Source of the DNA: Candidatus Azambacteria bacterium
Lineage (GTDB): Bacteria; Patescibacteriota; Minisyncoccia; UBA10092
Assembly: GCA_016213445.1 (NCBI GenBank)
Contig: JACRAJ010000001.1
Location: forward strand, 78,203 to 142,202
Reading direction: 5' to 3'
DNA: 64,000 bases
Shown: piece by piece, positions 1-64,000 of the stretch
How positions within the stretch are numbered: the stretch's first letter is position 1
How the letters are laid out: each line of letters opens with the position of its first letter
Notes under the pieces: model-generated
The model's input: the letters and a program-made list of their open reading frames with translations, nothing else
What the model was told of the DNA's origin: nothing
The model's database searches: none
Made by a program: the position numbers and the translations under genes

Positions 1-369
1 TCTTATGTAGGGAGTGGCTTCGCCCGATGTATAATTATAAAGTCCGGCGCCGGAATTGAATAAAAGAGGATTGCCGCCGTAAAGAGAAAGCGAAGTTGAA
101 TCATAAGCGGCTTGATAATCGCCATCGGCCAAGCCGCTATTCCAAGCCTTTCCCTGAAGCCAATTATTGTCCCTGATATTTCTCGCTATCTCAATGCCTT
201 CTCCCGTCAAATTAACCGCCACCAAACGATCTTGTATGTTGGAAACATAAAAAAATGAGGTTGCCATTAAATTCAGAGAGGCGACAAACGCCACCGCAAT
301 CAAGCCGACGGCCACTATGGTTTCAAGCAAGGTAAAACCGCCGCTATTTAATTGTTTCAAATTTTTCAT
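1..369 (-). CDS. type IV pilin-like protein (prepilin N-terminal methylation domain); 3' end cut by window edge
   Basis: Own translation from ATG at 369: MKNLKQLNSGGFTLLETIVAVGLIAVAF... The G|FTLLE class III signal is followed by a hydrophobic helix. ATGA overlap with the stop of the upstream ORF at 366. Confidence 0.7.
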   Translation of the reverse strand, partial: MKNLKQLNSGGFTLLETIVAVGLIAVAFVASLNLMATSFFYVSNIQDRLVAVNLTGEGIEIARNIRDNNWLQGKAWNSGLADGDYQAAYDSTSLSLYGGNPLLFNSGAGLYNYTSGEATPYIR

Positions 370-887
370 GGCGATGAAATATATCCGGTTTTATTAATGG
401 TAATCGCTCGCGTTGAAAAATCTTTGCCCATTAAAGTAATAATCGCCGTCGTCTGATCGGGAATGAAAGCAACCGACGGTTCCGGCGGAGAAAAAACAAT
501 ATCGGAAAGATTGCCGCTTAAAATGCCAATTTGAATGCCGGCGTTGAGATTCACAACTTCAAAATCTTCCGAACCGTCACCGGCTCTTTTAAAATCCCTG
601 TTAGAACAATCTTGAGATGGAGCCGAGTCGGCAAAAATAATATAATTTGTCGAACCAACGCCGTTAAAATGGATTCCCCAACCGCAGGGAACGCCGGCGG
701 TTTTAAAAACTTTTGAAGAAAGAGCGTAATTTTCAACCCTGCGCAAATCCAAAGACAAGTTTTGCGCCGATCTTAAAAGCGCCGAGCTTTGTCGCTCCGA
801 ACCGATATTAAAAACCACAACACCCGTAATAATAATGATAATCGACAAAGCCACCAGCATTTCAATAAGAGTAAACCCTTTATTCAT
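366..887 (-). CDS. minor pilin / pseudopilin (prepilin-type N-terminal cleavage/methylation domain)
   Basis: N-terminus MNKGFTLIEMLVALSIIIIITGVVV matches the G|FTLIE motif plus hydrophobic helix. Lies in the pilus operon. Confidence 0.75.
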   Translation of the reverse strand: MNKGFTLIEMLVALSIIIIITGVVVFNIGSERQSSALLRSAQNLSLDLRRVENYALSSKVFKTAGVPCGWGIHFNGVGSTNYIIFADSAPSQDCSNRDFKRAGDGSEDFEVVNLNAGIQIGILSGNLSDIVFSPPEPSVAFIPDQTTAIITLMGKDFSTRAITINKTGYISSP

Positions 888-890
888 ACT

Positions 891-1697
891 TTAAAAAATT
901 AATAAATCAATAAAATTTTGAAAGAAAAAAACGATCACAGCTCCCAAAACCAAAAAAGGAGCGAAAGCAATTTGACTTTTAAGGGTCTTTTTGCCGAATA
1001 GCATTAAAATTATACCAAAAACGGCGCCAATAATAAAAGCCAGCGTAAACGCGAAGAAAACCGAAAACGGCGGCAAAAATAAACCTATTAAAAATGCCAG
1101 CTTAACGTCGCCAAAGCCCATCGCATTGCCCTTGGAAAAATAATAAATCAGAAAGAAGAAAAGAAAAGCAATTACAGCGGCCAAAAGCGGATATATAAAT
1201 ATTTCCATTGTTTCATTTTGAAATTTAAAAGCGCTGAACGCATTATAAAAAAAAGAAACGGCAATCGCCGGATAAACCGCTTTATCCGGAATAATTTTCC
1301 ACTTAAAATCATAAACGGCGACAATTAAAAAAACAGACAGAATAAAAATTTCATAACCGGCATTTAAAAATTGAAAATTGAAAATTGATTGAAAATTGAG
1401 AATTGAAAATTGAGAATTGTTGAAATTTTGATAAAAGACCCCTGCCCAGATGAGGCCGGATAAAATTTCAACAATCGGGTATTGCCGGGAAATTTTTTTG
1501 CGGCAATAACGGCACCGGCCGCGAAGATAAATAAAACTTAAGAGCGGCACTAAATCATGCCACTTTAATTTGGTTTGGCATTTAGGGCAAGAAGACCCGC
1601 CAAAAATTACATTTTGACGGGTCTTCAAGCGATGGATCACGACATTCAAAAAACTCCCGAAAATGAGACCGAATAAAAAACTACTGAGCAACATCAT
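891..1697 (-). CDS. pilD: prepilin peptidase / N-methyltransferase (A24 family)
   Basis: Cys-rich CPKC...CRYC region, multi-TM profile and a GFGDVKL aspartyl-protease motif. Start placed at MMLLSSF (1697), because the longer ORF overlaps the pilin gene. Confidence 0.85.
   Translation of the reverse strand: MMLLSSFLFGLIFGSFLNVVIHRLKTRQNVIFGGSSCPKCQTKLKWHDLVPLLSFIYLRGRCRYCRKKISRQYPIVEILSGLIWAGVFYQNFNNSQFSILNFQSIFNFQFLNAGYEIFILSVFLIVAVYDFKWKIIPDKAVYPAIAVSFFYNAFSAFKFQNETMEIFIYPLLAAVIAFLFFFLIYYFSKGNAMGFGDVKLAFLIGLFLPPFSVFFAFTLAFIIGAVFGIILMLFGKKTLKSQIAFAPFLVLGAVIVFFFQNFIDLLIF
1366..1430. repeat. imperfect heptamer/14-mer tandem repeat (aaattga / aattgaaaattgag) inside pilD
   Basis: Read directly from the sequence: ttgaaaattgaaaattgattgaaaattgagaattgaaaattgagaattgttgaaatt. 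It encodes QNFNNSQFSILNFQSIFNFQFLN. Confidence 0.8.
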
Positions 1698-2244
1698 AAC
1701 AATACCTGCTGGCAACGCCGCCGCAACCGGCCGCATCCGCGCCGGTAAACCCGTTGGTGTAAGCGGCATTATAAGGACAACTTGATCCGGTGGTTGAATT
1801 ACAGTCCCTGTCTTGATTCAAAAGCGGACTGCTGCTGTCTTCCAAGCTGGCGCCGAGATGATATGACTGGGGACCTAAGGCGCCAGTGGGTGTATAACTG
1901 GCATACCAGTAGCAAAGATCGGAATTGGCAGTGCAGGAAGTTCCCGATGGAGCCAGAGGATCAAGCGGCCATACCGGTATTTGCCCGCCGGTGACTAAAG
2001 CGCCAAGATTGGCGGGATATGCTCCATTTTTGGCATAGTAATCTTCCATAGCCGTTTGGAGGTTTCGAACATCGCCTACTCTCTTAGTGTCTCTGGCTTT
2101 TCTTCTGGCGCTGGTTAAATTAACTACAATGATAGATGCTAAAAGGCCGATAATGCCGATAACCACCAAAAGTTCGAGAAGCGTAAAGCCGTTTTGCTTG
2201 TCCGCCGAAGCTTTAGCGCAGGCGGGATTGGATTTTTTAAACAT
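1681..2244 (-). CDS. type IV major pilin (PilA/PulG-like) with an unusually long leader
   Basis: MFKKSNPACAKASADKQNG|FTLLELLVVIGIIGLLASIIV followed by a Cys-containing C-terminal domain. Confidence 0.85.
   Translation of the reverse strand: MFKKSNPACAKASADKQNGFTLLELLVVIGIIGLLASIIVVNLTSARRKARDTKRVGDVRNLQTAMEDYYAKNGAYPANLGALVTGGQIPVWPLDPLAPSGTSCTANSDLCYWYASYTPTGALGPQSYHLGASLEDSSSPLLNQDRDCNSTTGSSCPYNAAYTNGFTGADAAGCGGVASRYCYDVAQ
2201..2226. repeat. GC-rich hairpin insert (subfamily B: cccgcc...ggcggg) in the pilin leader
   Basis: tccgccgaagctttagcgcaggcggg encodes PACAKASAD. It is near-identical in design to the topA copy at 41008-41033. Confidence 0.6.
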
Positions 2245-2315
2245 AAATTTATTTTTAACAATAATAATAAAATTTCGACCCTTTTAAATATTTAGATATT
2301 TAAATGTTTAAATAT

Positions 2316-3545
2316 TTAAAACGTGTTGACCAAATTATATATCGGAAGCAAAATCGCCGCAACCAGAATTCCCACGCCGACGCCCAAAACCACAATAAGA
2401 ATGGGCTCGATGAGATTTACCAAATTATCGAACGCTCTGTTAACTTCTTCGGTAAAAAATACCGCCACCTGTTTTAAAATCGTATCAAGCTTTCCGGTCT
2501 GCTCGCCAATATACACCATTTGGGTAACCATCGGCAGAATTTCCGGGTGGCGGGCAAAAACCGCGCTGATATTACTGCCTTTTCTCACCGCTTCATTGGC
2601 TTCAATGATAATCCGGCGATAAACCGCGTTGCCAACCACTTCGGCCGTTATTTCAAGCGATTGGGAAATGGCGATGCCGGCCGAAGAAAGAGTCGACAAT
2701 GTTTCCGAAAATCGCGCCAAATAAATTTTCTTCAGAAGGTCGCCGAAAATCGGCAAACGCAATTTTAAGCCGTCGTAGGCGTATCGCCATTCGAAAGATT
2801 TCCTGATTGCCGCGGCAATAAAATAAATGGCGATAAATAAAATAATAAACAAAAGCCATCCCCAGCTTTTCATAAAATTTGACGAGCCGATGAGCAACCG
2901 GGTAACGAAAGGCAGTTTTTGGCCGGATTCGGTTAAAATAGATGTTAGGCTGGGCACTACCCAAATCAACATCGCCGCGCCAACCATGATAAAAGTCGCC
3001 ACAATAAAAGCCGGATAAATCATCGCGCCTTTGACTTTGGAGTTTAAAAGATACTGGCGATTGATATACTCGGAAAGATAAGTCAAAGTTTCTTCCAACC
3101 GGCCGGAAATTTCTCCGGATCTTATCATTTGGATGAAAAAATTAGAAAAAACCTTGGGATATTTGGCAAGAGCCCTTGAAAAAATCATGCCGGCATCGAC
3201 ATCATCGGCAATACTGCCGATAATTTTGGAAAATTGAGGATTTTTAACCTGTTTTACCATAACTCGCAGCGATTGAACCAACGGCACTTTGGCTTGGATT
3301 AAAACCGCCAATTGTTTCGTAAAAAGAACAATTTCCTCTTGTTTAACCCTATTAAAAATCGCCAATAACCGGCCGACTAAAATGTCCAAAGCAAACTCTT
3401 TGGCCTCGCTGAAAGGTTTAATGTCCGTAATAATCAATCTCTGATTTTGCAAAATGGAAATAGCGGCTTCAATCGAAGGAGCATCAATAATGTTGGATTC
3501 AATTTTTCCCTCCTGGGTTCTGGCCGTATATTGAAATTTCGCCAT
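2316..3545 (-). CDS. pilC: type IV pilus platform protein (GspF/PilC family)
   Basis: 409 aa with duplicated T2SS-F-type cytoplasmic domains and 3 TM segments. Operon context supports the call. Confidence 0.9.
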   Translation of the reverse strand: MAKFQYTARTQEGKIESNIIDAPSIEAAISILQNQRLIITDIKPFSEAKEFALDILVGRLLAIFNRVKQEEIVLFTKQLAVLIQAKVPLVQSLRVMVKQVKNPQFSKIIGSIADDVDAGMIFSRALAKYPKVFSNFFIQMIRSGEISGRLEETLTYLSEYINRQYLLNSKVKGAMIYPAFIVATFIMVGAAMLIWVVPSLTSILTESGQKLPFVTRLLIGSSNFMKSWGWLLFIILFIAIYFIAAAIRKSFEWRYAYDGLKLRLPIFGDLLKKIYLARFSETLSTLSSAGIAISQSLEITAEVVGNAVYRRIIIEANEAVRKGSNISAVFARHPEILPMVTQMVYIGEQTGKLDTILKQVAVFFTEEVNRAFDNLVNLIEPILIVVLGVGVGILVAAILLPIYNLVNTF

Positions 3546-3579
3546 TTTAATTTTAACTGTTTTAGCGCTTGATAATTTA

Positions 3580-4641
3580 CTAAAGATTCGCCTGTAATTC
3601 TTTGGGATTTAATGAATAAGCCAGGGCTGTTTCCGGCGCCACTTCGCCGCGGCGAACTAATTCGGCCAAACTGCGATTTAAAGAAATCATGCCGCTTTCA
3701 AGGGACGTTTCAATCACCAGGTCGATTTGATGAGTTTTATCCTCGCGAATCAGGTTGGAAACCGCATTATTCGCAAACATTATTTCAGCAGCCGGAATGC
3801 GGCCTCCCCGCAAACGGGGCAAAAGCCGCTGTGAAATCACCGCCGAAATGGTGTTTGCCAATTGAAATCTGATTTGATTCTGCTGATTTGGGGGAAAAAC
3901 ATCAATAATCCGGTCAATCGTTTGGCTGGCGCTGTTGGTATGCAGCGAAGAAAACACCAAATGGCCGGTTTCGGCCGCCGTGAGAGCGGCGGCGATAGTT
4001 TCCGGATCGCGCATCTCGCCGATCATAATCACATTAGGATCTTCTCGAAGAATCGAACTTAACGCATTATAAAAGCTTTTGGTGTCATTGCCAACTTCCC
4101 TTTGATTAACCAGAGATTTGTCGCCGACAAATAAATATTCAATAGGATCTTCAATGGCAATGATATGTTCGGCCCTCGAATGGTTGATTTCGTCGACGAT
4201 CGCGGCCAGCGTCGTCGATTTGCCGTGCCCCGACGGCCCCGTTAACATTACAAATCCCTGTTCCAACTTGGAAAGCTTGTGAAGCGCCGTCGGCAAATTG
4301 AGTTCTTCCACAGTCCTGATATTCGGAAGAATTAATCTCAAGGCGCTGCTTACAAATCCTTTTTCAAAGAAAACATTTACGCGAAAACGAGCTTTATCTT
4401 TGAAGGTGTATGAAAAATCAATTTCCTTTCTTTCAATGAAATTTTCTTTTCTGTCCCCCAAAATCTGATAAGCTAATTCTTCGGCATGCTGGGGAGTTAA
4501 AATGGAAAAATCATCAAGCGGCAAAAGAATACCGTCGACTCTAACGGTCGGCTTATAGCCAACGCTTAAATGCAAATCCGAAGCGTTGAGCTTTAACGTG
4601 CTTAAAAACAAATCTTCTAATTCTTGTTGGATGGTTGGCAT
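3580..4641 (-). CDS. pilT: twitching-motility retraction ATPase
   Basis: 353 aa. Walker A GPSGHGKST, IEDPIEY and GEMRD motifs, and no N-terminal GspE-N domain. Confidence 0.9.
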   Translation of the reverse strand: MPTIQQELEDLFLSTLKLNASDLHLSVGYKPTVRVDGILLPLDDFSILTPQHAEELAYQILGDRKENFIERKEIDFSYTFKDKARFRVNVFFEKGFVSSALRLILPNIRTVEELNLPTALHKLSKLEQGFVMLTGPSGHGKSTTLAAIVDEINHSRAEHIIAIEDPIEYLFVGDKSLVNQREVGNDTKSFYNALSSILREDPNVIMIGEMRDPETIAAALTAAETGHLVFSSLHTNSASQTIDRIIDVFPPNQQNQIRFQLANTISAVISQRLLPRLRGGRIPAAEIMFANNAVSNLIREDKTHQIDLVIETSLESGMISLNRSLAELVRRGEVAPETALAYSLNPKELQANL

Positions 4642-4721
4642 ATTTTAAATTTAAAGTTTAAATATTAAAATATTAAAATGTGAAAATAAAGAATTTAAAT
4701 GCTAAATTTACTCTAAAAAAA

Positions 4722-6281
4722 TCATTCTTTCGCGTTGACGCTGACAACCTGTAGTAATTCTTCGAAACCGATTATGCCTTCCAAAACTTTGTTAATACCG
4801 TCTTGGAACATAGTTACCATCCCCTGCCTTTTGGATTCCCCCAAAATCTTGGATTCGCTGGGCTCCGTTATGATTATATCACTAAGTTGGGGGGTTATCT
4901 CTAAAATTTCAAAAACCGCAATTCTTCCCTTGGTGCCCTTGTTGCCGCACTTGGGACAGCCTTGGGCTTTAAAAATCTTAAAGCTTTCCTTTTTTATTTT
5001 CGGACGCGACTGCTCGGGCATTGTCTCAATAGCATCCATGATTATTTTTTTCACGCTCTCCGGCGGATCCGCTTCCGTTTTGCAATCCGGACACAATCTC
5101 TTGACCAAACGCTGCGCCAAAGCCACGTTGAGCGCCGACGGTAAAAGAAACGGCTCAACGCCCATATCTATTAAACGCGGAATGACGCCAATGGCGTTAT
5201 TGGTGTGAAGCGTTGATAAAACCAGGTGGCCGGTCAAAGCCGATTGAACCGCCAAGCCCGCGGTTTCCGAATCGCGCATTTCTCCGACAACGATAATATT
5301 GGGATCTTGGCGCAGAATTTGGCGAAGCCCGCTGGCAAAAGTGTATCCTAATTCCGGCCTGATCTGCGATTGGTTCACGCCATCGACATAATATTCAACC
5401 GGATCTTCCAAACTGACGATATTCACCGCATCGGTGTTTAAAATCTGCAAAATACCGTAAATGGTGGTTGATTTTCCCGAACCGGTGGGGCCGGTCATTA
5501 AAATCATGCCAAAAGGCTTTTTAATGCCCCGTTCTATAACTTCAAGATTGCGGCCGACAATTCCCAATTCCGGCAAAGTTTTTAAACCGATGGTCGGGTC
5601 TAAAATTCTCAAAGCCGCTTTCTCGCCCCGCGCCGTCGGCAAAACCGATATTCTCAAATCAACTTCTTTTTCCCCGACTTTGGCGGTAAAACGGCCGTCT
5701 TGAGGCCGCCGCGTTTCATCGATTTGCAGATTCGAAAGAATTTTGATGCGGGAAATAATGGCCGGAGTGATTTCCACCGGCAGAACCACAACCGTTTGAA
5801 GCGCGCCGTCAAGGCGAAAACGAACGCGAAGCTTTCTTAGCGTTGGTTCAATATGGATATCGGAAGCCCTGGATTCAATGCCGTGCTTTAAAATCGTTTC
5901 GACCATCCGAATTATCGGCGCCTCCTGTTCTCTTTTGCCTTTTAATACTTCGGGCGGACCCACTTTTTCTTGCGCCAATTCTTTTCTCAATCCTTCAAGC
6001 GCCTCGCTGACTTCCTCCCTTAATCCGGCATACTGCTCCATCAATTTAGACCATGTCTCCTCGCTAATTTTAAAAACCCGCGCCGCGAGGTTGTTGCGAG
6101 AAGCTAAAAAATTAATAGCTTCTTGAGCTTTGACATCGTCGGGATTTACCAAGCCGACGTCTAAAACATTGTCGGACAAGGCCAAGGGAATCATCTTATA
6201 ATGCCTGGCCGAATCTTCGGGGATTAAAACCAAAACATCAGGCGGAATTTTACTTTCTTGATTAATGGGCGAATTTGGCAT
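4722..6281 (-). CDS. pilB: type IV pilus assembly ATPase (GspE/PilB family)
   Basis: N-terminal T2SSE-N-like domain, Walker A GPTGSGKST, GEMRD, and a tetracysteine CPDC...CPKC. Confidence 0.9.
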   Translation of the reverse strand: MPNSPINQESKIPPDVLVLIPEDSARHYKMIPLALSDNVLDVGLVNPDDVKAQEAINFLASRNNLAARVFKISEETWSKLMEQYAGLREEVSEALEGLRKELAQEKVGPPEVLKGKREQEAPIIRMVETILKHGIESRASDIHIEPTLRKLRVRFRLDGALQTVVVLPVEITPAIISRIKILSNLQIDETRRPQDGRFTAKVGEKEVDLRISVLPTARGEKAALRILDPTIGLKTLPELGIVGRNLEVIERGIKKPFGMILMTGPTGSGKSTTIYGILQILNTDAVNIVSLEDPVEYYVDGVNQSQIRPELGYTFASGLRQILRQDPNIIVVGEMRDSETAGLAVQSALTGHLVLSTLHTNNAIGVIPRLIDMGVEPFLLPSALNVALAQRLVKRLCPDCKTEADPPESVKKIIMDAIETMPEQSRPKIKKESFKIFKAQGCPKCGNKGTKGRIAVFEILEITPQLSDIIITEPSESKILGESKRQGMVTMFQDGINKVLEGIIGFEELLQVVSVNAKE

Positions 6282-6365
6282 GGTAATGCTAAACTACAAA
6301 TTACATCCAAATGCCGCGAATAAATTCATAAAATACGAACATATCGGCAGATTTGGATTATTATT

Positions 6366-6707
6366 TTAATATGGAATAAACGGGTTTGTTCTTCCAAGCG
6401 AATCGGCAACAACCGGCAAGGCGCCGTACATTTTAAGCGATTTATAAAAAGCGCTGTCAAGAATTCCGAACTGAAGATCCGGAAGCCGGCTCACCCTGAC
6501 TTCCAAAGAATTTAAAGGCGGGGCGGATGAAAGAATCGGAGGCTGTAAAGACAAACTCACGCCTCTGTAAATGAAAAAATAACCCGCGGCGGCGATTAAT
6601 ATTATAAGGCTCGCAATAATCAAATAAAGCAAAAAAGACCTTTTCGGCCGCTCCGGAGCCTTAAAAGAACCGAAAGTGCCCGATGGCGGGCTGGGAATGG
6701 TAATCAT
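6366..6707 (-). CDS. small single-pass membrane protein of the pilMNO operon (PilP-like role is possible)
   Basis: One TM helix and a C-terminal GRTNPFIPY tail. Start abuts the pilO stop (shared base at 6707). Confidence 0.45.
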   Translation of the reverse strand: MITIPSPPSGTFGSFKAPERPKRSFLLYLIIASLIILIAAAGYFFIYRGVSLSLQPPILSSAPPLNSLEVRVSRLPDLQFGILDSAFYKSLKMYGALPVVADSLGRTNPFIPY

Positions 6708-7249
6708 TATTGATAATAAGTGTTTACTGATAAATTAAATTCCAAATTGTTGGGATTAACGTTAATTTCGCCCGGCCTGATGCCATTGAAAGAAATGGCG
6801 GCAACATCAAAAAGCCTTAAACTTTTTTCCAGGGCCTTCACGTAATTTTGAAAATTCGGATAGGAGCCTTTCAGTTTGATATCCATTTTTAAAACTTTTA
6901 TTTTGAGGCTCGTAGAATCTTGAGGCTTAAAATCAACGCCCGAAAAAATCAAACCGTTTTCCGAGGCCGCGGCTTCCAAATTCACCAAGAGTTCGGGAAT
7001 ATTTTGCCCCGCCGGAACGGCTTGACTAAAAGAAACAAAATCGCTTGCCCGTTCATTATATTGGCCGATTAAATGTCGTAAATTCGCCGCCAGCTTTTCC
7101 CGTTGCGCCAAATTTTCCGCGTTGGCTTTTTTAAGTTCAAGCGCGGATTGGATATTATTCCAAAGCGGCAATAAAATCCAAAAGATCGCGGCAATCGCGA
7201 CAAAAAATAAACCCAGCGGAACAACTATATATTTTAAAAGATTAGACAT
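6707..7249 (-). CDS. pilO: pilus assembly protein PilO-like
   Basis: N-terminal TM helix, coiled coil and a ferredoxin-like C-terminus. Sits after pilN. Confidence 0.65.
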   Translation of the reverse strand: MSNLLKYIVVPLGLFFVAIAAIFWILLPLWNNIQSALELKKANAENLAQREKLAANLRHLIGQYNERASDFVSFSQAVPAGQNIPELLVNLEAAASENGLIFSGVDFKPQDSTSLKIKVLKMDIKLKGSYPNFQNYVKALEKSLRLFDVAAISFNGIRPGEINVNPNNLEFNLSVNTYYQ

Positions 7250-7251
7250 TT

Positions 7252-7785
7252 TTAATATTTTTTTCCAATAAATAATTGGGGATCGACGCCCACCGAAAGT
7301 TCAAATTCCAAGCCGTTGGTGCTGAAATTTATCCCTTTAACCTCAACGCTTTTAACATTGGCATTCTCGCGCAAAGCCACCATTTGCTTGGCTAAAGTGG
7401 TGTAATTTTGAGCAATGCCTTTAAGCTGAATAAGATTGGTTTTTCGATCGGCGTCAAATTTGATGAAAGTTATCTTCTGGTGAGTGAGCATTCCGATTGT
7501 GTTCAAAACATCGGAAAAACGGCTGTGGTTCCCAACCAAACTGCTGAATACATTTAAAGAATCGCTTAAATGCGCCACAGTATTTTCATCGCTAACATTA
7601 ACCTTGGCGGCGCTGATTTTAATCTGATTATTAATATCAACGATATCCGCCTGAACTTTGGATAGATAAACTTTTAAAAATATAAAAATGGCAATGCTTA
7701 AAAAAATCAAAGTTACGGAAACCCAAAGAGGCCAACGCCAGGTTGGCAGAGAAATTTTTGGTTTTTGAGGAATAATTTCTACCAT
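7252..7785 (-). CDS. pilN: pilus assembly protein PilN-like
   Basis: Short cytoplasmic N-terminus, a TM helix and a periplasmic domain. Its start codon shares base 7785 with the pilM stop codon. Confidence 0.65.
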   Translation of the reverse strand: MVEIIPQKPKISLPTWRWPLWVSVTLIFLSIAIFIFLKVYLSKVQADIVDINNQIKISAAKVNVSDENTVAHLSDSLNVFSSLVGNHSRFSDVLNTIGMLTHQKITFIKFDADRKTNLIQLKGIAQNYTTLAKQMVALRENANVKSVEVKGINFSTNGLEFELSVGVDPQLFIGKKY

Positions 7786-8861
7786 TATTGTATCGCCTTT
7801 AATGCTAACCCGACGGCTATCGTAAGCTCATGGCCAACCTCATCAATCGCCGGTTTTAATTTTTCGGAATAAGCAACCCTGCCAAAAGGAGCGCCGACAA
7901 TCGCATCCATTTTTAAGCGGCCGCTTAAATACTCGCCAAAGCCCGGCATTTTCGAGGCGCCGCCGTAAATTATTATTTTTTCAATTTTTTTCTTGGTTTT
8001 TGAAAAATAAAGATCAATAATATTTTGAGAAGCGTTAATAATATCGTTCAAAAGCGGGGTAAGAACTTCGGTTATTTGTTTATTGCCATTCATAACCTTC
8101 AAACCGCTTTCCTTTTTAAGATCCTCGGCGCGGCGCCAGTCAATATTCAAACTACTGGCCAATGCCCGCGTTAAATCCTCGCCGGAAGCCGCAATCGAGT
8201 GGCTGATTCGCAAATGCCCGCCGTCAACCACGCTGATAGTCGTATCTCTCGCTCCCATATCAATCAAAACCGCGGGAACCGTGTCATTGCCAATCAAAGC
8301 GCGAGTGGCCGAAACTGTTTCGAGTTCGATATTTAAAAGTTTTAATTCGGCCTCCTTGGCAATAACTGAATATTCACTGATAAGATCTTTGGGAATGGCG
8401 ACTAGAATAACCGAGATTCCGCCGGCGCCATTTTCGCCGATCACAGACCAATCGATAACCACGCTTTCGAGCGGCACCGGAACGTATTTTTTAGCCTCAA
8501 ACTGGATGGCGTTGACTAATTCCGATTCCGACATCTGGGGCAGCTCGATTACCGTGAGAAAACTGGAAAAAATCGGAACCGACATGTTGCCCTCTCTGGC
8601 ACTTATTGATCCTTCTTTAAAAAGCCTCCTGATCATTATAGCGGCTTTGCCGTTAAAAACTTTAGCCGTCCGCTCGCCGCTATCCCCGGCTGAATTTCCC
8701 GCCATTAAATCGTAATCGGTCAGAATGGCGTAATTTTCCAGCTTTGGCCGGCCGTCTTCGGCGGAAAGCTCGACGATTTTAATTGATAAGGTGCCGATAT
8801 CAATCCCTAAATAACTTTTCGGCCTTGACCCGATGCCAAATATATTGAAAGGTGAAGCCAT
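7785..8861 (-). CDS. pilM: pilus assembly protein PilM (actin-like ATPase fold)
   Basis: 358 aa with LGIDIGTLSIKIVEL and DMGARDTTISV phosphate-binding motifs, FtsA/PilM-like. Confidence 0.85.
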   Translation of the reverse strand: MASPFNIFGIGSRPKSYLGIDIGTLSIKIVELSAEDGRPKLENYAILTDYDLMAGNSAGDSGERTAKVFNGKAAIMIRRLFKEGSISAREGNMSVPIFSSFLTVIELPQMSESELVNAIQFEAKKYVPVPLESVVIDWSVIGENGAGGISVILVAIPKDLISEYSVIAKEAELKLLNIELETVSATRALIGNDTVPAVLIDMGARDTTISVVDGGHLRISHSIAASGEDLTRALASSLNIDWRRAEDLKKESGLKVMNGNKQITEVLTPLLNDIINASQNIIDLYFSKTKKKIEKIIIYGGASKMPGFGEYLSGRLKMDAIVGAPFGRVAYSEKLKPAIDEVGHELTIAVGLALKAIQ

Positions 8862-8967
8862 AAATAAAATAAAAATTTACAAACCTTAAAGTTGATTTTA
8901 TTATATCATAAAAATCTATTGTCAATATAAAAATAGTTATCCCCAATATCAAGTAATAAAAATCTTT

Positions 8968-9759
8968 ATGGCTTTAAAAAATTTTTTGCTCGATCTCATT
9001 TTCCCGAGATATTGCCCGGGCTGTAAAAAAGAAATAGCCTCGAACCGGCTATCGCCAATTTGCGATGATTGTTTCGATAAAATCGCCTTAAATTCCGGAA
9101 TTCAATGCCACGTTTGCGGTTTAAGAAACAATTATAGTGATTGCCTCCCTGCGAGAGACATTCCGGAGGGACACAAAAAATGCCAAAAAGAAACATCGCT
9201 CCAAGGAATTTTTTCGGCCGGCCGATATGAAGACCCGATTTTAAGAGAAATGATTCATTTATTCAAATACCAGTCCGTGGAATCGTTTAAAACACCCCTG
9301 TCGCGATTAATAATCGGTTATTTAACAAAAGAAAATTTGGCTGAAGTTTTCGGAGAAAACGGCATTGTTCTTTCGCCCATTCCCCTAACCTTGAGAAGAA
9401 AAATAAAACGCGGCTTCAACCAAAGCGAACTTTTAGCCGAAGAAATCGGCAAATTTTTAAATTGCCCGGTGGCAAACTTGCTGAAAAGAAAAAAATTCTC
9501 CGGTCCCCAAGCCGAAATTTCCGATTGGAAAAAAAGAAAAGAAAATATTTTCGGCGCCTTTGCGATAAACGAACCGATTTTTCCGATTTTGACAAAAACC
9601 GCCGCTTGCCGGCGGCGGGCGGCAAATTTCGACGGCATCAAAAAAGTGATTCTGGTTGACGATGTTTCAACCAGCGGCGCCACTTTGGAAGAAGCGGCCC
9701 GCGTCTTAAAAAACGCGGGCATAAAAGAAGTTTATGGGATAGTGGCGGCTAAGGGATGA
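8968..9759 (+). CDS. comFC: ComF family protein (zinc-ribbon plus phosphoribosyltransferase domain)
   Basis: N-terminal CPGC...CDDC...CHVC cysteines and a PRTase motif VILVDDVSTSGATLEE. Confidence 0.8.
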   Translation: MALKNFLLDLIFPRYCPGCKKEIASNRLSPICDDCFDKIALNSGIQCHVCGLRNNYSDCLPARDIPEGHKKCQKETSLQGIFSAGRYEDPILREMIHLFKYQSVESFKTPLSRLIIGYLTKENLAEVFGENGIVLSPIPLTLRRKIKRGFNQSELLAEEIGKFLNCPVANLLKRKKFSGPQAEISDWKKRKENIFGAFAINEPIFPILTKTAACRRRAANFDGIKKVILVDDVSTSGATLEEAARVLKNAGIKEVYGIVAAKG

Positions 9760-9768
9760 AAAAACAAC

Positions 9769-9823
9769 AAAAATGCTTTTAATTACCTCGGAATAATCTC
9801 CCTCCAATCGGGCAGAGCGAGAG
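9769..9823 (-). repeat. orphan gene-3'-end fragment (...LALPDWREIIPR*) plus shared 3' flank; copy 1
   Basis: 53/55 nt match to 11381-11435 (two substitutions). The core cctcggaataatctccctccaat also forms the true 3' end of the CDS at 11978. Confidence 0.8.
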
Positions 9824-9872
9824 ATGAAACTTTGATATTGGCAATCTTTAATTTCACCATTAAATCCGGCGC

Positions 9873-11108
9873 TTACAGCTTAAAATCGCTTTTTCCCAAA
9901 GTTGAAATGAAAAGATTGTCTTCGGTTAGATATTTTTTCTTGGCGTCAAGAATGTTCCGATAGGTCGCTTTTTTTATAATGCCGATATAATCTTTCGGAG
10001 TTATAAGTTTGCCGTGTAAATTCCAAAATAATCCCAGAAATTTTAATTCATTTAAAGAATCATTCATCTGCCGAGCGAGAATGTTTAATGTTTGATCTTT
10101 CAATTCGGTAAAAACTTTTTTATCAAAATTTTTTTCAAAATTATTAATATTTTCCAAAATAACTTTAATGGCTTTCAAGGGTTTAGTGGTTGAAGTTTCA
10201 ATAGAAAACAAAAATGCGTCCCTGTGCGCGCTAATACTTGAGGAAATATTGTAAACCAATCCTCTTTTTTGGCGCAATTCTTGATTAAGAATCGAACTGG
10301 ATCCGTAACTTAAATAATTTTTTACAATTTCAAAAATTGAATATTCTTTTATGCCGATGGCCGGGCAAACAAAATCAAAAATGAGCTGGCTTTGCGAATT
10401 GTTTTTTTCGATATGCATGCGCCTGTCGCGCGCGCCCGGCGGCGACTTTAAATTATCAAATTCAAATCCCCGTTTCCAATTGTTAAAAAATCTATCGGTT
10501 AATTTTAAAATTTTATTATGCGAAATATTGCCCGTAACAATAATCGCCGAACGATTGGGAATAAAAAATTTTTCATGATATTCCCTCAGATTTTCGGCTT
10601 TCGCTTTTAATATCGATTCTTCTTCGCCCAGCGGATCTTGCGCAAGAGGATGGTTTTGAAATATTTTTTTGTATGTTTCTTTCCAAAGATACTTAAAATA
10701 ATCGTCGGACACGCGCTTTATTTCCTGAATTACAACCTGTTTTTCCGTTTCCAAAACTTTAGCGTCAATAATAGGATTCAGGATTATATCCGCTAAAAGT
10801 TCGAACATTTTCTCCGCATGCTTTCTTGCCACTTGAATAAAAAAATAAATCCGTTCCGGCCCGGTAAATGCATTGGATAAAGCGCCGACTCGATCTTTAT
10901 TAACATTAACTTTAAATGACGAGGGAAATTTTTTTGTTCCCTTGAAAAGCATGTGTTCCAAAAGATGGGCATAACCCCGCTGTTCTTTTGTCTCATAACG
11001 CGAACCGGCCCTGATCCAAACAGAAATATTAACAATTTCCGAATTCTTGTTTTCGCTTGTGATTATACTTAAACCATTAGGCAAATCTGATTTTTTATAA
11101 ATATTCAC
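9873..11108 (-). CDS. M16 family (pitrilysin/insulinase-like) zinc peptidase
   Basis: HLLEHMLFKGT inverted zinc-binding motif (HxxEH); 411 aa. Confidence 0.8.
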   Translation of the reverse strand: MNIYKKSDLPNGLSIITSENKNSEIVNISVWIRAGSRYETKEQRGYAHLLEHMLFKGTKKFPSSFKVNVNKDRVGALSNAFTGPERIYFFIQVARKHAEKMFELLADIILNPIIDAKVLETEKQVVIQEIKRVSDDYFKYLWKETYKKIFQNHPLAQDPLGEEESILKAKAENLREYHEKFFIPNRSAIIVTGNISHNKILKLTDRFFNNWKRGFEFDNLKSPPGARDRRMHIEKNNSQSQLIFDFVCPAIGIKEYSIFEIVKNYLSYGSSSILNQELRQKRGLVYNISSSISAHRDAFLFSIETSTTKPLKAIKVILENINNFEKNFDKKVFTELKDQTLNILARQMNDSLNELKFLGLFWNLHGKLITPKDYIGIIKKATYRNILDAKKKYLTEDNLFISTLGKSDFKL

Positions 11109-11185
11109 TATTATATGATAACAAAATTATATTTTTATTAAAATAATTAAGAGGAGGCGATAATGCCCCCTCTAACAGCCCTCCT

Positions 11186-11287
11186 TTAGTCATTGGAAGA
11201 ATCCGAAGAATCTTCATAACCGCTATCGCCGTCATTTTGTTCGTTGGCTGCTGCATCATCCCAATCACTATATTCGTTAGGACCCAT
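11186..11287 (-). CDS. 33-aa highly acidic micro-ORF
   Basis: Own translation: MGPNEYSDWDDAAANEQNDGDSGYEDSSDSSND. AGGAGGTG lies 6 nt upstream of the ATG and a stem-loop follows. No homology evidence. Confidence 0.3.
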   Translation of the reverse strand: MGPNEYSDWDDAAANEQNDGDSGYEDSSDSSND

Positions 11288-11380
11288 TTTACTCACCTCC
11301 TTTTAGAGTGCTACTTAAAATTAAGCCCAAGGCTTATATGTACAAATCCTACTATAAGACCTAAAAAATATCAAATTTTA

Positions 11381-11453
11381 AAAAATGCTTTTAATTACCT
11401 CGGAATAATCTCCCTCCAATTGGGCAGAGCGAGGGGGAGGGCGTCGATGTTTA
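11381..11453 (-). repeat. orphan gene-3'-end fragment (*FVNIDALPLALPNWREIIPR*) plus shared 3' flank; copy 2
   Basis: Translates in frame to a paralog of the last 19 codons of CDS 11978-12691, but a stop codon precedes it. Confidence 0.8.
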
Positions 11454-11467
11454 CGAATTAAATTGTT

Positions 11468-11710
11468 TTATTCGCTATAAAAATAAGGCCTGATTTCGCT
11501 CTCGGAAACATACACTAAAGCTTGGCGATAAATAGCTTTTATCGTCCCCTTATCCAATTCCGAATGATTGGGGATGGTGAGCGTTTGCCTTGTGCCGCCT
11601 AAAATTCTGATTAACTTAATATGGCTGCCTTTTTGGGCAGCCATAGAAAAATCAAAACCAATAAATATTTTTATTATTTCCTGGCCGGAGAGAATTTTAA
11701 GCTTTGGCAT
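11468..11710 (-). CDS. hicA: HicA-family mRNA interferase toxin
   Basis: MPKLKILSGQEIIKI...KGSHIKL...IPNH...GTIKAIYRQA matches the YcfA/HicA signature. 14-nt overlap with hicB. Confidence 0.75.
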   Translation of the reverse strand: MPKLKILSGQEIIKIFIGFDFSMAAQKGSHIKLIRILGGTRQTLTIPNHSELDKGTIKAIYRQALVYVSESEIRPYFYSE

Positions 11711-11930
11711 AAGCCGAAGAATCAACTTCCAAATTAGCTAAAACTGAAGGTTCGGCGGCCAAATCAAAATCTGATAAATTTTCTCCTTCCAATTGAAGGC
11801 TAATCGCTTCCTGAAGATTAAAAATTAGTTCGTCGAGAGTTTTTCCCTGGGTGACCACGGGTAAATCAAGACATTCCGCAATATAGTATTTATCGCCTTT
11901 ATAAACATGAACTTGTATAATTTTCTTCAT
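11697..11930 (-). CDS. hicB: HicB-family (UPF0150) antitoxin, short form
   Basis: MKKIIQVHVYKGDKYYIAECLDLPVVTQGKTLDELIFNLQEAI is a typical HicB N-domain. Confidence 0.7.
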   Translation of the reverse strand: MKKIIQVHVYKGDKYYIAECLDLPVVTQGKTLDELIFNLQEAISLQLEGENLSDFDLAAEPSVLANLEVDSSAYAKA

Positions 11931-11977
11931 AATGCGTATTTTATCACGCTTAAAAAGCGCAGGTCAATAAACAAATC

Positions 11978-12691
11978 CTACCTCGGAATAATCTCCCTCC
12001 AATTGGGCAGGGCCAACGGGGCGATGTCGATGGTTACCGAATTTGAAACCGAACCGCCCGGCCCGGAACAAGTCAAAGTGTAGGTGGCGCTGGGCGGAGG
12101 AGACGGAATAACGGTTTCACTGCCGCTTGTGGGTTTGGAACCGCTCCAAGCGCCGGAAGCAACGCAAGAAGTGGAATTGGTGCTTGACCAAGTCAAAGTT
12201 GACGATTGACCTTCAAAAATTGATGAAGGAGCGGCTAAAAGGGAAACTGTCGGCGGGCAATAGGGAGTGGTTACGTTGATGGTGTTGGAACGATTGGAAC
12301 CGCCCAAGTTATAGGCCTCAATTTGATAAGGATATGTCGTGTTCTGGCTGACGGTTGTGTCGGTGAATTGCAAAGCGGTATAAGGTTGATAAGGAGAAAT
12401 ATCAACACGAGGAGCGCCTCTTAAGATTCTATAACCATCGGCATTGGAAGAAGAGCTCCAACTTAAGGGAACTGTATTGCAGGCGACGGAGCCGCCCAGT
12501 CCGAGGCTGAAATTGCCGGGAGGGGGAACGGGCATCCATTTTGCCAAAAATCCAGCATTCCCTTCTCCAAAAACCTGGGTCTGGGCACTCGATTTAAAAG
12601 GATGGTTCAAATCAATGCTTTCAACCAAAAATATAATTACAAAAACCGAAATAATGCTTAGCCAAAAAAGCGGTTTTTTAAACAAATCCAT
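11978..12691 (-). CDS. secreted or membrane-anchored protein with FN3-like and Ig-like domains
   Basis: N-terminal hydrophobic anchor, an FN3-like stretch (PLSWSSSSNADGYRILRG...YQIEAYN) and a second beta-sandwich (STLTWSSTNSTSC...YTLTCSG). Confidence 0.6.
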   Translation of the reverse strand: MDLFKKPLFWLSIISVFVIIFLVESIDLNHPFKSSAQTQVFGEGNAGFLAKWMPVPPPGNFSLGLGGSVACNTVPLSWSSSSNADGYRILRGAPRVDISPYQPYTALQFTDTTVSQNTTYPYQIEAYNLGGSNRSNTINVTTPYCPPTVSLLAAPSSIFEGQSSTLTWSSTNSTSCVASGAWSGSKPTSGSETVIPSPPPSATYTLTCSGPGGSVSNSVTIDIAPLALPNWREIIPR

Positions 12692-12700
12692 AATCGTTTA

Positions 12701-13258
12701 TTAGCGATAGATATTTATGCGAACCGCTGTAAATTGAGCATCCAGAGGATTTGCGCTTGCGCCGGGACCAAAGCTAAAACTAACATTAACGGAATCGCCG
12801 ATTTTCAAGTCGCCGACTTTAATTTCTTTCTCGGTAGAAGGAACGGGCGGAAAAAGACCGGAAATATTTTTTATACTCTTCTGTTTTTCCAGAAATTCTT
12901 TCATTTCTTTGTCAAAAACCGCCAACTCCTTTTTTTCTATCAGAAAAATCTTGGCATTATCGCTCAACAAAACCTTTTTTTGCCGATACTCTTTAGGCAA
13001 ATTAACGCTTAAAACACGCGGAACATCAATAATAAGAGATTTCTGATCCGAAGAAATTTCCAGAATGTTGCCGGAAAGGTTATTGGCAAAATCAACGCCG
13101 CTGAAAACTTCTTTAAGCATGGTTTGACACGATTCTTGCGCAATTTTGTTTTTCCCGACAATCGATCCAAAATAATAACCCATTGCTAAAGCGACAGCGG
13201 CAATGACAATATAAATTAAGATATTTTTAATTTTATTTGATTGAATTATTTGGTCCAT
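12701..13258 (-). CDS. hypothetical membrane-anchored protein
   Basis: Single N-terminal TM helix, no recognisable motif. Codirectional with its neighbours. Confidence 0.5.
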   Translation of the reverse strand: MDQIIQSNKIKNILIYIVIAAVALAMGYYFGSIVGKNKIAQESCQTMLKEVFSGVDFANNLSGNILEISSDQKSLIIDVPRVLSVNLPKEYRQKKVLLSDNAKIFLIEKKELAVFDKEMKEFLEKQKSIKNISGLFPPVPSTEKEIKVGDLKIGDSVNVSFSFGPGASANPLDAQFTAVRINIYR

Positions 13259-13339
13259 AAGTATAAATTTTTATTGGATCTTCAATAATTTGCGCAACCT
13301 CCGATGTTATATATTTATTGTCGACGCGATAATTTTGAA

Positions 13340-13882
13340 CTAATTGCAAAAATGCCACTCACACGGTTCATCTCCTCCACTACTACAGCCGCCGGCTGTA
13401 GTATAGTTAAAAGACACAGAACACCCGGCTGGACACGAAAATCCTCCCGTAAATTGATTTGGTAGCCACGCCTGTCCGCCTCTTTGGGTTATATAAAATC
13501 CACAATATTTTACCTGACTTGCCCATCTGCCGATAGAATTAATGTAATAATCGTTTGCCCACATATTATTCGGGGTAAATATCCAATCACTCGCGTGAAT
13601 ATCTCCGGCAACATCTAATTTTGTGATCGGACCCGCAGTCCCGATGCCAACATTAGAGCCGTTGTCGTAAATTATTGAATTGCCAATCTGATTAGTGTCG
13701 CTAAAAGCGGCGAGATAATTAACCGAGCCTGCGCCCGTGATGGATTGAACCGCGGCAATGGCTTTTTTGACAAATGAGGGAAGTTTTGTTTGGCTGACAT
13801 TAATGCTGACAACCAGTAAAAAAATAAGGGTTAATAAAAAAATATTGATATAAAAAAGAGGATTTTTGAATAATGATTTCAT
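13340..13882 (-). CDS. hypothetical secreted Cys-rich protein (tail-fibre-like N-terminal motif)
   Basis: Signal anchor, IGNSIIYDNGSNVGIGTAGPITKLDVAG motif and a C-terminus carrying 7 Cys. Confidence 0.5.
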   Translation of the reverse strand: MKSLFKNPLFYINIFLLTLIFLLVVSINVSQTKLPSFVKKAIAAVQSITGAGSVNYLAAFSDTNQIGNSIIYDNGSNVGIGTAGPITKLDVAGDIHASDWIFTPNNMWANDYYINSIGRWASQVKYCGFYITQRGGQAWLPNQFTGGFSCPAGCSVSFNYTTAGGCSSGGDEPCEWHFCN

Positions 13883-14011
13883 TTGTATTGATTAATTATT
13901 TAATGATAATTAATAATGATGAATCTATAAATTCACAACTACGGCATATATATGTAAATTATATCACATGGCAAATAAATAAACCTGTGTATAACATTTT
14001 CGGATTTAAAT

Positions 14012-14042
14012 AAAAAAGGGTTAGATAAAAAATATCTAACCC
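14012..14042 (-). terminator. rho-independent terminator after the lipoprotein gene
   Basis: 9-bp stem gggttagat/atctaaccc followed by a T-run on the minus strand. Confidence 0.6.
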
Positions 14043-14049
14043 CATTGCT

Positions 14050-14943
14050 TCAACTCGCCGGCACAGGCGCGCCGGGAACAAGTTCGAAATATAAAATTTT
14101 CATCGCCGCCGCGGCGACAGGGTTTATGCTCGTCGCGTCAATAATAATATCATCAGCCCAGGACCAAATGCCCAAGCTCCTGCCAATTTCTCTGGCGATC
14201 AAGATCTTATTGTTGCCACTTACAGTGGCAACAGCGGCGTTGTACGCCAGAGTTGTTGAATTCACCCAAGTCTGCGTGCCGAAAGACGCGCCGTATTCAA
14301 AAAATACGACGCCGTTTTTTCCTGCTGTATCCACGCTGTTTTCAGCGCTGGGAACAACATTAAACGTTATTCCCGTGTATTTTTTCCAAAACTCCGCCGC
14401 CTGCTGATAAACAGGAAAATAGCCGCCATCGACTATTTCCTTGCTTACTTCCAGCGTAATGGGCAACACTGCCCAACGGCGAACACCGGAAAAATGAAAT
14501 GGGCCATTGTTCATGTTGTGATCAATCAAGAACTGCAGAGCCTGTTTCCGCAGTTCAGCCGGGTCAACCTTTACCGAAACCGTCGCGGCAGTCGTGGCTC
14601 CGGAAGTATTGGTTGCCACCGCCTTGAGCGTGTGGGTTCCGGCAGCTAAGGTGCCCGCGTCAAAATCAAAGCTGTGTATCCCCCGAACTTCAGGGGAGTC
14701 CGTAGCCACCAAAACATCGTCAACAAAAAACTGCGTATTGACGATGCCTGTTCCAGCAACCCCAACCTCGGCGGTCATTAATCCGCCAACTAATTGATTT
14801 CCTCTGGGATAGAGGAAACTCACCGAAAGCGGAATCTCTTTTCCGCCTCCGCCTCCACTTGCTTCACCACCGCCACCCCCGCCTCCGCCGCCACAGGCGA
14901 CAAAAGCCAACGGCAACAACAGCAATATCCGCCATTTTTTCAT
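14050..14943 (-). CDS. lipoprotein with poly-Gly linker and Ig-like domain (GC-rich, probably acquired)
   Basis: Lipobox LAFVAC, then GGGGGGGGGEASGGGGG. Visibly GC-richer than the flanks. Confidence 0.65.
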   Translation of the reverse strand: MKKWRILLLLPLAFVACGGGGGGGGGEASGGGGGKEIPLSVSFLYPRGNQLVGGLMTAEVGVAGTGIVNTQFFVDDVLVATDSPEVRGIHSFDFDAGTLAAGTHTLKAVATNTSGATTAATVSVKVDPAELRKQALQFLIDHNMNNGPFHFSGVRRWAVLPITLEVSKEIVDGGYFPVYQQAAEFWKKYTGITFNVVPSAENSVDTAGKNGVVFFEYGASFGTQTWVNSTTLAYNAAVATVSGNNKILIAREIGRSLGIWSWADDIIIDATSINPVAAAAMKILYFELVPGAPVPAS

Positions 14944-15059
14944 CTCACACCTCCGCGCTATTCGCGCTTGTTTAAAACTAAATTATTTAAAAGATCGGAA
15001 ACCAATCTTGTTCAAAGCGTATAATCAAAAGCCATGATTTGTCAAGTTTTTGTAATGGT

Positions 15060-15695
15060 TCAATAGCTTCTGACCACCTATGAGGTAAAATGCTATGTAT
15101 ATGCCATATACAAATAATCCCAATCTTCCCCGTGTTCGCATGCAAGCGGTTGAGCTGGTGCGGCAAGGGAGAAGTGTTAGAGAAGTCGCCCGTCATTTCG
15201 GATTCGCTCACAATACCGTTCTTAATTGGTTGAAGAGAGCGCCGGAGTATGGGCCATGGTCAATTGGTAATTTCGACTAGATCATCGAGACCTCGCCACC
15301 ACCCAAAAGAACTGCCAATGGAAATTGTTTCCCGCATTCTCACACTGAGAGCCGAACGCAATCAATGCGCTGAAATCATCCATTACAGATTGAAGAAAGA
15401 AGGAATCATAGCAAGCGTCTCATCGGTTAAAAGAGTGTTTCATCGCCTTGGATTAAGCCGGTATTCAAAGTGGAAGAAATGGCATCGGTATCCGCCTCGT
15501 CCGATGCCGGAAAAGCCCGGAGGAAAGATTCATTAGGACTTTGCAGGATGAATGCTTACATCGCATTTCAAGGAATTTTGAGGTTTGGAAAAAAGAAATT
15601 CCCGAATTTCTTCACTACTACAATACCGAAAGACCGCACATGGGAATCAATTATCAAACACCGATTGAAATTATTAAATGGTCAGAAGCTATTGA
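15060..15695 (+). mobile_element. decayed IS (rve/IS481-like) bounded by 17-bp perfect inverted repeats
   Basis: tcaatagcttctgacca at 15060-15076 is the reverse complement of 15679-15695. The transposase remnant lies inside. Confidence 0.65.
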
Positions 15696-15699
15696 TTAG
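15095..15699 (+). pseudogene. transposase pseudogene: HTH N-terminus, frameshift, DDE core deleted, conserved C-terminal tail retained
   Basis: Three frames: ...VRQGRSVREVARHFG..., ...RSSRPRHHPKELP...PEKPG, then LQDEC...FLHYYNTERPHMGINYQTPIEII*. No catalytic core lies between PEKPG and LQDEC. Confidence 0.7.
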
Positions 15700-15744
15700 A
15701 AAACATCACTCGCCTGAAACGATTTTATTTGCCCGGATCCAATG

Positions 15745-15769
15745 AAAAAGGCCCCGCTGTTGCGGGGCC
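15745..15769 (-). terminator. rho-independent terminator
   Basis: ggccccgc-tgtt-gcggggcc followed by a T-run on the minus strand, 10 nt after the stop of the 15780 ORF. Confidence 0.7.
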
Positions 15770-15779
15770 GGAAAGGCGT

Positions 15780-16043
15780 CTAAAATAATTTTGGCGACGC
15801 TGTTTGTTTTCGGCGGCGACGACGGCTTTCGAAAATCGCAGTCGCCTGCCTGCAAACGGCGTCAAAAACTTCTTTTGAAACCCAGCATTGCGCCGGGTTA
15901 TGAATCTGGGCGTCGGGCTTCCCTCGCCCGATTAATTTTACTCTCCCATTGCTGGCGGGAGCGAAAGTAAACCTTATGCCCGACGCGAGAATATAAACCC
16001 GGTCCGACAATACCTTTAAAACTTTAATATTGTCAAAAGTCAA
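15780..16043 (-). CDS. hypothetical protein with Arg-rich tail
   Basis: 87-aa ORF with a TTG start preceded by aaggggggtga and a terminator downstream. No recognisable family. Confidence 0.4.
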   Translation of the reverse strand: MTFDNIKVLKVLSDRVYILASGIRFTFAPASNGRVKLIGRGKPDAQIHNPAQCWVSKEVFDAVCRQATAIFESRRRRRKQTASPKLF

Positions 16044-16258
16044 TCAAATCACCCCCCTTTCCGTCAATACGGAATAATTCTTTTCGGAAAACGAAGCATC
16101 ATATTTTCCGTTATGCCTCCCGAAGTTTTTTCTTCATCTCCTCCTAATTTAAATTTAAAATTAAAGACCTGATTACTATCTACCATATTTCATTAATTTT
16201 GTAAAGCAGGAGTTTTGTTTTACAAATTTTCAGTTTTTATGTAAAATATCGGCATTCT

Positions 16259-16345
16259 GGAGGCGTGGCAGAGCGGCTTAATGCAGCATCCTGCTAAGAT
16301 GTTGTGTCCGAAAGGGCACCGGAGGTTCGAATCCTCCCGCCTCCG
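16259..16345 (+). tRNA. tRNA-Ser (anticodon GCU), type II long variable arm
   Basis: Hand-folded: acceptor ggaggcg/cgcctcc, anticodon loop CT-GCT-AA, variable arm gtgtccgaaagggcacc, T-loop ggaggttcgaatcctcc. Confidence 0.9.
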
Positions 16346-16409
16346 CAGACAACATTTTTTATCGAGAGACCGCCCCGATCGAGGCGGTTGCGAGACAAAA
16401 ACAATAAGC

Positions 16410-17987
16410 TTACATTTTAGTTACTATCCCTAATTTGATAAGACGAGATCTAATGGCTCCGCTCGTCCTATTGAATATTCTTGCAAGATCAGAAATGGAT
16501 AAATTTCTTACAAACAGATCTCGTAGTTTATCATCCAGCGATTCGTCCCACGGCAAATAAGCGCTTGGATATTTCTCTCTTATTTTTTTAAAACCAGGTT
16601 GTGTAGAAATTTCTTGCGCGAAGACAGGTGAAAGCTTATTGGTGTTAGGTCCGTAAAATACGGTGTGCATTCCCGCAATAGCGGAATCCGACTGCGCGCG
16701 AAATTCGGCGTCTTTTATTAGTACATACGGATGCACCCGAAAAGCCTGCTCGTTCCAGCCGAGAAGATACAAACCCGAAAGCCGCCTAACGCGCGAAAGC
16801 GCGACATAGCCCTGGCCGAATTCAAACACACTGCTTAAATCCATCACCGCTTCATCTAAGCTCATACCTTGACTCTTATGCACTGTAATCGCCCAAGCAA
16901 GGCGAAGCGGCAATTGGGTGATTCGCGCGCGGATTTTGTTATCTTCTTCCACGGCCCAATCCATGGGCTCAACTTTAATTCGCCTTCCGTTTCGCGTTCT
17001 AACAATTGGATAGCCATTTTCTTTATCAAATTCTTCAACCGCGCCAAGTGTGCCGTTTGCAAAAATTCCTTTTAGGCTATTTTTTGTAAACATCACTGCC
17101 GCGCCAATTTTTAAATACAGCGTCTCCGGAGAAAGACAGCCTTTCTTAAGCGCGGAAATAAGCGCGTCCTGACCTTGTGAAGACATAGAAAATGTCTGCG
17201 GTTTGCCGGAAAGTTTAGCGAGCACTTCATTATTAACGCGGTCTACATCGGCATTATGGGAAAAAAGCTTCGGCACGCCAGTCGGCGCGGCATGAGGATT
17301 AATTTTTCTCGTTTCAATACAGCTTAAGTGATCGCCGTCAAAAATATTATTCCGAATAGCCGAAAGTAAGGCAAGATAATTGTCATCGTCCTGCCGATAT
17401 TGTTCCGTGAGATAACAAACATTTAAATTCGCGCGTTTCCACGCGGGAGAGTAATAAGCAAAGCGAGCCTGCGATTCTTCTCTGCCCAAGGCTGATCCGC
17501 CTTTGGCGGAAATGAGCGCTGTTTGCGTGTTATCTCCCACTTCTGTTTTTACAATCGGCGGTAATTGGAAAAAATCGCCGACTAAAACAATTTGAATACC
17601 CCCGAACGGTTCCGAACTTTGCTTGATTTCGCGGCATACGGCGTCAACCATATCCAAAGTACCGGGAGAAAGCATAGAAACTTCATCTATAATAAGCGTT
17701 TTGGCGCGCTGAACATGTTTTACGATGCGCTTGTTTGCCGCAATTTTATCAAGATCGTATTTTCTCAATCTTGTTTTAATTCCTATGCCGCTCCACGAGT
17801 GAATTGTCATCCCGCCTATGTGCGTCGCGGCGATGCCGGTTGAGGCCGTAATCGCCGGCTCAATGCCGCGCACGCGCAAATATGTCGCGTACTCGTTTAC
17901 AGTATGTGTCTTGCCGGAGCCAGGTTCGCCGGTCAAAAAAACATTCACGCCGGATTTCAATATTGATAGCGCTTGGGATTGAGTCAT
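16410..17987 (-). CDS. SF1B helicase (Pif1/RecD-like) with C-terminal HTH
   Basis: GEPGSGKTH (Walker A), IIDEVSML, VLVGDFFQLPPI and ITVHKSQGMSLD motifs, plus a C-terminal HTH-like ISDLARIFNRTSGAIRSRL. Confidence 0.85.
   Translation of the reverse strand: MTQSQALSILKSGVNVFLTGEPGSGKTHTVNEYATYLRVRGIEPAITASTGIAATHIGGMTIHSWSGIGIKTRLRKYDLDKIAANKRIVKHVQRAKTLIIDEVSMLSPGTLDMVDAVCREIKQSSEPFGGIQIVLVGDFFQLPPIVKTEVGDNTQTALISAKGGSALGREESQARFAYYSPAWKRANLNVCYLTEQYRQDDDNYLALLSAIRNNIFDGDHLSCIETRKINPHAAPTGVPKLFSHNADVDRVNNEVLAKLSGKPQTFSMSSQGQDALISALKKGCLSPETLYLKIGAAVMFTKNSLKGIFANGTLGAVEEFDKENGYPIVRTRNGRRIKVEPMDWAVEEDNKIRARITQLPLRLAWAITVHKSQGMSLDEAVMDLSSVFEFGQGYVALSRVRRLSGLYLLGWNEQAFRVHPYVLIKDAEFRAQSDSAIAGMHTVFYGPNTNKLSPVFAQEISTQPGFKKIREKYPSAYLPWDESLDDKLRDLFVRNLSISDLARIFNRTSGAIRSRLIKLGIVTKM
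17481..17510. repeat. 30-nt double-hairpin palindrome copy (degenerate left half), in frame in the helicase
   Basis: tctgcccaaggctgatccgcctttggcgga encodes SAKGGSALG on the coding strand. Confidence 0.75.
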
Positions 17988-17999
17988 AAAATTTCTGAA

Positions 18000-18842
18000 T
18001 TATAAAAAATAGATATCTTGTCCATAACCTCCAACGCCAAGATACTCTGCTTGTCCTTTTAAAATAGCCTCAAATGGTTTGCATGCAAAACAACCCGCGT
18101 CCCCGCGAGGACAATTAAATGTTTTTTTCTCTCGAGCTTCTTTAACCTGCAAAGCAATCGCGAGAACTTTTTTTCTCGCTTCATTGATGTCGGGTAAAAT
18201 CATATCAACGGGCTTATTGTCTCGATCAAGATACCAATAAGCCGCACCGGAGACCTTGCGCTCTTGTAAGGCATTCAAAAGCAAAAGATAAATTGGAAGT
18301 TGAAGAGAACCCTCGCCCTCATCATGTTTGCCCGTCTTAAAATCAAGAACACGAATACTATTATCTTGTTCAATGTATTCCAGCCAATCAATACGCCCAT
18401 TTAAAATTATGTTTTCTTCTTCGGAAAGAAAAAAATTCGGCGCCATGCCGTTGTGGCTTTCTTTAAGACGAATTATTTTTCGAATGATTGGCCCCGGATT
18501 TTTTATAACCCGCGTCACCATAGCTCTGCCGCGAGCTTTCACTTCAAACTCCTCAATGTCATTCTTAAAGCCCCCCCTTTTTCCCGAGACATCGCCCCAG
18601 GCCTTTTCAAAGTCCGCTAAAAGATCGCAATTAACTCTTTCATTGAAAGGAATGTTTTTTAGCGATTCAAGAGTTGTGTGAACCGCTTGGCCCAGCGAAA
18701 GAGCCGAATTCACAATATTTATTTTTCGCCCCGTTTTAGGGTCTTTATACACATTGCGCAGATAATACGCTCGCGGGCACTTTAAAAAATCCCCTATGGA
18801 GGAATGCGACACCCATATTGCTTCATATTTATTTTGAACCAT
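18000..18842 (-). CDS. PD-(D/E)xK nuclease, Cas4/AddB-like with 4-Cys cluster
   Basis: N-terminal CPRAYYL, a core IDWLEY...VLDFKTGK, and a C-terminal CPRGDAGCFAC. Confidence 0.75.
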   Translation of the reverse strand: MVQNKYEAIWVSHSSIGDFLKCPRAYYLRNVYKDPKTGRKINIVNSALSLGQAVHTTLESLKNIPFNERVNCDLLADFEKAWGDVSGKRGGFKNDIEEFEVKARGRAMVTRVIKNPGPIIRKIIRLKESHNGMAPNFFLSEEENIILNGRIDWLEYIEQDNSIRVLDFKTGKHDEGEGSLQLPIYLLLLNALQERKVSGAAYWYLDRDNKPVDMILPDINEARKKVLAIALQVKEAREKKTFNCPRGDAGCFACKPFEAILKGQAEYLGVGGYGQDIYFL

Positions 18843-18872
18843 ATTTATTTATTTCTCGTCACTAACTCAATT

Positions 18873-19399
18873 TCATCTATTTAAAATCTTCCTTAAAATT
18901 TCCATTTCTTCGATTCCTTTAACTAAATCTTCTTCGGTTACATTAACGGTTTCCCTAGGGTGTCCAATCGAATGACGCGTACTTGAAACCTTAGGATTAT
19001 TCGCGGACTTTAATCTGATGGCAGTTCCACTACTACTTTGATCAATAATCCATTTTTTCAATTCTCCTAATCCCTTGTTGTCATCTGTTATACCCTTTTT
19101 TGTCTTAAATAAATCAAGCACATTCTCATACAATTCAAGAAAATATGTTTTAGTTGGTAAATCAAAAACGAAGTAATTTATTTCTGAAGATGAGTTGTAT
19201 GGCAATAGAAAACTTTCTTTTTTAATTTCTTCGATCTTCGTTGCATCATCGCGATCTTTATTTCTAGAAACTCTATAAATTTTTTGGTCTTTGTTTTGCC
19301 ACTATTATTGACCCCAGCCAGAACCGTATAATTTTCTAAATTTATATTTAGTTCTTCTCTAATGCAACTATCTTTTTCTGCGGGTATTGTTATTTCCAT
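18873..19399 (-). pseudogene. frameshifted/truncated P-loop protein (OLD/AAA-type N-terminus)
   Basis: MEITIP...NLENYTVLAGVNNSGKTKT, then the frame changes at the run acc-aaaaaa-ttt (about 19285). The downstream frame stays open to 18873. Confidence 0.45.
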
Positions 19400-19445
19400 A
19401 TTTATATTACTTTTTATTATCGTATTATTTAAGATACCTGAAAAC

Positions 19446-20228
19446 TTATTTTTTATTAAATCGTTTAAAGTAGGTATCAATTTCACCTCCCAACTCAATG
19501 CCGACTCTCTCAAAGCAGTCGAGTAAATCCTTGTAGGTATTTTTACCTCCAAGAAAATCCCAAAACTCGTCTGCTACTTTAAGCTCATTCTCAAGATCAA
19601 GCATTCCTCGCATTGTCCAGCGAGTATATGGCTCTGGTTCGTAGGGATTGTACGGAATTGCTATAAAAGTATTTATATTCGCATCCGGTTTACTCGCTAA
19701 AACAACAGCAACCCATTCAAGCAAGGTGCGCTTGAACTCTTTAAATCCGCCGGCATTTGGTTTTGCTGTCTTGATATCAAACAAGTAATATGCGTCGTCT
19801 TTTGACTCAAACATTAAATCAACTTTTGTCGGCTTTACTTTAATCATTTCGCCTGTTTGGCAAACTTTCCGTATTCTCTCAATTTCTTCTTTTTTATTCG
19901 GTATGCTTGTTGCTGTAATGAGTCCGTCAATTATCTTCTGAATTTCGGCTTGCGCGGCAGAACTGATTTGATTTCCAGCCGTAGCTTGGGAAACAGCCAT
20001 TTTAAAATTCTTTTGTGCTAGAGCAAGACCAACCGGCTCAAAAATACTCGTGCCAAAATTTGTATTGAGGGAATGAATAAAGGAATACAAAGCAAGTCTA
20101 TCCTTACCGAGTAGTCGTGTATGAAAAGGCATTGATGCCGGTTCTGGTTTATAGTTTTGAAACTTGTTACGCAAACTTGCTTTCAAAACTTTTTCAACGC
20201 TATTTATTTGTTCTTTAGATAAAGCCAT
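19446..20228 (-). CDS. putative type II restriction endonuclease (recalled as TdeIII-like; family unverified)
   Basis: Starts 4 nt after the methyltransferase stop. MPFHTRLLGKDRLALYSFIHSLNTNFGTSIFE and YYLFDIKTAKPN motifs. Confidence 0.5.
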   Translation of the reverse strand: MALSKEQINSVEKVLKASLRNKFQNYKPEPASMPFHTRLLGKDRLALYSFIHSLNTNFGTSIFEPVGLALAQKNFKMAVSQATAGNQISSAAQAEIQKIIDGLITATSIPNKKEEIERIRKVCQTGEMIKVKPTKVDLMFESKDDAYYLFDIKTAKPNAGGFKEFKRTLLEWVAVVLASKPDANINTFIAIPYNPYEPEPYTRWTMRGMLDLENELKVADEFWDFLGGKNTYKDLLDCFERVGIELGGEIDTYFKRFNKK

Positions 20229-20232
20229 GAGT

Positions 20233-21804
20233 TTATATTGGTTTAAAGTGAAAAATTATTTCTGAATACGGATTGCGATCTCGCTCTGTCCGATTCAACA
20301 CAGGCCGTTTAAATTGATTTACAATTCTCATTCCCGACTTCTCTGCAATTTCGGGATAAAGATTATATTTATCATTTGCCACGAGAAAAACATCAAAATC
20401 GTTTTTTAGATATTGTTTACAATTATTTAACACATCCGCAATACCTTGCGCGTATAACCGGCGCGCTTCCAATCCTTGCCCCTTGTAAAGCGGGCCAATC
20501 TCTAAGTCATCTTTACGCTTAAATCCGAGTAGATCGTAAGCATAAGCATGTTGTTCGTGATAATCAATTTGTCCGACATACGGAGGCGAGCAGAAAATAC
20601 CTGCTATTTTTTGATTTTTTAATATTTTAGAAAATTCGGGATTTTGTTCTTCTATTTTTTCAAAAATATTTATAGTCCTTGAATCACCCGCTAAAATAGA
20701 ATAATGAACCGGTTTTCGTAATCTACTAAATTCTATAATTCTACTTAAAGTGTCAAAAGCATAACGATTCAGCATGGTCGCGATGGAGAAAAGCGGCTTA
20801 CATATTTTTTTGTGCTTGTAGCAGTAATAAGTTGTCAGTTGGGGCACTTTGAGAGTCGCTAAATCGCTGTGCGTAGTAGCGCGACATGATCTGATTGTTC
20901 TGCTCAAAATTAAAGCGAGAATTTTTCGTGTTTTTATGTCTTTCTCTTGTCTTATTGTCTTAAAAACATGATCAATTTCTTTGCGCGCGTTTTCTATAAA
21001 CCACTTATCAAGAAATGATAAAGATTTATCCTGCTTTAATTTAATTGAGTATTTCTTGAGTAGTTTTTGATAAATAGGCAAAAATTCTCTTTCTTTCTCT
21101 ATGGCAAATTTATTTTCATCAAAGCTTTTTTGATTAACTTTATATTTGAAGCCATGCCCCGGAAAGTGCACCGAGTTAAATTTGGCAAGTTCAGTCAAAA
21201 GTTCATTTTCAAAATCCTTAATTTTATTGTCATGTTCAAAAGAATTAAGCGAAGCAAGCATTTTTTTAACCGCTTGCTGTAAATATTCATAATCATAATG
21301 CGCCGCCTTACAACTTGCGATCATACAATTAAATTCTGAAACATCTATACCTATAGAATGGATACCTGTTTCAAGCGATTGGATAATAGTTGTCCCAGAG
21401 CCTAAAAATGGGTCTAAAACAATATCCCCGGGTTTAAAATATGTTTCTTTTTTGAAATTGTCAGTATGAGTGTCTATAAAATATTCAACAAGTTGAGGAA
21501 TATATTTACCCTTATATGGGTGTAGTCGATGAACATGCTTTGTAGTATCTACTTCTTTCAAATTATCAAAAGAAAGCGTCCAATTTAAATCATTTCCGAG
21601 CCTTTCTTTCCAACTAATCTCCCTGCTTCTGTATGAATCATAATATTTTTTCAAATCATTTAAATCAACAAGTGTTGAACCATTTCCTCCATGTTTTTTT
21701 ACTTTTCCATATTGAACTAAATAAGAAATATTTGTAGGTAATACTTCTTTATTAAGAAGCGCGGAAGCCCATTTTGATGCCTCAAATATAGACACTAAAT
21801 TCAT
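20233..21804 (-). CDS. DNA methyltransferase, alpha-class order (motif I before motif IV), SPPY type (N4-C or N6-A)
   Basis: DPFLGSGTT (AdoMet motif I) near aa 140 and IFCSPPYVGQIDY (motif IV) near aa 405. Confidence 0.8.
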   Translation of the reverse strand: MNLVSIFEASKWASALLNKEVLPTNISYLVQYGKVKKHGGNGSTLVDLNDLKKYYDSYRSREISWKERLGNDLNWTLSFDNLKEVDTTKHVHRLHPYKGKYIPQLVEYFIDTHTDNFKKETYFKPGDIVLDPFLGSGTTIIQSLETGIHSIGIDVSEFNCMIASCKAAHYDYEYLQQAVKKMLASLNSFEHDNKIKDFENELLTELAKFNSVHFPGHGFKYKVNQKSFDENKFAIEKEREFLPIYQKLLKKYSIKLKQDKSLSFLDKWFIENARKEIDHVFKTIRQEKDIKTRKILALILSRTIRSCRATTHSDLATLKVPQLTTYYCYKHKKICKPLFSIATMLNRYAFDTLSRIIEFSRLRKPVHYSILAGDSRTINIFEKIEEQNPEFSKILKNQKIAGIFCSPPYVGQIDYHEQHAYAYDLLGFKRKDDLEIGPLYKGQGLEARRLYAQGIADVLNNCKQYLKNDFDVFLVANDKYNLYPEIAEKSGMRIVNQFKRPVLNRTERDRNPYSEIIFHFKPI

Positions 21805-22007
21805 ATAAATATTATATCTCAATTTAAAAATTTAAAAAACCTCCAACCGACCCCCATCAAATCGAGCCCTGGAAAGATCGCCTGAAAAGCCCTACAATGC
21901 TTGTATAAGTAAAGTTCTAGAGCGACACACACCGCAGACGATTTTTGCTATCGAGAACCGACTCACTGATGACGTTAGTGAGACCGTGACGCTCGATGCG
22001 AAAACAA

Positions 22008-22044
22008 AATAATACAGCAGAAAAATCTGCTGTATTATTTTTTC
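22008..22044. terminator. bidirectional 13-bp stem terminator
   Basis: aataatacagcag-aaaaat-ctgctgtattatt flanked by A/T runs. Confidence 0.6.
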
Positions 22045-22226
22045 TACTTTTTCTCTATCGTTAGAACTTTCTGCGTTAGGATAAGTTTGCTTTTGATGCA
22101 TGACAACAGCTCTCGCTTTTCAATCACGCTACCCTCGCGCAGAAGGTATTTCGCGTAGCTTCGCAAATCTATATTTTTCTCCGGCTTGAGTTTTTTGGTA
22201 TCCGCGAAGAATTGGGTACCTGCCAA
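22044..22226 (-). pseudogene. C-terminal fragment of a large serine recombinase (family recalled from memory)
   Basis: ...LRSYAKYLLREGSVIEKRELLSCIKSKLILTQKVLTIEKK resembles the conserved tail of zinc-ribbon serine recombinases. No catalytic domain is present. Confidence 0.4.
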
Positions 22227-22287
22227 TATTCATAAAACATTTCTTGTTAAGTCGGTCTCAGGCGATATATTATGAAACAGGAAAAAA

Positions 22288-22306
22288 GGAAGGGTGGCAG
22301 AGCGGA
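22288..22306 (+). pseudogene. displaced 5' fragment of a tRNA-Ser gene
   Basis: ggaagggtggcagagcgga combines the acceptor of the tRNA at 22806 with the D-arm tggcagagcgg of the tRNA at 16259. No anticodon or T arm follows. Confidence 0.6.
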
Positions 22307-22329
22307 CTGGTTTATAGTATACTGGTTAA

Positions 22330-22842
22330 GTGGTCGAGTTGTATAAAAGAAAACCAAATACTAATTGTTTTATCTGCAACAAACCTATTTACAGAAGACC
22401 CTGTGAAATGCAGAAAAACAAAGGACGAGTCTTTTGTAATGCAATTTGTTATGGCATCTCTTGTAGAAAAGAGAATCCTTGTGTAATTTGCGGTAAATTA
22501 ATCTTATCGGGATTGAACAAAAAAACTTGCAGCAGAAGTTGCGCAAATAAACACAGGACGGGGATTAAATACAAAATTAATAGACCAAAAGATAAGGTTA
22601 TATCACAACGAGCTTTAAAAATTAGATTATTAAAAAATAGAGGGAAAAGTTGTGAACGTTGCAACTATGATAAATATGAGATATTGCAAGTCCACCATAA
22701 AAATAGAAACAAAAATGATAATAATATCGATAATCTTGAACTTATTTGCCCAAACTGTCATTTTGAGGAACATTTTTTGGAAAAAAGCTGGTTGAAAAAT
22801 TTTAAGGAAGGGTCGGATAGCGGTTTATTCCACCGCACTTGA
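22330..22842 (+). CDS. HNH endonuclease (free-standing, homing-type) whose 3' end runs 37 nt into tRNA-Ser
   Basis: Multiple CxxC zinc-ribbon pairs and the HNH core EILQVHHKNRNKNDNNIDNLELICPNCH. The start codon is uncertain (GTG/TTG). Confidence 0.75.
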   Translation: MVELYKRKPNTNCFICNKPIYRRPCEMQKNKGRVFCNAICYGISCRKENPCVICGKLILSGLNKKTCSRSCANKHRTGIKYKINRPKDKVISQRALKIRLLKNRGKSCERCNYDKYEILQVHHKNRNKNDNNIDNLELICPNCHFEEHFLEKSWLKNFKEGSDSGLFHRT

Positions 22843-22893
22843 AATGCGGCGTCCCGAAAGGGACCGTGGGTTCGAATCCCACCCCTTCCGCCA
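22806..22893 (+). tRNA. tRNA-Ser (anticodon UGA), CCA encoded
   Basis: Acceptor ggaaggg/cccttcc, anticodon stem-loop ccgca-CTTGAAA-tgcgg, variable arm cgtcccgaaagggacc, T arm gtgggttcgaatcccac, then g-cca. Confidence 0.9.
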
Positions 22894-22948
22894 AGTTTTA
22901 CAATTTCCGGAAAAAGCCTTATATTAATTGCGTTTAATCTTGAAAATT

Positions 22949-23278
22949 ATGTTTAACGAAATAAATCCCCAAGAAGCATACGGCTTGATTAAGCGCCATA
23001 AAAACGATCCGGACTTTTTAATTGTCGACGTAAGAACTCCGCAAGAATTTAAAGAGGGCAGAATAGCCGGCGCTTTGAATTTGGATGTTCAGTCGGATAA
23101 CTTTGAAAGCGAAATCGGGAAGTTTGATAAAAATAAAAGATACATCGTCTATTGCCGCGGCGGGAACAGAAGCCAAATCGCGGCCCAAATGATGTCTGAT
23201 GCGGGATTTGAAAATGTTTCGAATTTAACGGGCGGGATAGTTTTTTGGGAGGAAAACGGCCTTCCGATCGAAAAATAA
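22949..23278 (+). CDS. rhodanese-like sulfurtransferase domain protein
   Basis: Active-site loop YCRGGNRS in a single roughly 110-aa domain. Confidence 0.8.
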   Translation: MFNEINPQEAYGLIKRHKNDPDFLIVDVRTPQEFKEGRIAGALNLDVQSDNFESEIGKFDKNKRYIVYCRGGNRSQIAAQMMSDAGFENVSNLTGGIVFWEENGLPIEK

Positions 23279-23307
23279 ACATCGCCGCGCCGTCGTCGGA
23301 ATTTTTT

Positions 23308-23331
23308 CCGCCTTGCAGAAAGGCGGTTTTT
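23308..23331 (+). terminator. rho-independent terminator
   Basis: ccgcctt-gcaga-aaggcgg followed by ttttt. Confidence 0.65.
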
Positions 23332-23350
23332 GTTGTACAATTTTCAGATT

Positions 23351-24838
23351 ATGCCAAACGCGGAAAATAAAAATTTAATTACCCGACCGCCCGTTGTGGT
23401 TATAATGGGCCACGTTGACCATGGCAAAACCAAACTGCTCGACTACATTCGAAAAACTGCTGTCGCCGAGCGCGAAGCCGGCGGCATTACCCAGCACATC
23501 GGCGCTTACGAAATAATCCATAAAAATCGAAAAATCACTTTTTTGGACACGCCGGGCCACGAAGCTTTTTCAAAACTGCGAGGCCGCGGCGCCAAAGCGG
23601 CGGATATCGCCGTGCTTGTCATTGCCGCCGACGACGGCATAAAGCCTCAAACCCTTGAAGCCCTGCAGCACATAAAAACGGCGAATTTGCCGTTCATCGT
23701 AGCAATAAATAAAATAGACAAACCCGGAGCCAATCCCGAAAAGGTAAAAAAAGAACTGGCTGAAAATGACGTTTTGGTTGAATCATGGGGCGGCAAAATT
23801 CCTTCGGTGGAAATTTCCGCGAAAGAAGGCACAAATATCAATGAACTTTTAAACCTTATAGAACTGCTGGCGGATTTGAGCGAACTGAAAGCCGATCCAA
23901 GCAAAAACGCGGAAGGCATAGTTATTGAAACGCATCTCGACCCGCGGCGCGGAATAGTCGCCTCGCTTCTCATTTTAAACGGAACGTTGAAAACCGGTAA
24001 TTATATTCTATCCGGCGAAGCTTCGGGAAAAATAAAAATACTTGAAGATTTCAGGGGTGAAAAAATAAAAAGCGCGTCGTTTTCTTCTCCGGTTTTGATG
24101 ACCGGCTTCGCCGCGTTGCCGATTGTCGGAGAAAAATTCGCCGCTTCCGAAATTCCTTTTTCTGCGGCTTTAAAAATCGCAAAAAAAATCGGCGAATACA
24201 TCGGCGAATCTTTTGGCGCCGAAATGAAAACCGGCGTTAATTTGGTGAAAATAATAATCAAAGCCGATGTGCAAAGCTCGGCTGAAGCGCTGAAAGAAAG
24301 CTTGGAAAAAATTCCGCTGGAAAACGGCGCCGTAAAAATCATCAAATCCGAAACCGGAAATGTTAATGAAAGCGATTTTAAAATGGCCGATTTAAGCGAC
24401 GCGCTGATTATCGCTTTTAACGTGAAAACCGACGCCGCAATGCCCTATATCGCCGAAAAACAGAAAGAAAATTTAATTTCGGGAAATATTATTTACGATG
24501 TTCTGGACAGGGTAAAGGTTATAATTGAAAAAAAATTAAAACCGAAAATTGAACGCGAAGAAACCGGAAGATTAAACGTTTTGGCGGTTTTCAGGCAAGA
24601 AAAAAATCGCCAGGTTTTAGGCGGAAAAGTTGTTTCGGGCGAAATAGTAAAGGGAACGCGAACGGAAATTTTGAGAAACGAAACTATAATCGGCCAAGGG
24701 CGCATAATAAGTTTGCAATCGGACAAAAAAGAAACCGGAAAGGTTGAAGCCGGCCGCGAAGCCGGCCTTGCCGTTGATTTCGGCGAACCGAAAATCGCCG
24801 CCGGCGACACGCTTATCTTTTTCAAGAAAATGCAATAA
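23351..24838 (+). CDS. infB: translation initiation factor IF-2 (short form)
   Basis: [25 protein letters not shown] and NKID G-domain motifs, with the C-terminal domains present. Confidence 0.95.
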
Positions 24839-24846
24839 AATAAACT

Positions 24847-25197
24847 ATGGCCCAAGAACGCGCTTTAAGATTCAACGAGTTGATTAAAAAAGAACTTGGC
24901 AAAATCATTTCCAATTTTTTAGATGTCGAGCCCGGCGTTTTAGTTACCGTTACCCGCGTTTCAACCAATCCTAATTTATTTACCGCCGATGTTTTTGTAA
25001 GCGTTTATCCTCCTTCCGGAGCCGAGAAAATTTTAGAAAAATTAAACCGCTCGATTTACCAAATTCAGCAATCGCTTAATAAAAAAATGGAAGTGCGGCC
25101 CGTGCCGAAAATCTCCTTTAAATATGACGCGAATCCCGAAGCGGCCGGCGAAGTGGAAAAATTATTGGAAGAAATAAAAAAAGAAAATCGGGAATAG
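24847..25197 (+). CDS. rbfA: ribosome-binding factor A
   Basis: 116 aa, sits after infB, with an RbfA-like N-terminus RFNELIKKELGKIIS. Confidence 0.8.
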   Translation: MAQERALRFNELIKKELGKIISNFLDVEPGVLVTVTRVSTNPNLFTADVFVSVYPPSGAEKILEKLNRSIYQIQQSLNKKMEVRPVPKISFKYDANPEAAGEVEKLLEEIKKENRE

Positions 25198-25209
25198 GCC
25201 GAAAATAAA

Positions 25210-26178
25210 ATGAAAAATAGCAGTTTTAAAGAAATAGAAAAAATAATAACGGGCGCAAAAAAAATTCTGGCGGTCAGCCATCAGGCCCCCGACGGCGACG
25301 CCATCGGCTCGCTCGCCGCTTTCGGCTTTTATCTTCAAAAAATAAAAAAGCCGCATTATCTTTTGTGCGTTTCCGGCGTTCCGGAATCGCTGAAATTCAT
25401 CCCCGGCGCGGCGCGAATAAAATCAAAGCATCCGAAAAATCCTTTCGATTTAATAGTCGGTTTCGATTACGGTTCAAAAATCCAGCTTGGAATAGAAAGC
25501 TATTTGAAAAAATATCCTAAAATCCCGATTTTAATTTTTGACCATCATTTAACGGCCGATCAGGCGGCGGATTTCGGGATTATCGATTCTTCTTACACAT
25601 CGGCGGTGGAATTGCTTTACGATTATCTCAAAGCCATAAATTTGAAAATCGACAAAAAAATCGCCTACGCTTTAGTTGTCGGAATTTTAAGCGATACGGG
25701 ATTTTTTAAATATTCCAACAACTCCAAATCGATGGAAACGGCCGCCGATCTCACGAAACGATTCAATATAAAGCCGGTGGAAATCGACAATAAGCTCAAC
25801 GGCCAATTAAAAATTGCGGCGGCTAAACTTTTAGGCGAAATTTTAAGCCGCGTCAAACACCATCATAAAGGGGATTTTGTTTATTCTTGGGTTGAAAGAA
25901 AAGATCTGAAAAAACATCGCTTAACCACCGACGATATAAATGAAAACATCTCAATATTGTTAAAAAACCTGAAAGACGGCCGATTTTCGCTTTTTCTCAC
26001 CGAAAAAAGCGAAGGAAAAGTAAGGGGAAGTTTGAGAAGCCGGCCGGACAAAAACTATAACGTGGCAAAATTAGCAATGAAGCTCGGAGGCGGCGGACAC
26101 AAGTACGCCGCCGGATTCAGAGTTAAGGGCACGATTGACTCGGCCCTAAAACTCGTGGCAAAATACGCGAAGAAATAA
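25210..26178 (+). CDS. DHH/DHHA1 phosphoesterase (NrnA-like)
   Basis: SHQAPDGDAIGS, FDHH and GGGGHKYAAG motifs. Confidence 0.8.
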   Translation: MKNSSFKEIEKIITGAKKILAVSHQAPDGDAIGSLAAFGFYLQKIKKPHYLLCVSGVPESLKFIPGAARIKSKHPKNPFDLIVGFDYGSKIQLGIESYLKKYPKIPILIFDHHLTADQAADFGIIDSSYTSAVELLYDYLKAINLKIDKKIAYALVVGILSDTGFFKYSNNSKSMETAADLTKRFNIKPVEIDNKLNGQLKIAAAKLLGEILSRVKHHHKGDFVYSWVERKDLKKHRLTTDDINENISILLKNLKDGRFSLFLTEKSEGKVRGSLRSRPDKNYNVAKLAMKLGGGGHKYAAGFRVKGTIDSALKLVAKYAKK

Positions 26179-26181
26179 CGG

Positions 26182-26253
26182 GGCCTGGTAGCCAAGTGGT
26201 AAGGCGAGGGTCTGCAAAACCCTTATACGTGGGTTCAATTCCCACCCAGGCCT
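26182..26253 (+). tRNA. tRNA-Cys (anticodon GCA)
   Basis: Acceptor ggcctgg/ccaggcc, anticodon stem-loop agggt-CTGCAAA-accct, T arm gtgggttcaattcccac. Confidence 0.9.
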
Positions 26254-26320
26254 CTCTTATATCGGCAAACGCAATTTAAATGATTTGATTTTGTGTCTAC
26301 CATTTGATATAATTTTCTTA

Positions 26321-26791
26321 ATGAAAAGAAGATCTTGGACCGAAAAACAATTAAAAAACGCAGTTAAAAATTCTTTTAGTTATAGACAAGTTTTAACTAA
26401 ACTAAATTTGCGCGAAGCAGGCGGAAACTACGCTCAAATAAAAAGATATATTAGAGAGTTTGAATTGGATATAAAACATTTTAAAGGACGAGGTTGGAAT
26501 TTGGGAATGCGAGGCATAGGAATACCCCGAATACCTTTAGAAAAAATTTTAGTTAAGAACAGTAATTTTCAAAGTTTTAAGTTGAAAAAAAGATTATTTG
26601 CCGCTGATTTAAAACCTAAAAATTGCGAGGAATGCGGATGGTCGCAAAGAACAGCTGATGGTTATTTACCTTTGGAATTAGATCATATCAACGGCGATCA
26701 TTACGATAATCGGATAGATAATCTAAGAGTTTTATGTCCTAATTGCCATAGTTTAAAACCAACACATCGTGGTAGGATTAGAAAGATTTAA
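26321..26791 (+). CDS. HNH endonuclease (homing-type) ending immediately before tRNA-Leu
   Basis: N-terminal WTEKQLKNAVKNSFSYRQVLTKLNL DNA-binding-like module and HNH core LELDHINGDHYDNRIDNLRVLCPNCH. Confidence 0.8.
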   Translation: MKRRSWTEKQLKNAVKNSFSYRQVLTKLNLREAGGNYAQIKRYIREFELDIKHFKGRGWNLGMRGIGIPRIPLEKILVKNSNFQSFKLKKRLFAADLKPKNCEECGWSQRTADGYLPLELDHINGDHYDNRIDNLRVLCPNCHSLKPTHRGRIRKI

Positions 26792-26875
26792 GGACGAGTG
26801 GCGGAATCGGTATACGCGCAGCACTTAAAATGCTGTGGATTAACATCCTTGAGGGTTCGAGTCCCTCCTCGTCCA
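26792..26875 (+). tRNA. tRNA-Leu (anticodon UAA), type II
   Basis: Acceptor ggacgag/ctcgtcc, anticodon stem-loop cagca-CTTAAAA-tgctg, T arm gagggttcgagtccctc. Starts the base after the HNH stop codon. Confidence 0.9.
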
Positions 26876-26876
26876 C

Positions 26877-26910
26877 AAAAACCCAACCCGCAATTGCGGG
26901 TTGGGTTTTT
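26877..26910. terminator. bidirectional terminator
   Basis: aaaa-acccaacccgc-aatt-gcgggttgggt-tttt between convergent genes. Confidence 0.75.
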
Positions 26911-26920
26911 AAATAAATTT

Positions 26921-27436
26921 TTAGTCCAATATCACCACATCGGCTTCCTGGATACCGAAGCGTTTGGCCAAATGCTTTTCCGAAAACCAAATGTCGATTT
27001 TGCCATCATGCTTTTTAGCCATACGATCCTCAACGGTAAAAACTTTGTCGCCGAAAAGCGATGGAATTTTCACCTTGGTGCCGAAAGCTAAAAAGTTAGC
27101 TGCCACAACGCCGTCGCGAACATGAGTGTTCGAGGCGGTTATAAACGGCGTGTCGTCGGTCTGATCCGGCGTTGAAGAATAGGCCGTAATGACAACTTTC
27201 ATCATTTTTGGCGGCAAGCTGTCACTAATGGCCATCAGCGAGTCCCCGCCGGCGATCATAAACAAATTGCGGTTGACTTTAGGCTTATTAATAAGCTCCG
27301 CGATATCCTCAAAGCTCCAAGCCGCCGCAGTTTGGGGAACGGACACATTAAACGTTAAAATCACTATAACTGCCGTTATTATGGCTTTATTAAGCCAAAA
27401 CTTATTAAGTTTTATATATTTATACATTTTTGACAA
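26921..27436 (-). CDS. 3D-domain (MltA/RlpA-like fold) cell-wall protein
   Basis: VVITAYSSTPDQTDDTPFITASN...KIDIWF is the typical 3D domain, with an N-terminal signal anchor. Confidence 0.7.
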   Translation of the reverse strand: MSKMYKYIKLNKFWLNKAIITAVIVILTFNVSVPQTAAAWSFEDIAELINKPKVNRNLFMIAGGDSLMAISDSLPPKMMKVVITAYSSTPDQTDDTPFITASNTHVRDGVVAANFLAFGTKVKIPSLFGDKVFTVEDRMAKKHDGKIDIWFSEKHLAKRFGIQEADVVILD

Positions 27437-27515
27437 ACAAAAAATCCCCGCCTTAGCAGAGATTCTTTATTATGCCCTAATGGTAGTCGATAGCGGCGAA
27501 ATTGTCAATAGCGCG

Positions 27516-28139
27516 TCAAAAGCCGAACGGTTGGCCGACAATGAGCCAAAACACCCAAGCAATCAACCTCGGCAGCAAAAAGAAAGCGAAAAATAAAGCC
27601 AGAGCCAGTCCGGCGAAGCCTAAATTCATAACTTTCGACCATGCGCGCGGAAACAAATCGAAAAAAACTTTCGAACCGTCAAGCGGCGGAAACGGAATCA
27701 TGTTGAAAAATGCCAATGCGATATTGATAGCCGTAATAACGGCGATAAGCGAAAAGAAAACCGGAGGAACAATATTGCCCGCCAAAGCGCCGCCGGAAAA
27801 GAATCTCAAAAACAATCCAAAAAACAACGCGATGATCAAATTGCTCAAAGGCCCGGCGATGGCCACTTTCAGCGACCCGTATTTTTTATCTCTCAAATTA
27901 TCGGGATTGTACGGCACCGGTTTGGCATAGCCGATGAAAATTCCTCCGGTGAACAGTAAAAACAAAGGCAAGATCACCGTGCCGAACAAATCCATATGAA
28001 CCAAGGGATTGAGCGTTAGTCGGCCTTCATTCTTTGCCGTAGGGTCTCCCAAAGAATAAGCTGTTAAACCGTGAGCGTATTCGTGGAACACCGCGGAAAT
28101 CACGATGACAAGATACAAAAAAATTACTTGATTTAGCAT
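27516..28139 (-). CDS. site-2 protease family (M50) membrane metalloprotease
   Basis: HEYAHG zinc motif and a multi-TM profile. Confidence 0.75.
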   Translation of the reverse strand: MLNQVIFLYLVIVISAVFHEYAHGLTAYSLGDPTAKNEGRLTLNPLVHMDLFGTVILPLFLLFTGGIFIGYAKPVPYNPDNLRDKKYGSLKVAIAGPLSNLIIALFFGLFLRFFSGGALAGNIVPPVFFSLIAVITAINIALAFFNMIPFPPLDGSKVFFDLFPRAWSKVMNLGFAGLALALFFAFFLLPRLIAWVFWLIVGQPFGF

Positions 28140-28235
28140 TCGATTATGTGGTAAAAATAAACATTATCAAATTGCATTATTCGCTCGCCGCGAAAATAAA
28201 TTTTTTCGCTTGAGCTTGTTAGCAACTGTAAAACT

Positions 28236-28430
28236 ATGTCCAAAATATGTAAAATTTGCGGCAAGGGATCAACTCTTGTTACGCCGCGAAACAAACTCCG
28301 CGGTAAGTATAACCCGGCGCCCAAAAAAAGAAAATATCCCAATCTCCAATGGGTTGTTCTGTCTTCCGGAAAAAGAGCCAAAGCCTGCGCCAAGTGCATA
28401 AAAACACTCGCCAAGCCAAAAAAGAAATAA
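28236..28430 (+). CDS. rpmB: 50S ribosomal protein L28
   Basis: MSKICKICGKGS...KRKYPNLQWV is L28-like; 64 aa and basic. Confidence 0.8.
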   Translation: MSKICKICGKGSTLVTPRNKLRGKYNPAPKKRKYPNLQWVVLSSGKRAKACAKCIKTLAKPKKK

Positions 28431-28433
28431 ACA

Positions 28434-28504
28434 CGGGGTGTAGTACAACGGCAGTATGCACGCATGGGGTGCGTGTGACCCGGGTTCAATTCCCGGCACC
28501 CCGA
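28434..28504 (+). tRNA. tRNA-Pro (anticodon GGG)
   Basis: Acceptor cggggtg/caccccg, anticodon stem-loop cacgc-ATGGGGT-gcgtg, T arm ccgggttcaattcccgg. Confidence 0.85.
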
Positions 28505-28526
28505 AAAATTGTCCGTACCCGCGGGG

Positions 28527-28554
28527 GCCAAATGTGAACTGCTTCACATTTGGC
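28527..28554. other. perfect 12-bp hairpin
   Basis: gccaaatgtgaa-ctgc-ttcacatttggc with no adjacent T-run. Confidence 0.6.
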
Positions 28555-28607
28555 GGGCACTTCAATAATTTATTAATTAAAAAATAAAGCGCCCCGGAGG
28601 GTATAGT

Positions 28608-28632
28608 AGCGGTTCAATTCCGCTTGGCCCGA
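28608..28632 (+). pseudogene. tRNA T-arm/acceptor 3' fragment (unassigned)
   Basis: agcggttcaattccgct-tggcccg-a; no 5' half could be found. Confidence 0.5.
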
Positions 28633-28652
28633 CAAAAGAAACCCCGGAGCAC

Positions 28653-28685
28653 GTGACCCGGGTTCAATTCCCGGCACCCCGACCA
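28653..28685 (+). repeat. exact 30-nt duplicate of the tRNA-Pro 3' half, followed by CCA
   Basis: gtgacccgggttcaattcccggcaccccga is identical to 28475-28504. This copy is followed by cca. Confidence 0.85.
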
Positions 28686-28729
28686 AGTTAGACATTGAGA
28701 GTTTTCGGCTTAGCGTTTTATAGCAAAAG

Positions 28730-29563
28730 TTATTTTTGAAGAATCATTTTTGCTTCTTCTATGAGTTTTTTCACCGCGTCTTTGGGAAGAGCAAGTGATT
28801 TTTCCAGTTCCTCCGGCGTCATTCTAACCAAGTCACACAAAAGGAGAATATTGGCCGCAGAAAATGATTGGAGCGTCCGAGAATCAACGCCTTTCATTAT
28901 GGTTACCGGATACAAACTAACATCATCTATCCACCGCGGCAGGGGGCGTTCCCGCGGATGGTCCCATGAAAGCATTACCATGTTTTTGCAATGACCGTAT
29001 TGGATTGATTGGGTTGAAAACCGGCTGTTGGTCACTATCCAGCATTCATCCATGTGGGGGGTGCGGCCGATTTTTGCCGACTCAACGAGATCCAAAAATC
29101 TTGCCCAAGTGGACATCGTGTCTTTTATGGTTATAAAAATAGAAAGTTCCTGCCGCAGCTTAGCCTCAATCATGGCGGTGCGGCCGTCTTTTCTTGCCAA
29201 AACGTCAACTTCATGGGTGATGCAGACGCCCTCCAAAATCGGCGGCAGTTCGGTGTCATAGCCGTATGCCTTTAATAATTCGGCAATATATTTTTCAAAA
29301 TCAAAACCGGCAGGCCCGAGGCGTAAAATGGCGTTTCTTAAATCATAGCGGCGGGAAGCAGCCGGCGCTTCTTTCTCAAGGAAAGCAATAACCATATCAT
29401 AGATTTCTTTTGTCCGCATTCCTTCGCGGGTGTTTTTTTCAACCTCGTCCGCTATCCGGTCGGCGACCTCCTCGCTTACGCCGGAACGCAAAATAGTCCG
29501 CCTGACTTTTTCCCGGTCAAACGGCTGTGATTCTCCGGCAGATTTTATGACATTTACGGCCAT
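28730..29563 (-). CDS. ATP-cone domain fused to a PD-(D/E)xK (Mrr-like) nuclease domain and a C-terminal HhH-like tail
   Basis: N-terminus VIKSAGESQPFDREKVRRTILRSGVSEEVADRIADEVE (ATP-cone), core ITHEVDVLARKDGRTAMIEAKLR (D...E-x-K), tail TPEELEKSLALPKDAVKKLIEEA. Confidence 0.65.
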   Translation of the reverse strand: MAVNVIKSAGESQPFDREKVRRTILRSGVSEEVADRIADEVEKNTREGMRTKEIYDMVIAFLEKEAPAASRRYDLRNAILRLGPAGFDFEKYIAELLKAYGYDTELPPILEGVCITHEVDVLARKDGRTAMIEAKLRQELSIFITIKDTMSTWARFLDLVESAKIGRTPHMDECWIVTNSRFSTQSIQYGHCKNMVMLSWDHPRERPLPRWIDDVSLYPVTIMKGVDSRTLQSFSAANILLLCDLVRMTPEELEKSLALPKDAVKKLIEEAKMILQK

Positions 29564-29657
29564 ATAAAGATATTACCAAAAACCTCCAGTTTTAGCGAGA
29601 GGTTTTGGGTTTGTCCTTGTCCCAAAAGATGACAATCCTCGGCACCTCGAAAAATAA

Positions 29658-29703
29658 AGCCACCAAAAACTCCGTCATTATTGCGACGGAGTTTTTGGTG
29701 GCT
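29658..29703 (-). terminator. 19-bp perfect hairpin; on the minus strand it is followed by UUAUUUUU
   Basis: agccaccaaaaactccgtc-attattgc-gacggagtttttggtggct. Lies 190 nt downstream of the ndk stop. Confidence 0.65.
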
Positions 29704-29892
29704 CGGAGAAGCTGTTTTAAAGATAATTTTGGCAATTTGCCAGGTGGGTGTCTTCAGCTTTCGATCCGCAGACCGAAGCGATATCAGACTCCCGAATAAA
29801 ATTATTCAGGCCAAAATCTTGTAAAACAACTTCCGCAGCCACTTATATTTTAACGCATTTGAAAATTAAAATATAACAAGTTAATCCACAGC

Positions 29893-30486
29893 CTAAAACA
29901 TAATGTCTTCTTCCGCTCTTTTATAATCAAAAATTTCTTCCGGAGAAAACCAAAATTCAAGTTCGTGCGCCGCTTCCTCCGGCGTCTCGGAAGCGTGAAT
30001 CAGATTATGAACCGCTCGCTTGCCTTTATTCGCCAAAGCCGCCGAATCGACGGAAAAATCTCCCCGGATCGTCCCCATTTCCGCCAAAGCCGGAATGGAA
30101 TTGCCGACAAGTTTTCTCACCATATCAACGGCATGAATCCCCTCAACAACCATTTTTATCACCGGCCCCGAAGTCATAAAATCCAAAATCCATCCTCTCA
30201 CCGCCTTTCCTATTTTCATCGGATCGTCGGTGCCCATCTCTTTTTTCGGATCCCAGCCGTATTTGGCATAAGTGGCCAATGATTTTTCCCCCAAGCGTTT
30301 AACCCAAGCCGCGTCTTTCGGATAATGTTCGTCGATTTGTTTTCTCGTCGGACTGGCCATCGAAAGAGAAATAATCTTGAGTCCGCGCTTTTCAATGCGC
30401 GCCATCACCTCGCCCACCAAACCTCTTTTCACGCCATCGGGTTTTATCAAAACCACGGTGCGCTCCTGTTTTGGATTTTTTGGCAT
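29893..30486 (-). CDS. ndk: nucleoside-diphosphate kinase (long form)
   Basis: VVLIKPDGVKRGLVGEV and NLIHASE (catalytic His). Confidence 0.85.
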   Translation of the reverse strand: MPKNPKQERTVVLIKPDGVKRGLVGEVMARIEKRGLKIISLSMASPTRKQIDEHYPKDAAWVKRLGEKSLATYAKYGWDPKKEMGTDDPMKIGKAVRGWILDFMTSGPVIKMVVEGIHAVDMVRKLVGNSIPALAEMGTIRGDFSVDSAALANKGKRAVHNLIHASETPEEAAHELEFWFSPEEIFDYKRAEEDIMF

Positions 30487-30613
30487 AAATTTATTTATGA
30501 TTAAAAAATAATAAAAGTTAAAATTAATCTATCACGAAAATTACCGATTAACAACAAATTTTTTATTTTTGCATCATAAGCGGCCTGCAGGCACATTATG
30601 ATACAAGAATCTT

Positions 30614-31504
30614 TTATTTTTCTTTGTAAATATTGGTGGTGAAACCGTCGCTTAAAACTTTAATGTCGCCATTCCGGTCGGTGCGAAAAATATTCATATT
30701 AAACATCTTAAAGCGGCTCAATGTTGCCGGCGACGGATGGCCATAGCGATTTTTGGCGCCAACCTCGACTATTGCCGCCTTCGGAGAAACTGCTTTCAAA
30801 AAACTTAAAGAAGAAGAATATTTCGAGCCGTGATGACCGACTTTTAAAATATCCGATTTCAAATTATCGCCGTAAACCAAAAGCCGGTTTTCTATTTTAA
30901 AAGTGGCATCGCCGGTAAATAATATGGAAAAATCGCCGTAAATCAATTTGCCGACAATGGAAGTGTCATTAACGTCATTGCCATTTGCGCCGAATCCTTC
31001 GCTTTTGCCGTTAAAAACCCTGCCGCCGGAATTTTCATCGGGAGAAATAATGTCAAACTCCGCATTTTCATCAAAATGAACGGCATCGCCGGCCGATGCG
31101 ATTAAAACTTCCGCCCCATTGTCTCTAACGGCGGTTAAAAACTGATTATAATTATCGGTTTTTAAATCGGCGCCGTTTAAAATCACCAAGCCGATATCGT
31201 ATCTTCTCAAAATTTCAATCAGGCCGGCAACGTGATCGGCGTGAGGATGGGTAAGAAGAATCACGTCGATTCTTTTTTTAATCGGCGAAAGATATTTGCC
31301 CAATTTTTCCAAAACTTTGTTGCCGGGTCCGCCGTCGATCAGCATTGTCTGCCCTTTCGGCGTTTTTATTAAAATCGCGTCGCCTTGCCCGACATCCAAA
31401 AAATCCGCCTCCAAAATCCGGCCGGGCCTTTGGCTTAAAACCAAAAACCAAACTGCCGAAGCAATTGCAAAAAGGCCGATTAATATTGAAAATTTATTTT
31501 TCAC
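30614..31504 (-). CDS. ComEC C-terminal metallo-beta-lactamase domain, encoded as a separate ORF
   Basis: LLTHPHADHVAGL motif, an N-terminal TM helix and an ATGA overlap with the upstream comEC ORF. Confidence 0.8.
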   Translation of the reverse strand: MKNKFSILIGLFAIASAVWFLVLSQRPGRILEADFLDVGQGDAILIKTPKGQTMLIDGGPGNKVLEKLGKYLSPIKKRIDVILLTHPHADHVAGLIEILRRYDIGLVILNGADLKTDNYNQFLTAVRDNGAEVLIASAGDAVHFDENAEFDIISPDENSGGRVFNGKSEGFGANGNDVNDTSIVGKLIYGDFSILFTGDATFKIENRLLVYGDNLKSDILKVGHHGSKYSSSLSFLKAVSPKAAIVEVGAKNRYGHPSPATLSRFKMFNMNIFRTDRNGDIKVLSDGFTTNIYKEK

Positions 31505-32919
31505 AATGAAATTGAAGCAAACGGCAAAGAACTTAATATTTTAACAATCCAAATCTGGTATGAAAGCGCGAGCCATGCCGGAAAAATAAAAATTGAGGCG
31601 ATCTTTACGGAAATAAATCCCGTTAATCCGGCTAAAAAACCAAAAAGCATCGTGAATGGAACGGCGGGCAAGATTAAAACATTGGCCAAAATGGCGATTA
31701 AAGAAAAACGGTTGAAACTGAAAAGAACAACCGGCAAAGTGGCAACCCGGGCCGATAAAGTGGCCGCCAAATTGTCGCGAAAAGACAAAAAATTCGGCAG
31801 ACGGGAAAATCGGCTCGCAAAATGAGGCGCTAAATATACCAATCCCAAAGTGGCCAAAAATGAAAGCTGAAAACCGGCATCGTATCGCAACAGATAAGGA
31901 TTTAAAAATAGCATAACGGCGGCGGCAAAAATAATAGCGTTGGTTATGCTGTAAAGCCGGCCTTCATGCCTGGCCAAAATAAGCAAGCCGCCCATAACTG
32001 CTGCCCGCACCACCGAAGCGCCGGCGCCGGCAATCAAAGTGAATAAAACCAGGCAAACGCCGGCCACCCAGAAAATCAATCTTCTCGGCAAAAATAAATA
32101 GCCCAAAAAATTTAAAAGCATAACGCTGATGATGGAAATGTTATAACCGGAGATAGCCACAATGTGGCTGGTGCCGGTAATATTGAAAGCGTCGGTCAAA
32201 TCGGCGGGCAAAGTCCGCCTGGCGCCAACCAAAAGAGCGGCTAAAAAAGAAGCTTGCGGCTCCAAAAGAATTTTATTGATAACGCCGACAAACGATTTTT
32301 TAATTTCCAAAAGACGGCCGTAAAAATTTTTAACGGCCGGCCGCTCGATCAAATCAATTTTCGGATACCGGCTGATCAGAAAAATTCCATCCTTCGCCAA
32401 ATAATTTTTATAATCAAAACCGGACTCGCCGGCGCGAGATTCCGGCGATTCGATTTTTCCGTTTATTTTCAAAATATCGCCGTAAAAGTATTCCGGATAA
32501 AGCTTAGTTTTCACGAGAACGCGGCCAAGCGCGCCGTTTTCCAGAACATATTGGGCGAAATCCGAACGCCGATCCGGTTCTTCGACAATCTTTCCGGAAA
32601 AATTTATTTTTTCTCCGATGACAAAATTGGCGCCGGCCAAACTGCCGGCGTAATTAAAAACCTTAAAACTGCGCCAAAATCCAAAAGCCAAGGCCAAAAG
32701 GCAAAATCCGAAAATTATTTTAATTTTCCAGCCCAAAACTGGTCCGCCTCTGGCGGAAAAATCCGGCTTATTCCTTTTTAAAACGGCAGTAGCTAAAATC
32801 GAAAAAGAAAAAACAAAAATCCCGCCGATAAGCGCGGGCGGGATTTTTATTGTCGAATATGCAAATACGCCTCCGATAAAACTCAGCAGAAAAAGCGCAA
32901 AAATTTTACTTTTCGCCAT
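31501..32919 (-). CDS. comEC: ComEC/Rec2 DNA-uptake channel (membrane competence domain)
   Basis: 472-aa polytopic protein with conserved TGTSHIVAISGYNI. Confidence 0.8.
   Translation of the reverse strand: MAKSKIFALFLLSFIGGVFAYSTIKIPPALIGGIFVFSFSILATAVLKRNKPDFSARGGPVLGWKIKIIFGFCLLALAFGFWRSFKVFNYAGSLAGANFVIGEKINFSGKIVEEPDRRSDFAQYVLENGALGRVLVKTKLYPEYFYGDILKINGKIESPESRAGESGFDYKNYLAKDGIFLISRYPKIDLIERPAVKNFYGRLLEIKKSFVGVINKILLEPQASFLAALLVGARRTLPADLTDAFNITGTSHIVAISGYNISIISVMLLNFLGYLFLPRRLIFWVAGVCLVLFTLIAGAGASVVRAAVMGGLLILARHEGRLYSITNAIIFAAAVMLFLNPYLLRYDAGFQLSFLATLGLVYLAPHFASRFSRLPNFLSFRDNLAATLSARVATLPVVLFSFNRFSLIAILANVLILPAVPFTMLFGFLAGLTGFISVKIASIFIFPAWLALSYQIWIVKILSSLPFASISL
32728..32757. repeat. 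degenerate double-hairpin palindrome copy, in frame in comEC
   Basis: ...ggtccgcctctggcgga encodes SARGGPVLG. The right half is 14/15 to the consensus. Confidence 0.5.
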
Positions 32920-34024
32920 CCGTATCTTTTTTTCTCCTCAAAAATGCCGGCGTGCCCCAACCATCATCTTCGTCATCAATTATTTCAACATTCATCGCGG
33001 GTTTGGCTCGCAAAACGTTGTTTAAACCGGCCGTCGGCGCGGCAACCGCGCCATTATTGTTTCGTTTATTGGCGTTAAAACCGGTGGCAACCACGGTAAC
33101 CCTGATTTCGCCTTTTTTAAGGCGGCCATCGTGAGTGGCGCCGAAAATGATTTTAGCTTCGGGATCGATTGATTCGGTGATAATTTTTGCCGCCTCATTC
33201 ACATCGGCCATTCCAAGATCGTCTCCTCCGGAAATATTAAACAAAACGCCGCTCGCCCCGTCGATTGAAATATCCAAAAGGGGCGAGTTTATGGCCGCTT
33301 TTGCCGCCACAATAGCCCGATCATCGCCGGCCGCCTTGCCGATTCCCATCAACGCCGAACCGGCTTCGGACATAATGGCTTTGATATCGGCAAAATCAAC
33401 ATTAACGATGCCGGGATATGTAATAAGATCGGCAATGCCTTGCACGCCTTGTTTTAAAATATCATCAACAATATTAAAAGCTTCAATAATCGAAGTATTT
33501 TTATCTATTAAATTCAAAACCTTGTCGTTGGGAATCGTGATTAAAGTGTCGACGCGATCGCGAAGCGACAAAAACGCTCCTTCGGCTATGGCCAAACGCT
33601 TTTTGCCCTCGAAAGAAAAAGGCTTGGTGACAACGGCCACCGCTAAAGCGCCGACATCGCGAGCGGCGTCGGCGATAACCGGAGAGGCGCCCGATCCCGT
33701 GCCGCCGCCCAAACCGCAAGTGATAAAAACCAAATCCGCCCCTTTTAAAGCATCCTGAATTTCATCTCTGTTTTCCTCGGCGGCTTGCCTGCCGATATCC
33801 GGATTCATTCCGGCGCCGAGTCCGCGAGTTAAATTTTTTCCGATATGGATTTTGGTTTGAGCTTTAGTGTGATGTAAATCTTGCGCGTCGGTATTTATGG
33901 CGATAAAATCAACGCCTTTGATTTGGGCGTTAAACATTCTGGTAATAGCGTTGCCTCCTCCTCCTCCAACGCCGACAACCTTTATTCTCGCAAATGTTTC
34001 AACATCCGGCTTAATGTGGGCCAT
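32906..34024 (-). CDS. ftsZ: cell division GTPase FtsZ
   Basis: GGGTGSGASPV tubulin signature. Confidence 0.95.
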   Translation of the reverse strand: MAHIKPDVETFARIKVVGVGGGGGNAITRMFNAQIKGVDFIAINTDAQDLHHTKAQTKIHIGKNLTRGLGAGMNPDIGRQAAEENRDEIQDALKGADLVFITCGLGGGTGSGASPVIADAARDVGALAVAVVTKPFSFEGKKRLAIAEGAFLSLRDRVDTLITIPNDKVLNLIDKNTSIIEAFNIVDDILKQGVQGIADLITYPGIVNVDFADIKAIMSEAGSALMGIGKAAGDDRAIVAAKAAINSPLLDISIDGASGVLFNISGGDDLGMADVNEAAKIITESIDPEAKIIFGATHDGRLKKGEIRVTVVATGFNANKRNNNGAVAAPTAGLNNVLRAKPAMNVEIIDDEDDGWGTPAFLRRKKDTDGEK

Positions 34025-34060
34025 AAAATAAATAAAAAATTAAAAAATCAAAATTAAAAA

Positions 34061-35275
34061 TTAAGGAATAAAATTTTTGAGCCAACCAAAGAAATTAGAA
34101 CTACTGGAATTATCAATGATATCACGGCTGAAATTTTCGTCAAATCCCCAAATTACAAGCCCCAAAGCCGTGGCAAAAACCGAATCGTTAAGTATTTCTT
34201 CCGGCCCCAAAATTTTCTGGGCTATGCCGCGGCTTACCGGCAAACTTAAGTCTCTCTTCGCCAATTTATCCAAACGCGGAATCTTGCTGCCGCCGCCGGT
34301 TAAAACGGCGCCGCCGGGAAGCATTGAAGCTCGACCCACTTTTTTCAGTTCTTTCTGCGCCATTTCAAAAATTTCCGAAAAACGCGCCTCGCAAATATTC
34401 GCGATTTCACGCCTTTGAATAGAAGACTCTCCTCCCAATTTTTTCAAATCAACCACGTCCCGGGAGCTTGTGCTTTCGGTTAAAGCCGATCCATGGACTC
34501 TTTTAATCTTTTCGGCCGAATCAACGTCAACTTGAAGGCCGTAAACTAAATCATGAGTGGCATGAGAAGAACCGGCTCCCAAAACCGCCGCGTGAAAAAT
34601 ATCGCCCTCTTCAAAAACAATGAGTCCGGTGGTGCTGCCGCCGACATCCAAAACCAAAGTGCCCAGTTCTTTTTGGCGCGGACTTAACACGGCGTAGCTG
34701 GCGGCCAAAGGCGCTAAAACCAATTCCTTGATTTTAATGCCGGCCAAATTTACGGCTTTGCGAAGGTTTTTTAAAGCGGAGGCGCCGCATTCTATCATTA
34801 AAGTGTCAACTTCCAATTTTACGCCGGTCATTCCCAGCGGATCTTTAATGCCGCCTTCATTATCAACCGTCCACTCCCGAGCCAGATTATGTAAAATTTC
34901 CCGATTGGGGCTGGCGGGGATGCTTTCAGCTTGAAGAAGCGCCCTTTGGATGTCTTCCTTTGAAATTTCCCGATCGGCGCGGGAAACAATCACCACGCCT
35001 TTCGACGGCCTCACAAAAACATTATTGCCGCCAATGGCGACCACCGCTTCATTGCATTTTACGCCGGCGTGGCTGACAGCTTTTTGAAAAGCTTCGCGAA
35101 TGGCGGAAGCCGCTTCTTCAATATCAACCACCACGCCCTTTCGCAAGCCTCGCGAATTCGCTTCGCCCCAGCCGATAACTTCGGGCATTTCTTGGTTTTT
35201 TTTCTTTGAAGCGACCACCACCTGAACGGAAGTGGTGCCCGCATCCAAGCCGATTATGATATCTTCCCGCGACAT
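34061..35275 (-). CDS. ftsA: cell division protein FtsA
   Basis: Actin-fold motifs LDAGTTSV and LDVGGSTTG, located upstream of ftsZ. Confidence 0.9.
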   Translation of the reverse strand: MSREDIIIGLDAGTTSVQVVVASKKKNQEMPEVIGWGEANSRGLRKGVVVDIEEAASAIREAFQKAVSHAGVKCNEAVVAIGGNNVFVRPSKGVVIVSRADREISKEDIQRALLQAESIPASPNREILHNLAREWTVDNEGGIKDPLGMTGVKLEVDTLMIECGASALKNLRKAVNLAGIKIKELVLAPLAASYAVLSPRQKELGTLVLDVGGSTTGLIVFEEGDIFHAAVLGAGSSHATHDLVYGLQVDVDSAEKIKRVHGSALTESTSSRDVVDLKKLGGESSIQRREIANICEARFSEIFEMAQKELKKVGRASMLPGGAVLTGGGSKIPRLDKLAKRDLSLPVSRGIAQKILGPEEILNDSVFATALGLVIWGFDENFSRDIIDNSSSSNFFGWLKNFIP

Positions 35276-35286
35276 GTTTCAAAATT

Positions 35287-35316
35287 TCAGCCAGAGGCTG
35301 ATCCGCCTTTGGCGGA
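35287..35316. repeat. double-hairpin palindrome copy, intergenic (ftsA 5' region)
   Basis: tcagccagaggctgatccgcctttggcgga. The right half is exact and the left half 12/15. Confidence 0.75.
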
Positions 35317-35347
35317 AAAATTAAATTATAAATCTCAAAATTAAATA

Positions 35348-35779
35348 CTAAATATTTAAATGTTTAAGCAGTTTTGCCTCCAATCGTTCCATTTGTTTCG
35401 CTTCTTTTAGAGATTTTTCATGGCCGTATCCCGCCAGATGCAATAAACTATGGATCAAAATTTCCGATAAATATTTTTTTTCGGAAATCTTTTCAACATT
35501 AACCACTATTTCGCCTAAGTTTAACACGCCGCGCGAATTATTTGCAAATGCCGGAGTTTGGCGGCTGTTTAAGCCAAAAGAAAGCTCATCGGGCGTTTCA
35601 TTTTTTTTTCGCCAAACTTTATTCAACCTTTTAATTTCTTTTTTATCCACAATTAAAACAGCCAGTGCAACCGGCTGTTTTAATTCCAAAAAATCCAAAA
35701 CTTTCAAAATCAAATCTTTAATAAATTTTTTCGGGGCTTTGTGTCGGGTTTTGTTATAAATTAAAATTTCATGATTCAT
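35348..35779 (-). CDS. ybeY: rRNA maturation endoribonuclease YbeY
   Basis: HSLLHLAGYGHE zinc motif. Confidence 0.85.
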   Translation of the reverse strand: MNHEILIYNKTRHKAPKKFIKDLILKVLDFLELKQPVALAVLIVDKKEIKRLNKVWRKKNETPDELSFGLNSRQTPAFANNSRGVLNLGEIVVNVEKISEKKYLSEILIHSLLHLAGYGHEKSLKEAKQMERLEAKLLKHLNI

Positions 35780-35794
35780 ATTTCTCAATTTGCG

Positions 35795-36298
35795 TCATTG
35801 CCGCAATCCGCCCAATTCCTCTTCAATTAATTTTTTCACCACCGTTCCATCGGCGCGGCCTTTGACTTCAACCATTATTCCTCCCATTATTTTTCCAAAA
35901 TCTTTCATCGACACTTCGCCCATTTCAGCCAATTTTTTCTTCACTACGGCGCGCAACTCATCCTCGCCCATTTCTTCCGGAACGTATTTTTTGAGAATCT
36001 CAAGTTCAACCGCCTCTTTTTCCGCCAAATCTGCCCGCCCGCCTTTTTCAAATTGAGCGATTGAATCTTTTATTTTTTTAATTTCGCCGGAAATCGCGCC
36101 CACAACCTCTTCGTCGGAAAGCTCCGACGCTTTATCAAGCTCGGCCGCGGGGTGACCTTCTTTTGAAAGACGGTTCCTTTTTTCCAGCTCTTTGTTTTTT
36201 ATAACGCTGTTTAAAAAGCGCAAAGTAGAAGCTTCGGCGCTCAAGCCGCCTTTCATCGCCGATTTAATGTCTTCGTTTATTTTATCTTTTAAATTCAC
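35795..36298 (-). CDS. GatB/YqeY domain protein
   Basis: LKDKINEDIKSAMKGG...TLRFLNSVIKNKE is a typical YqeY N-terminus. Confidence 0.75.
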   Translation of the reverse strand: MNLKDKINEDIKSAMKGGLSAEASTLRFLNSVIKNKELEKRNRLSKEGHPAAELDKASELSDEEVVGAISGEIKKIKDSIAQFEKGGRADLAEKEAVELEILKKYVPEEMGEDELRAVVKKKLAEMGEVSMKDFGKIMGGIMVEVKGRADGTVVKKLIEEELGGLRQ

Positions 36299-36515
36299 GG
36301 TCTAATTTTCCCAGCTTGTATAATTTTTCCCTTTCTTTTTGAATTTCAATTTTCCTCAAAGCGCTGATTCTTTTTTGCCGCTTGGTTAAAGGCGAAGCGT
36401 AAAACCGGCTGCGGCGCACTTTAAGCAGAACGCCGCTTTGCTGAATGCGCCTTGAAAAACGCCTTAAAAGGCTCTGGACCGATTCTTTTTCTTTTTTTCT
36501 AACTTCGATAGCCAT
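36282..36515 (-). CDS. rpsU: 30S ribosomal protein S21
   Basis: ESVQSLLRRFSRRIQQSGVLLKVRRSRFYASP matches the S21 signature. Confidence 0.85.
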   Translation of the reverse strand: MAIEVRKKEKESVQSLLRRFSRRIQQSGVLLKVRRSRFYASPLTKRQKRISALRKIEIQKEREKLYKLGKLDREFKR

Positions 36516-36538
36516 GTTTTAATCTTTATTAAAAATTA

Positions 36539-36898
36539 TTAAGACTCGAATTTTAACGGTTTGCCGGCCAAAAGGTGAAGATGCAAATGGTCGACTTCCA
36601 TTCCCGCGTCTTTGCCGACATTGAATATCAACCGATAGCCGCTTCCCGAAACGCCGATTTTTTCCGCAACCTCTTTCGCTTTTAAAACCAAACCGCCGGC
36701 AATATCCTTATCTTCCGCTTTTAAAGTATTCACCGGCCCGATATGCGCTTTGGGAATAATTAAAAAATGAATCGGCGCTTTTGGATTGATATCTTTAAAA
36801 ACAACAAAATTTTCGTCTTCGGAAACGATCTCCGAAGAAATTTCCTTATTGGCAATTTTGCAGAATATGCAACTTTCCACGATAATGCTTTTTAACAA
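36539..36898 (-). CDS. HIT family hydrolase
   Basis: Histidine triad DHLHLHLL. Confidence 0.85.
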   Translation of the reverse strand: MLKSIIVESCIFCKIANKEISSEIVSEDENFVVFKDINPKAPIHFLIIPKAHIGPVNTLKAEDKDIAGGLVLKAKEVAEKIGVSGSGYRLIFNVGKDAGMEVDHLHLHLLAGKPLKFES

Positions 36899-36913
36899 AA
36901 ACCCCGCCTCGCG

Positions 36914-38275
36914 TCAAGATTTCAAATTATTTTCCGGCGGATATTTTAAATCATTGTTTTCAGCCGCGGGAACGCGCGAAGGGAGTTTTTTGAGGCGTTT
37001 TTTCACTTCGTCGATAATTTTTTCCGAAGGAATTATCTCCTGGGTTCCGGAATACATCTCGCGCAAGATTACCGTGCCGTCAAGCGCTTCTTTCTGGCCG
37101 ATAATCAAAGCCAAATCGGCGCCTTGCCGATCGGCGACTCTCAATTGCGCTTTGATGGAATCGCGACCGAAAGATTCCGAAATATGAATGTTGTTTTTCC
37201 TGAAATCCTCAAACAGCCGCAAACTTTTTTTCTTCGCCAAATCGCCGAGCTGAACCAAAAAAACCCGTGCCTTGGTTTTAATGGCGCCAATTTTCACGTT
37301 TTGGCGGCGCATTTCGTTAATCGCCCTCTCAATGCCGATTGATCCGCCCATCGCCGGAGCCGGCTTGCCTCCAAGCTGGGAAATCAAGTAATCATAACGG
37401 CCGCCGGAAGCTATCGCGATTTGAGAACCGGTCGCCTCTTCAGGCACGATTTCAAAAACCGTCCGAGTGTAATAATCGAGGCCGCGAACGAGATACGAAT
37501 CCAAAACGTAAGGAACTCCCAATTCGTCCAAAAATTCCAAAACCGATTTGAAATGATCGCGGCAATCCTTGTCCAGATAATCAATGGAACTCGGCGCCGA
37601 TTCTTTCAAGGCGGCGCACTCTTCCTCTTTGCAATCAAGCATCCTTAACGGATTTTCCTTGAATCTCCTCTTGCAATTTTTGCAAAGGCGGTTGATTTTA
37701 TTCCGATAGTACATTTTAAGCTCGTCTCGGTATTTTCCCCGGCAATTCTTGTCGCCAACGCTGTTTATATGAATAGAAAGGCCCTTTAATCCCAGCTCGT
37801 TTAAAATGACGTAAACCACTTGGATAATCTGGGCGTCGATAATCGGATCGCCTTCTCCGATAACGTCGAAATCCGCCTGGTGGAATTCGCGATAACGGCC
37901 GGCTTGAGCCGACTCGTGCCTGAACACCGGACCCCAGTGGAAAAATTTCACCGGCTGGGGCTGATTGGCAAAACCATTTTCAATATACGCTCTCACCGCC
38001 GACGCCGTGAGTTCCGGCCTTAGCGCCAAAAAATCTCCGCCCTTTGTTTTAAGCGTGTACATTTCGTGTTCAATAACATCGGTTTCAAGCCCGATCCCCT
38101 TCTTGAACAAATCGGCGAATTCCAAAACCGGCGTTTCAATCGTTTTGAAATTATAATAATCCGCCAGCTCTTGAGCAACTTTAAAAAACTTTTCCCAATA
38201 TTTCTGACTCTCGGGCAAAACATCGTTCATGCCCTTCGGCGCCTGAAATGTTTTGGATTTTGGTTTTCGCGACAT
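36914..38275 (-). CDS. hisS: histidine--tRNA ligase
   Basis: Class II motifs (FRHESAQAGRYREFHQ, GGRYD) and a C-terminal anticodon-binding domain. Confidence 0.9.
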   Translation of the reverse strand: MSRKPKSKTFQAPKGMNDVLPESQKYWEKFFKVAQELADYYNFKTIETPVLEFADLFKKGIGLETDVIEHEMYTLKTKGGDFLALRPELTASAVRAYIENGFANQPQPVKFFHWGPVFRHESAQAGRYREFHQADFDVIGEGDPIIDAQIIQVVYVILNELGLKGLSIHINSVGDKNCRGKYRDELKMYYRNKINRLCKNCKRRFKENPLRMLDCKEEECAALKESAPSSIDYLDKDCRDHFKSVLEFLDELGVPYVLDSYLVRGLDYYTRTVFEIVPEEATGSQIAIASGGRYDYLISQLGGKPAPAMGGSIGIERAINEMRRQNVKIGAIKTKARVFLVQLGDLAKKKSLRLFEDFRKNNIHISESFGRDSIKAQLRVADRQGADLALIIGQKEALDGTVILREMYSGTQEIIPSEKIIDEVKKRLKKLPSRVPAAENNDLKYPPENNLKS

Positions 38276-38298
38276 ATTTTTAAATCAAATTAAATTAA

Positions 38299-38847
38299 TC
38301 AATAAGAAAAAACCGCCGCCTTGGCAATCGGCCAAGCCCTAAGCCAAACCCGGCCGACAATATCGTTTTTCGGCAAAATTCCCCAGCGCCGCGAATCGTA
38401 TGAAACGGGCCTGTTGTCGCCCATGACGAAATATTCGTCCTTGCCCAATTTTTGCTTTATTTGCCCGTCGGTGGCCAAATTTTTAGGCAAATAATTTTCA
38501 TCAAGAACCAGGCCGTCGGGATTTTTATCGTTGTAAACGATAACTTTATTTTTTTTGATTTCCACGGTTTCGCCCGGCAAACCGATTACTCTTTTTATGT
38601 AATACTTAGAAGTGTCCAAAGGATAATGGAAAACGACAACCTCGCCCCGCGCGACGGGCTTGAAATAATAACTCACTTCGTCAATCAAAAGATACTCGCC
38701 GCTTTCAAAATTGGGTTCCATCGACGCGCCTTCAACAAAAAACGGCTGAACCAAAAAATAACGAACCAGCCCCGCAAGAACCAGGGCCAGCGCCGCCACC
38801 TTTATAATATCCCAAAAAGATTTGAAAAATGACTTTAAAAAATTCAT
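38299..38847 (-). CDS. lepB: signal peptidase I
   Basis: GASMEPN (catalytic Ser), KRVIGLPGE and GDNRPVSYDSR. Confidence 0.9.
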   Translation of the reverse strand: MNFLKSFFKSFWDIIKVAALALVLAGLVRYFLVQPFFVEGASMEPNFESGEYLLIDEVSYYFKPVARGEVVVFHYPLDTSKYYIKRVIGLPGETVEIKKNKVIVYNDKNPDGLVLDENYLPKNLATDGQIKQKLGKDEYFVMGDNRPVSYDSRRWGILPKNDIVGRVWLRAWPIAKAAVFSY

Positions 38848-38872
38848 GTTTTGTGCTATTTTACATTAAAAA

Positions 38873-39439
38873 ATGGATAAAATCAACCCCAAATTAATCG
38901 CCGGATTGGGCAATCCGGGAAAAGAATATGAAAACACCCGCCACAATGTCGGTTTTTTGTTTGTTGACGCGCTTGCCGAGAAATTAAACGCGCCTGAATT
39001 TACTTATGATAAAAAACTTAAATCGGAAATTTCCAAATCGGAAATTTTACTTGCCAAGCCACAAACCTTTATGAACAAATCGGGCGAGGCGGTTTCGGCT
39101 CTAATAAAGTACTACCACCCTACGGGTGACCACCCGAAGGGTGGTAAAATCAAGCCGGAAAACATTTTAATCGTCCACGACGACATCGACATTTTATGGG
39201 GCGATTTCAAATTTTCTTTCGGCCGCTCGTCCGCCGGTCACAAAGGAGTTGAATCGATAATTAAAGCGCTGAAAACTAAAAATTTTTGGCGGCTGAGAAT
39301 CGGCATTAAACCCGACGCCAAAAAACATATTTCGGCCGACAAAATAATCCTAAAAAAATTCACTTCAGCGGAAATGAAGACCTTGGATAAAACTATAAAA
39401 ATCGCGATTGCCGAATTGTTCGGTGAAAAAATTTCGTAA
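38873..39439 (+). CDS. pth: peptidyl-tRNA hydrolase (carries a 10-aa insert)
   Basis: LIAGLGNPGKEYENTRHNVGF and IVHDDIDI motifs. Confidence 0.9.
   Translation: MDKINPKLIAGLGNPGKEYENTRHNVGFLFVDALAEKLNAPEFTYDKKLKSEISKSEILLAKPQTFMNKSGEAVSALIKYYHPTGDHPKGGKIKPENILIVHDDIDILWGDFKFSFGRSSAGHKGVESIIKALKTKNFWRLRIGIKPDAKKHISADKIILKKFTSAEMKTLDKTIKIAIAELFGEKIS
39116..39145. repeat. 30-nt in-frame double-hairpin insert (caccc-tac-gggtg ac caccc-gaa-gggtg gt)
   Basis: Encodes HPTGDHPKGG between the conserved KYY and KIKPENILIVHDD segments of Pth. Confidence 0.7.
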
Positions 39440-39499
39440 ATTCGCGCCGCAATATTTGATGTAAAAATCAATGTTTGTTATAGTTTAGCCGCCATATAT

Positions 39500-40390
39500 A
39501 TGAACGGCGCTGAAAATAAAATCGAGGTCGTAAAAAAAACTTCGCGGAGTTATCCGACGGTTTTAAAAGAAATTCACAATGCCCCGAAACAACTTTACGT
39601 CCGGGGCAAATTGCCGGAAGACCACAGTTTGAATTTTGCCATCGTCGGCACCAGAGCGGCTTCCGAATACGGCAAAACGCTGGCCTTTGAAATCGCCAAG
39701 GAGCTTGCGGAATTGGGTTTTAATATAGTAAGCGGATTGGCCCTGGGCATCGACACACAGGCTCATTTGGGCGCCTTGGCGGCAAAAGGCAAAACCACGG
39801 CCGTTTTGGGCTCGGCCATAGACGATAATTCGATTTATCCTTCCGCTAATCTAAAATTGGTTAAAAAGATCGAATCTTCCGGCGGCGCGGTTATAAGCGA
39901 ATACGCGCCCGGCGCCAAATCGGAAAGGTGGTATTTTCCCGAGCGCAACCGGATTATTTCCGGCCTTTCCCGAGGCGTTTTGGTTGTTGAAGCGCCGGAA
40001 AAATCCGGCGCCTTAATCACCGCCCGCGCCGCGCTGGATCAAAACCGCGAAGTTTTCGCCATTCCCGGATCTATTTTTTCCAAAAATTCTTTCGGCGCGA
40101 ATAATTTGATAAAAAACGGCGCGAAAATGGTAACCGGCGTCGACGACATTCTGGAAGAATTGAATCTTTCGCGCTTGAAAAGCAAAAAAGAATCCGATAA
40201 AAAAGAAAACCTGACAAAAGAAGAGGCGGCAATTTTAAACATTATCGAAAAAGAGCCTGTCCATATTGATGAAATTTGTAAAATATCAAAAATGCCCGCC
40301 AGTAAAGTTTTGCCGGCAATCTCCGTATTGGAAATAAACGGCATAATAAAAAACATCGGCGGCGGAAAATTCGTTAAAACAATAAAATGA
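39500..40390 (+). CDS. dprA: DNA processing protein DprA
   Basis: AIVGTRAASEYG...SGLALGIDTQAH Rossmann-like core with a C-terminal winged helix. Confidence 0.85.
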   Translation: MNGAENKIEVVKKTSRSYPTVLKEIHNAPKQLYVRGKLPEDHSLNFAIVGTRAASEYGKTLAFEIAKELAELGFNIVSGLALGIDTQAHLGALAAKGKTTAVLGSAIDDNSIYPSANLKLVKKIESSGGAVISEYAPGAKSERWYFPERNRIISGLSRGVLVVEAPEKSGALITARAALDQNREVFAIPGSIFSKNSFGANNLIKNGAKMVTGVDDILEELNLSRLKSKKESDKKENLTKEEAAILNIIEKEPVHIDEICKISKMPASKVLPAISVLEINGIIKNIGGGKFVKTIK

Positions 40391-42429
40391 AACTAATAAT
40401 CGTCGAATCACCAACAAAAGCCAAAACAATTTCAAAATTTTTGGGAAAAGAATTCGAGGTCGAATCGTCATACGGCCATGTTCGGGATTTGCCCGAAAAA
40501 ACGCTGGGAGTCGATATTGAACATAATTTCGAACCAAAATATGTAATTGTTCCCAAGGCGAAGAAAAGAGTGGCCGAGCTTAACGCGGCGGCGAAAAAAT
40601 CAACCGAAGTGATTCTGGCAACCGACGAAGACCGGGAAGGCGAAGCTATCGCCTGGCATCTCGTTCAAGCCTTGGGCTTGGAAAAGCCAAAATCAAAAAC
40701 GGAAAAACGGAAAATCGAGAGAATTGTTTTTCATGAAATAACCGAAAGCGCCATTAAAAAAGCGCTGGAAAATCCGCGGGGAATCGACGCAAAACTCGTC
40801 GGCGCCCAACAAGCGCGGCGAGTTTTGGATCGCTTGGTGGGCTACAAGCTTTCGCCGTTTCTGCGAAAAAAAGTCGCCAAAGGCTTGTCGGCCGGCCGCG
40901 TGCAATCCGTCGCCGTCCGCCTTGTCACCGACCGCGAAAAAGAAATTCAAAATTTCAATCCGGAAGAATACTGGACGATTACCGCAAATCTTGAAAAATT
41001 AAAGGTACCCGCCTCCGCCAAGGCTTCGGCGGGCGAGCAAAGCTCGAACTTTGAAGCCCAACTCGCAAAAATCGGCGAAAATAAACTCGAAAAGTTTTCC
41101 ATAAAAAACAAAGAAGAAGCGGATAAAATTTTTTCCGACTTGTCCGGCTCCGACTGGCGAGTTTTAAAAATAGAAAAGAAAGAAACCAAGCGCCAGCCGC
41201 TCGCGCCGTTCACCACCTCGACGCTCCAACAAACCGCCTGGGCTTGGCATGGCTTCGGCGCCAAGCAAACTATGGTTCTCGCCCAACAGCTTTATGAAAC
41301 CGGCTTAATCACCTACATGCGCACCGACTCGGTAAATCTTTCAAAAGACTCGATTGCGGCGGCTTATCAAAAAATAAAAAAAGATTTCGGCGAAAATTAT
41401 TTGCCCGCGGCTCCGAGAGTTTACAAAACAAAATCCAAAACGGCGCAGGAAGCCCATGAAGCCATCAGGCCGACATCGCCGGAAAAAAATCCTGAAACGC
41501 TCAAAGAAAAACTCGACCCCCGGCAACACAAGCTTTATGATTTGATTTGGAGAAGATTTATCGCCAGCCAAATGGCAAGCGCAGTTTTTGAAGCCACCGG
41601 CGTCGATGTTTTAGCCGAAAAATCCGGCGGCAACTATACTTTCAGAGCCACGGGCAATACGCTTAAATTCGACGGCTTTTTGAAAGTGTATTCCCAAAAA
41701 TTGACGGAAATTTTATTGCCGGCGTTAGAAGAAAAAGAACCTTTGAACTTGAAAAAATTGTTGCCGGCGCAACACTTTACCGAGCCGCCGCCGCGCTACA
41801 ACGAAGCCAGTTTGATTAAAGCGTTGGAAGAAAACGGCATCGGGCGGCCGTCGACATACGCTCCGACGCTGGCCACGATTCAGGCGCGCAATTATGTCAT
41901 TAAAGACGAACAGAAAAGGCTGAAGCCGACCGAAGTCGGAACATTGGTAAACGATATTTTGGTCGAACATTTTCCGGAAATCGTCGAACTGAAATTCACT
42001 GCCAGAATGGAAGAGAATCTCGATGAAATCGCCGAAGGAAAAAAAGAATGGCAACCGGTGGTAAAAGAATTCTGGGTGCCTTTTAAAGAAAATCTCGATA
42101 AAAAAACAATGGAAATTTCAAAAGAAAAAATCGCCGTCGAAAAAACCGAATTAAAATGCCCCGAATGCGGCAAAGATTTATTGATAAGAATGGGGCGTTT
42201 CGGAAAATTTTACGCCTGCTCCGGCTTTCCGGATTGCAGGTACACGGCTCCGCTAAAAAAATCTTCCGACGGCGAAACCGCGGAAAGAGAAGATTTCGGC
42301 CCGTGTCCGAAATGCGAAACCGGTAAAATTGTGAGAAAACGCACCAGAAAAGGCCGCTTCTTCTGGGGGTGTTCAACTTGGCCAAAATGCGATTATGCCA
42401 CTTGGGAAAATCCGAAAAAAGATGAATAG
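40387..42429 (+). CDS. topA: DNA topoisomerase I
   Basis: TOPRIM MKLIIVESPTKAKTI, ATDEDREGEAI, catalytic region ITYMRTDS, and C-terminal zinc ribbons CPECG...C..C. Confidence 0.95.
   Translation: MKLIIVESPTKAKTISKFLGKEFEVESSYGHVRDLPEKTLGVDIEHNFEPKYVIVPKAKKRVAELNAAAKKSTEVILATDEDREGEAIAWHLVQALGLEKPKSKTEKRKIERIVFHEITESAIKKALENPRGIDAKLVGAQQARRVLDRLVGYKLSPFLRKKVAKGLSAGRVQSVAVRLVTDREKEIQNFNPEEYWTITANLEKLKVPASAKASAGEQSSNFEAQLAKIGENKLEKFSIKNKEEADKIFSDLSGSDWRVLKIEKKETKRQPLAPFTTSTLQQTAWAWHGFGAKQTMVLAQQLYETGLITYMRTDSVNLSKDSIAAAYQKIKKDFGENYLPAAPRVYKTKSKTAQEAHEAIRPTSPEKNPETLKEKLDPRQHKLYDLIWRRFIASQMASAVFEATGVDVLAEKSGGNYTFRATGNTLKFDGFLKVYSQKLTEILLPALEEKEPLNLKKLLPAQHFTEPPPRYNEASLIKALEENGIGRPSTYAPTLATIQARNYVIKDEQKRLKPTEVGTLVNDILVEHFPEIVELKFTARMEENLDEIAEGKKEWQPVVKEFWVPFKENLDKKTMEISKEKIAVEKTELKCPECGKDLLIRMGRFGKFYACSGFPDCRYTAPLKKSSDGETAEREDFGPCPKCETGKIVRKRTRKGRFFWGCSTWPKCDYATWENPKKDE
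41008..41033. repeat. GC-rich hairpin insert (subfamily B) in frame in topA
   Basis: cccgcctccgccaaggcttcggcggg encodes PASAKASAG. It is the counterpart of the pilin-leader copy. Confidence 0.6.
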
Positions 42430-43741
42430 CGCCGCTTTAATTTTAAAGGAAATGGGGTTGGACGCGGAAACGATTGCCGCCTGCTTGCTGTATGGCGAAA
42501 TTAAAAATGCGCCGCGCGATTTAAGCGGCTTAGAACAAAAACACGGAAAAAATATTTTATTTCTTGTCGAGAACGCGCTTAAACTTGATGAAATAAAATA
42601 CAGCGGAACGAAAGAACGGGCGGAAAATTTGATAAAAATGTTTTTGGTAATGGCTCAAGACATCCGGGTGGTTTTGATAAAACTGGCCGACCGATATCGC
42701 GAAATGCATATCCTCGACAAATTGCCGGAAGAAAACCGAAAAAGAATCGCCCTTGAAACTTTGGATATCTACGCGCCAATCGCCAATCGCTTCGGCATTG
42801 GCGAGTTAAAAGGCCGATTGGAAGACGAAGCTTTTAAGCATCTTTATCCCAAAGAGCACAAATGGCTGGAAAAAGAAGTATCGGTAAAATATGAAGCGCG
42901 TAAAAATTACGTTAAAAAAATCGAGCCTATTATCCGCGATATTTTAAAAAAAGAAAATATCATTCCCTTGGAAATCAACGCGCGAACCAAACATTTCTAC
43001 AGCCTGTATAAAAAACTGGAACGCCATCAGATGGATTTGGAAAAAATCCACGATTTGGTCGCCGCCCGAGTTATCGTAAAGAACATCAACGACTGCTATT
43101 TGGCTCTCGGCGCAATCAACCAAGCCTACAAACCTCTCCCGGAATTTATTAACGACTACATTGCCATGCCCAAACCAAACGGCTATCAAAGTTTGCACAC
43201 CACGGTTTTCGGGCCGGATGAAAAAATAATCGAAATTCAAATCCGAACGCGCCAAATGCACAATCGGGCCGAAAACGGCATCGCCGCCCATTGGGCGTAT
43301 AAAGAACGGGAAAATAAAAATTCCCGCGCCGAAGCGAATACTCGAAACACAATTTGGATCGAGCAATTGCGGGAGTGGCAAAAAATAATTCCGGGTTCCG
43401 ATGAATTTTTCGAATCTTTCAAAATTGATATTTTCAAAGACCGGGTTTTCGTTTTAACCCCGAAAGGGGATGTAATCGACCTGCCCGAAGGCGCCACGCC
43501 TGTTGATTTTGCCTATCAAATCCACACCGACATCGGCAATAGGTGCGCCGGCGTTAAAATAAACGGTAAAATCGCCACTCTCGACGCCGAACTGAAATCC
43601 GGCGACTTGGTTGAAATTTTAACCCAGAAAAATAAAAAACCGTCGGCCGACTGGCTGAATTTCGTAAAAACCGACATAGCCAAAGACCGTATTAAAAGCG
43701 CCGCAAAAGAGAAAAACAAAAAATTGATTTTCAGGACTTGA
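42422..43741 (+). CDS. RelA/SpoT homolog ((p)ppGpp synthetase with TGS domain; HD domain N-terminally short)
   Basis: Synthetase motifs (YQSLHTTV, EIQIRT) and TGS (VFVLTPKGDVIDLPEGATPVDFAY). The N-terminus begins inside the HD region. Confidence 0.8.
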   Translation: MNSAALILKEMGLDAETIAACLLYGEIKNAPRDLSGLEQKHGKNILFLVENALKLDEIKYSGTKERAENLIKMFLVMAQDIRVVLIKLADRYREMHILDKLPEENRKRIALETLDIYAPIANRFGIGELKGRLEDEAFKHLYPKEHKWLEKEVSVKYEARKNYVKKIEPIIRDILKKENIIPLEINARTKHFYSLYKKLERHQMDLEKIHDLVAARVIVKNINDCYLALGAINQAYKPLPEFINDYIAMPKPNGYQSLHTTVFGPDEKIIEIQIRTRQMHNRAENGIAAHWAYKERENKNSRAEANTRNTIWIEQLREWQKIIPGSDEFFESFKIDIFKDRVFVLTPKGDVIDLPEGATPVDFAYQIHTDIGNRCAGVKINGKIATLDAELKSGDLVEILTQKNKKPSADWLNFVKTDIAKDRIKSAAKEKNKKLIFRT

Positions 43742-44639
43742 GAATTTTATCCAAAATCGCGCCGAATTCTTCCGGAGAATAAAATTCAATCAAAATTCTG
43801 CCGCGGCCGCCCGATTTGGCAAGCTTGACCCGCGTTCCGAAAAAATCTTCCAAACGCGATTCCCAAACTTTTACTTCCGGATCGGCAACGCTCTCATTCA
43901 CTCTTTTTGAAACGCCTTTGATTTGCCGTCCCAAAGTTTCCACCGCCCTAACCGATAAATTTTTCGTCAATATCTCATTAAACAGCGCCAATCTTTGATT
44001 GTCGCCGTCGACGGACAAAATCGCCCGGCCGTGGCCTTCGGAAATTTTTCCGGTTTCCACGGCTTTTTGAATTTCAACCGGCAATTGCAAAAGGCGCATC
44101 GTATTGGCCACCAATTCCCGCGACTGGCCCACTTTTTCGCCAACCTGCTTTTGCGTCAAGCCGAATTCTTTGGAAAGGCGCTCATAACTGCGGGCTTTTT
44201 CAATCGCGTTCAAATCGGAGCGCTGGATATTTTCAACCAAGGCTAATTCCAATTTTTCCCTGGCCTCGGTTTTAGGCCTTATTATCGCCGTCGCAAAATT
44301 CAATCCGGCCATCTTCGCCGCCCGAAGGCGCCTTTCGCCGGCGATTAATTCGTATGAAACTTTTATGCCCGACGGGCTTTCTTCTTCAACTTTAGTTACG
44401 ATAAGCGGCTGTAAAATCCCATGCTCGCGAATCGAATCGGCCAGGGATCGCAATTCGATTTCATCGAAATCGCGGCGCGGTTGAAGCGGATTTTCTTTTA
44501 TCTTGTCTATTTCAAGCAAAAAAACGCTCTCTTTTTCCCTCGGCCTATCGCCTTTTTCTTCAACGTTTTTATTTTGATTCGACAGCGCGGATTTCGGAAT
44601 CAACGATTCCAAGCCCCTTCCTAAACCAGAAAATTTCAT
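43731..44639 (-). CDS. parB: chromosome partitioning protein ParB/Spo0J
   Basis: LQPLIV, LIAGERRLRAAK and an HTH. Confidence 0.9.
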   Translation of the reverse strand: MKFSGLGRGLESLIPKSALSNQNKNVEEKGDRPREKESVFLLEIDKIKENPLQPRRDFDEIELRSLADSIREHGILQPLIVTKVEEESPSGIKVSYELIAGERRLRAAKMAGLNFATAIIRPKTEAREKLELALVENIQRSDLNAIEKARSYERLSKEFGLTQKQVGEKVGQSRELVANTMRLLQLPVEIQKAVETGKISEGHGRAILSVDGDNQRLALFNEILTKNLSVRAVETLGRQIKGVSKRVNESVADPEVKVWESRLEDFFGTRVKLAKSGGRGRILIEFYSPEEFGAILDKILKS

Positions 44640-45406
44640 ATTGTTTTATCTAAATTAATTATTTCCTGCGCCAATTCCCTATAAGCGTAGCCGCCGGATG
44701 AAGACGGCGCGTATTGCAATATCGTTTTGCCGAAACTCGGAGCCTCGGCGAGCGACACCGATCTCGGAATAACCGCCGAAAAAACATAGCCGGGAAAATT
44801 TCGGCGGACTTCTTTGGCCACTTCGCGGCTCAATTTTTGCCGCCGATCGTGCATCGTGAGAAGCGCTCCTTTCACTTTCAAATCTCTTCCCAGATTATCG
44901 CGTATTAAACCGATTGTTTCAAGAAGCTGTCCCAAACCTTCGAGGGCGTAATACTCGCATTGAACCGGAATAATCACTTCTTCCGCCGCAACAAGACCGT
45001 TTAAAGTTAAAAGTCCGAGCGAAGGCGGAGAATCGACGATAATATAATCGTAATTCGTCCTGATTTTTTTTAAAATATCGTAAAGACGCCATTCGCGGCG
45101 CTCGGCCGACACCAACTCGATCGAAGCGCCCGCCAATTCCGGAGCGGACGGAAGAATATCGTATCCGAAAAGCCCCGTTTTTTTTACAACCGCTTCCGGC
45201 TCGGTAAAATTCGCCAAAGAATGGTAAAGATGCTTGTCGAGCGTCCGCCAATCAACGCCGATACCGACCGTGGCATTAGCTTGAGGATCCAAATCAACCA
45301 ATAAAACATATTTGCCAAGCGCCGCGAGATACGCGCCGAGATTTACCGACGTGGTGCTTTTCCCGACACCTCCTTTTGCGTTTACAACGCTGATTATTCT
45401 CGCCAT
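44636..45406 (-). CDS. parA: chromosome partitioning ATPase ParA/Soj
   Basis: Deviant Walker A NAKGGVGKST. Confidence 0.9.
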   Translation of the reverse strand: MARIISVVNAKGGVGKSTTSVNLGAYLAALGKYVLLVDLDPQANATVGIGVDWRTLDKHLYHSLANFTEPEAVVKKTGLFGYDILPSAPELAGASIELVSAERREWRLYDILKKIRTNYDYIIVDSPPSLGLLTLNGLVAAEEVIIPVQCEYYALEGLGQLLETIGLIRDNLGRDLKVKGALLTMHDRRQKLSREVAKEVRRNFPGYVFSAVIPRSVSLAEAPSFGKTILQYAPSSSGGYAYRELAQEIINLDKTI

Positions 45407-45477
45407 ATTTTATGTCTTTACTATAAGCTAAACTTATGGCAATATCAATATAAAATTTTTAACGAATGGTCGGTTTC

Positions 45478-45558
45478 GGGCGAGTGGTGGAATGGCAGAC
45501 ACGCACGACTCAAAATCGTGTGCCGCAAGGCATGGGAGTTCGACTCTCCCCTCGCCCA
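45478..45558 (+). tRNA. tRNA-Leu (anticodon CAA), type II
   Basis: Acceptor gggcgag/ctcgccc, anticodon loop CTCAAAA, T arm gggagttcgactctccc. Confidence 0.85.
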
Positions 45559-45563
45559 CAAAT

Positions 45564-45592
45564 AAAAAATCCCGCAACTGCGGGATTTTTTA
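45564..45592. terminator. bidirectional terminator
   Basis: aaaaaatcccgc-aact-gcgggatttttt. Confidence 0.75.
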
Positions 45593-45600
45593 TTTTCAAA

Positions 45601-46179
45601 CTACCGGCGAGACAATCTTTTCAGCGCTTCTTTTACTTTCGCTTCCACGCTTTTAATGTCTTTGGGTAAATCGTTTAAAACTTTCCTGATATCGCTTTGC
45701 CTGTAGCCAAGCGCCGCGAGCGCTTCAAAAGCGTCGCCCATTTCTTTAAATCCTTCATCCGCTTCCAGAATCGTATTTTTCGCCAATTTGGTTTTAAGTT
45801 CCAAAATCAACCGCTGGGCGGTTTTTTTGCCGATGCCGGAAACTTTGGTGAAAAAATCTTCATCTTCGGAAACTATGGCCTGCTTCAAACTTGAAACCGG
45901 CGCGGTTTCCAATACTCCGAGAGCCGACCGCGGGCCGATGCCGGAAACGGAAATTAAAATTTCAAAAAATTCCAGTTCTTCTTTATCGATGAAACCGTAT
46001 AAATCCATGGCGTCCTCGCGGACGCAAAGATGCGTCCAAATTTTCGCGTCTTGGCCGTTTTGAGGAATTTCATCCAAAATTCCGGCGCGCGAAAAAACTT
46101 TATAGCCGGCGCCACTCACGCCGATTACGAAAAATTTGTCGTTTTTATCCAAAATTTTCCCTTCAAGATAAGAAATCAT
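45601..46179 (-). CDS. ruvA: Holliday junction helicase subunit RuvA
   Basis: MISYLEGKI..., HhH motifs VSGIGPRSA and VSGIGKKTA. The upstream 71 codons of the long ORF are rejected. Confidence 0.9.
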   Translation of the reverse strand: MISYLEGKILDKNDKFFVIGVSGAGYKVFSRAGILDEIPQNGQDAKIWTHLCVREDAMDLYGFIDKEELEFFEILISVSGIGPRSALGVLETAPVSSLKQAIVSEDEDFFTKVSGIGKKTAQRLILELKTKLAKNTILEADEGFKEMGDAFEALAALGYRQSDIRKVLNDLPKDIKSVEAKVKEALKRLSRR

Positions 46180-46246
46180 TTGGCTTAATGATACCTCGAA
46201 ACTCTTGCCAAAATCAAAAATAAAGCGTAATCTCTTGATTAAACAT

Positions 46247-46507
46247 ATGCCAATAACAAAATCAGCTGAAAAAGCCCTAAGACAAAACAAAAGACGAAGA
46301 GCGAGAAACATAAAACAGTCCCGCTCGGTTAAAGATGAGATAAAAACTCTCAAAAAGCTCGTGGTTAAAAAAGACAAAGCGGGCGCGGCCAAAGCCTTGC
46401 CGAAAGTTTACAAATCCTTGGACAAAGCCGTAAAAACAAATCTCATCAAGAAAAACACCGCCTCGCGATTGAAATCCCGCTTAACCAAAAGCGTCAATAA
46501 GCTTTGA
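46247..46507 (+). CDS. rpsT: 30S ribosomal protein S20
   Basis: MPITKSAEKALRQNKRRRARN. Confidence 0.85.
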   Translation: MPITKSAEKALRQNKRRRARNIKQSRSVKDEIKTLKKLVVKKDKAGAAKALPKVYKSLDKAVKTNLIKKNTASRLKSRLTKSVNKL

Positions 46508-46513
46508 TTTTTA

Positions 46514-47452
46514 TCATAACTCCGCGATTAAAATGGAAAGCGCGGCTTTTTCGTTTACACTGCCCGTTTTGAGCGCGAAATCCAAATCGATAATTTTGGA
46601 CAAAATCGCGCCGAGCTCTTCAATGGAAAACAATTTCGCCGCTTCCCGCGTTTTTTCCAAAACAAAAGGGTGAAGCCTTAATTCCGAAGGCTTTTCGGGA
46701 TTCGATTTGAACCTCAAAAGATTCCTGACTTGCCACGCCAAAAGACCCAATAATTCGGTCGGCTTCTCTCCGTTTTCGAGAGCTTCATGAAGAGTTTTAA
46801 GCGCTTTTTTCTTGTCTTTTTTCGCCAGCGCGTCGGTTAACGCGAAAATTTTATAATCCGCGTTCGGAATTATCAAATCTTCGGCCTGCGACTTACTGAC
46901 GACATTCTTAATTTTTTCCCCGGAGGCGGAGAAATCGGCCAGTTTTCTTATTTCATTATCGAGCCGCCAAAGATCCGAACCGCAATTCGCCATCAAAAAA
47001 TCAACAGCTTCGTTTGTGAAATCGACATTCAAGGAAGCGGCAAACCGCTTTATCCAATTCTTGATTTCATAATTTTTAAGCGATTTAAAATCTTGCGACT
47101 GGCTTGGTTTTTTTTCCAGATATTCAAAAAGCTTGTTTTTTTCCGGCTCTCCGAAAGCGGTGATGATTAAAATCAAATCCTCTCTTTCTTTCAAATTCCG
47201 TGATTTGAAAAATTCCAAAAACTTTTCCTGATCGATTCCGGCGGAAAAAATATTTTTCAAAATCATCAATTTTTTTTCGGGAATGAGCGAATCGGATTTG
47301 GCCGCTTCAAAAAAAACTTCCGGCTTTTTTTCCGCAAAATCAAAAACCGTAAAATTCAAGCCGCTGGGATTTTTTGCTTTATATCCGCGCGCCAGTTCGT
47401 TCAATTTTTGGCCGATTCCGTAAGAATTTTGTCCGTATAAAAACAGGATCAT
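46514..47452 (-). CDS. holA: DNA polymerase III delta subunit
   Basis: 312 aa, LYGQNSY N-terminus and delta-like helical C-terminus. Motifs are weak. Confidence 0.6.
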   Translation of the reverse strand: MILFLYGQNSYGIGQKLNELARGYKAKNPSGLNFTVFDFAEKKPEVFFEAAKSDSLIPEKKLMILKNIFSAGIDQEKFLEFFKSRNLKEREDLILIITAFGEPEKNKLFEYLEKKPSQSQDFKSLKNYEIKNWIKRFAASLNVDFTNEAVDFLMANCGSDLWRLDNEIRKLADFSASGEKIKNVVSKSQAEDLIIPNADYKIFALTDALAKKDKKKALKTLHEALENGEKPTELLGLLAWQVRNLLRFKSNPEKPSELRLHPFVLEKTREAAKLFSIEELGAILSKIIDLDFALKTGSVNEKAALSILIAEL

Positions 47453-49077
47453 CGCTTTTTATTTATCGCCGCCCTTACAAACTCCCGAAAAAGCGGGTGG
47501 GGACTTAAAGGGCGCGATTTGAATTCCGGATGAAACTGCGTGCCGACAAAAAAAGGATGTTCCTTTTTGGGCAATTCGGCGATTTCCATCAGCCGGCGGT
47601 CGGGCGAAAAACCGGAAAAAACAATTCCTTTTTCTTCCAATTTTTTCACGTACAGCGGATTAACTTCATAGCGGTGGCGATGCCTTTCGGAAATTAAATG
47701 CTCTTTATACGCGCCGTAAGCGATGGTTCCCTTTTTTAAAACCGCCGGGTAAGCCCCCAAGCGCATCGAACCGCCGTAATTTTTTTCCTCCAACAGCTTT
47801 TTTTGTTCGGGCAAAATATCAATAACCGGATGCTGGACTTCCGGATTTATTTCCGTGGTGTTGGCGTCTTTAAGTCTGAGAACCGAGCGGCCGTATTCAA
47901 TCACCGCAAGCTGCATTCCGTAGCACAGCCCTAAAAAAGGAATTTTTTTCTCTCTCAAATAGCGAATGGCCGCAATTTTGCCTTCCACTCCCCGGCTTCC
48001 AAAGCCGCCGGGGATAACAACGCCGTCATATTCCGATAATTTTTTAAGATTGTCTTGACCGCTGAATTCATCGGCGTTCAGCCAATGAAGCTCCGGCTTT
48101 TTTTTGAAAAAATAAATGGAATGTTTCAGCGCTTCAATAACCGAGATATACGAATCGGCTAAAATAAAATCTCCTGTCCCGAAATATTTGCCGACAATGC
48201 CGATCTTTACCGGATTTTTGGCGCGGCGGGTGATTTCCGCCAATTTTTCCCAATCTTTCAGGTCTTGTTTTTTGGGTTTGAGTTTTAATTTTTTTAAAAT
48301 AACGCCACCCAAATTATCTTTCTCAAAATTAACGGGCACCTCATAAATGCTATTTACATCGGGAGCCGAAATGACGTCTTCTTCCGCCATACTGCAATTG
48401 AAAGCTATTTTGTCTTTGCGTTTTTTATCAAGCGGCATCGGAGCCCTCGCGATAATAATATCGGGCTGAAGACCCGCGGCGTTTAAAGTCCGCGCCGCGT
48501 ATTGGGTCGGCTTGGTTTTTAATTCGCCTTCCGATCCTTGGAGGGGCAAATGGCTCACCAGCGACAAAAGAACATCGTTCGGCTTTTTGATTTTTAATAT
48601 TCTTATCGCCTCCAAAAATAAAATATTCTGATATTCGCCAACCGTGCCGCCGATTTCCACGATTACGACATTGGCCTTGCTTTTAGCCGCGGCTTTGTCG
48701 ATTTTATTTAAAACTTCCAAACAGATATGCGGCACGACTTCAACGCATTTTCCGCCGTAGCCCAAGTTTCTTTCCCTGTTAATCACCGCCTGATACACGC
48801 TGCCGGTGGTCATATAGTTGGCGGAAGACAAGTCGCAATCCAAGAATCTTTCGTAATTGCCCATATCCTGGTCGCACTCCATTCCGTCATTGAGAACAAA
48901 AACTTCGCCGTGCTCCGTCGGATTCATTGTGCCGGCATCAAGGTTTACATAAGGGTCGATTTTAATGGCGGTAACCGAAAAGCCCCTTGATTGGAGAATC
49001 TTGCCGATTGAAGCGGCGGCCACGCCTTTGCCGACGCCGGACATAACGCCGCCAACAATGAAAATATATTTGAGCAT
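47449..49077 (-). CDS. pyrG: CTP synthase
   Basis: GGVMSGVGKG, GLCYGMQ (GATase Cys) and HRHRYEVN. Confidence 0.95.
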   Translation of the reverse strand: MLKYIFIVGGVMSGVGKGVAAASIGKILQSRGFSVTAIKIDPYVNLDAGTMNPTEHGEVFVLNDGMECDQDMGNYERFLDCDLSSANYMTTGSVYQAVINRERNLGYGGKCVEVVPHICLEVLNKIDKAAAKSKANVVIVEIGGTVGEYQNILFLEAIRILKIKKPNDVLLSLVSHLPLQGSEGELKTKPTQYAARTLNAAGLQPDIIIARAPMPLDKKRKDKIAFNCSMAEEDVISAPDVNSIYEVPVNFEKDNLGGVILKKLKLKPKKQDLKDWEKLAEITRRAKNPVKIGIVGKYFGTGDFILADSYISVIEALKHSIYFFKKKPELHWLNADEFSGQDNLKKLSEYDGVVIPGGFGSRGVEGKIAAIRYLREKKIPFLGLCYGMQLAVIEYGRSVLRLKDANTTEINPEVQHPVIDILPEQKKLLEEKNYGGSMRLGAYPAVLKKGTIAYGAYKEHLISERHRHRYEVNPLYVKKLEEKGIVFSGFSPDRRLMEIAELPKKEHPFFVGTQFHPEFKSRPLSPHPLFREFVRAAINKKR

Positions 49078-49086
49078 ATGTAATGA

Positions 49087-49239
49087 ATTCTAAACCCAAT
49101 ACCATTGCTTTTTCTTGCGCGTTCGCCCCGCCAGCGCGGGGCTCTCTGTCCGTCCTCGCCCCGACGCTCCCGCTACGCGGGAGACCATGCCGTCGGGGCT
49201 GCGGAAGCTGTGAAAAACCAATGGTATTGGGTTTAGAAT
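49087..49239. ncRNA. 153-nt structured element: 21-bp perfect closing stem around a GC-rich core with three perfect hairpins (ncRNA or MITE; class unknown)
   Basis: attctaaacccaataccattg (49087-49107) pairs with 49219-49239. Inner helices: gccccgc/gcggggc, gccccgac/gtcggggc, ctcccgc/gcgggag. Confidence 0.5.
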
Positions 49240-49276
49240 CAGTTTTTAATGTAATTACAAAAAGAATAACTCGATT

Positions 49277-50149
49277 TCAAATCTTTTGGCAACTTGGACA
49301 AAAATGAGCTGACCGGCCGCCGATTTTCAGCCGTTTAATTTTTCCGCCGCACCTCATTGGGCACCGTTCTCCTTCCTTGCGATAAACCAAACGCGCTTCG
49401 GAATAGCACCCCGATTTTCCCGCCGTGTCCCTGTAATCCGAAATCGAGGTGCCGCGCAATTTAATCGCCTTTTTTAAAATTTTCTTTGTAGCCGAAAAAA
49501 TCGCCCGCAATTCTTTATCGCTCAATTTTTCGGCTTTTTTCAACGGATGCATTTTGGCAGCAAATAAAATTTCGTCGGAATAAATATTGCCTATTCCGGA
49601 AACGACGCTCTGGTCCATCAAGACTTTTTTTATCGGCCCGCGTTTTTTCATTATCAAATTTTTAAAATCGCCGAAATTAAATCCGGCGGCCAGCGGATCG
49701 GGGCCGATATTTTTCACGTCCTCAAGATTTTCGAAATCTTTTTTATCAACCGCCAAGATTTTGGCGAATTTTCTCAAATCGGAAAGCGCCAGCATATTAT
49801 TCCCGCCAAAAATGAACATTACGTGAATATAGCCGTTGACTTTTTCCGCGAGCGGCCCTTTTTTAGCCGCGATCCATTTTCCCCGATCCATAATCCATGA
49901 TCCGACAAGCAAATGCCCGGTCATTTTTTGATGGATTAAAATTTCCTTGCCGCCCGACAAATCAAAAATGATATTTTTGCCGATCCGCCGGATTTTTCCT
50001 ATTTTCCTGCCTACTATTGTTTTTTTGAAATTGCCAAATGAACACCGGAAATATTTCGGCCAGTCGGTCCAAACATCGGTTATGGTCAAACCTTTTATTT
50101 TCCTGTTTAAATCATTAACGATTGTTTGCACTTCGGGCAATTCAGGCAT
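49277..50149 (-). CDS. mutM: formamidopyrimidine-DNA glycosylase
   Basis: MPELPEV N-terminus and a C-terminal zinc finger C..C...C..C. Confidence 0.9.
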   Translation of the reverse strand: MPELPEVQTIVNDLNRKIKGLTITDVWTDWPKYFRCSFGNFKKTIVGRKIGKIRRIGKNIIFDLSGGKEILIHQKMTGHLLVGSWIMDRGKWIAAKKGPLAEKVNGYIHVMFIFGGNNMLALSDLRKFAKILAVDKKDFENLEDVKNIGPDPLAAGFNFGDFKNLIMKKRGPIKKVLMDQSVVSGIGNIYSDEILFAAKMHPLKKAEKLSDKELRAIFSATKKILKKAIKLRGTSISDYRDTAGKSGCYSEARLVYRKEGERCPMRCGGKIKRLKIGGRSAHFCPSCQKI

Positions 50150-52865
50150 ATTTTTTTCTCCCTTCGGGAGATCCCTTGTAGGGGGACATGTCCGACCAAT
50201 TATCGCCGGCTTTCGCTTCGGTGATAATCGGCACTTTTCCGCCAATGGCGGATCCGCCTTTGGCGGATAATTTTATTACGCCCTGCATTATTTCCATAAT
50301 TTTCGGCGCGAATTTTTCAACCAAGCCTTTTTTAACTTCAAACAATAATTCATCGTGGACCTGCAAGATCATTCTCAAATCGCCGTTATAATTTTCTTTC
50401 CGAATCCAATCGTCAATTTCAATCATCGCTTTTTTCATAATGTCGGCTTCCAGGCCTTGAATGGGCATATTTACCGCCATTCTTTCCGCTTGCGATCGCA
50501 GCATATAATTCGGAGAATTAAGTTCGGGCAAATAACGCCGCCGGCCAAAAAATGTGACGGCAAAACCGTTTTTCCGAGCATCGTCTTTCAGTTTTTGAAT
50601 ATAATCCGCAATGCCGGAAAAATCTTTGAGATATTCCTCCATAAATTGCTCCGCCCTTTCTTTGCTGATTTTGGCGGCTTCGGCAAAACTCTGCGCACCC
50701 ATTCCATATATGATACCGAAATTCAATTCTTTGGCGGCAAAACGCATTTCCGGCGTCACCTTTTCGATAGATACGTTATTAATTTCCGCCGCGGTAAATT
50801 TGTGAATGTCCAAACCGTCTTTAAAGGCCTTGATCATTTTTTTATCGCCGGCCAAAGCGGCAATGATTCTTAAATGAATTTGCGAATAGTCAACCGATAA
50901 AAATTTGAAACCCGATTCAGCCGCAAAAGCCCTTCGTATGTCGCCGCTGAAATCGCCCCGCGCCGGAATATTTTGTAAATTCGGATCCTGGCTTGAAAGG
51001 CGGCCGGTGGCCGTTCCGGTTTGATTAAACGTCGTATGGATGCGGTGAATTTTATCAACCAAATTCGGCAAAGCGTCGGCGTACGTCGATTTCAATTTGG
51101 CAAGTTCGCGATACTTTAAAATATAATCGATTATTTTATGCTCGCCGCGGAGTTTTTCGAGCTCGCCGGCGCTTGTTGAAAGCGCGCCGCCGGGCGTTTT
51201 TTTAATGCGTCCGCCGGAACGCGCGCCGGGAATTTTCAATTTAACGAAAATAATTTCCGCCAATTGCCGCGGCGAATTAATGTTGAATTTTTCGCCGGCC
51301 AAATCGTAAATTTCCTTTTCCAAACCTTCCAATTTATTTTTTAATTCACCGGCGGTTTTTTTAAGGCTTTCACCGTCCAGCCCGATGCCGATTGTTTCCA
51401 TTTTCGCCAAAACAGGAATAAGCGGCATTTCAATTTCTTTAAAAACCCTTTCGGTTTCGGTGGCGGCGAGGCGCGCCAAAAGCGCCGATTCCAATTTTTT
51501 TAAAACATTCGCCTTAAAAGCCAAAGACTCGTCGGGATTTTCGGGCACACTCTCCCCGAACTCTTTCATAATAAGTTTTTCAATACCGTAATCGCGTTCG
51601 CCCGGATTTAAAACATAAGCGGCGATTTCCGCGTCAAATTCCAAACCGTAAAAATCCATATTTTTTTTCCAAAACGCTTTGATCAAGGATTTCAAATCGC
51701 AGCCGATTTTTTTAATTTTTTTGCCGGAAATAATTTCGGCAACGCTTGAAAAATCGTTTTCCAAAAGATAAATACTCTTCCCGTCGTTTACCCCGTTAGA
51801 AACTTTGCTTCTAACGGGGTTTATCGCCAGCGCCTTAAGATTGCCATTTTCGATTTGATGCGCCAAATAAATCTCCTTGGCCGTTTTTAATTCTCCAATC
51901 AATTTTTCCAAACTCAAATCCCGCGGAACTTTTTTATATTCTATTCTTTCGGCAATTTTTAAAGGCATTGCCAAAACGCCCTGCTCGCCGGCGGATTTTA
52001 ATCTTTCTATCAAACTCATAAACCCCAATTCCCTGAAAACTTCGAAAATTTTTTCTTTGTCGAATTTTCCGAACGCGCTTTTTTCCAAAGAAAAATCAAT
52101 CGGAACGTTCGTATCCAAAATCGCCAGCTTTTTTGAAAAAAAAGCCGCTTCTTTTCCGGCTTTTAATTTTTCCAAAACGGATTTGCCGATGCCGCCAACT
52201 CGCCCGCTTTCCACGGCCTCATAAAGTTTTTCAATCGTCTTGTATCGATTTAACAAGTTGATGGCCGTTTTTTCGCCGATGCCTTTAACGCCGGGAATAT
52301 TGTCGGAAGGATCGCCTTTGAGCCCTTTAAAATCCGGCATTTGTTCGGGCGAGAGCCCTTCGAATCGCTCTCCGACTTTTTTTGCGTCATAAATAACCGG
52401 ATCGCTTAAGCCCCGCTTCGGCGTGTAAACTTTAATATTATCGCAGACAAGCTGAAGCGTATCCATATCGCCGGTAAGAATAAAAACTTCGATGTCTTTT
52501 CCGGAGAGTTTCCGGCTGACGGTTCCGATAATATCATCGGCCTCGTAACCAGACTTTTCATAAACCGGAATTTCAAAAGCCGCAAGAATTTCTTTAACTC
52601 TCGGAATTTGAATATACAAATCGGGCGGCGCTTCCGGTCGCGTGGCTTTGTATTTTCCGTATTCTTTGTGGCGAAATGTCGGCTCGGGCAAGTCAAAGGC
52701 GGCGGCAATATAATCGGGCTTAAATTCGCCAATAGTCTTTATTAAAATGGAAGAAAATCCGAAAACCGCGTTCACCGATTCGCCGCTTTTGGAGCTAAGC
52801 GGCGGTAAAGCGTGGTAAGCGCGATGAATCAGGGCGTAGGCGTCAATTAAAATAAATTTTTTCAT
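50142..52865 (-). CDS. polA: DNA polymerase I
   Basis: 5'-nuclease N-terminus (LIDAYALIHRAYHA), pol motifs DYSQIHLRI and QVHDELLFE. Confidence 0.95.
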   Translation of the reverse strand: MKKFILIDAYALIHRAYHALPPLSSKSGESVNAVFGFSSILIKTIGEFKPDYIAAAFDLPEPTFRHKEYGKYKATRPEAPPDLYIQIPRVKEILAAFEIPVYEKSGYEADDIIGTVSRKLSGKDIEVFILTGDMDTLQLVCDNIKVYTPKRGLSDPVIYDAKKVGERFEGLSPEQMPDFKGLKGDPSDNIPGVKGIGEKTAINLLNRYKTIEKLYEAVESGRVGGIGKSVLEKLKAGKEAAFFSKKLAILDTNVPIDFSLEKSAFGKFDKEKIFEVFRELGFMSLIERLKSAGEQGVLAMPLKIAERIEYKKVPRDLSLEKLIGELKTAKEIYLAHQIENGNLKALAINPVRSKVSNGVNDGKSIYLLENDFSSVAEIISGKKIKKIGCDLKSLIKAFWKKNMDFYGLEFDAEIAAYVLNPGERDYGIEKLIMKEFGESVPENPDESLAFKANVLKKLESALLARLAATETERVFKEIEMPLIPVLAKMETIGIGLDGESLKKTAGELKNKLEGLEKEIYDLAGEKFNINSPRQLAEIIFVKLKIPGARSGGRIKKTPGGALSTSAGELEKLRGEHKIIDYILKYRELAKLKSTYADALPNLVDKIHRIHTTFNQTGTATGRLSSQDPNLQNIPARGDFSGDIRRAFAAESGFKFLSVDYSQIHLRIIAALAGDKKMIKAFKDGLDIHKFTAAEINNVSIEKVTPEMRFAAKELNFGIIYGMGAQSFAEAAKISKERAEQFMEEYLKDFSGIADYIQKLKDDARKNGFAVTFFGRRRYLPELNSPNYMLRSQAERMAVNMPIQGLEADIMKKAMIEIDDWIRKENYNGDLRMILQVHDELLFEVKKGLVEKFAPKIMEIMQGVIKLSAKGGSAIGGKVPIITEAKAGDNWSDMSPYKGSPEGRKKYA
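50238..50267. repeat. 30-nt double-hairpin palindrome copy, in frame near the polA C-terminus
   Basis: tccgccaatggcggatccgcctttggcgga encodes SAKGGSAIGG. Confidence 0.85.
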
Positions 52866-52970
52866 TGGTAAAATTGCGTCAAAATTTTCGCGAAACAATT
52901 GTATTACTTATTTCCTTCCTTATTTTAAATCCCTTACTCGGCCGATTGTATTATCCGGTTTTATTATATC

Positions 52971-53004
52971 AAAATTAAAAGACACATGGAATTTCCATGT
53001 GTCT
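52971..53004 (-). terminator. terminator-like 10-bp hairpin
   Basis: agacacatgg-aattt-ccatgtgtct with a T-rich tail on the minus strand. Confidence 0.5.
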
Positions 53005-53026
53005 CGGTTTTCTCACCTCCTCGGTT

Positions 53027-53395
53027 TTAATATTCAAAGGTAAAAGAAATAAGATTTAAGAAACTGCCTGACGAGAACGCAGATGGCCGTGGGCAAGGCT
53101 GGCGCTGAACCAATCGACGAACACGATTGCTGATAGCTGATATGGTAGCATGGCTATTTTTGCTTTCAAGTTTGATAATGAAAACCAATCCGCTTTTTCT
53201 TTTAATGAGGGCTCTTTCGTGGGCAAGACGGGGAAAGTATCGCCTTTGTTCAAGCGGATTGTTTCTTAGGAGTTCTCTGGCAACCAATGACGGGTTTCGA
53301 CCTATGGCTATGGCAATGTTTCTGATTGAGGTTTTTTGCCACAGTAGTTCCTGCATTCTTTCTCTTTCCTCAATCGTTAAATAATTGTATTTCAT
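53027..53395 (-). pseudogene. IS30-family transposase N-terminal (HTH) remnant
   Basis: MKYNYLTIEERERMQELLWQKTSIRNIAIAIGRNPSLVARELLRN, then unrelated sequence. No DDE domain. Confidence 0.55.
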
Positions 53396-53441
53396 ACACT
53401 TCTATATTTAACAGAAGTGTTGCGCTTACTCGTTGAACTTA

Positions 53442-53912
53442 CTAATTTGGCTTACATAAGCTAAAAATGCTAATCTTCCTTTTATTTCCTCCTAAGTTTT
53501 CGAATTTTATTTTCAAAACATCTTTCGGTAAAATATTTTCCACTTTATCGGCCCATTCGACGGCAATGATGTTTTCCGGATTTTTAATCAAGTCTTCGAA
53601 TCCCAATTCCAAAAGCTCTTCGGGATTTTTCAGCCGATAGGCGTCGATGTGATAAAAATTTTTGTATTTTTTCAATGACAGGCGAAAATCTTTTTGAATG
53701 ACAAATGTCGGGCTTGAAACATCTTCCTTTATTTTAAGCCCCCGGGCCAAACCCTGAATGAAAGCGGTTTTCCCCGCGCCCAAATCGCCGCTTAAAGCAA
53801 GAATCGACGCCCGAATCGGACTGCTCGGATTTTTTTCCAAAATGGAAGCCAAAACAAAACCCGTTTTTTGGGTTTCTTCCGGCGAATTGGAATAAACTTC
53901 AACGGCTTTCAT
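53442..53912 (-). CDS. tsaE: tRNA t6A biosynthesis ATPase TsaE
   Basis: LSGDLGAGKTAFIQGLARGL, SPTF and HIDAYRL. Confidence 0.85.
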   Translation of the reverse strand: MKAVEVYSNSPEETQKTGFVLASILEKNPSSPIRASILALSGDLGAGKTAFIQGLARGLKIKEDVSSPTFVIQKDFRLSLKKYKNFYHIDAYRLKNPEELLELGFEDLIKNPENIIAVEWADKVENILPKDVLKIKFENLGGNKRKISIFSLCKPN

Positions 53913-53994
53913 GGTGTTTGAATCGTAGCACAAAACTTATCCACAGAAAAATTTGACGTTGGGTTTTCTTTATTCAATCATACAAACAACATAT

Positions 53995-55659
53995 ATGGTT
54001 TTTAAGGGGGAACAAAAAGAAGAGGAGTTTTTGGCCAAAGTCCGGCGCGAAGAAGAAGAAAATCGGGCAAAAATTTTGGCGGAAAAAACGGGCCTGCCGT
54101 ATCTCAACTTGGCTTTTATTCCGATTGAAAGCGACGCTTTAAAATTGATACCGAAAGAAACGGCCGAAAAATCCAAAATCGCCGCAATAAACCGCGAAGC
54201 CAAAATCCTCCACCTTGCCGCCGTAAACCCGGATGACAAAGAAACGCAATCCGCGATCGGCGAGCTGGAAAAATCGGGATATGCCGTAAAAATATTTGTC
54301 GTTTCGGAAAGCGGTTTGAAAAAAGCGCTTTCTTTTTATCCGCCGGCCGCCGAAACCAAAGAAATAACAGGGCAAGTTGAAATTTCAAACACAACGCTGT
54401 CAGAATTAAAAAAAGAAATAGCCGACATTAAAACTTTGCAAAAAGTTTTGGAGAATTTGTTCGAAGCCAAAGCGTCGCAAATAGTCGAGGCGGCGCTGGC
54501 CGGCGCCTTAATTCTTAAAGCTTCCGACATTCATTTTGAGCCCGAGGAGGGCAAAACCCGTATTCGCCTGCGCCTCGACGGCCTTTTGGAAGACATAACT
54601 TTCATACCTGAACCGGCTTATTTTCTGTTGCTCAACAGGATAAAACTTCTTTCGGGGTTAAAATTGAATATTCATGAAAAAGCCCAAGACGGCCGGTTCA
54701 GCATTTCTAGCGATAACAATGAAATAGAAATAAGGACTTCCGTTTTGCCGGGCGCGTACGGCGAAAATATCGTGATGAGGGTTTTAAATCCGAGCGCGAT
54801 AAAAATCGGCCTTGAAAATTTGGGAATAAGGGAAGACGATTTGGAAATCATCAACCAGGAACTTAAAAAGCCGACCGGAATGATACTCACCACCGGGCCG
54901 ACCGGTTCGGGAAAAACCACCACGCTCTACGCTTTCATTAAAAAAATTCTTGCTCCGGACATTAAAATTATTACCATTGAAGATCCGATTGAATACCATA
55001 TCGAAGGCGTGTCCCAAACTCAAGTGGAACCGGATAAGGGCTATACTTTCGAAAACGGGCTAAGATCGATAGTGCGCCAAGACCCCGATGTCATTTTGGT
55101 CGGGGAAATCCGCGACTACGAAACGGCGGAAATCGCCATGCACGCCGCCTTGACCGGCCACTTGGTTTTTTCAACGCTTCACACCAACGACTCCATCGGC
55201 GCCATTCCGCGATTGATTGATTTGGGCGTCAAGCCGCCGGTTATCGCGCCGGCCATTAATCTTTTAATGGCCCAACGGCTTTTGCGCCGGGTTTGCCCGA
55301 AATGCGCCAAAAAAAGGCCTATAACCGCCGAAGAACTGGAAAATTTTAAAAAAATACTGAAAGATTTGCCGCCGAGAGTGAAATTGGAAAAAGAATTAAA
55401 TGAAAAAATTCAAATATTGGAACCCCGAGGCTGTAAAGAATGCCACAACGGCTATTCCGGCCGAGTTGCCGTAATGGAACTTTTAAAAATCGACGACGAA
55501 ATGGAAGATTTGATTTTAAAATCGCCGACCGAAATCCAAATTAAAACCGCCGCCGTAAAATCGGGATTTGTCAGCATGGCGCAAGACGCGACCATTAAAA
55601 TAATAACCGGAATCACCACCATTGAAGAATCGGAAAGAGTTTTGGGTTCTTTTCTTTAA
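53995..55659 (+). CDS. second GspE/PilB-family secretion ATPase (orphan)
   Basis: T2SSE-N-like N-terminus, GPTGSGKTT, GEIRD and CPKC...CKEC. Confidence 0.85.
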   Translation: MVFKGEQKEEEFLAKVRREEEENRAKILAEKTGLPYLNLAFIPIESDALKLIPKETAEKSKIAAINREAKILHLAAVNPDDKETQSAIGELEKSGYAVKIFVVSESGLKKALSFYPPAAETKEITGQVEISNTTLSELKKEIADIKTLQKVLENLFEAKASQIVEAALAGALILKASDIHFEPEEGKTRIRLRLDGLLEDITFIPEPAYFLLLNRIKLLSGLKLNIHEKAQDGRFSISSDNNEIEIRTSVLPGAYGENIVMRVLNPSAIKIGLENLGIREDDLEIINQELKKPTGMILTTGPTGSGKTTTLYAFIKKILAPDIKIITIEDPIEYHIEGVSQTQVEPDKGYTFENGLRSIVRQDPDVILVGEIRDYETAEIAMHAALTGHLVFSTLHTNDSIGAIPRLIDLGVKPPVIAPAINLLMAQRLLRRVCPKCAKKRPITAEELENFKKILKDLPPRVKLEKELNEKIQILEPRGCKECHNGYSGRVAVMELLKIDDEMEDLILKSPTEIQIKTAAVKSGFVSMAQDATIKIITGITTIEESERVLGSFL

Positions 55660-55690
55660 AAACAATATAAATAATTTTACGAAGCTTATG

Positions 55691-55738
55691 AAAGCGTTTT
55701 GGCATGGTCTTCGCATAGCGGAGCAAAACGCTTTTATC
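55691..55738 (+). terminator. 11-bp stem hairpin with a U-run after the ATPase gene
   Basis: aaagcgttttg...caaaacgcttt followed by ttat. Confidence 0.5.
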
Positions 55739-55813
55739 GGACAGCGAGAATTGCCGCTGGGCAATCGAGCGCGCGAGGAAAATTATTTATATTGGTTTTA
55801 AAGAGTAGACAGG

Positions 55814-55976
55814 GTTCTTAATAATCTCGAGGCAATAATCCTTCAAGCCAGCTTGAAGGGATAGGGCCGATTTGTGAAATGGCCCAGTCGGAACCAAGCC
55901 ACCCAAGCAAAGAAAGTCCCCGAAAAGGCCGAGTAGTGAAATATTTGACCTTTATTGCCTCGAGGTTGTTAAGAAC
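55814..55976 (+). ncRNA. 163-nt structured RNA candidate: 25-bp closing helix with two G-U wobbles plus internal hairpins; class unknown
   Basis: gttcttaataatctcgaggcaataa pairs with ttattgcctcgaggttgttaagaac. The two non-Watson-Crick positions are U-G on the plus strand and C-A on the minus strand. Inner hairpins: ccttcaag/cttgaagg and gggcc/ggccc. Confidence 0.55.
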
Positions 55977-56039
55977 GACGCTTTGCCAAGCGTCTCCGCG
56001 ATTATACTAAAAAATTATAGATTTGTCAATCCAAATAAA

Positions 56040-57080
56040 ATGGAAGATTTAAACTCAAAATTATCCGCCAAAGGCGGATCCGCCTTTGGCGGAAAGCCCG
56101 AAGACCGAACTCTCGACCAAGCTTTAAGGCCGCACATTTGGGATGAATATATCGGCCAGGAAAAAACCAAAACCAACCTCAAAATTCTTCTGGAAGCCGC
56201 CAAAAAACGCTCGGAACCGATCGATCACCTGCTTTTATACGGCCCGGCCGGCTTAGGCAAGACCACCTTGGCGTATATTATGGCGCGGGAAATGAACGCC
56301 AACATGAAAATCACCTCCGGCCCGGCAATAGAAAAAGTGGGCGATCTGGCTTCTATTCTAACAAATCTCAACAGCGGCGACGTGCTTTTTATCGATGAAG
56401 CCCATCGGTTGAATAAAACCGTTGAAGAAATCCTTTATCCGGCGATGGAAAACCGAATGCTTCATATTATCATAGGAAAAGGGCCGTCGGCCAGAACCTT
56501 GCAGCTTGATTTGCCGCCGTTTTCCTTAATCGCGGCAACCACCCGCGTCGGTTTATTGTCGAACCCCCTCCGCTCCCGATTCGGCGCCACTTTCCGGTTG
56601 GATTTTTACAGCATGGAAGACATAGAAAATATCTTAAAAAGATCGGCCGGGCTTATGGATTTGCAAACCGAACCGGAGGCGCTGAAAGAAATAGCCGCCT
56701 CATCGAGGTTTACCCCCCGCGTCGCCAACCGCCTGTTAAAGCGAGTGCGCGACTATGCCGAGGTTGAAGGCGATGGAATTATAAATAAAGAAATCGCCGA
56801 AAAAGCCTTGGCGCTTTTGGAAGTCGATCATTTGGGGCTGGAATCAACCGACCGCCGATTAATTGAGGTTATTATTAAAAAATTCAACGGCGGGCCGGTG
56901 GGCCTTCAGGCTTTGGCCGCCGCCGCTTCCGAAGAATTGGACACTATCGAAGACATAAACGAACCGTATCTTCTTCAAATCGGTTTTCTGCGGCGCACGC
57001 CCCGCGGCCGCATCGCCACCAAATTCGCCTATGAACATCTTGGCTTCAAGCCGCCCGCCGAAAATCAGAGCTTGCTTTAA
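56040..57080 (+). CDS. ruvB: Holliday junction helicase RuvB
   Basis: [24 protein letters not shown] and a sensor region. Start set at MEDLNSK. Confidence 0.95.
56064..56093. repeat. perfect 30-nt double-hairpin palindrome, in frame at ruvB codons 9-18
   Basis: tccgccaaaggcggatccgcctttggcgga is its own reverse complement and encodes [10 protein letters not shown]. Confidence 0.9.
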
Positions 57081-57110
57081 TTTTTGAGATTTTAACTTTT
57101 AATTTGAAAC

Positions 57111-57650
57111 ATGTCCGGACACAGTAAATGGTCTACAATCAAACATAAAAAAGCTTTAACCGACGCCAAAAAATCGAAGGTTTTTTCAAAGATTGCCTCG
57201 CTCATCACCATCGCCGCGAAAAAAGGCGGCAATCCCGCCGATAATCCGACTTTGCGGACGATGATCGAAAAAGCGCGCGAAGTGAATATGCCCAAAGAAA
57301 ATATCGAACGCGCCATTAAAAGAGGCGCCGGAGAAATTGCCGGTGCTCACCTCGAAGAAGTCGCCTATGGCGCTTTCGGGCCCGGCGGCGCGGTTATTTT
57401 AATCACCGCGATTACCGACAATAAAAACCGGACGCTGGCGGAAATTAAAAAAATTTTATCTGACCATAACGCCAAATTCGCCGAATTGAATTCAATCCAA
57501 TGGATGTTTCGCCGCGAAGGAGCCGATTGGATCGCTAATAACCCCGTAAAAATAGAAGATGAAAATGCCAAGCGAGAACTTGAGGCGCTTTATAACGATT
57601 TGGACGAACAGCAGGATGTAAGTGAAATATATGATAATATTGGGGATTGA
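57111..57650 (+). CDS. YebC/PmpR family protein (short)
   Basis: MSGHSKWSTIKHKKA...KARE.NMPKENIERAIKRG. Confidence 0.85.
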   Translation: MSGHSKWSTIKHKKALTDAKKSKVFSKIASLITIAAKKGGNPADNPTLRTMIEKAREVNMPKENIERAIKRGAGEIAGAHLEEVAYGAFGPGGAVILITAITDNKNRTLAEIKKILSDHNAKFAELNSIQWMFRREGADWIANNPVKIEDENAKRELEALYNDLDEQQDVSEIYDNIGD

Positions 57651-58116
57651 TCCGGGCACGACTCGCATCGGCTACGCCGTAATTAAAAAAGAAAGCGGCG
57701 ACAATATCGATTTATTAACCTTCGGCTGCTTGGAAACCAAAAACAAGGAGCAGAAAAATCGCTTGACCGAAATTTCCGATTTTATTTCCGGACTTATTTC
57801 AAAATACCGGCCGAAAACTCTGGCGATTGAAAAACTTTTTTTTACGAAAAACGTCAAAACCGCCTTGTCGGTCGCCGAAGCCAGAGGAGTGATTATAAGC
57901 TCGGCAAATTCGCTGAATTTGGACATTCGCGAGTTTACGCCGCTTGAAGTGAAACTCGCCATTGCGGGATACGGCAAAGCGGAAAAGAACCAAGTCAGAA
58001 AGATGGTTTGCCGCATTTTAAAAATCGAAAAAATGCCCTTATTGGACGACACCAGCGACGCTCTTGCCATTGCTCTCACCGCTTGTTATACTAGCCCCAA
58101 ATTATCATTTAAATAA
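57631..58116 (+). CDS. ruvC: Holliday junction resolvase RuvC
   Basis: MIILGIDPGTTRIGYAVI...DTSDALAIAL. Confidence 0.9.
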   Translation: MIILGIDPGTTRIGYAVIKKESGDNIDLLTFGCLETKNKEQKNRLTEISDFISGLISKYRPKTLAIEKLFFTKNVKTALSVAEARGVIISSANSLNLDIREFTPLEVKLAIAGYGKAEKNQVRKMVCRILKIEKMPLLDDTSDALAIALTACYTSPKLSFK

Positions 58117-58121
58117 AAAAT

Positions 58122-58307
58122 ATGACCGCAAAAAGTCATTTTAACAACGATGATATTTTTGATAAAATAGACGAAGATGAATTAGAAGACCCCGAGGTGC
58201 CGGAAATGGGAGAGGGCGACGAAGATGAAATGTTCATGCCAAAAAGCGCCGAAGCGATTTTTGACGACGATACGGAAACGGAAGATCATTCCTTTAAAGA
58301 AATATAA
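58122..58307 (+). CDS. 61-aa highly acidic hypothetical protein
   Basis: Roughly 40% D/E residues. Begins 5 nt after ruvC, with a terminator downstream. Confidence 0.4.
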   Translation: MTAKSHFNNDDIFDKIDEDELEDPEVPEMGEGDEDEMFMPKSAEAIFDDDTETEDHSFKEI

Positions 58308-58316
58308 TCGTAAAAA

Positions 58317-58348
58317 TAAAATAATCCCGCCGCGGCGGGATTATTTTA
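58317..58348. terminator. bidirectional terminator overlapping the tyrS stop
   Basis: aaaataatcccgcc-gc-ggcgggattatttt. Confidence 0.7.
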
Positions 58349-59540
58349 TTTTAATCTTTGCAAAACGCCTTTTGCCTATTTGGACTATAAAATCCGATGC
58401 GATATTTATTTTTAAATCTTTAATCGGCCGGCCGCCAATTTTTACCGCGCCCTCATTCACTAATCGCCGGGCTTCGCTTTTTGATTTAACCAAATTTGTT
58501 TTAATCAACAAATCAATCATCTTGTAGCTCCCCTTTTCCAATAAAACCGCGGGCATTTTTTCCGGCAATTCGTGTTTTCTGAAAACTTTTTCAAATTCCA
58601 TTTCCGCCTTCTCGGCATTTTTTTCGCCGTGATACATTTTAACCAATTCAAAAGCCAAACGGCTTTTAACGTCGCGCGGATTCGCGCTTCCCGATTTCAT
58701 GTTAAATTCAAGTTCGACAATCTCGTTATCGGGAACCAATGTCAACGCTTTAAAATATTTTATTATCAGCGAATCGGGGGTCGACATTATTTTCCCGAAC
58801 ATGATGTCGGGTTTTTCGGCAATGCCGATATAATTGCCGTAGCTCTTGCTCATTTTTTTCGCGCCGTCGGTGCCTTCAATAAGCCAAGTCGTCAAAATAT
58901 CTTGCTCGGGCTGGCCGTAAGCCCGCTGTATTTTTCTGCCGGCCAAAAGATTGAGCAATTGATCTTCGCCTCCGATCTCAACATCCGCTTTCACCATTAC
59001 CGAATCATACCCCTGAAACAACGGGTACATCATTTCGGTGGCGGAAATATCTTTACCGCTTTCGATTCTTTTCCTGAAATCTTCTCTCTTAAGAACTTGC
59101 TGAACCGTCATGTGCCCCGCCAGCCGGTAAAAATCGGCGGCTTTCATTTTTTTAAACCATTCGCCGTTAAAGTGAATTTCGGTTTTTTTGATGTTTATAA
59201 TTTTTCCGGCCTGCGACAAATAATTTTTAAAATTTTTCTTGATTTCCGATTCCGCGAGCGGCTTTCTCGCTTCGGTTCTGCCGGTCGGATCGCCTATTCG
59301 CGCCGTAAAATCACCGATGATTAAAACGGCTTTGTGCCCCATTTCCTGAAACTGCTTCAGTTTCAACAACGGGACGGAGTGTCCCAAGTGAATGTCGGGC
59401 GATGTCGGGTCGATGCCGAATTTGATTCGCAAAGATTTGCCGGAAGACAGCGCTTTTTCCAAATGCTCTTTCACAACTGCGCCTGAAACCGCCCTGTTTA
59501 AAAGAGTTTTGATTTTTTCCGCATCGGCAACGATTTTCAT
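58341..59540 (-). CDS. tyrS: tyrosine--tRNA ligase
   Basis: HLGH (DIHLGHSV), KMSKS and a C-terminal S4 domain. Confidence 0.95.
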   Translation of the reverse strand: MKIVADAEKIKTLLNRAVSGAVVKEHLEKALSSGKSLRIKFGIDPTSPDIHLGHSVPLLKLKQFQEMGHKAVLIIGDFTARIGDPTGRTEARKPLAESEIKKNFKNYLSQAGKIINIKKTEIHFNGEWFKKMKAADFYRLAGHMTVQQVLKREDFRKRIESGKDISATEMMYPLFQGYDSVMVKADVEIGGEDQLLNLLAGRKIQRAYGQPEQDILTTWLIEGTDGAKKMSKSYGNYIGIAEKPDIMFGKIMSTPDSLIIKYFKALTLVPDNEIVELEFNMKSGSANPRDVKSRLAFELVKMYHGEKNAEKAEMEFEKVFRKHELPEKMPAVLLEKGSYKMIDLLIKTNLVKSKSEARRLVNEGAVKIGGRPIKDLKINIASDFIVQIGKRRFAKIKIK

Positions 59541-59644
59541 AAATCAACCATATCAAATCGCGCGCCCTTTGCCAAATTTTCAACCAATCGAAAAAAAATA
59601 TTTTATTTGAACTTTTTCGGATTTTATTGTATAAATATTTGGCA

Positions 59645-61777
59645 ATGACTAAATACAATAAAATTTCTTCCAAAATCGCGTTTTGGGGGATTATCGCTTT
59701 TTTCGCCGCCACAACGGCATTTATTTTGGCATTTTTTTATTACAGCCGCCAACTGCCCGATCCGAACGCCTGGCAAAACAGAAGGGTCGTGCAATCGACT
59801 AAAATATACGACCGCGACAACAAAAATCTTCTTTATGAAATCCACGGCGAAGAAAAAAGGACGGTGATCGCTTTTGATCAAATTCCCCAAACGGTAAAAA
59901 ACGCCACCATAGTCGCCGAAGACGCGACATTTTACCAACATTCGGGCATTAATATTCGCGGCATTGCCAGGGCGATTTTAACCGATATCAAAGGCGGCGC
60001 GCCGCTTGAAGGGGGATCAAGCATCACTCAACAGCTTATTAAAAATGCCTATCTTTCGCCGGAACGCACCATGAGCAGAAAAATAAAAGAATTTATTTTA
60101 GCCATCGCGCTTGAAAGAAGGCATTCGAAAAATGAAATCCTTAATTTTTATTTAAACCAGATTCCTTACGGTTCCAATTCTTACGGCATTGAAGCGGCGG
60201 CGCAAACTTTTTTCAACAAACCCGCCAAAGATCTCTCGCTTGCCGAGGCCGGTTATTTGGCCGCTTTGCCCCGCGCTCCATCCTATTATTCGCCTTACGG
60301 CAATCATCCGGAAGAACTTAAGGCGCGCGCCGATTATATTTTAAACCGATTGCATGAATTAAAATACATATCGGACGGCGAATACAAAGAAGCGCAAAAA
60401 ACAACGGTAAACTTTGTCGGCCAAAAAGCCGCCATCGCGGCTCCCCATTTCGTGATGTTTATCCGCGATTATTTGAACGAAAAATATGGGGAGGACTTCG
60501 TCGAAAAGGGCGGATTGAGAGTTACCACCACCCTTAATTTTGACATGCAAAAAAACGCCGAAACCGCCATTGCCGACGGCGCTAAGCGAAATGAAATTTA
60601 CAATGCCGCAAATGCCGCTCTGGCAGCTATTGATCCAAGAACCGGCCAAATTTTGGCAATGGTCGGCTCCAAAGATTATTTCGGCGATTCGGAGCCTGCG
60701 GGCTGTGAACCGGGAAAAAATTGCCGGTTCGAACCTAATGTAAATGTGGCTACCAGAGTAAGGCAGCCTGGATCGTCTTTCAAGCCGTTTGTTTACGCCA
60801 CAGCTTTAAACAACGGCTATGCGCCCGACACAATACTTTGGGATATTCCCACGGAATTTAATCCCTTGTGCTCCTGGAACGGCGTCGCCGAGCCCGGCGT
60901 TGACCAACAAACCTGCTATAAACCGAAAAATTATGACGGCCAATACAGGGGGTCTGTCACCTTAAAGCAAGCTTTGGCTAATTCATTAAACGTTCCTTCG
61001 GTTAAAATCCAGTATCTTGCCGGACTTAAAAATTCCCTAACTACCGCCGAAAATATGGGAATCACCACTTTAAGGGATGCTTCCAGTTACGGGCTTTCTT
61101 TGGTTTTGGGGTCGGCCGAAGCAAAATTATTGGATATGGTATCGGCTTACGGCGTTTTTGCGCAGGAAGGAATGCGAAGAGAGCCAACGGGCATTTTAAA
61201 AGTTGAGGACGGCAACGGAAATATTTTGGAAGAATATAAAGATAAAGGCCAAAAGGTTTTAAGCGAACAAGCGGCGCGGGAGATCAGCGATATTTTATCC
61301 GACAATAGCGCCCGAGCTTCGATATTCGGGCTGCACAGCCCGTTGTCGCTTGGCGATAGGCCGGCGGCGGCCAAAACTGGAACAACTCAAGACCCTAATG
61401 ACCCGACGAAATCGAGAGATGCCTGGATCATCGGCTATACTCCTTCGCTGGTAGCCGGAGTATGGGCCGGCAATAACAATAACGATCCGATAGAAAGGGG
61501 AGGGGCGGGTATGGCCGCCGCCGGCCCGATTTGGAATGATTTTATGGCTAAATCGTTAAAAGATTCTCCAATTGAAAATTTTTCCAAGCCCGATCCCGTT
61601 TTAACCGACAAGCCGATTCTTAATGGCCAATATCGGATAAATAATCAAATTCACAATATTTTACATTGGATCGATAGGGATGATCCGCAGGGAGAATCGC
61701 CGAAAAATCCCGAAAGCGACCCGCAATATAAAAATTGGGAAGCGTCTTTGCAAAACTGGCTGGCTACGCGTTTCTAA
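59645..61777 (+). CDS. bifunctional penicillin-binding protein 1A (GT51 plus transpeptidase)
   Basis: EDATFYQHSGI, GSSITQQ, SSFKP and KTGTT. Confidence 0.9.
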   Translation: MTKYNKISSKIAFWGIIAFFAATTAFILAFFYYSRQLPDPNAWQNRRVVQSTKIYDRDNKNLLYEIHGEEKRTVIAFDQIPQTVKNATIVAEDATFYQHSGINIRGIARAILTDIKGGAPLEGGSSITQQLIKNAYLSPERTMSRKIKEFILAIALERRHSKNEILNFYLNQIPYGSNSYGIEAAAQTFFNKPAKDLSLAEAGYLAALPRAPSYYSPYGNHPEELKARADYILNRLHELKYISDGEYKEAQKTTVNFVGQKAAIAAPHFVMFIRDYLNEKYGEDFVEKGGLRVTTTLNFDMQKNAETAIADGAKRNEIYNAANAALAAIDPRTGQILAMVGSKDYFGDSEPAGCEPGKNCRFEPNVNVATRVRQPGSSFKPFVYATALNNGYAPDTILWDIPTEFNPLCSWNGVAEPGVDQQTCYKPKNYDGQYRGSVTLKQALANSLNVPSVKIQYLAGLKNSLTTAENMGITTLRDASSYGLSLVLGSAEAKLLDMVSAYGVFAQEGMRREPTGILKVEDGNGNILEEYKDKGQKVLSEQAAREISDILSDNSARASIFGLHSPLSLGDRPAAAKTGTTQDPNDPTKSRDAWIIGYTPSLVAGVWAGNNNNDPIERGGAGMAAAGPIWNDFMAKSLKDSPIENFSKPDPVLTDKPILNGQYRINNQIHNILHWIDRDDPQGESPKNPESDPQYKNWEASLQNWLATRF

Positions 61778-62894
61778 TCGGCATTAAAATATAGAAAAAA
61801 TCATTATTTTCAACCGGCCTTATAACCGCCGGTTTTTGATCGCCGTTAAATTCCAAAATAATATCATCGCTTTTTATATTTTTCAGCCCATCCAAAAAAT
61901 ACCGCCAGTTAAAAGTAATATTAACGTCTTTTCCTTTGATTTCCGAACTAATTTTCGCCTCATGATTGCCAACTTCGTTATTATTCGAAAAAACTTCCAG
62001 ACGGGATTCGGCGCCGTTTGCTTTAAGCGTTATCTCGTTTAATTTCGAAGAAAAACAACCGGCCAATTTTATCGCTTCTTCCAAATCATTTCTTGAAGCG
62101 CGGCATATGGTTTCAAAAGATTTGGGAATAATCGCTTCATAATCCGGATAATGGCCTTCAATCAACCTTGATATGAGATGCGTATCCGTAAGATTGAATA
62201 AAATTTGATTTTGATCCATGTCGATTGAAATATTAATATTTTTGTCTCCCAAAATTCTCAAAATTTCATTGGCCGTTCTTAATGGAATAATAATGTTTCG
62301 CGAGTTCGCATAGTCGATTTTTATTTTATCTTTCAATTCTTCCGATTTTAAAAATAAAGTTTTATGCGCCAAGCGAAAACTGTCGGTCGACACGAATTTA
62401 ACTTGATCCGGTTCAATCACGAAATAAACGCTCGATATTTCCGGCCGGGCATCGGAGAGAGCCGCGGAATTCACAACACTGCCGAGCGCTTCTTTTAAAA
62501 TTTTAGAGTTAATATTTAAACTGAAAGTGTTTTTTATTTTGGGAATTATTGGAAAATCCTCAGCGCTTAAACCGTTGATAAACGCTTTTATATTATCGCA
62601 ACTTAAATAAAGTTTTTTATCTTTTACTTCAATATTAATATTTTTATTGGGAAGATTATTCACAAATTGGCTTAAAAGTTGGGCGGGAACCGTGATACTT
62701 CCTTCTTTCGAAATTTTGGAAGATACCCAAGAAATAAATCCGATTTCCAAATCAGTTGAAGAAATTTTTAATCTTCCTTTATCGGTGGCAATTAAAAAAT
62801 TATTCAAAATCGGCAATGTGGAATTATACTTTACAATCCTTAAAGCGTTATCGAGATTTTCTTTTAAATTTTCTTTTAAACATGTGATATTCAT
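61764..62894 (-). CDS. dnaN: DNA polymerase III beta sliding clamp
   Basis: 376 aa with a three-domain repeat pattern, directly downstream of dnaA. Confidence 0.85.
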   Translation of the reverse strand: MNITCLKENLKENLDNALRIVKYNSTLPILNNFLIATDKGRLKISSTDLEIGFISWVSSKISKEGSITVPAQLLSQFVNNLPNKNINIEVKDKKLYLSCDNIKAFINGLSAEDFPIIPKIKNTFSLNINSKILKEALGSVVNSAALSDARPEISSVYFVIEPDQVKFVSTDSFRLAHKTLFLKSEELKDKIKIDYANSRNIIIPLRTANEILRILGDKNINISIDMDQNQILFNLTDTHLISRLIEGHYPDYEAIIPKSFETICRASRNDLEEAIKLAGCFSSKLNEITLKANGAESRLEVFSNNNEVGNHEAKISSEIKGKDVNITFNWRYFLDGLKNIKSDDIILEFNGDQKPAVIRPVENNDFFYILMPIRNA

Positions 62895-63157
62895 AAGGTA
62901 TTAATAATATATATTAATTTATATATATTAAAATTTATTGTTATTATTATAGTCTTGTAAATCTGGGGAAAAGCTTTTATTATTTGTAATCCAAGCCTTT
63001 ATTTTTAGGGTTAAATTGTTGATAATTTTGTTGATAATCTATTAATATTTTAGGGATTATTTTTTGCGTGAATTTTTTATTTTATTTTTATAAACTTTTT
63101 ACCAACCGTTAATCCACTTATTTATCCCGCTTTTTTCCACAATCTATAAGATGAAAA
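62895..63157. other. candidate oriC (dnaA-dnaN spacer, very AT-rich, with clustered DnaA-box-like 9-mers)
   Basis: ttttccaca (63133-63141, 8/9 to TTATCCACA), taatccact (63110-63118, 7/9), ttatcccgc (63122-63130, 7/9), and long A/T tracts at 62900-63000. Confidence 0.5.
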
Positions 63158-64000
63158 TTAAACTAAATAAAGTTTTTCTTTTATCGAATTTATTTCATCA
63201 TTTAACACGGAATTCGATTCTAATTCTTTTTTTATTTTTTCACAGGCATGAATCGCAGTCGTGTGGTCGCGTCCGCCGACTTTAAGGCCGATGAAAGGAA
63301 AAGAACTTTTTAACTCTTCTCTTAATAAATACATGGTTATTTGGCGGGGTTTTACAATTTCTTTTTTTCTCGATCGCTCCAATAATTCTTTTTCGCTGGT
63401 ATCGTAATATTCGGCGACGGCTTTGATTATATTTTTAAAAGTCGTGTTTTTTTTAGGGGCGCTTATAAGCAGATTTAGGGTTTTTTTGACGTCGATCATA
63501 TTTAATTCTTTTTTACCGAGTTGATGGTTGGTTGCTATCAGGCGGTTTAAAGCCCCTTCCAATTCCCTTACATTCTTTTTTATATTCTGGGCGACATATT
63601 CGCATATTTCATCCGACAAATCCATATTTTTTTCATTAGCCTTCGATTTTAAAATAGCAATCCTTGTTTCCAAATCGGGATATGAAATATCGGCGATCAT
63701 TCCGCCTTCAAAGCGCGAACGAAGGCGTTCTTCAAGAGTTTGGATTGATTTTGGCGATCGATCGGAAGATAGGATTATTTGCCTGCCGGCATCGTATAAA
63801 GCGTTGAAAATATGGAAAAATTCTTCTTGCGTTTTTTCTTTTCCGGACAGAAATTGAATGTCGTCTATTATTAATAAATCAATTTCCCGCCAGCGCCTTT
63901 TAAAATCGTCAATGTCGCGCGGCCTTAAAGAGCCCGATCTTAACGCCGAAATAACCTCCGATGTAAATTTTTCCGAAGTGACGTATTTTATTTTTTTAGC
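63158..64000 (-). CDS. dnaA: chromosomal replication initiator DnaA (C-terminal about 280 aa; 5' end beyond the window)
   Basis: Own translation upstream of the listed ORF continues in frame: ...IDLLIIDDIQFLSGKEKTQEEFFHIFNALY...LRSRFEGGMIADI.... Domain IV contains GGRDHTTAIHA. Confidence 0.9.
   Translation of the reverse strand, partial: AKKIKYVTSEKFTSEVISALRSGSLRPRDIDDFKRRWREIDLLIIDDIQFLSGKEKTQEEFFHIFNALYDAGRQIILSSDRSPKSIQTLEERLRSRFEGGMIADISYPDLETRIAILKSKANEKNMDLSDEICEYVAQNIKKNVRELEGALNRLIATNHQLGKKELNMIDVKKTLNLLISAPKKNTTFKNIIKAVAEYYDTSEKELLERSRKKEIVKPRQITMYLLREELKSSFPFIGLKVGGRDHTTAIHACEKIKKELESNSVLNDEINSIKEKLYLV

Follow-up and report, generated by a model that had tools for sequence, protein, structure and literature searches.

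The window analyzed here, i.e., the whole 64,000 nt stretch of DNA from a Candidatus Azambacteria bacterium, contains in positions 22288-22893 a short sequence resembling the beginning of a tRNA gene, followed by an HNH endonuclease gene that runs into a complete tRNA-Ser(UGA). How does the start of a tRNA gene come to lie in front of a nuclease gene whose own end is written within an intact copy of that tRNA? A first-pass annotation had proposed that a mobile HNH cassette inserted into the D-loop region of the tRNA gene and restored it with a replacement 5′ segment of its own. We examined this proposal by dissecting the locus, by comparing it with homologous loci from genomes and metagenomes, and by reading the orthologous locus in relatives of the Azambacteria.

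Anatomy of the Locus

Direct reading of the sequence, together with ARAGORN, Rfam and Pfam, located all the elements named in the first-pass annotation where they had been placed, in the forward strand: a 19-nt tRNA fragment (22288-22306), a 23-nt spacer (22307-22329), an HNH ORF of 170 codons with a GTG start (22330-22842, including the stop codon) and a complete tRNA-Ser(UGA) (22806-22893). The fragment, with sequence ggaagggtggcagagcgga and hereafter called the stub, is the displaced 5′ end of a native, canonical tRNA-Ser(UGA) and contains the 5′ strand of the acceptor, the 5′ strand of the D stem and the D loop; its first 19 nt are secure, and its extension to around position 22310 is probable from the match to the 5′ end of the tRNA in a relative (locus L181, see below). 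As had been noticed before, the 7-nt acceptor of the stub is that of the intact tRNA-Ser(UGA), while its D-arm part, TGGCAGAGCGG, is the same as the corresponding stretch of the tRNA-Ser(GCU) at 16259-16346. Allowing for up to three mismatches, the stub 18-mer was found in the window only at the stub and in two real serine tRNAs, and had zero occurrences in 100 shuffled sequences, by which a chance match was rejected. Neither ARAGORN nor Rfam called a tRNA in the stub region, in agreement with its previous reading as a fragment that is not a tRNA.

The downstream tRNA matches the full Rfam tRNA model (1-71; 54.8 bits at 22806-22893) and is of what we designate the cassette type, with a non-canonical D arm, TCGGATAGCGGTTTATTCC, confirming that the functional copy has a divergent D arm. 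The 3′ end of the ORF had been placed within the acceptor and the D arm of this tRNA, which is correct but falls short of the actual overlap: this spans 37 nt and continues through the 5′ strand of the anticodon stem and the anticodon, such that the TGA stop codon of the HNH ORF is the anticodon of tRNA-Ser(UGA). The acceptor strand and D arm of the tRNA, together with the 5′ side of its anticodon stem, supply the last 12 codons of the ORF (KEGSDSGLFHRT).

Between the stub and the ORF, positions 22311-22329 contain a box that is conserved across the family loci (family consensus TTTGTGGTATACTGGnTnA) and that marks the left end of the cassette. The IF-2 gene lies downstream of the locus (23330-24838), and a DNA methyltransferase gene is found just upstream of the unit, in the opposite strand. 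Additionally, the window contains a further HNH gene, which precedes tRNA-Leu(UAA).

The HNH Protein Belongs to an Old Family Under Strong Purifying Selection

The 170 aa product showed matches above the cut-offs to Pfam families HNH_3 (26.3 bits) and HNH (24.5 bits), and its PHROG matches were also HNH families. Two CxxC...CxxxC zinc ribbons are found at its N-terminus and, at the C-terminus, an HNH (beta-beta-alpha-metal) domain, whose HH...N...CPNCH motif was invariant in 18 sequences. An AlphaFold2 model (pLDDT 76) predicted a pair of N-terminal modules resembling zinc ribbons, together with a long helix and the HNH core, with a pLDDT <50 for the tRNA-encoded tail (residues 158-170). The conserved part of the protein stops near residue 157 (...LEKSWLKN), and the tail that follows, KEGSDSGLFHRT, is set by the underlying tRNA sequence. 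Searches of solved structures, both by fold (Foldseek) and by sequence (PDB), retrieved the generic HNH enzymes McrA, Cap5, T4 endonuclease VII and I-HmuI, and no specific homing-enzyme relative; likewise, an exact-protein look-up returned no record of the window protein.

Clustering at 90% identity divides the homologs into at least 1178 clusters, with mutual identities of 55-85%. Most of the named clusters are from Patescibacteria (Roizmanbacteria, Pacebacteria, Parcubacteria, Paceibacterota and the Patescibacteria group), with one labeled as Burkholderiales. Many of these homologs end in ...EGSDSGLFHRT or ...EGGVG, and therefore also read into a tRNA. Distant relatives, with 26-55% identity, occur in viral contigs within phage tRNA arrays; in three of these contigs, of 350-450 kb, the relative adjoins tRNA-Ser(GGA), which it overlaps in two of them (L098 and L099).

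The comparison of the window gene with its closest relative, from locus L007, yielded a pS of 0.66 (dS ~1.5) and a dN of 0.09, whereas synonymous sites were saturated in all other pairs; the resulting dN/dS of ~0.05 indicates strong purifying selection. The HNH proteins are 64-76% identical in loci where the accompanying host proteins reach 25-52% identity with their window counterparts. Recent horizontal spread was rejected as the source of this high identity because synonymous sites are saturated, and the identity maintained across classes is instead due to strong constraint. The gene is fixed at the same position in several classes of Patescibacteria, and the family is Patescibacteria-wide and ancient. 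A UPGMA tree of the HNH proteins, set against the D-arm classes of their tRNAs, was star-like and uninformative. A homing element that has persisted for long could show such strong purifying selection, although an old and strongly constrained family would also fit a host function. The ORF was intact in nearly all the loci, with a premature stop in L067 alone; this sample was collected by protein and is thus biased toward intact genes.

The HNH Gene is Strictly Linked to tRNA-Ser(UGA)

We fetched six loci from genomes and 80 from metagenomes. A tRNA-Ser(UGA) was found directly 3′ of the HNH gene, and in the same strand, in the six genome loci and in 78 of the 80 metagenome loci, as well as in the window; these 84 informative loci include L043, where the tRNA is reduced to decayed remains. 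The contigs of the two loci left out of the informative set (L040 and L071) end within the ORF, and in three other apparent exceptions the tRNA is cut off by the end of the contig. The distance from the stop codon to the tRNA ranged from -37 to +95 nt everywhere except in L067, because of its premature stop, with recurrent classes of -37 (the stop is the anticodon), -15 (the stop is a TAG at nt 13-15 of the tRNA) and -1. Ending of the ORF inside the tRNA is not conserved across the family, and we therefore take the overlap as a by-product of a tight fusion; where it does occur, processing by RNase P would cut off the stop codon of the ORF.

The idea that only HNH-linked tRNAs have a divergent D arm proved partly true: the D arm is canonical in around eight HNH-linked tRNAs, and there are non-canonical cases free of HNH genes, with the odd D arm TCGCATAG appearing also in a tRNA-Ser(GCU) (L092). 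Since some HNH-linked tRNAs have canonical D arms, resistance (immunity) through changes in the D arm would not be general.

A Conserved Box Resembling a Promoter Marks the Left End of the Cassette

Nearly all loci contain, immediately 5′ of the start codon, a box with consensus aTTTTTGTGGTATACTGGnTnA, followed by GTG nCT GAG. Its core, TGGTATACTGG, is 92-100% conserved among 67 distinct sequences, in spite of the saturation of synonymous sites. The window copy, TAGTATACT, has a single occurrence in the window and includes a -10-like hexamer, TATACT, at 22318-22323, separated from the GTG start by 6 nt, although the TG of the extended -10 here reads TAG. From its sequence, the box resembles an extended -10 promoter (TGnTATAAT-like), and this is its predicted function; transcripts would then begin at the start codon or right beside it, leading to a leaderless mRNA. 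After invasion, it is probably the promoter of the cassette that drives the essential tRNA, in which case the nuclease gene and the tRNA would be co-transcribed.

Stubs With a Common Breakpoint Recur in Seven Lineages

We searched for other stubs as a strict tRNA-Ser D-arm motif with an acceptor-like 7-mer in the ≤120 nt upstream of the HNH start. These were found in six of 76 distinct loci, compared to 0.22 expected from the remainder of the same loci (P about 1e-7, applying a 12-nt exclusion in the enrichment test). The stub abuts the box at an identical offset in four lineages (the window, L007, L019, and L022), and is 20-35 nt further from it in L004 and L069. A seventh lineage, a Roizmanbacterium, shows the order tRNA-Cys, 4 nt, stub, box, HNH gene and tRNA-Ser(UGA). 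All the stubs have a canonical D arm and end in the D loop or at its 3′ edge; in the six lineages with the motif, the D arm of the intact tRNA beside the stub is non-canonical. The stubs from seven lineages, then, share a breakpoint, and on this basis the nuclease may cut in a site-specific manner.

Around 90% of the loci contain no stub, from which we conclude that it is the scar of some invasions and not an obligatory part of the cassette. In most loci, the position of the stub is occupied by unrelated sequence or by the 3′ end of another tRNA, and approximately 14 loci have a whole tRNA-Ser(GCU) at 25-105 nt 5′ of the HNH start.

The Orthologous Locus in Relatives Shows Empty, Occupied, and Decayed Sites

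From its IF-2, the window falls within Candidatus Azambacteria or close to it. We obtained a sample unbiased with respect to the presence of the HNH gene by searching for IF-2 homologs among relatives of the Azambacteria and then reading the tRNA-Ser(UGA) locus upstream of them. This locus was found in a series of states: two intact cassettes, one remnant, one cassette-type tRNA without an HNH gene and five naive sites. The intact cassettes, both with a stub, are those from the window and L007. In the remnant, L089, a cassette-type tRNA lies behind the last 45 nt of an HNH gene, encoding LEKSWLKNITEK..., whereas L088 lacks an HNH gene but has a tRNA with a core 100% identical to that from the window. 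The naive sites, with a canonical tRNA-Ser(UGA) and no HNH gene, are L181, L177, L179/L180, L092, and L093-95, so that the comparison with relatives proposed in the first-pass annotation did reveal empty sites, e.g., L181 and L180. The nearest relative, L087 (95% identity in IF-2), has neither the tRNA nor an HNH gene at this site, and synteny breaks exactly at the 3′ end of the tRNA.

These naive alleles reveal the origin of the stubs. The start of the native tRNA from L181, GGAAGGGTGGCAGAGCGG, is identical to the window stub in 18 of 18 positions (20/23 over a longer stretch), and the acceptor pair of L181 is that of the window tRNA. The stub from L007, in turn, matches the native allele from L177 in 17 of 18 positions, and the cross-comparisons gave lower values, of 14-15 out of 18. 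The stub is the recipient's own 5′ end.

The limits of the unit are also apparent from the comparison of the two occupied sites, since BLASTN homology between the window and L007 comprises exactly positions 22288-22893 (606 nt, 82.9% identity). The flanks of L007 are orthologous to those of L088 (84-90% nt identity) and L180 (81%), and in this last, an ordinary empty site, a P-type ATPase gene lies beside a canonical tRNA.

The distribution of the tRNA alleles conflicts with the IF-2 tree. In this tree, L181 (naive), L088, and L089 form a tight clade, with 85-89% identity, and the window stands at 77-78% from them; yet the core of the window tRNA is 100% identical to the alleles of the L088 and L007 types and only ~78% to the native allele from L181. 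The donor-type tract of the tRNA extends from nt 8 to ~65, while some HNH-linked tRNAs elsewhere retain canonical D arms. The notion of a mobile HNH cassette that restores the tRNA gene thus gains support from the empty, remnant, and occupied sites of relatives, from the incongruence of the alleles and from the perfect match of the stub, but it needs to be amended in that the replaced tract is not the 5′ segment alone and takes in nearly the entire tRNA core.

A Homing Cassette Is the Probable Explanation

We consider it probable that a free-standing HNH homing-endonuclease cassette, with cleavage as its putative activity, invaded a tRNA-Ser(UGA) gene and gave rise to 22288-22893. The locus shows the traits of free-standing homing genes: an HNH domain, no intron or intein as host, predicted expression signals of its own, and polymorphism at the site, with degenerate copies. 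The cassette would consist of a compact extended -10 promoter, a zinc-ribbon/HNH gene for a product of 160-170 aa and a complete tRNA-Ser(UGA) that is joined directly to this gene and whose D arm is altered.

Invasion would start with a nick or cut made by the nuclease within or close to the D loop of a canonical tRNA-Ser gene that lacks the cassette. Repair would then be templated by a cassette-bearing copy, using the conserved body of the tRNA as the right-hand homology, and as a consequence most of the resident tRNA would be co-converted to the donor allele. In transfers between lineages, without shared upstream homology, the left end would join through the first ~20 nt of the tRNA, so that nt 1 to ~21 of the recipient would remain as a dead stub. 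Within populations, the cassette would spread by ordinary homology of the flanks, leaving no stub, which would explain its absence from ~90% of the loci. Stubs and nuclease genes would later decay. Several points weigh against the proposed homing: the homology on the left side, ~20 nt, is about the shortest that RecA-type repair can use; most loci lack a stub; some HNH-linked tRNAs have canonical D arms; and L087, the nearest relative by IF-2, shows a synteny break in place of the expected empty site and is thus uninformative.

If correct, an essential chromosomal tRNA gene of a major bacterial radiation has long served a free-standing nuclease gene as its homing site, and the damage is mended by supplying a tRNA rather than by splicing. 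It would also follow that the tRNA-Ser(UGA) alleles of Patescibacteria are partly horizontal, which matters for tRNA-based phylogeny and annotation, and that homing elements can cross between genomes that have only a conserved gene of 90 nt in common. Additionally, the protein would be a compact natural nuclease (~160 aa) with a predicted, defined target in a tRNA gene.

More tentatively, the cassette may belong to a guild of tRNA-gene homing cassettes in Patescibacteria, including HNH-1 at tRNA-Ser(UGA), HNH-2 at tRNA-Leu(UAA) and a LAGLIDADG ORF at tRNA-Cys; a resistant tRNA-Ser allele under the control of the cassette promoter could then exert an addiction-like hold on the host. This possibility is in our view well below an even chance, but such a hold, with no clean loss of the cassette, would explain the persistence of an intact selfish gene with a dN/dS of ~0.05 throughout the radiation. 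DNA entering from phages or competitors, if it carries canonical tRNA-Ser genes, might be a further target of the nuclease.

Alternative Explanations

The HNH gene could instead be a domesticated resident, that is, an old and vertically inherited gene of Patescibacteria with a host role, either cutting foreign DNA with canonical tRNA-Ser genes or in the upkeep of the tRNA gene, in which case the stubs would derive from occasional local rearrangement or conversion between tRNA-Ser alleles. Such a role would agree with the low dN/dS (~0.05) at saturated dS, with an ORF that is intact nearly everywhere sampled (L067 has the sole premature stop), with the 92-100% conservation of the promoter box and with the occurrence of the gene in the same place in several classes; however, purifying selection is also expected for a persistent homing element. 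Vertical inheritance is difficult to reconcile with the patchy distribution at the orthologous locus, where two intact cassettes coexist with a remnant, a cassette-type tRNA lacking the HNH gene and five naive sites, or with the incongruence between the tRNA allele and the IF-2 tree. Likewise, local rearrangement does not account for stubs whose native counterpart varies between lineages and that have one common breakpoint, and outside the family the protein is closest to HNH endonucleases of phages, located in tRNA arrays. We therefore consider domestication unlikely.

Another possibility is that the stub travels with the cassette and is kept as a part of its promoter, with GTGGCA/TTGGCC as a -35-like element 18 nt before the -10. 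A promoter scan did pair the GTGGCA of the stub with TATACT at a spacing of 18 nt (22294-22323), the offset of the stub is the same in four lineages, and the stub still looks canonical despite the saturated dS between the window and L007. Nevertheless, a traveling stub should not be replaced in most loci by unrelated sequence or by the 3′ end of another tRNA, nor lie 20-35 nt further away, as in L004 and L069, and it would not be expected to agree with the native allele found in relatives, as the window stub does in 18 of 18 positions, with the stub from L007 agreeing with another native allele. An extended -10 promoter, moreover, works without a -35 element. A stub maintained for this purpose is thus very unlikely, although its use by the promoter is compatible, as a secondary role, with invasion by a homing cassette.

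We also contemplated a single tRNA gene whose D loop harbors a large intron; the stub would then serve as 5′ exon, and the intron would comprise the HNH ORF together with the duplicated 5′ part. The acceptor strand is indeed common to the stub and the tRNA, and ARAGORN called as tRNA-Ser artificial hybrids of the stub and the 3′ part, in a test that is too lenient to discriminate. However, the downstream tRNA is complete by itself according to both ARAGORN and Rfam, and ARAGORN with introns allowed returned this intact tRNA alone; Rfam, with E values up to 10, gave no match to group I or group II introns or to other ribozymes. Furthermore, the D stem of the stub, GCA, would have to pair with TCC, with one mismatch in three pairs, and the stub is missing from ~90% of the loci and lies upstream of the conserved promoter box. 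The possible intron-containing tRNA considered in the first-pass annotation consequently finds no backing in the covariance models, where the downstream tRNA scores the full model, and we regard it as scarcely credible.

Finally, an integrase-type island or a prophage attachment scar could be invoked because tRNA genes are common integration sites and because of the DNA methyltransferase gene located just upstream in the other strand, but this is equally implausible, since the 606-nt unit shared with L007 contains the HNH ORF only, with no integrase, and since the repeat is of the 5′ and not the 3′ end of the tRNA, with two copies that differ. A chance resemblance is as implausible, given that no match occurred in the 100 shuffled sequences.

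Comparison With Known Mobile Endonucleases

The HNH nicking enzymes from the tRNA region of phage T5 are free-standing homing endonucleases. In T4, the GIY-YIG endonuclease SegB, the best known of this kind in phage tRNA regions, recognizes the conserved T-psi-C motif of tRNAs and spreads together with the neighboring tRNA genes by repair-driven gene conversion (PMC2330249). As with these phage endonucleases, the nuclease gene from the window is outside of any intron or intein and beside tRNA genes, and the best-supported reading, by analogy, is that it would have a similar mode of action. Unlike SegB, the window protein has an HNH domain and two zinc ribbons, and Pfam found only HNH domains in it and no GIY-YIG. 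The arrangement, whose cleavage activity is putative, also differs from that of the phage enzymes in that it is in a bacterial chromosome, is associated with one tRNA species, has an ORF fused to and overlapping the tRNA, leaves a 5′ stub and replaces the allele of a resident, essential tRNA.

The architecture, and only the architecture, is reminiscent of the mORFs of fungal mitochondria, which make hybrid genes in Allomyces (atp6) and Glomus (atp6, atp9, cox2, and nad3) by inserting together with a foreign replacement gene end, while the native end is displaced alongside and matches that of close relatives (PMC3630166). In both cases the ORF brings a replacement gene end and can be in phase, and here the displaced native end, the stub, is identical to that of a relative in 18 of 18 positions. 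mORFs, on the other hand, belong to the LAGLIDADG or GIY-YIG families and replace the 3′ end of mitochondrial protein genes, whereas the window contains an HNH gene with a bacterial RNA gene, of which the 5′ side and most of the core were replaced.

Group I introns with homing endonuclease genes occur in bacterial tRNA genes (PMC3984707), and such introns are also present in rRNA genes of Patescibacteria (cited from Tsurumaki 2022 in PMC10714607). They share with the window unit the use of a conserved RNA gene as homing site by a selfish endonuclease, but this unit lacks a ribozyme and splicing, and function is restored by a duplicated or replaced segment; additionally, insertion here is at the D-loop region or upstream of the tRNA, as opposed to the anticodon loop for group I introns. 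Within the parts of the literature that we searched, these rRNA introns were the only other mobile endonuclease elements reported in RNA genes of this radiation, and we found no previous description of the HNH/tRNA-Ser(UGA) family of Patescibacteria. With integrase islands, the unit has in common a tRNA target, an element-borne part of the tRNA that restores the gene, and the partial copy left behind; it differs from them in the lack of an integrase, in the duplication of the 5′ instead of the 3′ end, in its size of ~0.5 kb and in having non-identical copies. For annotation purposes, and if the proposed reading is correct, ORFs that overlap tRNAs and tRNA stubs of 20 nt should be taken as real features in these genomes.

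Other Nuclease Genes at the Front of tRNA Genes

A second HNH endonuclease gene (26321-26791; 156 aa), different from the one linked to tRNA-Ser(UGA), occupies the 537-nt gap that separates tRNA-Cys (26182-26254) from tRNA-Leu(UAA) (26792-26876) in the window, and its stop codon is directly followed by the first nucleotide of tRNA-Leu(UAA). The deduced product matches Pfam HNH/HNH_3 and phrog_10822 (2e-43), and the gene is preceded by a box of its own (TGATATAAT, 26305-26313), with the ATG located 7 nt downstream. In three Azambacteria relatives (L088, L089, and L093) tRNA-Cys and tRNA-Leu(UAA) are only 0-1 nt apart, and these junctions are clean empty sites for the second HNH gene, a copy of which, 79% identical, is present in contigs L177/L178. 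At tRNA-Leu(UAA), the insertion is not accompanied by a stub (a displaced 5′ piece of the tRNA gene), and the tRNA-Leu allele is unchanged.

Another Azambacteria genome (L096) contains a LAGLIDADG endonuclease ORF (5401-6033; Pfam LAGLIDADG_3, 4e-13) that extends 18 nt into tRNA-Cys(GCA) (6016-6089); with this ORF, three types of nuclease gene are represented among those fused to the front of tRNA genes. Relatives of the tRNA-Ser(UGA)-linked HNH family, with 48-55% identity, were also found in three IMG/VR contigs of 350-450 kb, whose designation as viral is putative (L097, positions 3740-4460; L098 and L099, positions 3900-4522). These genes overlap or adjoin tRNA-Ser(GGA), and not tRNA-Ser(UGA), and a D-arm-like piece (TGCGTGAGTGGTTGA) lies upstream of their -10 box (TATATAAT); L097 additionally has a tRNA-Ser(UGA)-like sequence, which is degenerate and not called by ARAGORN. 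More distant HNH homologs (26-46% identity) occur in five other viral contigs (L100, L102, L104, L105, and L130) within dense phage tRNA arrays, with up to 22 tRNA genes over 8 kb.

Start-Codon Region of the tRNA-Ser(UGA)-Linked HNH Gene

The sequence surrounding the HNH start codon (22324-22338 in the window, and the same position in the homologous loci L001-L086) has the consensus GGnTnAGTGnCTGAG, which resembles nt 1-15 of tRNA-Ser (GGAGRGGTGGCNGAG) at approximately 11 of 15 positions. In one of these loci, L062, the start region (GGAGGGGTGTCTGAG) contains the exact acceptor sequence of its own tRNA. This resemblance is no more than suggestive of an origin in which the HNH start codon might derive from tRNA nt 7-9 of a far older stub.

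Variation at tRNA-Ser Loci and Their Flanks

The closest relative of the window, L087, shows 95% identity in the marker gene IF-2 and 93% nucleotide identity downstream; homology between L087 (2230-2310) and the window (22890) stops exactly at the tRNA 3′ end, a break that may be an assembly artefact. Neither tRNA-Ser(UGA) nor HNH is found at that site in L087, which retains only a possible T-loop/3′-end remnant (gcGTTCGAtaaggCCG), and the tRNA-Ser(UGA) of this genome must sit elsewhere.

A gene for an N6/N4 DNA methyltransferase (529 aa; 20233-21822, minus strand) lies shortly upstream of the stub and was not found at the corresponding position in the relatives examined, indicating that the left flank of the tRNA-Ser(UGA) locus is variable. 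Also upstream, a terminator-like hairpin of 16 bp followed by a T run (22006-22041) lies where the preceding plus-strand region ends.

In the Azambacteria relative L092, tRNA-Ser(GCU) and a canonical tRNA-Ser(UGA) are separated by two small ORFs of 68 and 86 aa (4279-4755) that resemble a toxin-antitoxin-type pair; the D arm of this tRNA-Ser(GCU) is the unusual TCGCATAG form, found elsewhere in HNH-linked tRNA-Ser(UGA). Lastly, in locus L043 (680-780) the HNH gene is intact and the tRNA-Ser(UGA) that follows it has decayed, lacking its 5′ acceptor and having a broken T arm, an order of decay that is the opposite of the usual one.

Follow-up and report, generated by a model that had tools for sequence, protein, structure and literature searches.

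An AF1548 family protein with an ATP-cone and a PD-(D/E)xK nuclease core in Candidatus Azambacteria, and its possible role in nucleotide salvage

The locus and a gene-sized inversion

The window, by which we mean the whole 64,000-nucleotide stretch of Candidatus Azambacteria DNA that was analysed, carries on its minus strand at 28730–29563 a genuine ORF specifying a protein of 277 amino acids, with its ATG start at 29563. Some databases list a 253-residue form (P0001) which cuts off the conserved residues K7, G10 and K19; we prefer the ATG at 29563, with which the conserved N-terminus is retained. The gene, its parts and the features around it are:

28434–28504, plus strand: tRNA-Pro(GGG), convergent with the nuclease gene (ARAGORN; Rfam, 57.9 bits)
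28611–28682, plus strand: two tRNA 3'-end fragments marking the inverted gene's left junction (sequence comparison)
28730–29563, minus strand: the whole gene, an AF1548 family ATP-cone/PD-(D/E)xK nuclease/helix-hairpin-helix (HhH) protein (ORF, Pfam, AlphaFold2 model)
28739–28912, minus strand: AF1548-like C-terminal domain of helix-hairpin-helix type, aa 218–275 (PF22357, model, 1Y88)
28979–29308, minus strand: PD-(D/E)xK nuclease core of Mrr_cat type, aa 86–195 (PF04471, match to 1Y88)
29291–29341, minus strand: linker, aa 75–91, joining the final ATP-cone helix and the first nuclease helix, with the pattern L-x7-GPxGFxFE (alignments)
29345–29554, minus strand: ATP-cone domain, aa 4–73, a predicted adenine-nucleotide sensor (PF03477)
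29657–29704, minus strand: 20-bp hairpin and T-run, an intrinsic terminator closing the upstream ndk/6S-like unit (sequence)

Given the terminator at 29657–29704, the nuclease gene needs a promoter of its own, which should lie between 29564 and 29656. Besides ndk, the genes nrnA (for an NrnA-like DHH protein) and comEC are found near it in the window.

Based upon the sequence alone, the gene had been placed at a tRNA integration scar. The tRNA fragments are real. Positions 28646–28682 are a 37-nt copy of the 3' end of tRNA-Pro(GGG), 92% identical and including a 30-nt exact copy of a kind seen in none of 100 shuffles, and a second fragment resembling a tRNA 3' end occurs at 28611–28636. The gene, however, is not enclosed by the repeat pair, and it is a resident of this locus in relatives as well, three related genomes having it in the same core position. 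We rejected the idea that it is island cargo at tRNA-Pro, since the gene order on either side is conserved and, relative to loci L047 and L050, nothing but the 836-bp nuclease gene is inverted; in L050 tRNA-Pro(GGG) is situated 6 nt upstream of the nuclease ATG and on the same strand. What the fragments flank is a gene-sized inversion, not an island with the gene as its cargo.

In those relatives whose nuclease is 78–80% identical the gene is adjoined by NUDIX and NDK genes. This degree of conservation among close relatives equals that of FtsZ and is above that of L28, the M50 protease and ComEC. In this genome the nuclease is a stand-alone, vertically inherited gene of the core type.

A tRNA gene lies within 250 bp of the nuclease gene in the window and in L003, L004, L009, L011, L014, L017 and L050, which represent three or four independent synteny groups. 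This proximity was weighed as a hint of a role in RNA processing and is kept as an observation only.

Domains, catalytic residues and the ATP-cone

The sequence-only reading of three domains, an ATP-cone, an Mrr-like nuclease and an HhH-like tail, was borne out, all three Pfam models scoring above their cut-offs: PF03477 [ATP-cone, aa 4–73; E 2.4e-10, 41.3 bits, cut-off 25.8], PF04471 [Mrr_cat, aa 86–195; E 1.4e-4, 22.3 bits, cut-off 21] and PF22357 [AF1548-like_C, aa 218–275; E 8.2e-12, 45.5 bits, cut-off 23.9]. The Mrr_cat match passes its gathering score only just and must be regarded as marginal. In the same Pfam analysis the protein did not match Hjc (PF01870). An AlphaFold2 model was obtained with a pLDDT of 94.4 and a pTM of 0.87, and a Foldseek search with this model returned first PDB entry 1Y88 [AF1548; E 2e-15, TM-score 0.83 on the target] and next the ATP-cones of NrdR and of ribonucleotide reductases (RNRs). 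By phmmer 1Y88 matches aa 92–275, including the C-terminal domain [E 1.9e-25]. This last domain consists of four helices in the model and presumably binds nucleic acid independently of sequence; the tail region also weakly matches the C-terminal stretch (positions 673–729) of a topoisomerase I model.

The motifs HEVDVLA and IEAKLR, in which the nuclease core had first been recognized, are present and contain D120 (29204–29206) and E133-x-K135 (29165–29167 and 29159–29161), all on the minus strand. A further catalytic glutamate, E90 (29294–29296, minus strand), stands at the end of the linker in the local sequence GPAGFDFEK. No substitution of E90, D120, E133 or K135 is seen among 45 Patescibacteria homologues, in a 48-sequence alignment which includes Archaea, or in Bacteroidota; no member of these alignments has lost the D/E-x-K residues, which the sequence-only reading had taken as its touchstone. 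The PD-(D/E)xK active site is, to judge from the alignments, intact and predicted to be catalytically competent. The most conserved part of the protein in the family alignments is the linker, in which Archaea and Patescibacteria all have L75, G83, P84, G86, F89 and E90, and the same motif is found in the Bacteroidota/Chlamydiota branch. The invariant linker by which we recognised family members reads LGPxG(F/Y)xFE, and it is present here.

ATP-cones have been functionally characterised in ribonucleotide reductases and NrdR, in which bound nucleotide alters the oligomeric state and turns activity on or off; an ATP-cone is found as well in some 2-phosphoglycerate kinase models. A single-sequence phmmer search of the PDB with the ATP-cone of our protein returned designed helical proteins only, and the domain was aligned to E. 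coli NrdR by means of the family profile. Inner-site roles have been described for NrdR residues K53, S54, P60, F61, K65, L66, R72, S105 and I108 (bioRxiv 10.1101/2025.03.28.645925). The first five correspond to K7, S8, P14, F15 and K19 here, and the remaining four to V20, R26, T51 and I54. K7 and G10 are invariant; conservation reaches at least 90% for K19 and T51 in all alignments, and for R26 and I54 within the Patescibacteria. The ATP-cone thus retains the ligands which form the inner site in E. coli NrdR and is predicted to bind nucleotide. The variable N77 stands where E. coli NrdR has its outer-site tyrosine, Y131, which is therefore not conserved. As this tyrosine is what separates ATP from dATP in NrdR, the sensing of dATP by the ATP-cone of the nuclease seems doubtful.

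The protein has in common with NrdR and the ATP-cone RNRs an ATP-cone with inner-site residues of the NrdR type, but where their effector is a zinc-ribbon DNA binder or a reductase, respectively, here it is a nuclease. At none of the loci examined do RNR genes adjoin the nuclease gene.

The AF1548 family and the question of defence

The ATP-cone/nuclease fusion, put forward from the sequence alone as a candidate nucleotide-sensing nuclease, is neither new nor unusual. AF1548 family proteins are built in this way as a rule, and databases annotate them so, under the name of “ATP cone domain-containing protein” or of “restriction endonuclease.” Members number in the thousands and come from Archaea, Patescibacteria, Bacteroidota and Chlamydiota. 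At E≤1e-30 we found 545 clusters of 50% identity, the top 150 of which are nearly all full length, and the Bacteroidota/Chlamydiota branch comprises at least 6551 clusters of 90% identity. The crystal structure of part of one family member has been available since 2004. The supposition that the fusion is functionally uncharacterised held, in that our literature searches on ATP-cone nucleases, AF1548 and COG1787 produced no functional study; the same sensor and an intact nuclease are combined in thousands of proteins from both prokaryotic domains, apparently none of them functionally tested. The suggested link to an organism which cannot make nucleotides did not hold. Because free-living Archaeoglobi and Bacteroidota also have members of this family, nucleotide auxotrophy of the host forms no part of our explanation.

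AF1548 of Archaeoglobus fulgidus (PDB 1Y88; PF04471 and PF22357; COG1787) is about 34% identical to our protein and has the same nuclease and HhH domains. Its D-ExK triad, predicted as D38, E51 and K53 in the GOS paper (PMC1821046), is the triad of the protein described here. The deposited 1Y88 chain aligns from the equivalent of residue 92, that is, without the ATP-cone, the linker and the conserved glutamate, and is too short to hold an ATP-cone. Among the archaeal members found is the full-length AF1548 orthologue (P0271, 265 aa), which displays the three-domain layout seen here, ATP-cone included. The lid of the ATP-cone is the canonical VRKRDGR in the archaeal members and the NrdR-like VIKSAGE in ours.

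Mrr_cat-type nucleases are classically restriction enzymes, and phage or plasmid defence had been considered plausible from the sequence. Such a protein would be a stand-alone nuclease, Type IV-like or acting by abortive infection, whose ATP-cone senses the disturbance of the nucleotide pool brought about by infection and unleashes DNA cleavage. The catalytic domain does score as Mrr_cat and has its fold and motif in common with Mrr and the Type IV restriction endonucleases MspJI and AspBHI; these last two, together with Can2 and Cdn1, are among the structural neighbours of the model in Foldseek. Steczkiewicz et al. 2012 (PMC3424549) clustered 1Y88 and COG1787 with Mrr, and surveys count COG1787 among restriction/defence genes. 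Furthermore, two homologues are carried on plasmids, and the place of the gene, beside a tRNA, is a hot spot of recombination.

Unlike the Mrr/Type IV enzymes, however, the protein has no modified-DNA reader domain (domain searches revealed none at the N-terminus, which is the ATP-cone), no defence context, and the conservation of a core gene. PADLOC gave no significant match [best E-value 0.0022], nor did it for the partners in the four-gene operon described below. The expected enrichment near defence genes was not seen: the 46 Patescibacteria loci, where the neighbours are housekeeping genes, lack any conserved partner of the methylase or defence kind, and the 85 other bacterial loci lack a conserved methylase partner. 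Six matches to “mad2” are accounted for by loci with a PrmC-like housekeeping methyltransferase as neighbour, this recurrent methyltransferase being PrmC-like by sequence and possessing small-methyltransferase Pfam domains. A restriction-modification system was rejected on account of the missing partner methylase. No copy was found in IMG/VR or among GenBank phages, and BFVD yielded single-domain matches only. Defence genes are typically fast-evolving and patchy in distribution, whereas this gene keeps its core locus in the three related genomes and is conserved to the level of FtsZ. Since its operon partners in other lineages are, in addition, metabolic genes, we regard a defence function as quite improbable. 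Proximity to a tRNA does not, on its own, make a defence gene of a nuclease with a sensor domain.

Operon partners and the proposed role in salvage

A Criblamydia plasmid and a Pontibacter plasmid carry the same four overlapping genes, which encode, in order, the nuclease, a beta-CASP MBL nuclease, a TIGR02645 phosphorylase and a PRK07199 PRPP-synthase (PRS)-like protein. The phosphorylase is 37–41% identical to bona fide AMP phosphorylase. In the bacterial operons the nuclease is the first gene. Partners were scored in the 85 bacterial loci by the best probe per locus, single linkage having merged the beta-CASP and phosphorylase genes. Of the 80 informative loci, 46 have a co-directional beta-CASP gene at position +1 or +2. 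The phosphorylase occurs in 16 of the 85, a PRS-like gene in 13, and the complete set of three partners in 12 of 54, counts in which loci of one lineage are not phylogenetically independent. When the nucleases were collapsed at 60% identity, beta-CASP was found in 12 of 28 clusters and the phosphorylase in 6 of 28.

In a Bathyarchaeia genome the gene order is ribose-1,5-bisphosphate (R15P) isomerase [TIGR00511, 419 bits, cut-off 314], AMP phosphorylase [TIGR03327, 617 bits, cut-off 535] and nuclease, the last two overlapping by 11 nt. The other archaeal contexts among the loci examined are mostly uninformative, and neither the Patescibacteria nor most of the Archaea examined have an operon downstream of the nuclease. 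Genes for beta-CASP, AMP-phosphorylase-like and PRS-like proteins and R15P isomerase do not adjoin the nuclease in any of the 46 Patescibacteria loci, only one of which (L033) has a beta-CASP gene, approximately 3 kb off, and all four are absent from the whole window. An embedding of homologues in nucleotide-metabolism operons, which if uniform would by the sequence-only reading have told against defence, is seen at many bacterial loci and at one archaeal locus, but not in the family at large.

Based upon this context our preferred reading is that the protein is an adenine-nucleotide-gated nuclease by which nucleic acid is channelled into the salvage or catabolism of nucleotides, and we put the probability of this at about one half. 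The N-terminal ATP-cone would bind adenine nucleotide at its inner site, the invariant short linker would couple it to the first catalytic glutamate of the PD-(D/E)xK endonuclease, and the C-terminal HhH-type domain would grip the backbone of the nucleic acid whatever its sequence. If ribonucleotide reductases and NrdR may serve as models, the nuclease would then be switched on or off according to the cell's adenylate or dATP status. Its role would be the bulk turnover of nucleic acid for salvage or catabolism, the endonuclease handing over to an exonuclease, the resulting NMPs to a phosphorylase, and the products being ribose-1,5-bisphosphate or PRPP. That the protein binds nucleotide, in which direction it is regulated, whether it cuts DNA or RNA and what it does in the cell are all inferred here.

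The AMP/NMP pathway is known from Archaea and CPR bacteria (PMC5113843), a distribution which the AF1548 family has in common with it, and we found no nuclease component in the AMP-phosphorylase (pentose-bisphosphate) pathway as described. The nucleotide-salvage switch proposed from the sequence is thus backed by the operon partners in other lineages, but such partners are wanting at the Patescibacteria loci. Because they are not adjacent there, a salvage role for this branch is extrapolated from homologues which are 31–35% identical.

More tentatively, the AF1548 family could be the missing entry enzyme of nucleic-acid catabolism and the first nuclease under ATP-cone control. Adenylate or dATP levels would switch it, and together with the beta-CASP exonuclease it would set off the degradation of DNA or RNA to NMPs, which AMP phosphorylase would channel through ribose-1,5-bisphosphate and PRPP into central metabolism. 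Were this so, ATP-cone allostery would reach beyond ribonucleotide reduction to the degradative side, in Archaea, CPR bacteria and Bacteroidota, and the gating by nucleotide levels of a nuclease which feeds the AMP-phosphorylase route would explain when cells cannibalise their nucleic acid. It would also apply to the genome-reduced Patescibacteria and DPANN archaea, for which a reliance on salvaged nucleotides has been supposed, and would provide a simple, testable allosteric nuclease.

One might have expected instead a housekeeping nuclease of DNA repair or recombination, structure-specific like NucS/EndoMS or Hjc, with the ATP-cone licensing incision when ATP or dNTPs suffice for resynthesis. 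NucS/EndoMS chains are among the Foldseek neighbours of the model, members are annotated “Holliday junction resolvase” in IMG, and the core-gene-like conservation, housekeeping neighbours and HhH DNA-binding tail would all suit such a function, as would the methylpurine DNA glycosylase near the nuclease gene in a Korarchaeota locus. Yet no repair neighbour recurs in the 46 Patescibacteria and 85 other bacterial loci, the Geoglobus locus has a separate canonical Hjc gene some 2 kb downstream, and the partners which do recur are the beta-CASP nuclease and nucleotide-catabolic enzymes rather than ligases, polymerases or recombinases. We consider this explanation unlikely.

The likeness of the ATP-cone, which is closest to that of NrdR, and the first position of the nuclease in the bacterial operons would also fit a nucleotide-responsive DNA-binding regulator, an NrdR analogue in which the nuclease fold and HhH domain have replaced the zinc ribbon and control the operon downstream. 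Nuclease folds recruited only for binding usually lose their catalytic residues, however, and here all four are invariant across Archaea, Patescibacteria and Bacteroidota; nor do the Patescibacteria and most Archaea have a downstream operon to control. A purely regulatory protein therefore strikes us as very improbable.

Upstream of the nuclease operons in Bacteroidota are found tandem Usp, Hsp20, PFK, 2-hydroxyacid dehydrogenase and P-type ATPase genes, which agree with a setting of energy stress.

Domain structure and predicted activity

The gene under study encodes a protein with three domains, listed here by window coordinates (gene) and residue numbers (domains):

28730-29563, minus strand: nuclease gene, ORF call of 277 aa
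residues 4-73: ATP-cone (Pfam, E 2.4e-10)
residues 86-195: Mrr_cat (Pfam, 22.3 bits against a cut-off of 21)
residues 218-275: AF1548-like_C, an HhH-type tail (Pfam, E 8.2e-12)

The Mrr_cat and AF1548-like_C part matches AF1548 (PDB 1Y88), the sole solved relative, at E 1.9e-25. An AlphaFold2 model of the 277-aa protein, built with 45 homologues as input, is confident over its full length (pLDDT 94.4, pTM 0.87). In Foldseek searches with this predicted model its C-terminal two-thirds superposed on 1Y88 with a TM-score of 0.83 on the target, its N-terminus resembled the ATP-cones of NrdR and ribonucleotide reductases (RNR), and the remoter nuclease neighbours were NucS/EndoMS, MspJI, AspBHI and Can2. 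The sequence-only reading of the domains was therefore correct. The 277-aa protein carries no modified-DNA reader domain.

Residues E90, D120, E133 and K135 are invariant in 45 Patescibacteria homologues (identity 80% down to 43%), remain so when 28 archaeal sequences are added, and are equally invariant in 30 Bacteroidota/Chlamydiota sequences. Loss of the catalytic residues, which would have counted against the sequence-only reading, was not seen; as they never vary, the predicted nuclease is very probably catalytically active.

The ATP-cone profile can be aligned to E. coli NrdR, where K53, S54, P60, F61, K65, L66, R72, S105 and I108 provide the adenine cover, hydrophobic pocket and phosphate contacts (bioRxiv 10.1101/2025.03.28.645925). 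These correspond to K7, S8, P14, F15, K19, V20, R26, T51 and I54 here, and the key predicted adenine-site residues are invariant or at least 90% conserved. As in E. coli NrdR, the lid Lys is followed by Ser, whereas RNR and archaeal cones have Arg there. Because the outer-site Tyr of NrdR maps to a variable position in the nuclease-family alignment, a second, dATP-discriminating site appears doubtful. That the protein is an NrdR-like regulator is a possible alternative, to be weighed with the likeness of the cones on the one side and the four invariant catalytic residues on the other.

Conservation along the protein is highest in the linker L75-x7-G83-P84-x-G86-x-x-F89-E90, which runs from the last ATP-cone helix straight to the first catalytic residue. 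Its conservation and position hint at, without proving, direct mechanical coupling of cone and nuclease.

Extent of the AF1548 family

An exhaustive profile search yielded 1744 clusters (50% identity) with E<=1e-3, of which 545 reach E<=1e-30; among the 150 best, almost every one has a length of 263-298 aa and matches the profile from end to end. Archaeal members, found with the AF1548 sequence, also possess the ATP-cone and occur in Archaeoglobi, Geoglobus, Ferroglobus, Korarchaeota, Bathyarchaeia, Nanoarchaeota, Aenigmarchaeota and Altiarchaeales. A further, third branch of at least 6551 clusters (90% identity) occurs in Bacteroidota and Chlamydiota. The fusion is not rare; it is the normal state of the family.

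Among the archaeal members is a 265-aa version 99% identical to AF1548. The deposited 1Y88 chain (199 aa) can be aligned only from the equivalent of residue 92, so that cone, linker and conserved Glu are all missing from the crystal structure. The structure is probably based on a truncated gene model, hence the missing sensor domain and one conserved acidic residue; near-identical genomic versions, including the orthologue P0271 (265 aa), have the ATP-cone. Late starts also occur among gene calls: of the 22 nearest protein clusters, 8 are calls of 253 aa, one of them 100% identical to the window protein, that begin 24 residues late and thereby lose the Pfam ATP-cone match. Such calls are an annotation pitfall for this family.

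Members are named "ATP cone domain-containing protein", "restriction endonuclease", "ATPase" or "Holliday junction resolvase" in databases. AF1548 was merely predicted to be a restriction endonuclease in the GOS paper (PMC1821046), while Steczkiewicz et al. grouped 1Y88 and COG1787 with Mrr (PMC3424549). Our literature search found no functional test of any member, and the window gene adds a member to a known, catalogued, functionally untested family.

Gene order and a putative salvage role

On two plasmids, one from Criblamydia and one from Pontibacter, a full-length homologue heads an identically arranged, compact operon of four genes:

gene 1: nuclease (AF1548 family)
gene 2: beta-CASP metallo-beta-lactamase nuclease (Lactamase_B + Beta-Casp + RMMBL)
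gene 3: TIGR02645 "putative thymidine phosphorylase", 37-41% identical to true AMP phosphorylase
gene 4: PRK07199 ribose-phosphate diphosphokinase (PRS-like)

Context was counted at 85 loci of the Bacteroidota/Chlamydiota branch. The beta-CASP gene is co-directional at +1 or +2 in 46 of the 80 loci having a downstream gene; the phosphorylase gene occurs in 16 loci of the whole set and the PRS-like gene in 13, and all three are found together in 12 of the 54 loci where three or more genes lie downstream. With the nuclease collapsed at 60% identity, beta-CASP stays as a partner in 12 of 28 groups and the phosphorylase in 6 of 28; roughly estimated, far fewer than one such group would be expected by chance. 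Independently, in a Bathyarchaeia genome the last 11 nt of an AMP phosphorylase gene (TIGR03327, 617 bits against a cut-off of 535) overlap the nuclease gene, and the phosphorylase is itself preceded by ribose-1,5-bisphosphate (R15P) isomerase (TIGR00511, 419 against 314). Isomerase and phosphorylase are the two enzymes that characterise NMP degradation in Archaea, a pathway likewise present in CPR bacteria (PMC5113843). The remaining archaeal contexts examined were uninformative.

The link to nucleotide catabolism recurs in two domains of life, and in differing gene arrangements; the family's best-supported role would therefore be to break down nucleic acid so that nucleotides or ribose can be salvaged, the ATP-cone presumably acting as a switch of the degrading nuclease. 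A licensed repair nuclease is also possible, and has to be set against these recurring catabolic partners. For the Patescibacteria member the salvage role is extrapolated, because in its branch no partner gene is adjacent, and genes for beta-CASP, AMP-phosphorylase-like and PRS-like proteins and for R15P isomerase are absent from all 64 kb of the window; the ndk, nrnA-like and comEC genes in the vicinity (with NUDIX in relatives) are compatible with it, as weak evidence. The "salvage switch", one option of the sequence-only reading, holds up through operon context in other branches.

The sequence upstream of the nuclease in the Bacteroidota/Chlamydiota branch encodes, on the same strand, runs of universal stress proteins (Usp), Hsp20, phosphofructokinase, 2-hydroxyacid dehydrogenase, MgtC, an ion channel, P-type ATPases and Crp-type regulators, and looks like an energy-stress or hypoxia island. 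In Bacteroidota-type loci (L055-L137) a recurrent co-directional island of two to four tandem Usp, phosphofructokinase, MgtC/DUF4010, 2-hydroxyacid dehydrogenase, Hsp20, P-type ATPase and a response-regulator/cNMP/Crp fusion is followed by nuclease, beta-CASP, phosphorylase and PRS-like genes and by several small, conserved proteins that lack Pfam matches (clusters 5, 8, 16, 17). Six Bacteroidota loci (L056, 7866-8489; L055, L068, L084, L088, L089) encode a P-loop protein of the AAA_28 type (PF13521) that weakly matches deoxynucleoside kinase (dNK). Its gene overlaps the nuclease gene or is close to it, and it is a further nucleoside/nucleotide-handling neighbour.

Defence and the local setting

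A defence nuclease, the emphasis of the sequence-only reading, is a possible role, but nothing found here points to it. PADLOC gave no significant match for the protein, no relative was found in IMG/VR or GenBank phages (BFVD gave single-domain matches only), and no partner methylase was found. In 46 Patescibacteria loci no neighbour recurs from one lineage to another, synteny being confined to sublineages, and the genes nearby have housekeeping functions (L28, PrmC, leucyl aminopeptidase, ClpB-like and membrane proteins). Defence models gave only scattered single matches among 150 neighbouring proteins; six "mad2" matches fall at loci where the neighbour is a PrmC-like methyltransferase.

The gene is flanked on one side by rpmB, tRNA-Pro(GGG) and an M50 protease gene, and on the other by a 6S-like element, ndk, split comEC and ftsZ. 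It occupies the same locus in two related genomes, L047 (80% identity) and L050 (78%), where it shares a strand with tRNA-Pro, beginning 6 nt after it in L050, and is followed by NUDIX, missing from the window, and ndk. By BLASTN the 836-bp gene alone is inverted in the window (28730-29565 versus L050 7999-8834 and L047 8000-8839), both flanks being collinear; no inverted repeats able to explain the flip were found. At the left junction are two fragments of tRNA 3' ends, one of which copies 30 nt of tRNA-Pro exactly. The proposed tRNA scar is real, then, and the gene is a resident of the locus; island cargo at a tRNA was rejected on the shared locus and collinear flanks. The first observation is confirmed and its interpretation supported in part: architecture and salvage option hold, while defence emphasis, rarity and island idea do not. 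Among the three genomes the nuclease is 78-80% conserved, equal to FtsZ; L28 (66-70%), the ComEC MBL part (68-69%), ComEC (54-56%) and the M50 protease (43-48%) are less so.

L047 has a 1.6-kb insertion (6388-7933) between tRNA-Pro and the nuclease gene, with no flanking tRNA repeat and two genes (371 aa, no Pfam match; 146 aa, weak cupredoxin match). Given this insertion, the gene-sized inversion and the tRNA fragments, the site is a recombination hot spot. Elsewhere in Patescibacteria tRNA-Leu follows the nuclease gene by 23-131 nt (L003, L004, L009) or tRNA-Pro is convergent with it at 7-664 nt (L011, L014, L016, L017); with the tRNA directly upstream in L050 and close in the window, these represent only a few independent synteny groups.

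Other features of the window are:

26285-26791, plus strand: HNH-endonuclease-like ORF, 168 aa, between tRNA-Cys and tRNA-Leu
29696-29843, minus strand: 6S-like element between ndk and the nuclease gene
30614-32919, minus strand: ComEC as two overlapping ORFs, a Competence/DUF4131 part and a separate Lactamase_B part

L047 has a 77% identical gene in the slot of the HNH-like ORF, and ComEC is also split in L047 and L050. The 6S-like element scores below threshold (Rfam 6S, 28.8 bits against a gathering cut-off of 46.4, E 0.009), ends in a 20-bp terminator hairpin, and is 75% conserved over about 190 nt at the corresponding position in L050; possibly it represents a divergent 6S RNA of Patescibacteria.

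Follow-up and report, generated by a model that had tools for sequence, protein, structure and literature searches.

The 64-kb window analysed here, a stretch of DNA from Candidatus Azambacteria bacterium, contains two plus-strand genes that are separated by a structured spacer, one encoding a PilB/GspE-type ATPase and the other encoding RuvB. The spacer carries a small RNA gene on the minus strand, for which the ATPase gene is the convergent and ruvB the divergent neighbour. The features of the locus are as follows, the arms of P1 being named in the sense of the RNA.

53953..55659, plus strand: PilB/GspE-type ATPase gene (start codon uncertain), convergent neighbour; Pfam T2SSE (7.8e-113) and MshEN
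55688-55737: terminator-like hairpin of the ATPase gene
55814..55838, minus strand: 3' arm of the closing helix P1
55840..55859, minus strand: P4, a hairpin of 8 bp, CCUUCAAG-cugg-CUUGAAGG
55863..55921, minus strand: P3, a long irregular hairpin
55878-55903, minus strand: apical 11-bp stem of P3, with five G-U pairs including a family-conserved run
55889-55892, minus strand: UCCG loop of P3
55925..55952, minus strand: P2, a hairpin of AAGGUC / GGCCUU with a 16-nt loop
55952..55976, minus strand: 5' arm of the closing helix P1, its inner end GGCAAU kept family-wide
55977..55994, minus strand: putative 5' leader hairpin of 7 bp with the RNA loop GGCA, beginning at the predicted 5' end
56001..56006, minus strand: -10 hexamer TATAAT of the RNA promoter
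56024..56029, minus strand: -35 hexamer TTGACA of the RNA promoter
56040..57080, plus strand: ruvB, divergent neighbour; Pfam RuvB_N, AAA_lid_4 and RuvB_C

The element is bounded by two inverted-repeat arms of 25 nt each (55814-55838 and 55952-55976), which are complementary at 23 of the 25 positions. The two exceptions, T55822-G55968 and T55825-G55965, are both T-G when read on the plus strand, exactly as an earlier sequence-only reading of this DNA had described a 25-bp closing helix. The same reading had reported an 8-bp hairpin, a 7-bp hairpin and a terminator-like hairpin of the ATPase gene; these are found as CCTTCAAG/CTTGAAGG at 55840-55859, as GACGCTT-tgcc-AAGCGTC at 55977-55994, and at 55688-55737, respectively. 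Folded as a 189-nt stretch, the element reaches a minimum free energy (MFE) of -78.1 kcal/mol on the plus strand (z = -7.0 against dinucleotide shuffles) and -75.0 kcal/mol on the minus strand (z = -5.9), and none of the 200 shuffles folded as well on either strand. The small ORFs that overlap the spacer, 40-59 aa long, were rejected as coding sequence because close homologs differ by frame-breaking indels of 1, 2, 4 and 5 nt, so the spacer is non-coding.

Several further palindromic features were observed around the RNA gene. A 31-nt AT-rich inverted repeat (55648-55678 and 55779-55809, 90% complementary) flanks the stop codon of the ATPase gene and the hairpin at 55688-55737, and together with this hairpin it makes up a second large hairpin adjoining the RNA gene. 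A small hairpin at 55751-55767 (AATTGCC-gctg-GGCAATC), which lies downstream of P1 on the RNA strand, echoes the AUUGCC/GGCAAU motif at the inner end of P1; the related loci L002 and L005, in which the ATPase ORF ends within P1, have no space for a hairpin of this type. A perfect 30-bp palindrome (TCCGCCAAAGGCGGA/TCCGCCTTTGGCGGA) occupies positions 56064-56093, within the first ~18 codons of ruvB, and gives a G+C-rich hairpin at the start of the mRNA. Locus L001 has a near-identical palindrome at the same position of ruvB, and relatives whose RuvB match begins at residue 19 apparently lack the N-terminal extension that bears it.

In searches with BLASTN and nhmmer, eight close relatives proved to have the element immediately before ruvB, with an identity of ~80%. 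Their alignment combines invariant blocks, compensatory changes and frame-breaking indels, which together identify a conserved non-coding element; homologs with compensatory changes, which the sequence-only reading had proposed to seek with these programs, therefore exist. Of 80 Parcubacteria loci, about 35 gave a minus-strand match immediately before ruvB with a covariance model built from the close homologs, and a profile HMM of 33 aligned members located the element at the same place and in the same orientation in 74. The six loci without an HMM match include two truncated contigs and two loci, one of them titled candidate division NC10, in which a ruvA-sized ORF immediately precedes ruvB. 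The record titles of the loci, which were retrieved through RuvB, name Azambacteria, Giovannonibacteria, Sungiibacteriota, Zambryskibacteria, Taylorbacteria, Vogelbacteria and Colwellbacteria, in addition to generic Paceibacterota. In the same retrieval, the window itself fell within Candidatus Azambacteria, a part of Parcubacteria.

Since retrieval through RuvB is biased towards ruvB loci, metagenome contigs were also sampled from the RNA side, by a search with a 22-nt apical-hairpin motif. In total, 63 of the 97 stretches obtained in this way are family members, with a divergent ruvB wherever the length of the contig allows and usually a convergent pilB-type gene on the opposite side. The gene order is pilB-type ATPase (plus), RNA (minus) and ruvB (plus), and most loci have an ORF of about 555-570 aa at the ATPase position. 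The supposed association with ruvB or with the ATPase gene thus holds for both. More than 130 genomes or contigs carry the RNA, one copy per locus, at this fixed syntenic site; complete Parcubacteria genomes with the RNA include OZ244961.1 and OY970358.1. A phage association was rejected: the viral contigs held at least 120 stretches with two short RNA motifs, 80 of these were tested with the covariance model, and none matched among 770 kb of unrelated viral DNA containing the motifs, which served as a negative control, so that the viral pattern matches are put down to chance. Within the window, the model also gave a weak match at 29657-29723 on the minus strand (19 bits, E about 0.01-0.03), which is probably due to chance as well.

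The RNA gene lies on the minus strand, opposite to the plus strand chosen by the sequence-only reading. A sigma-70 promoter, TTGACA-17-TATAAT, lies on the minus strand at 56029-56001; it agrees with the consensus at 12 of 12 positions and is aimed leftward into the element. Both hexamers and the spacing between them are kept in the eight close relatives, while the sequence of the spacer drifts. Among 75 family members, an upstream promoter match of at least 10/12 is present on the RNA strand in 49 and on the opposite strand in none.

Folding and base-pair composition gave the same strand. The MFE is better on the minus strand in 27 of 33 homologs, by a mean of 10.6 kcal/mol (Wilcoxon p = 9e-7, the homologs not being independent of one another). 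RNAalifold applied to seven close homologs yielded -66.3 kcal/mol with a favourable covariation term on the minus strand, compared to -55.0 kcal/mol with an unfavourable one on the plus strand. Read in the minus sense, the 33-member alignment has 260 G-U cells against 58 A-C cells, a ratio of 4.5 to 1. In the window, the apical P3 stem has five G-U pairs on the minus strand that turn into five A-C mismatches on the plus strand, and the 11-bp apical stem with its UCCG/UUCG loop is workable only on the minus strand. The motif YYGGUUYCGRCUGG occurs 32 times on the minus strand and 7 times on the plus strand of the ruvB loci, and the placements of the covariance model score 184-206 bits on the minus strand, compared to 35-50 bits on the plus strand.

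The window itself is among the six exceptions of the 33 homologs (-68.8 kcal/mol on the plus strand versus -64.3 kcal/mol on the minus strand), and a reading of this single sequence therefore pointed to the wrong strand. Comparison with relatives showed that the T55822-G55968 position is T-A in them, and that the T55825-G55965 position, in the minus sense, is C-A in the group of the window only and U-A, C-G or U-G elsewhere. The two plus-strand G-U pairs of the window are lineage quirks. The G-U pairs of one sequence were misleading as to the strand, and comparison across the family was needed. A structured RNA on the plus strand, such as an element in the leader or the intergenic part of a pilB-ruvB transcript with a regulatory effect on ruvB in cis, could draw on the plus orientation of both flanking genes, on the two P1 positions of the window that pair as T-G only on that strand, on the slightly better plus-strand MFE of the window and on a weak match of locus L051 to the Moco riboswitch. 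A cis leader or riboswitch of ruvB would share the strand of the gene, however, and the promoter, the G-U pairs, the fold energies and the model scores all favour the opposite strand. The Moco match lies far under its threshold, and we regard a plus-strand RNA as highly improbable.

The predicted fold of the minus-strand RNA is a compact four-way junction formed by P1-P4, and this architecture is supported by covariation. Compensatory changes occur at 18 of 24 pairs in P1, at five of six pairs in P2, where 98% of the cells are paired, and at seven of eight pairs in P4. The family consensus at P1 is AAAUCUCUAGGCAAU...AUUGCUUAGAGAUUU. At the tip of P3, most lineages have AGGACG..CUGGUUYCGRCUGG..UAUCCU, comprising tandem G-U pairs and a UNCG-type loop (family consensus AGGACG..CUGGUUcCGACUGG..CUAUCCU), and the tandem U-G/G-U pairs are almost never replaced by Watson-Crick pairs. 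In nine diverse members, whose alignment was fitted to the model, 91% of the cells are paired, compared to 71% after column shuffles and 36-52% with slid partners, and changes on both sides are seen at 44 of 58 pairs; none of 500 shuffles matched the observed values. A MAFFT alignment of 15 members, made from the sequences with no structural model, showed P1 and the P3 tip to covary likewise. When 118 members were folded independently, 88 of the MFE folds had three branches inside P1, with branch lengths of about 26, 55 and 21 nt, a median P1 of 25 bp and a median of 9 unpaired junction nucleotides. The earlier claim that the spacer harbours a structured RNA is upheld by these both-side changes and by the plus-strand z-score of -7.0. 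Its additional 5-bp hairpin with a 12-nt loop can form locally, but covariation in the family does not favour it, and its bases belong to P3 on the minus strand.

The architecture is not uniform across the family. A large subgroup consisting of L051, L059, L060, L068, L070, L079 and L080 (element at ~3670-3900 in most of them) lacks P2 and has two 3'-side hairpins, with P3 stacked directly on P1 and a 12-nt 5' internal loop, UCUAAAAACUAC. In L006 (element at 3760-3937), a close relative, the P1 3' arm is lost: a ~95-nt deletion takes the spacer and this arm and leaves the promoter, the 5' arm and P2-P4 unchanged. Since the rest of the RNA is kept, P1 may not be strictly required. The RNA also contains a direct repeat of 81% identity (55860-55880 and 55922-55942), in which AUUUCACnAnUCGGCCyUnUC appears twice in the minus sense, with one copy on P3 in its 3' side and the other in the loop and 3' strand of P2. 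In relatives, some substitutions are common to both copies of this repeat.

The near-perfect 25-bp terminal inverted repeats also suit a palindrome acting at the level of DNA, or a miniature transposable element, and dispersed identical copies had been named as the sign of the latter. The arm sequence has no second copy anywhere in the 64-kb window, and across the family the element is confined to its single fixed site in each locus. Moreover, the arms vary by compensatory substitution around a conserved interior, and the viral contigs have no match. Copy number and covariation together refute this reading, to which we assign a practically negligible probability. Altogether, the homologs share a conserved architecture, compensatory changes, strand and synteny, and they define an RNA family across the Parcubacteria (Paceibacteria).

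The ends of the transcript can be predicted from these features. With the usual spacing of ~7 nt between the -10 hexamer and the start site, transcription is predicted to begin at ~55993-55995. The predicted start at ~55995 coincides with the base of the 7-bp hairpin, which would accordingly be the 5' leader stem-loop of the RNA; this hairpin is retained with altered sequence in L005, L002 and L001 (GACTTTG..CAAAGTC). The 3' end is predicted to lie at or past the P1 3' arm (55814..55838). Within the 10 nt after P1, 24 of 117 members have at least six U on the RNA strand, compared to six of 117 on the opposite strand, and the copy in the window has no clear U-tail at this position.

We propose, with a probability of roughly 0.55, that the locus encodes a member of a new small RNA family, a stable molecule that is transcribed independently, binds protein and acts in trans. 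The minus-strand gene would produce an RNA of about 185 nt, of which the 163-nt element is the core, from the sigma-70 promoter at 56029-56001 with a predicted start at about 55995. The RNA would open with the short leader hairpin and then fold into the compact four-way junction, in which P1, a helix of about 25 bp, would hold the 5' and 3' portions of the molecule together. P1 and the U-rich tail may double as a terminator in some lineages. The folded product would be a stable structural RNA that serves in trans as a ribonucleoprotein scaffold or as a decoy. With only ~9 nucleotides of the junction unpaired, and with the conserved bases located in helices, the apical loop and the junction, binding to a protein in trans seems the most likely mode of action, ahead of regulation by base pairing or a role as a cis leader.

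Alternatively, the nearly invariant position beside ruvB may point to a local role in cis. A strongly transcribed antisense gene with a long hairpin might insulate or tune pilB and ruvB, through head-on transcription, through promoter competition at the start of ruvB, or through pairing with read-through RNA from pilB to ruvB. Order and orientation are almost invariant throughout the class, whether the loci were sampled from ruvB or from the RNA. The distances are short as well: the ATG of ruvB in the window lies 11 nt past the -35 hexamer of the RNA promoter, and P1 is separated from RuvB codon 25 by a median of about 130 nt, which leaves little room for a separate ruvB promoter. On the other side, the ATPase ORF terminates inside P1 in L002, L005 and L063. 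A pure antisense RNA or insulator, however, has no need of internal helices with compensatory changes, nor of invariant tandem G-U pairs, a UNCG loop and conserved junction bases, and the ATPase gene of the window has a terminator hairpin of its own. Housekeeping RNAs often keep fixed neighbours, which also counts against a local role, and we consider such a role doubtful.

The Parcubacteria form a very large radiation of uncultured bacteria whose genomes are reduced and contain little non-coding DNA, and the presence of a ~170-nt structured RNA with a consensus promoter at one locus class-wide in such genomes suggests that it is likely to have an important role. A bolder and rather unlikely reading is that the RNA is a missing subunit or regulator of a Parcubacterial core process, either a remodelled 6S analogue or an undescribed ribonucleoprotein scaffold. 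If this were true, genomes of roughly 0.6-1 Mb would have kept the RNA, and it might be coupled to the flanking genes for DNA uptake (pilB) and recombination (ruvB). The RNA bears on whether Parcubacteria possess any 6S-type regulator, and it offers a concrete target for metatranscriptome mapping, pull-down and RNA polymerase binding assays.

In kind, this is an ordinary bacterial small RNA gene; its identity is new. At gathering thresholds, no Rfam 15 family matches the element in the whole window and 27 related loci, in accordance with the earlier failure to assign it to a known class. The matches that pass these thresholds are tRNAs and one unrelated LOOT RNA (RF03000, 71.8 bits), which lies at 2926-3048 of contig L231, ~7 kb from that contig's copy of the pilB-ruvB RNA; at least one small RNA family in Rfam thus has a match on a Parcubacterial contig, and this family is distinct from the one described here. 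Five diverse members searched at E below 10 gave chance matches, with no 6S, SRP, RNase P or Y RNA among them. The best match to a known aptamer in these five members is the plus-strand Moco-riboswitch match, which was obtained for L051 only (13.7 bits against a cut-off of 36, E = 0.78). ARAGORN detected no tRNA- or tmRNA-like domain in the RNA, and a tRNA or tmRNA identity was rejected as neither ARAGORN nor Rfam returned one. Two short likenesses on the plus strand were also discarded: an RNase P CR-I-like stretch, GAAAGUCC, is limited to the group of the window, stands on the wrong strand and has no RNase P match, and an SRP-like GGAA loop has flanking bases that are unable to form the loops of SRP helix 8. 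A literature search on 6S or non-coding RNA in CPR, Patescibacteria or Parcubacteria, or near ruvB, found no description of this RNA, and the main text of Weinberg et al. 2017 mentions neither ruvB nor Parcubacteria.

Among known RNAs, 6S RNA (ssrS; RF00013 and related families) invites the closest comparison. It is a rod in which a central bubble, for the most part unstructured, separates the closing stem from the apical one, and B. subtilis 6S-1 has a closing stem, an apical stem and a 3'-side hairpin (PMC8876501). As a Parcubacterial 6S counterpart, the RNA would bind the housekeeping sigma-RNA polymerase holoenzyme as a mimic of an open promoter; by analogy, P1 would correspond to the closing (downstream) stem, P3 to the apical stem, and P2 and P4 to hairpins in the 5' and 3' halves of the central bubble. 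The likeness extends to a stand-alone RNA of ~160-200 nt (here about 165-185 nt) with a strong sigma-70 promoter, to 5' and 3' ends joined in a long closing stem, to an irregular apical stem and a central hairpin on the 3' side as in 6S-1 (PMC8876501), and to a single copy broadly conserved within the lineage, here a class with reduced genomes. In addition, about 340 kb of Parcubacteria sequence scanned around ruvB contained no canonical 6S. There are, however, clear differences between the two. The Rfam 6S models have no match in the five diverse members even at E below 10, and the expected bubble is occupied by covarying P2, basal P3 and P4 in a tight four-way junction, although the MFE folds and the covariation are compatible with a 6S-like state that opens when polymerase is bound. 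P2 ends in a tetraloop in many lineages and would there offer no open template strand. The sole likeness noted by eye to the 5' bubble of E. coli 6S (comparison sequence of ssrS verified at 100%) is one 8-mer in the P2 loop of the window, AUAUUUCA; it was dismissed as chance, for close relatives do not share it and ~0.5 matches of this kind would arise at random. In the present family, sequence is conserved at the apical hairpin and at the inner end of P1, an unusual feature by the standard of 6S. We therefore consider a 6S counterpart unlikely.

The protein-binding scaffold that we favour has a general parallel in the bacterial Y RNAs. Y RNAs of the YrlA type are protein-binding scaffolds in which a long stem closes the 5' and 3' ends beneath a multi-branched module, and the present RNA has the same layout of a long end-closing stem with a multi-branched module above it. 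They differ in that the present RNA has no Rfam match to Y RNA or YrlA, no T-arm-like 7-nt loop, nothing tRNA-like by ARAGORN and no adjoining rsr (Ro) gene. A second parallel is provided by raiA-motif RNA (ModT) and LOOT RNA, orphan structured small RNAs that were recognised by covariation before their function. Like them, the Parcubacterial RNA is lineage-wide, independently transcribed and highly structured; unlike them, it has an unrelated sequence and fold that matches neither model, and it keeps a fixed position between pilB and ruvB.

Follow-up and report, generated by a model that had tools for sequence, protein, structure and literature searches.

The ruvB gene of this stretch of DNA raises the question of how a 30-nt palindrome comes to lie in frame within a housekeeping gene, and what kind of element it represents. 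An earlier note on the window (the whole 64-kb stretch analysed here, from a Candidatus Azambacteria genome of the CPR) had described the ruvB copy, TCCGCCAAAGGCGGATCCGCCTTTGGCGGA, as a perfect 30-nt palindrome that is free of stops in all three frames and adds ten residues after codon 8. This description holds, and the added residues lie upstream of the RuvB_N domain, which starts at residue 32 according to Pfam. The same note had named five copies of this ccgcc family, starting at 17481, 32728, 35287, 50238 and 56064, and all five are found there. However, its list of copies was one short, since a covariance model recovers a further copy in the last 15 codons of polA (50157-50186; 24.5 bits, E about 2e-5), a sequence that was outside the training set of the model.

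Architecture of the element and its copies

In total, the covariance model and the sequence itself define seven double-hairpin elements of 30 nt each in the window, five GCC-type and two CCC-type (Table 1). The CCGCCNNNGGCGG motif occurs seven times in the 64 kb, vs. 0.05 times expected from shuffled sequence. Each element is built from two directly adjoining 15-nt hairpin units, TCNNCC-N3-GGNNGA, which meet at a central GATC junction. GCC-type stems (TCCGCC or TCAGCC) are found in ruvB, polA, the gene of a Pif1-like helicase and comEC, the products of which were assigned by Pfam as RuvB, DNA polymerase I, Pif1-like helicase and ComEC, and the fifth GCC copy lies in the spacer between ybeY and ftsA. 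The Pif1-like and ComEC proteins of the window have NCBI entries of 100% identity. CCC-type stems are found in pth and in the second polA copy, within the C-terminal tail. Six of the seven copies are intragenic and in frame, no two are identical, and the loops differ in all of them.

Table 1. Positions of the double-hairpin elements and of the topA insertion in the window
Location	Position	Strand	Gene position and strand	Type and units	Residues added
ruvB	56064..56093	. (palindromic)	56031-57080, +	GCC-type; TCCGCCAAAGGCGGA then TCCGCCTTTGGCGGA	
polA	50238..50267	-	50142-52898, -	GCC-type	SAKGGSAIGG, between VIKL and KVPII
Pif1-like helicase	17481..17510	-	16410-17987, -	GCC-type; TCCGCC + TCAGCC units	SAKGGSALGR
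comEC	32728..32757	-	31501-32919, -	degenerate GCC-type; TCCGCC AGA GGCGGA then CCAGTT TTG GGCTGG	SARGGPVLGW
ybeY–ftsA, intergenic	35287..35316	-		GCC-type; TCCGCC + TCAGCC units, TGA intact	
pth	39115..39144	+	38873-39439, +	CCC-type; CCACCC TAC GGGTGA then CCACCC GAA GGGTGG	HPTGDHPKGG
polA, second copy (new)	50157..50186	-	50142-52898, -	CCC-type; TCCCCC TAC AAGGGA then TCTCCC GAA GGGAGA	SPYKGSPEGR
topA insertion	40997..41038	+		42 nt, lineage-specific; other GC-rich palindrome, CCCGCCTCCGCCAAGGCTTCGGCGGG	

The intergenic ybeY–ftsA copy is the top match of the covariance model, at 55.5 bits, whereas the 33.5 bits of the pth copy must be read with the fact that the pth sequence was part of the training alignment. 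The earlier note had also suggested shorter relatives in topA and in a pilin leader. The topA feature is indeed a lineage-specific insertion of 42 nt, seen as an indel against the syntenic contig L140, but it is a different GC palindrome that the model does not match (E about 1.2, below significance), and its relation to the 30-nt family is uncertain. The pilin-leader feature is likewise below significance with the covariance model. When the window was searched with the Rfam 15 covariance models, the gathering score was attained by six tRNAs only, and none of the models matched the elements.

The two 15-bp halves of an element are inverted copies of each other except for the loops, with no sequence between them, and the halves of one element are often of different unit types. 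The consensus of the GCC family reads TTT-TCNGCC...GGCGGA-AAA. Among the 130 GCC copies listed, the first unit is TCCGCC/GGCGGA in 63, TCAGCC/GGCTGA in 40 and TCTGCC/GGCAGA in 5, with few others, and the free pair 3-13 is Watson-Crick in 122. In an 80-sequence alignment, 98.1% of the cells are paired in the two-hairpin structure, and the variable stem pair 6-16 is CG in 36 sequences, AU in 33, UA in 5 and GC in 1. A single long hairpin was rejected, as the two pairs that discriminate it from the double hairpin are broken in 35-43 of the 80 sequences; it is also disfavoured by the loops, whose half-to-half complementarity in the GCC family is at the level of chance (15 exact vs. 15.8 expected). 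The covariation of the stems thus supports two hairpins over one. The calculated DNA folding energy is − 5.9 kcal/mol for the 15-nt unit and − 11 to − 17 kcal/mol for double units.

The family was followed beyond the window with two scans. For the GCC family, GCCNNNGGCNGATCCGCCNNNGGCGGA was run against one genome per species, which gave at least 120 loci; for the CCC family, metagenomes were scanned with a pattern in which one unit was fixed as TCCCCC and the other was left free at four stem positions, which again gave at least 120 loci. The free positions were unconstrained by the latter scan, so that they report covariation without bias, and they are complementary in 111 of the 125 metagenome matches listed. 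The second unit in these 125 is TCTCCC in 67, TCACCC in 16, TCCCCC in 12 and TCCGCC in 11, the last group being GCC/CCC hybrids. The complementarity at the free positions and the hybrid elements together lead to the general formula of TCNNCC-N3-GGNNGA twice, joined at GATC. The number of units is strict, with 154 doubles and no triples, nor any longer array, in the 1.1 Mb scanned.

The loops carry a polarity of their own. On either strand, the 5′ unit has the loop NNA and the 3′ unit TNN in 117 of the 130 GCC copies listed, whereas the CCC family has TNC followed by GNA. For the CCC copies, the loop of one half is statistically associated with that of the other (chi-square P = 4e-4). Two further ideas on the structure were set aside: the flanks do not form a third helix, since positions − 1/+1 to − 6/+6 are not consistently more complementary than chance would give, and the correlations between loops and target flanks are weak and compatible with base composition, which does not support loops copied from the flanks.

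Empty sites, target and reading frame

The exact empty site is seen, in close orthologues or in syntenic contigs, for each of the ruvB, polA, Pif1, comEC and pth copies, which bears out the presence/absence polymorphism between relatives that the earlier note had proposed to look for. Most Azambacteria RuvB orthologues (336-339 aa, 85-90% identical) are without the insert and read ...NPKL^KPEDRTLDQ, where ^ marks the insertion point. Among the orthologues, the insert is present only in three (P0001, P0002 and P0003), in the diverged forms SAPGGSAFGG, SSPGGSIFGG and SAKGG-PPPDGRA-GAFGG, and in the last of these another GC hairpin is nested in the middle of the element. At the DNA level, the filled site AAAATTA[30 nt]AAGCCC differs from the empty site AAAATTAAAGCC by exactly 30 nt, with no target duplication, so that the target reads TTA^AAG.

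The other copies tell much the same story. The GCC-type copy of polA sits between Klenow ...TRLD and VPLLVEV, at AAATTA^AAA, and the syntenic polA of contig L121 lacks it (VIKL^KVPII, a 30-nt indel). The L121 gene instead carries its own degenerate element, SARSGPALSW, at another position where the window polA has none, and its tail differs from that of the window gene in the region of the second copy. The Pif1 insert is missing from all 78 other aligned orthologues (ALI^EE); a metagenome scan for the filled or empty Pif1 site with exact flanks gave no match. In comEC, the copy is a 30-nt indel relative to contig L138, with the flanks TTTT^AAAA, and the nearest orthologues are empty (KKNDPDF^KNKIIFG). 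Two more distant orthologues, P0273 and P0266, have a perfect element at the TTT^AAA site used by the window copy, and a single unit (SAEGG) stands at the comEC site in one orthologue. The TTT^AAA site is thus occupied in three non-sister lineages, which indicates an insertion hot spot. The pth insert, which the earlier note had singled out for its same geometry and different sequence, is a genuine 30-nt indel that is missing from the syntenic pth of L140. In the same contig, ybeY and ftsA overlap, and the window has a specific stretch of 121 nt there, in which the element and the spacer are included. When indels were listed against three syntenic contigs, those of 30 nt with a GC content of at least 0.67 were double hairpins. 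Two elements in the L121 tsaE are private to that sister and absent from the window, and lineage-specific gains were found in every genome compared.

The target is TTN^NAA, with the empty sites TTA^AAG, TTA^AAA, ATT^GAA, TTT^AAA and TTG^AAA. Both flanks are constrained together (T at − 2, A at +2) in 98 of 146 copies, and this two-sided constraint holds for asymmetric elements and for the CCC family too. Counted outward, A is found at +2 in 84% of the GCC and 91% of the CCC copies listed and at +3 in 57% and 85%, respectively, and +1 is rarely T. The left and right flanks do not covary, and beyond ± 3 there is little similarity. The target also explains why the inserts so often stand just before a lysine codon.

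Among the copies listed, 33 of 130 GCC and 52 of 126 CCC copies (25-41%) are at a depth of 60 codons or more within ORFs. The observation of the earlier note that all four coding ccgcc copies use one frame (S-A-K/R-G-G) is correct, with each of the four reading TCC-GCC-NNN-GGC-GGA..., and the bias extends well beyond the window. Where 60 codons or more are open on either side, the GCC copies listed split 29:3:1 between the frames, with Ser-Ala-x-Gly-Gly twice as the preferred reading (P about 1e-10), and 23:1:0 at a threshold of 100 codons or more; the CCC copies split 36:10:6, with Ser-Pro-x-Gly-Gly/Arg preferred. Intergenic copies and all three coding frames do occur, and a perfect element has no stop in any frame. 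Since two of the three phases would be open at the target, target availability does not account for the bias, which leaves selection on the peptide as its simplest cause. In the favoured frame, the TCAGCC unit contains a TGA, and it is found mostly outside coding sequence. Where a copy of this type is coding, it is altered, either to GGCAGA, as in Pif1, where it replaces GGCTGA exactly at the would-be in-frame TGA, or to CCAGCC/GGCTGG, as in comEC and the L121 polA, a double change that removes the stop and keeps the pair. From the frame bias, it would follow that the insert is translated as part of the host protein. Wherever the DNA behind the peptide was examined, it was palindromic.

Roughly 80 host proteins were found in all, and the inserts usually lie at termini, loops or linkers between domains, in agreement with the surface-loop placement that the earlier note had raised as a question. 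The Pif1-like insert falls in a loop after motif III that cannot be aligned to solved Pif1 structures, and the AlphaFold model of this helicase was unusable (mean pLDDT 57). In other genomes, inserts stand between or directly after domains of DnaE, DnaG and Mfd, and others lie inside HsdR (within the HSDR_N match), UvrB, ArsA and an amylase-family protein.

Distribution and origin of the copies

The earlier note had framed the element as one of CPR-type genomes, which proves too narrow. The family is found at no fewer than 120 genome loci, whose labels span at least 15 phylum-level groups, and on at least 120 metagenome contigs. CPR/Patescibacteria labels, of several classes, apply to 53 of the 120 genome loci listed, and the other labels among the matches listed are Omnitrophota, Ignavibacteriota, Kiritimatiellae, Verrucomicrobiota, Lentisphaerae, Planctomycetales, Bacteroidota, Elusimicrobia, Firestonebacteria, Zixibacteria, Chloroflexota, Firmicutes, several proteobacterial groups and unclassified bacteria. 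The taxon labels of some third-party assemblies may be imprecise; the carriers, however, include a 1.63-Mb Ignavibacteriota contig, which is too long for mis-binned CPR DNA. Nearly all carriers among the matches listed are metagenome-assembled or single-cell genomes, and the lone Streptomyces match, with atypical loops, is probably due to chance. Copies are present on 13 viral contigs, mostly in intergenic positions; in isolate collections, the plasmids gave one weak partial match and the phages none. The identity of stems across phyla may be the result of horizontal transfer.

We consider it probable that the copies belong to a non-autonomous, copy-paste mobile element of 30 bp that is tolerated in genes as a flexible linker. 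Copying is favoured by the lineage-specific gains, the defined target, the non-independent CCC loops, the recurrence of the same rare variant twice in one contig with differing distal flanks (L225, L234 and L213) and the tandem [element]AAAATTG[element] arrays (L223 and L253). Copies would be pasted at TTN^NAA, without target duplication, by machinery that acts in trans and is encoded away from them. Stem positions 3 and 4 covary while the foot and the top are fixed, which points to recognition of the folded hairpins, most likely in single-stranded DNA, with base-specific contacts at the stem foot (TC/GA) and top (CC/GG). Insertion could take place anywhere, with genic copies lasting only where ten extra residues do no harm; the survivors would then be those in the Ser-Ala/Pro-x-Gly-Gly frame, with no in-frame TGA, at termini, loops or domain boundaries. 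We infer both the existence and the nature of a mobilising enzyme.

Several observations count against the copy-paste reading. No transposase was found among the about 40 ORFs of the window (Pfam), and none is linked to the copies elsewhere: when 1587 ORFs were compared all against all, no gene family stood out as a regular neighbour of the elements, with any one family present at no more than 6 of 133 element loci among the matches listed. Since the window copies are all different, a recent burst in this genome is not supported. Near-identical stems across many labelled phyla call for either frequent horizontal transfer or a conserved host factor, and the mixed unit types with chance-level loop pairing are unusual for a transposon with two equivalent ends. 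The absence of target duplication would fit single-strand chemistry of the HUH type, whereas the two-sided target and the absence of anything beyond the hairpins would not; moreover, this palindromic target does not match the one-sided target of the known hairpin-using HUH transposases. In place of a transposase, the Pfam scans of the window ORFs gave only a restriction-modification system, HNH genes and a PD-(D/E)XK nuclease. TdeIII recognises GGNCC, a sequence that the element lacks, and a link to the TdeIII-type restriction system of the window was dropped. Competence and pilus genes (comEC, dprA and pil genes) are also abundant in the window.

A model in which elements are built anew at DNA breaks stays in play through the constant unit number, the mixing of unit types and the loop polarity of each end, although we think it unlikely. 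After a blunt break at TTN^NAA, each 3′ end would gain one self-complementary 15-nt unit by templated or snap-back synthesis, and the two ends would be joined GA to TC, which would make the elements scars of repair by a widespread enzyme and not transposons. This would account for the invariable two units, for the different unit types of the two halves (including the 11 hybrids among 125 listed), for GCC loops that pair half to half no better than chance, for a polarity (NNA/TNN, 117 of 130 listed) that is alike for each half on its own strand, for a symmetric target without duplication, and for loops that differ in all window copies. It does not predict that the same rare whole-element variants appear at different sites in one contig, and the dependence between CCC loops is what inherited whole elements would show; nor do we know of any enzyme that adds such 15-nt units. 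Template switching needs no dedicated enzyme, with replication stalling at GC hairpins and the nascent strand switching through 2-3 nt of T/A microhomology into TT^AA sites. TT and AA on both flanks, the missing target duplication, the lack of a linked gene and the tandem arrays all agree with it. However, 2-3 nt is very weak microhomology for ectopic switching, flanks share little past ± 3, and neither the restriction to TCNNCC-type hairpins nor the near-identical stems across many labelled phyla are explained, which makes this route distinctly improbable.

A selected functional motif, whether it acts in the protein (as a linker or signal) or in the nucleic acid (for binding of a dimeric protein, for DNA uptake or for RNA processing), is suggested by the strong conservation of stems across many labelled phyla, by the wealth of competence/pilus genes in the window and by the resemblance that a 15-bp palindrome with a free centre bears to a dimer-binding site. 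Yet the copies are present in some and absent from other close orthologues, in proteins and at positions that are unrelated to one another, their density of about 1 per 9 kb is far below that of uptake sequences, they occur between genes and in all three coding frames, one element may combine different unit types, and no Rfam family matches, so that we regard this explanation as very unlikely. An assembly, adaptor or chimera artefact might be suspected from a palindrome with GGATCC at its centre whose carriers are nearly all metagenome-assembled genomes among the matches listed. This can hardly be the case: the ruvB insert is found in independent ENA, JGI and NCBI assemblies in diverged forms (SAPGGSAFGG, SSPGGSIFGG and the nested one), the carriers range from short k-mer assemblies to very long contigs and whole-chromosome records (for example of 1.63 Mb and 1.77 Mb), and an artefact would not explain the frame bias, the avoidance of TGA or the target specificity.

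Beyond copy-paste mobility as such, we tentatively entertain the wider possibility that the element is the product of an unrecognised DNA-insertion system, widespread in uncultivated bacteria and crossing phyla, which works with modular 15-nt units through either a new enzyme or a new activity of a known repair or replication enzyme. It would then be the smallest mobile DNA known and would keep supplying the essential proteins of CPR and other groundwater and sediment lineages with short Gly-rich linkers. The underlying machinery has a fair chance of being new. If confirmed, this would be the most compact selfish DNA inside protein-coding genes, in many labelled phyla vs. one endosymbiont genus, and it poses the mechanistic question of what moves 30 bp without target duplication. 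It would also account for many odd 10-residue Gly/Ser/Ala/Pro loops in proteins of CPR and uncultivated bacteria, which matters for alignment, structure prediction and annotation. The presence or absence of copies could serve as a marker for strain typing and for horizontal transfer in groundwater and sediment communities, and the tolerated sites in PolA, DnaE, DnaG, RuvB, UvrB and Mfd would amount to a map of permissive linker positions.

Comparison with known systems

A literature search by sequence, peptides and related keywords returned no description of the element, and only cloning primers or unrelated papers. DNA uptake sequences (DUS/USS) occur about once per kb, whereas there are seven copies per 64 kb here and the motif is common to many labelled phyla. 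With classical MITEs, the element shares terminal inverted repeats, but it lacks their target-site duplication, as seen in the ruvB alignment and from the other indels of exactly 30 nt. Copies whose halves are separated by a gene, as expected of a related autonomous IS with these ends, were not seen among the element loci inspected. For members of the IS200/IS605 family, the target is a tetra- or pentanucleotide on one side only, with insertion at its 3′ edge, and guide sequences outside the hairpins are needed. The element resembles these and PATEs in its hairpins at both ends, lack of target duplication and seamless empty sites; it differs in that both flanks are constrained (98/146) and that it has nothing beyond the two hairpins.

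REPs are extragenic and species-specific, and the RAYT gene is flanked by them. Like REP/REPIN and BIME sequences, which are GC-rich hairpin repeats of 20-40 bp, often paired, the element is non-autonomous and a mosaic of unit types, and recognition of hairpins is plausible in both. No RAYT (Y1/HUH) gene was found among the about 40 ORFs of the window or as a recurrent neighbour at the 133 loci. A GTAG or CGTC tetranucleotide heads the REP (PMC3733652); the present element has neither tetranucleotide, lies deep in ORFs in 25-41% of the copies listed, shares its stems across phyla and has no linked gene.

Analogies may be drawn with two further systems. The GC clusters and double-hairpin elements (DHE) of fungal mitochondria are small GC-rich palindromes or double hairpins that are mobile in AT-rich DNA, both intergenic and within coding or rRNA genes, by an unknown enzyme; they are organellar, longer, more heterogeneous and lineage-specific, whereas the present element is bacterial, exactly 30 bp long and follows a defined TCNNCC formula, so that the likeness is one of analogy only. 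PARCELs encode 25-residue amphipathic domains in tandem arrays, in ORFs for accessory membrane proteins, with coding dyad symmetry and a patchy distribution across distant clades that has been attributed to horizontal transfer (PMC2996958). Coding dyad symmetry, a patchy distribution over distant clades and a contribution to protein sequence are shared, again as analogy only, whereas the present inserts are single, of 10 residues, and in housekeeping genes.

The closest parallel in behaviour is that drawn by the earlier note, the Rickettsia palindromic elements (RPEs), which are not known outside the Rickettsia lineage. Both are palindromic and non-autonomous, stand in frame in unrelated housekeeping genes, are read through as peptide and also occur between genes. 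RPEs are described in Rickettsia as about 150 bp long (100-150), in ten families, with a conserved peptide (PMC10969869), whereas the present element has 30 bp and ten residues, is made of two 15-nt units, spans at least 15 labelled phylum-level groups and encodes a Gly/Ser/Ala/Pro linker. The comparison of the earlier note therefore stands for the in-frame palindromic behaviour and not for size or host: the resemblance is one of behaviour only, and the element is set apart by the size, families and hosts of RPEs as described.

Permissive sites and composite elements

Alignment of the Pif1 orthologues showed that the variable loop of the Pif1-like helicase into which the double hairpin is inserted also carries other short lineage-specific inserts, some of which are similar to peptides of the other palindrome family. 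The sequences suggest that several GC-rich mini-elements share identical permissive sites. The double hairpin is also found as part of a larger unit. In metagenome-assembled genomes of Kiritimatiellae and Verrucomicrobia, intergenic repeats about 185 nt long include it as one of their modules, adjoining another GC-rich palindrome (translation ...HPERSEEPALSEVEGI...RYARNDN...). Among database proteins, this second palindrome is likewise widespread across phyla; a literature search for its peptides gave no paper.

Features of the window and of the compared contigs
Feature	Sequence	Position	Details
Four consecutive ORFs	window	11978-14943	minus strand; 237, 185, 180 and 297 aa
Pif1-like helicase, then PD-(D/E)XK (Cas4-like) nuclease gene	window	16410-18842	
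Type II restriction-modification pair	window	19446-21822	TdeIII-family endonuclease and N6/N4 methylase; adjoins the preceding genes
Two small HNH endonuclease ORFs	window	22330-22842, 26285-26791	adjoining tRNA genes
MITE-like element	window	49087-49239	153 nt; between CTP synthase and fpg genes
Pif1 loop inserts	P0155, P0159, P0160, P0164, P0168, P0197 (among these orthologues)		SVLSDVEG, PVLSNIEG, DAFDKLSINPEQGRRI, LSAPRRDSG
Repeated intergenic element	L010; also L003, L054, L109	4569-4752, 6390-6572 (L010)	~185 nt
tRNA-Ser(TGA) partial duplicate	L051	7381-7480	5' half
tRNA-Ser	L051	7748-7835	
Two double hairpins	L097	340-640	spacing 165 nt
RVT_1 and hypothetical genes	L121	1154-3675	between fpg and polA
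tsaE double hairpin	L121	6974-7003	TCTGCCAAAGGCGGATCCGCCTTTGGCAGA; perfect 30-nt palindrome
ruvB element of P0003	L123	874-913	

tRNA copies and atypical hairpins

On contig L051, the partial duplicate of tRNA-Ser(TGA) is broken exactly in the anticodon loop, at CTTG^AAAA, which corresponds to the usual target motif, and the interrupting sequence is a composite of hairpin units of about 70 nt that includes one full double hairpin. On contig L097, the two double hairpins have tRNA-Glu and a degenerate tRNA-like copy as neighbours; in its T-arm region, this copy contains a long-loop TCCGCC...GGCGGA hairpin.

The diverged element in the ruvB orthologue P0003 has a 21-nt GC-rich hairpin, CCCCCGCCTGACGGACGGGCAGG, nested at its centre, suggesting that the GA|TC junction is itself a hot spot for insertion or breaks. 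In the tsaE copy of L121, a syntenic sister contig of the window, the variant base pairs with the other half of the element and not inside its own unit, opposite to what the family as a whole shows.

Host genes and other features

Many of the carriers are DNA-metabolism proteins. In the window these are RuvB, PolA, Pif1 and ComEC; outside it they are DnaE, DnaG, UvrB, Mfd and HsdR (L001, L038, L068, L113 and L114). TopA of the window has an unrelated 42-nt insert. The prevalence of such carriers may only mirror which large conserved genes small genomes have.

The fpg and polA genes abut in the window, whereas in the sister genome (L121) they are separated by two inserted genes, one for a reverse transcriptase (RVT_1) and the other hypothetical. 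The four minus-strand ORFs of the window gave no match in Pfam at E <= 1e-5. The MITE-like element, which is absent from L121 and has a copy number of one within the window, is contained in a 204-nt window-specific insert (49081-49284). Its 21-nt terminal inverted repeats are perfect (ATTCTAAACCCAATACCATTG), GC-rich hairpins lie in its interior, and the 221-nt stretch enclosing it (49070-49290) gave an RNA fold of -97 kcal/mol (z = -8.6).
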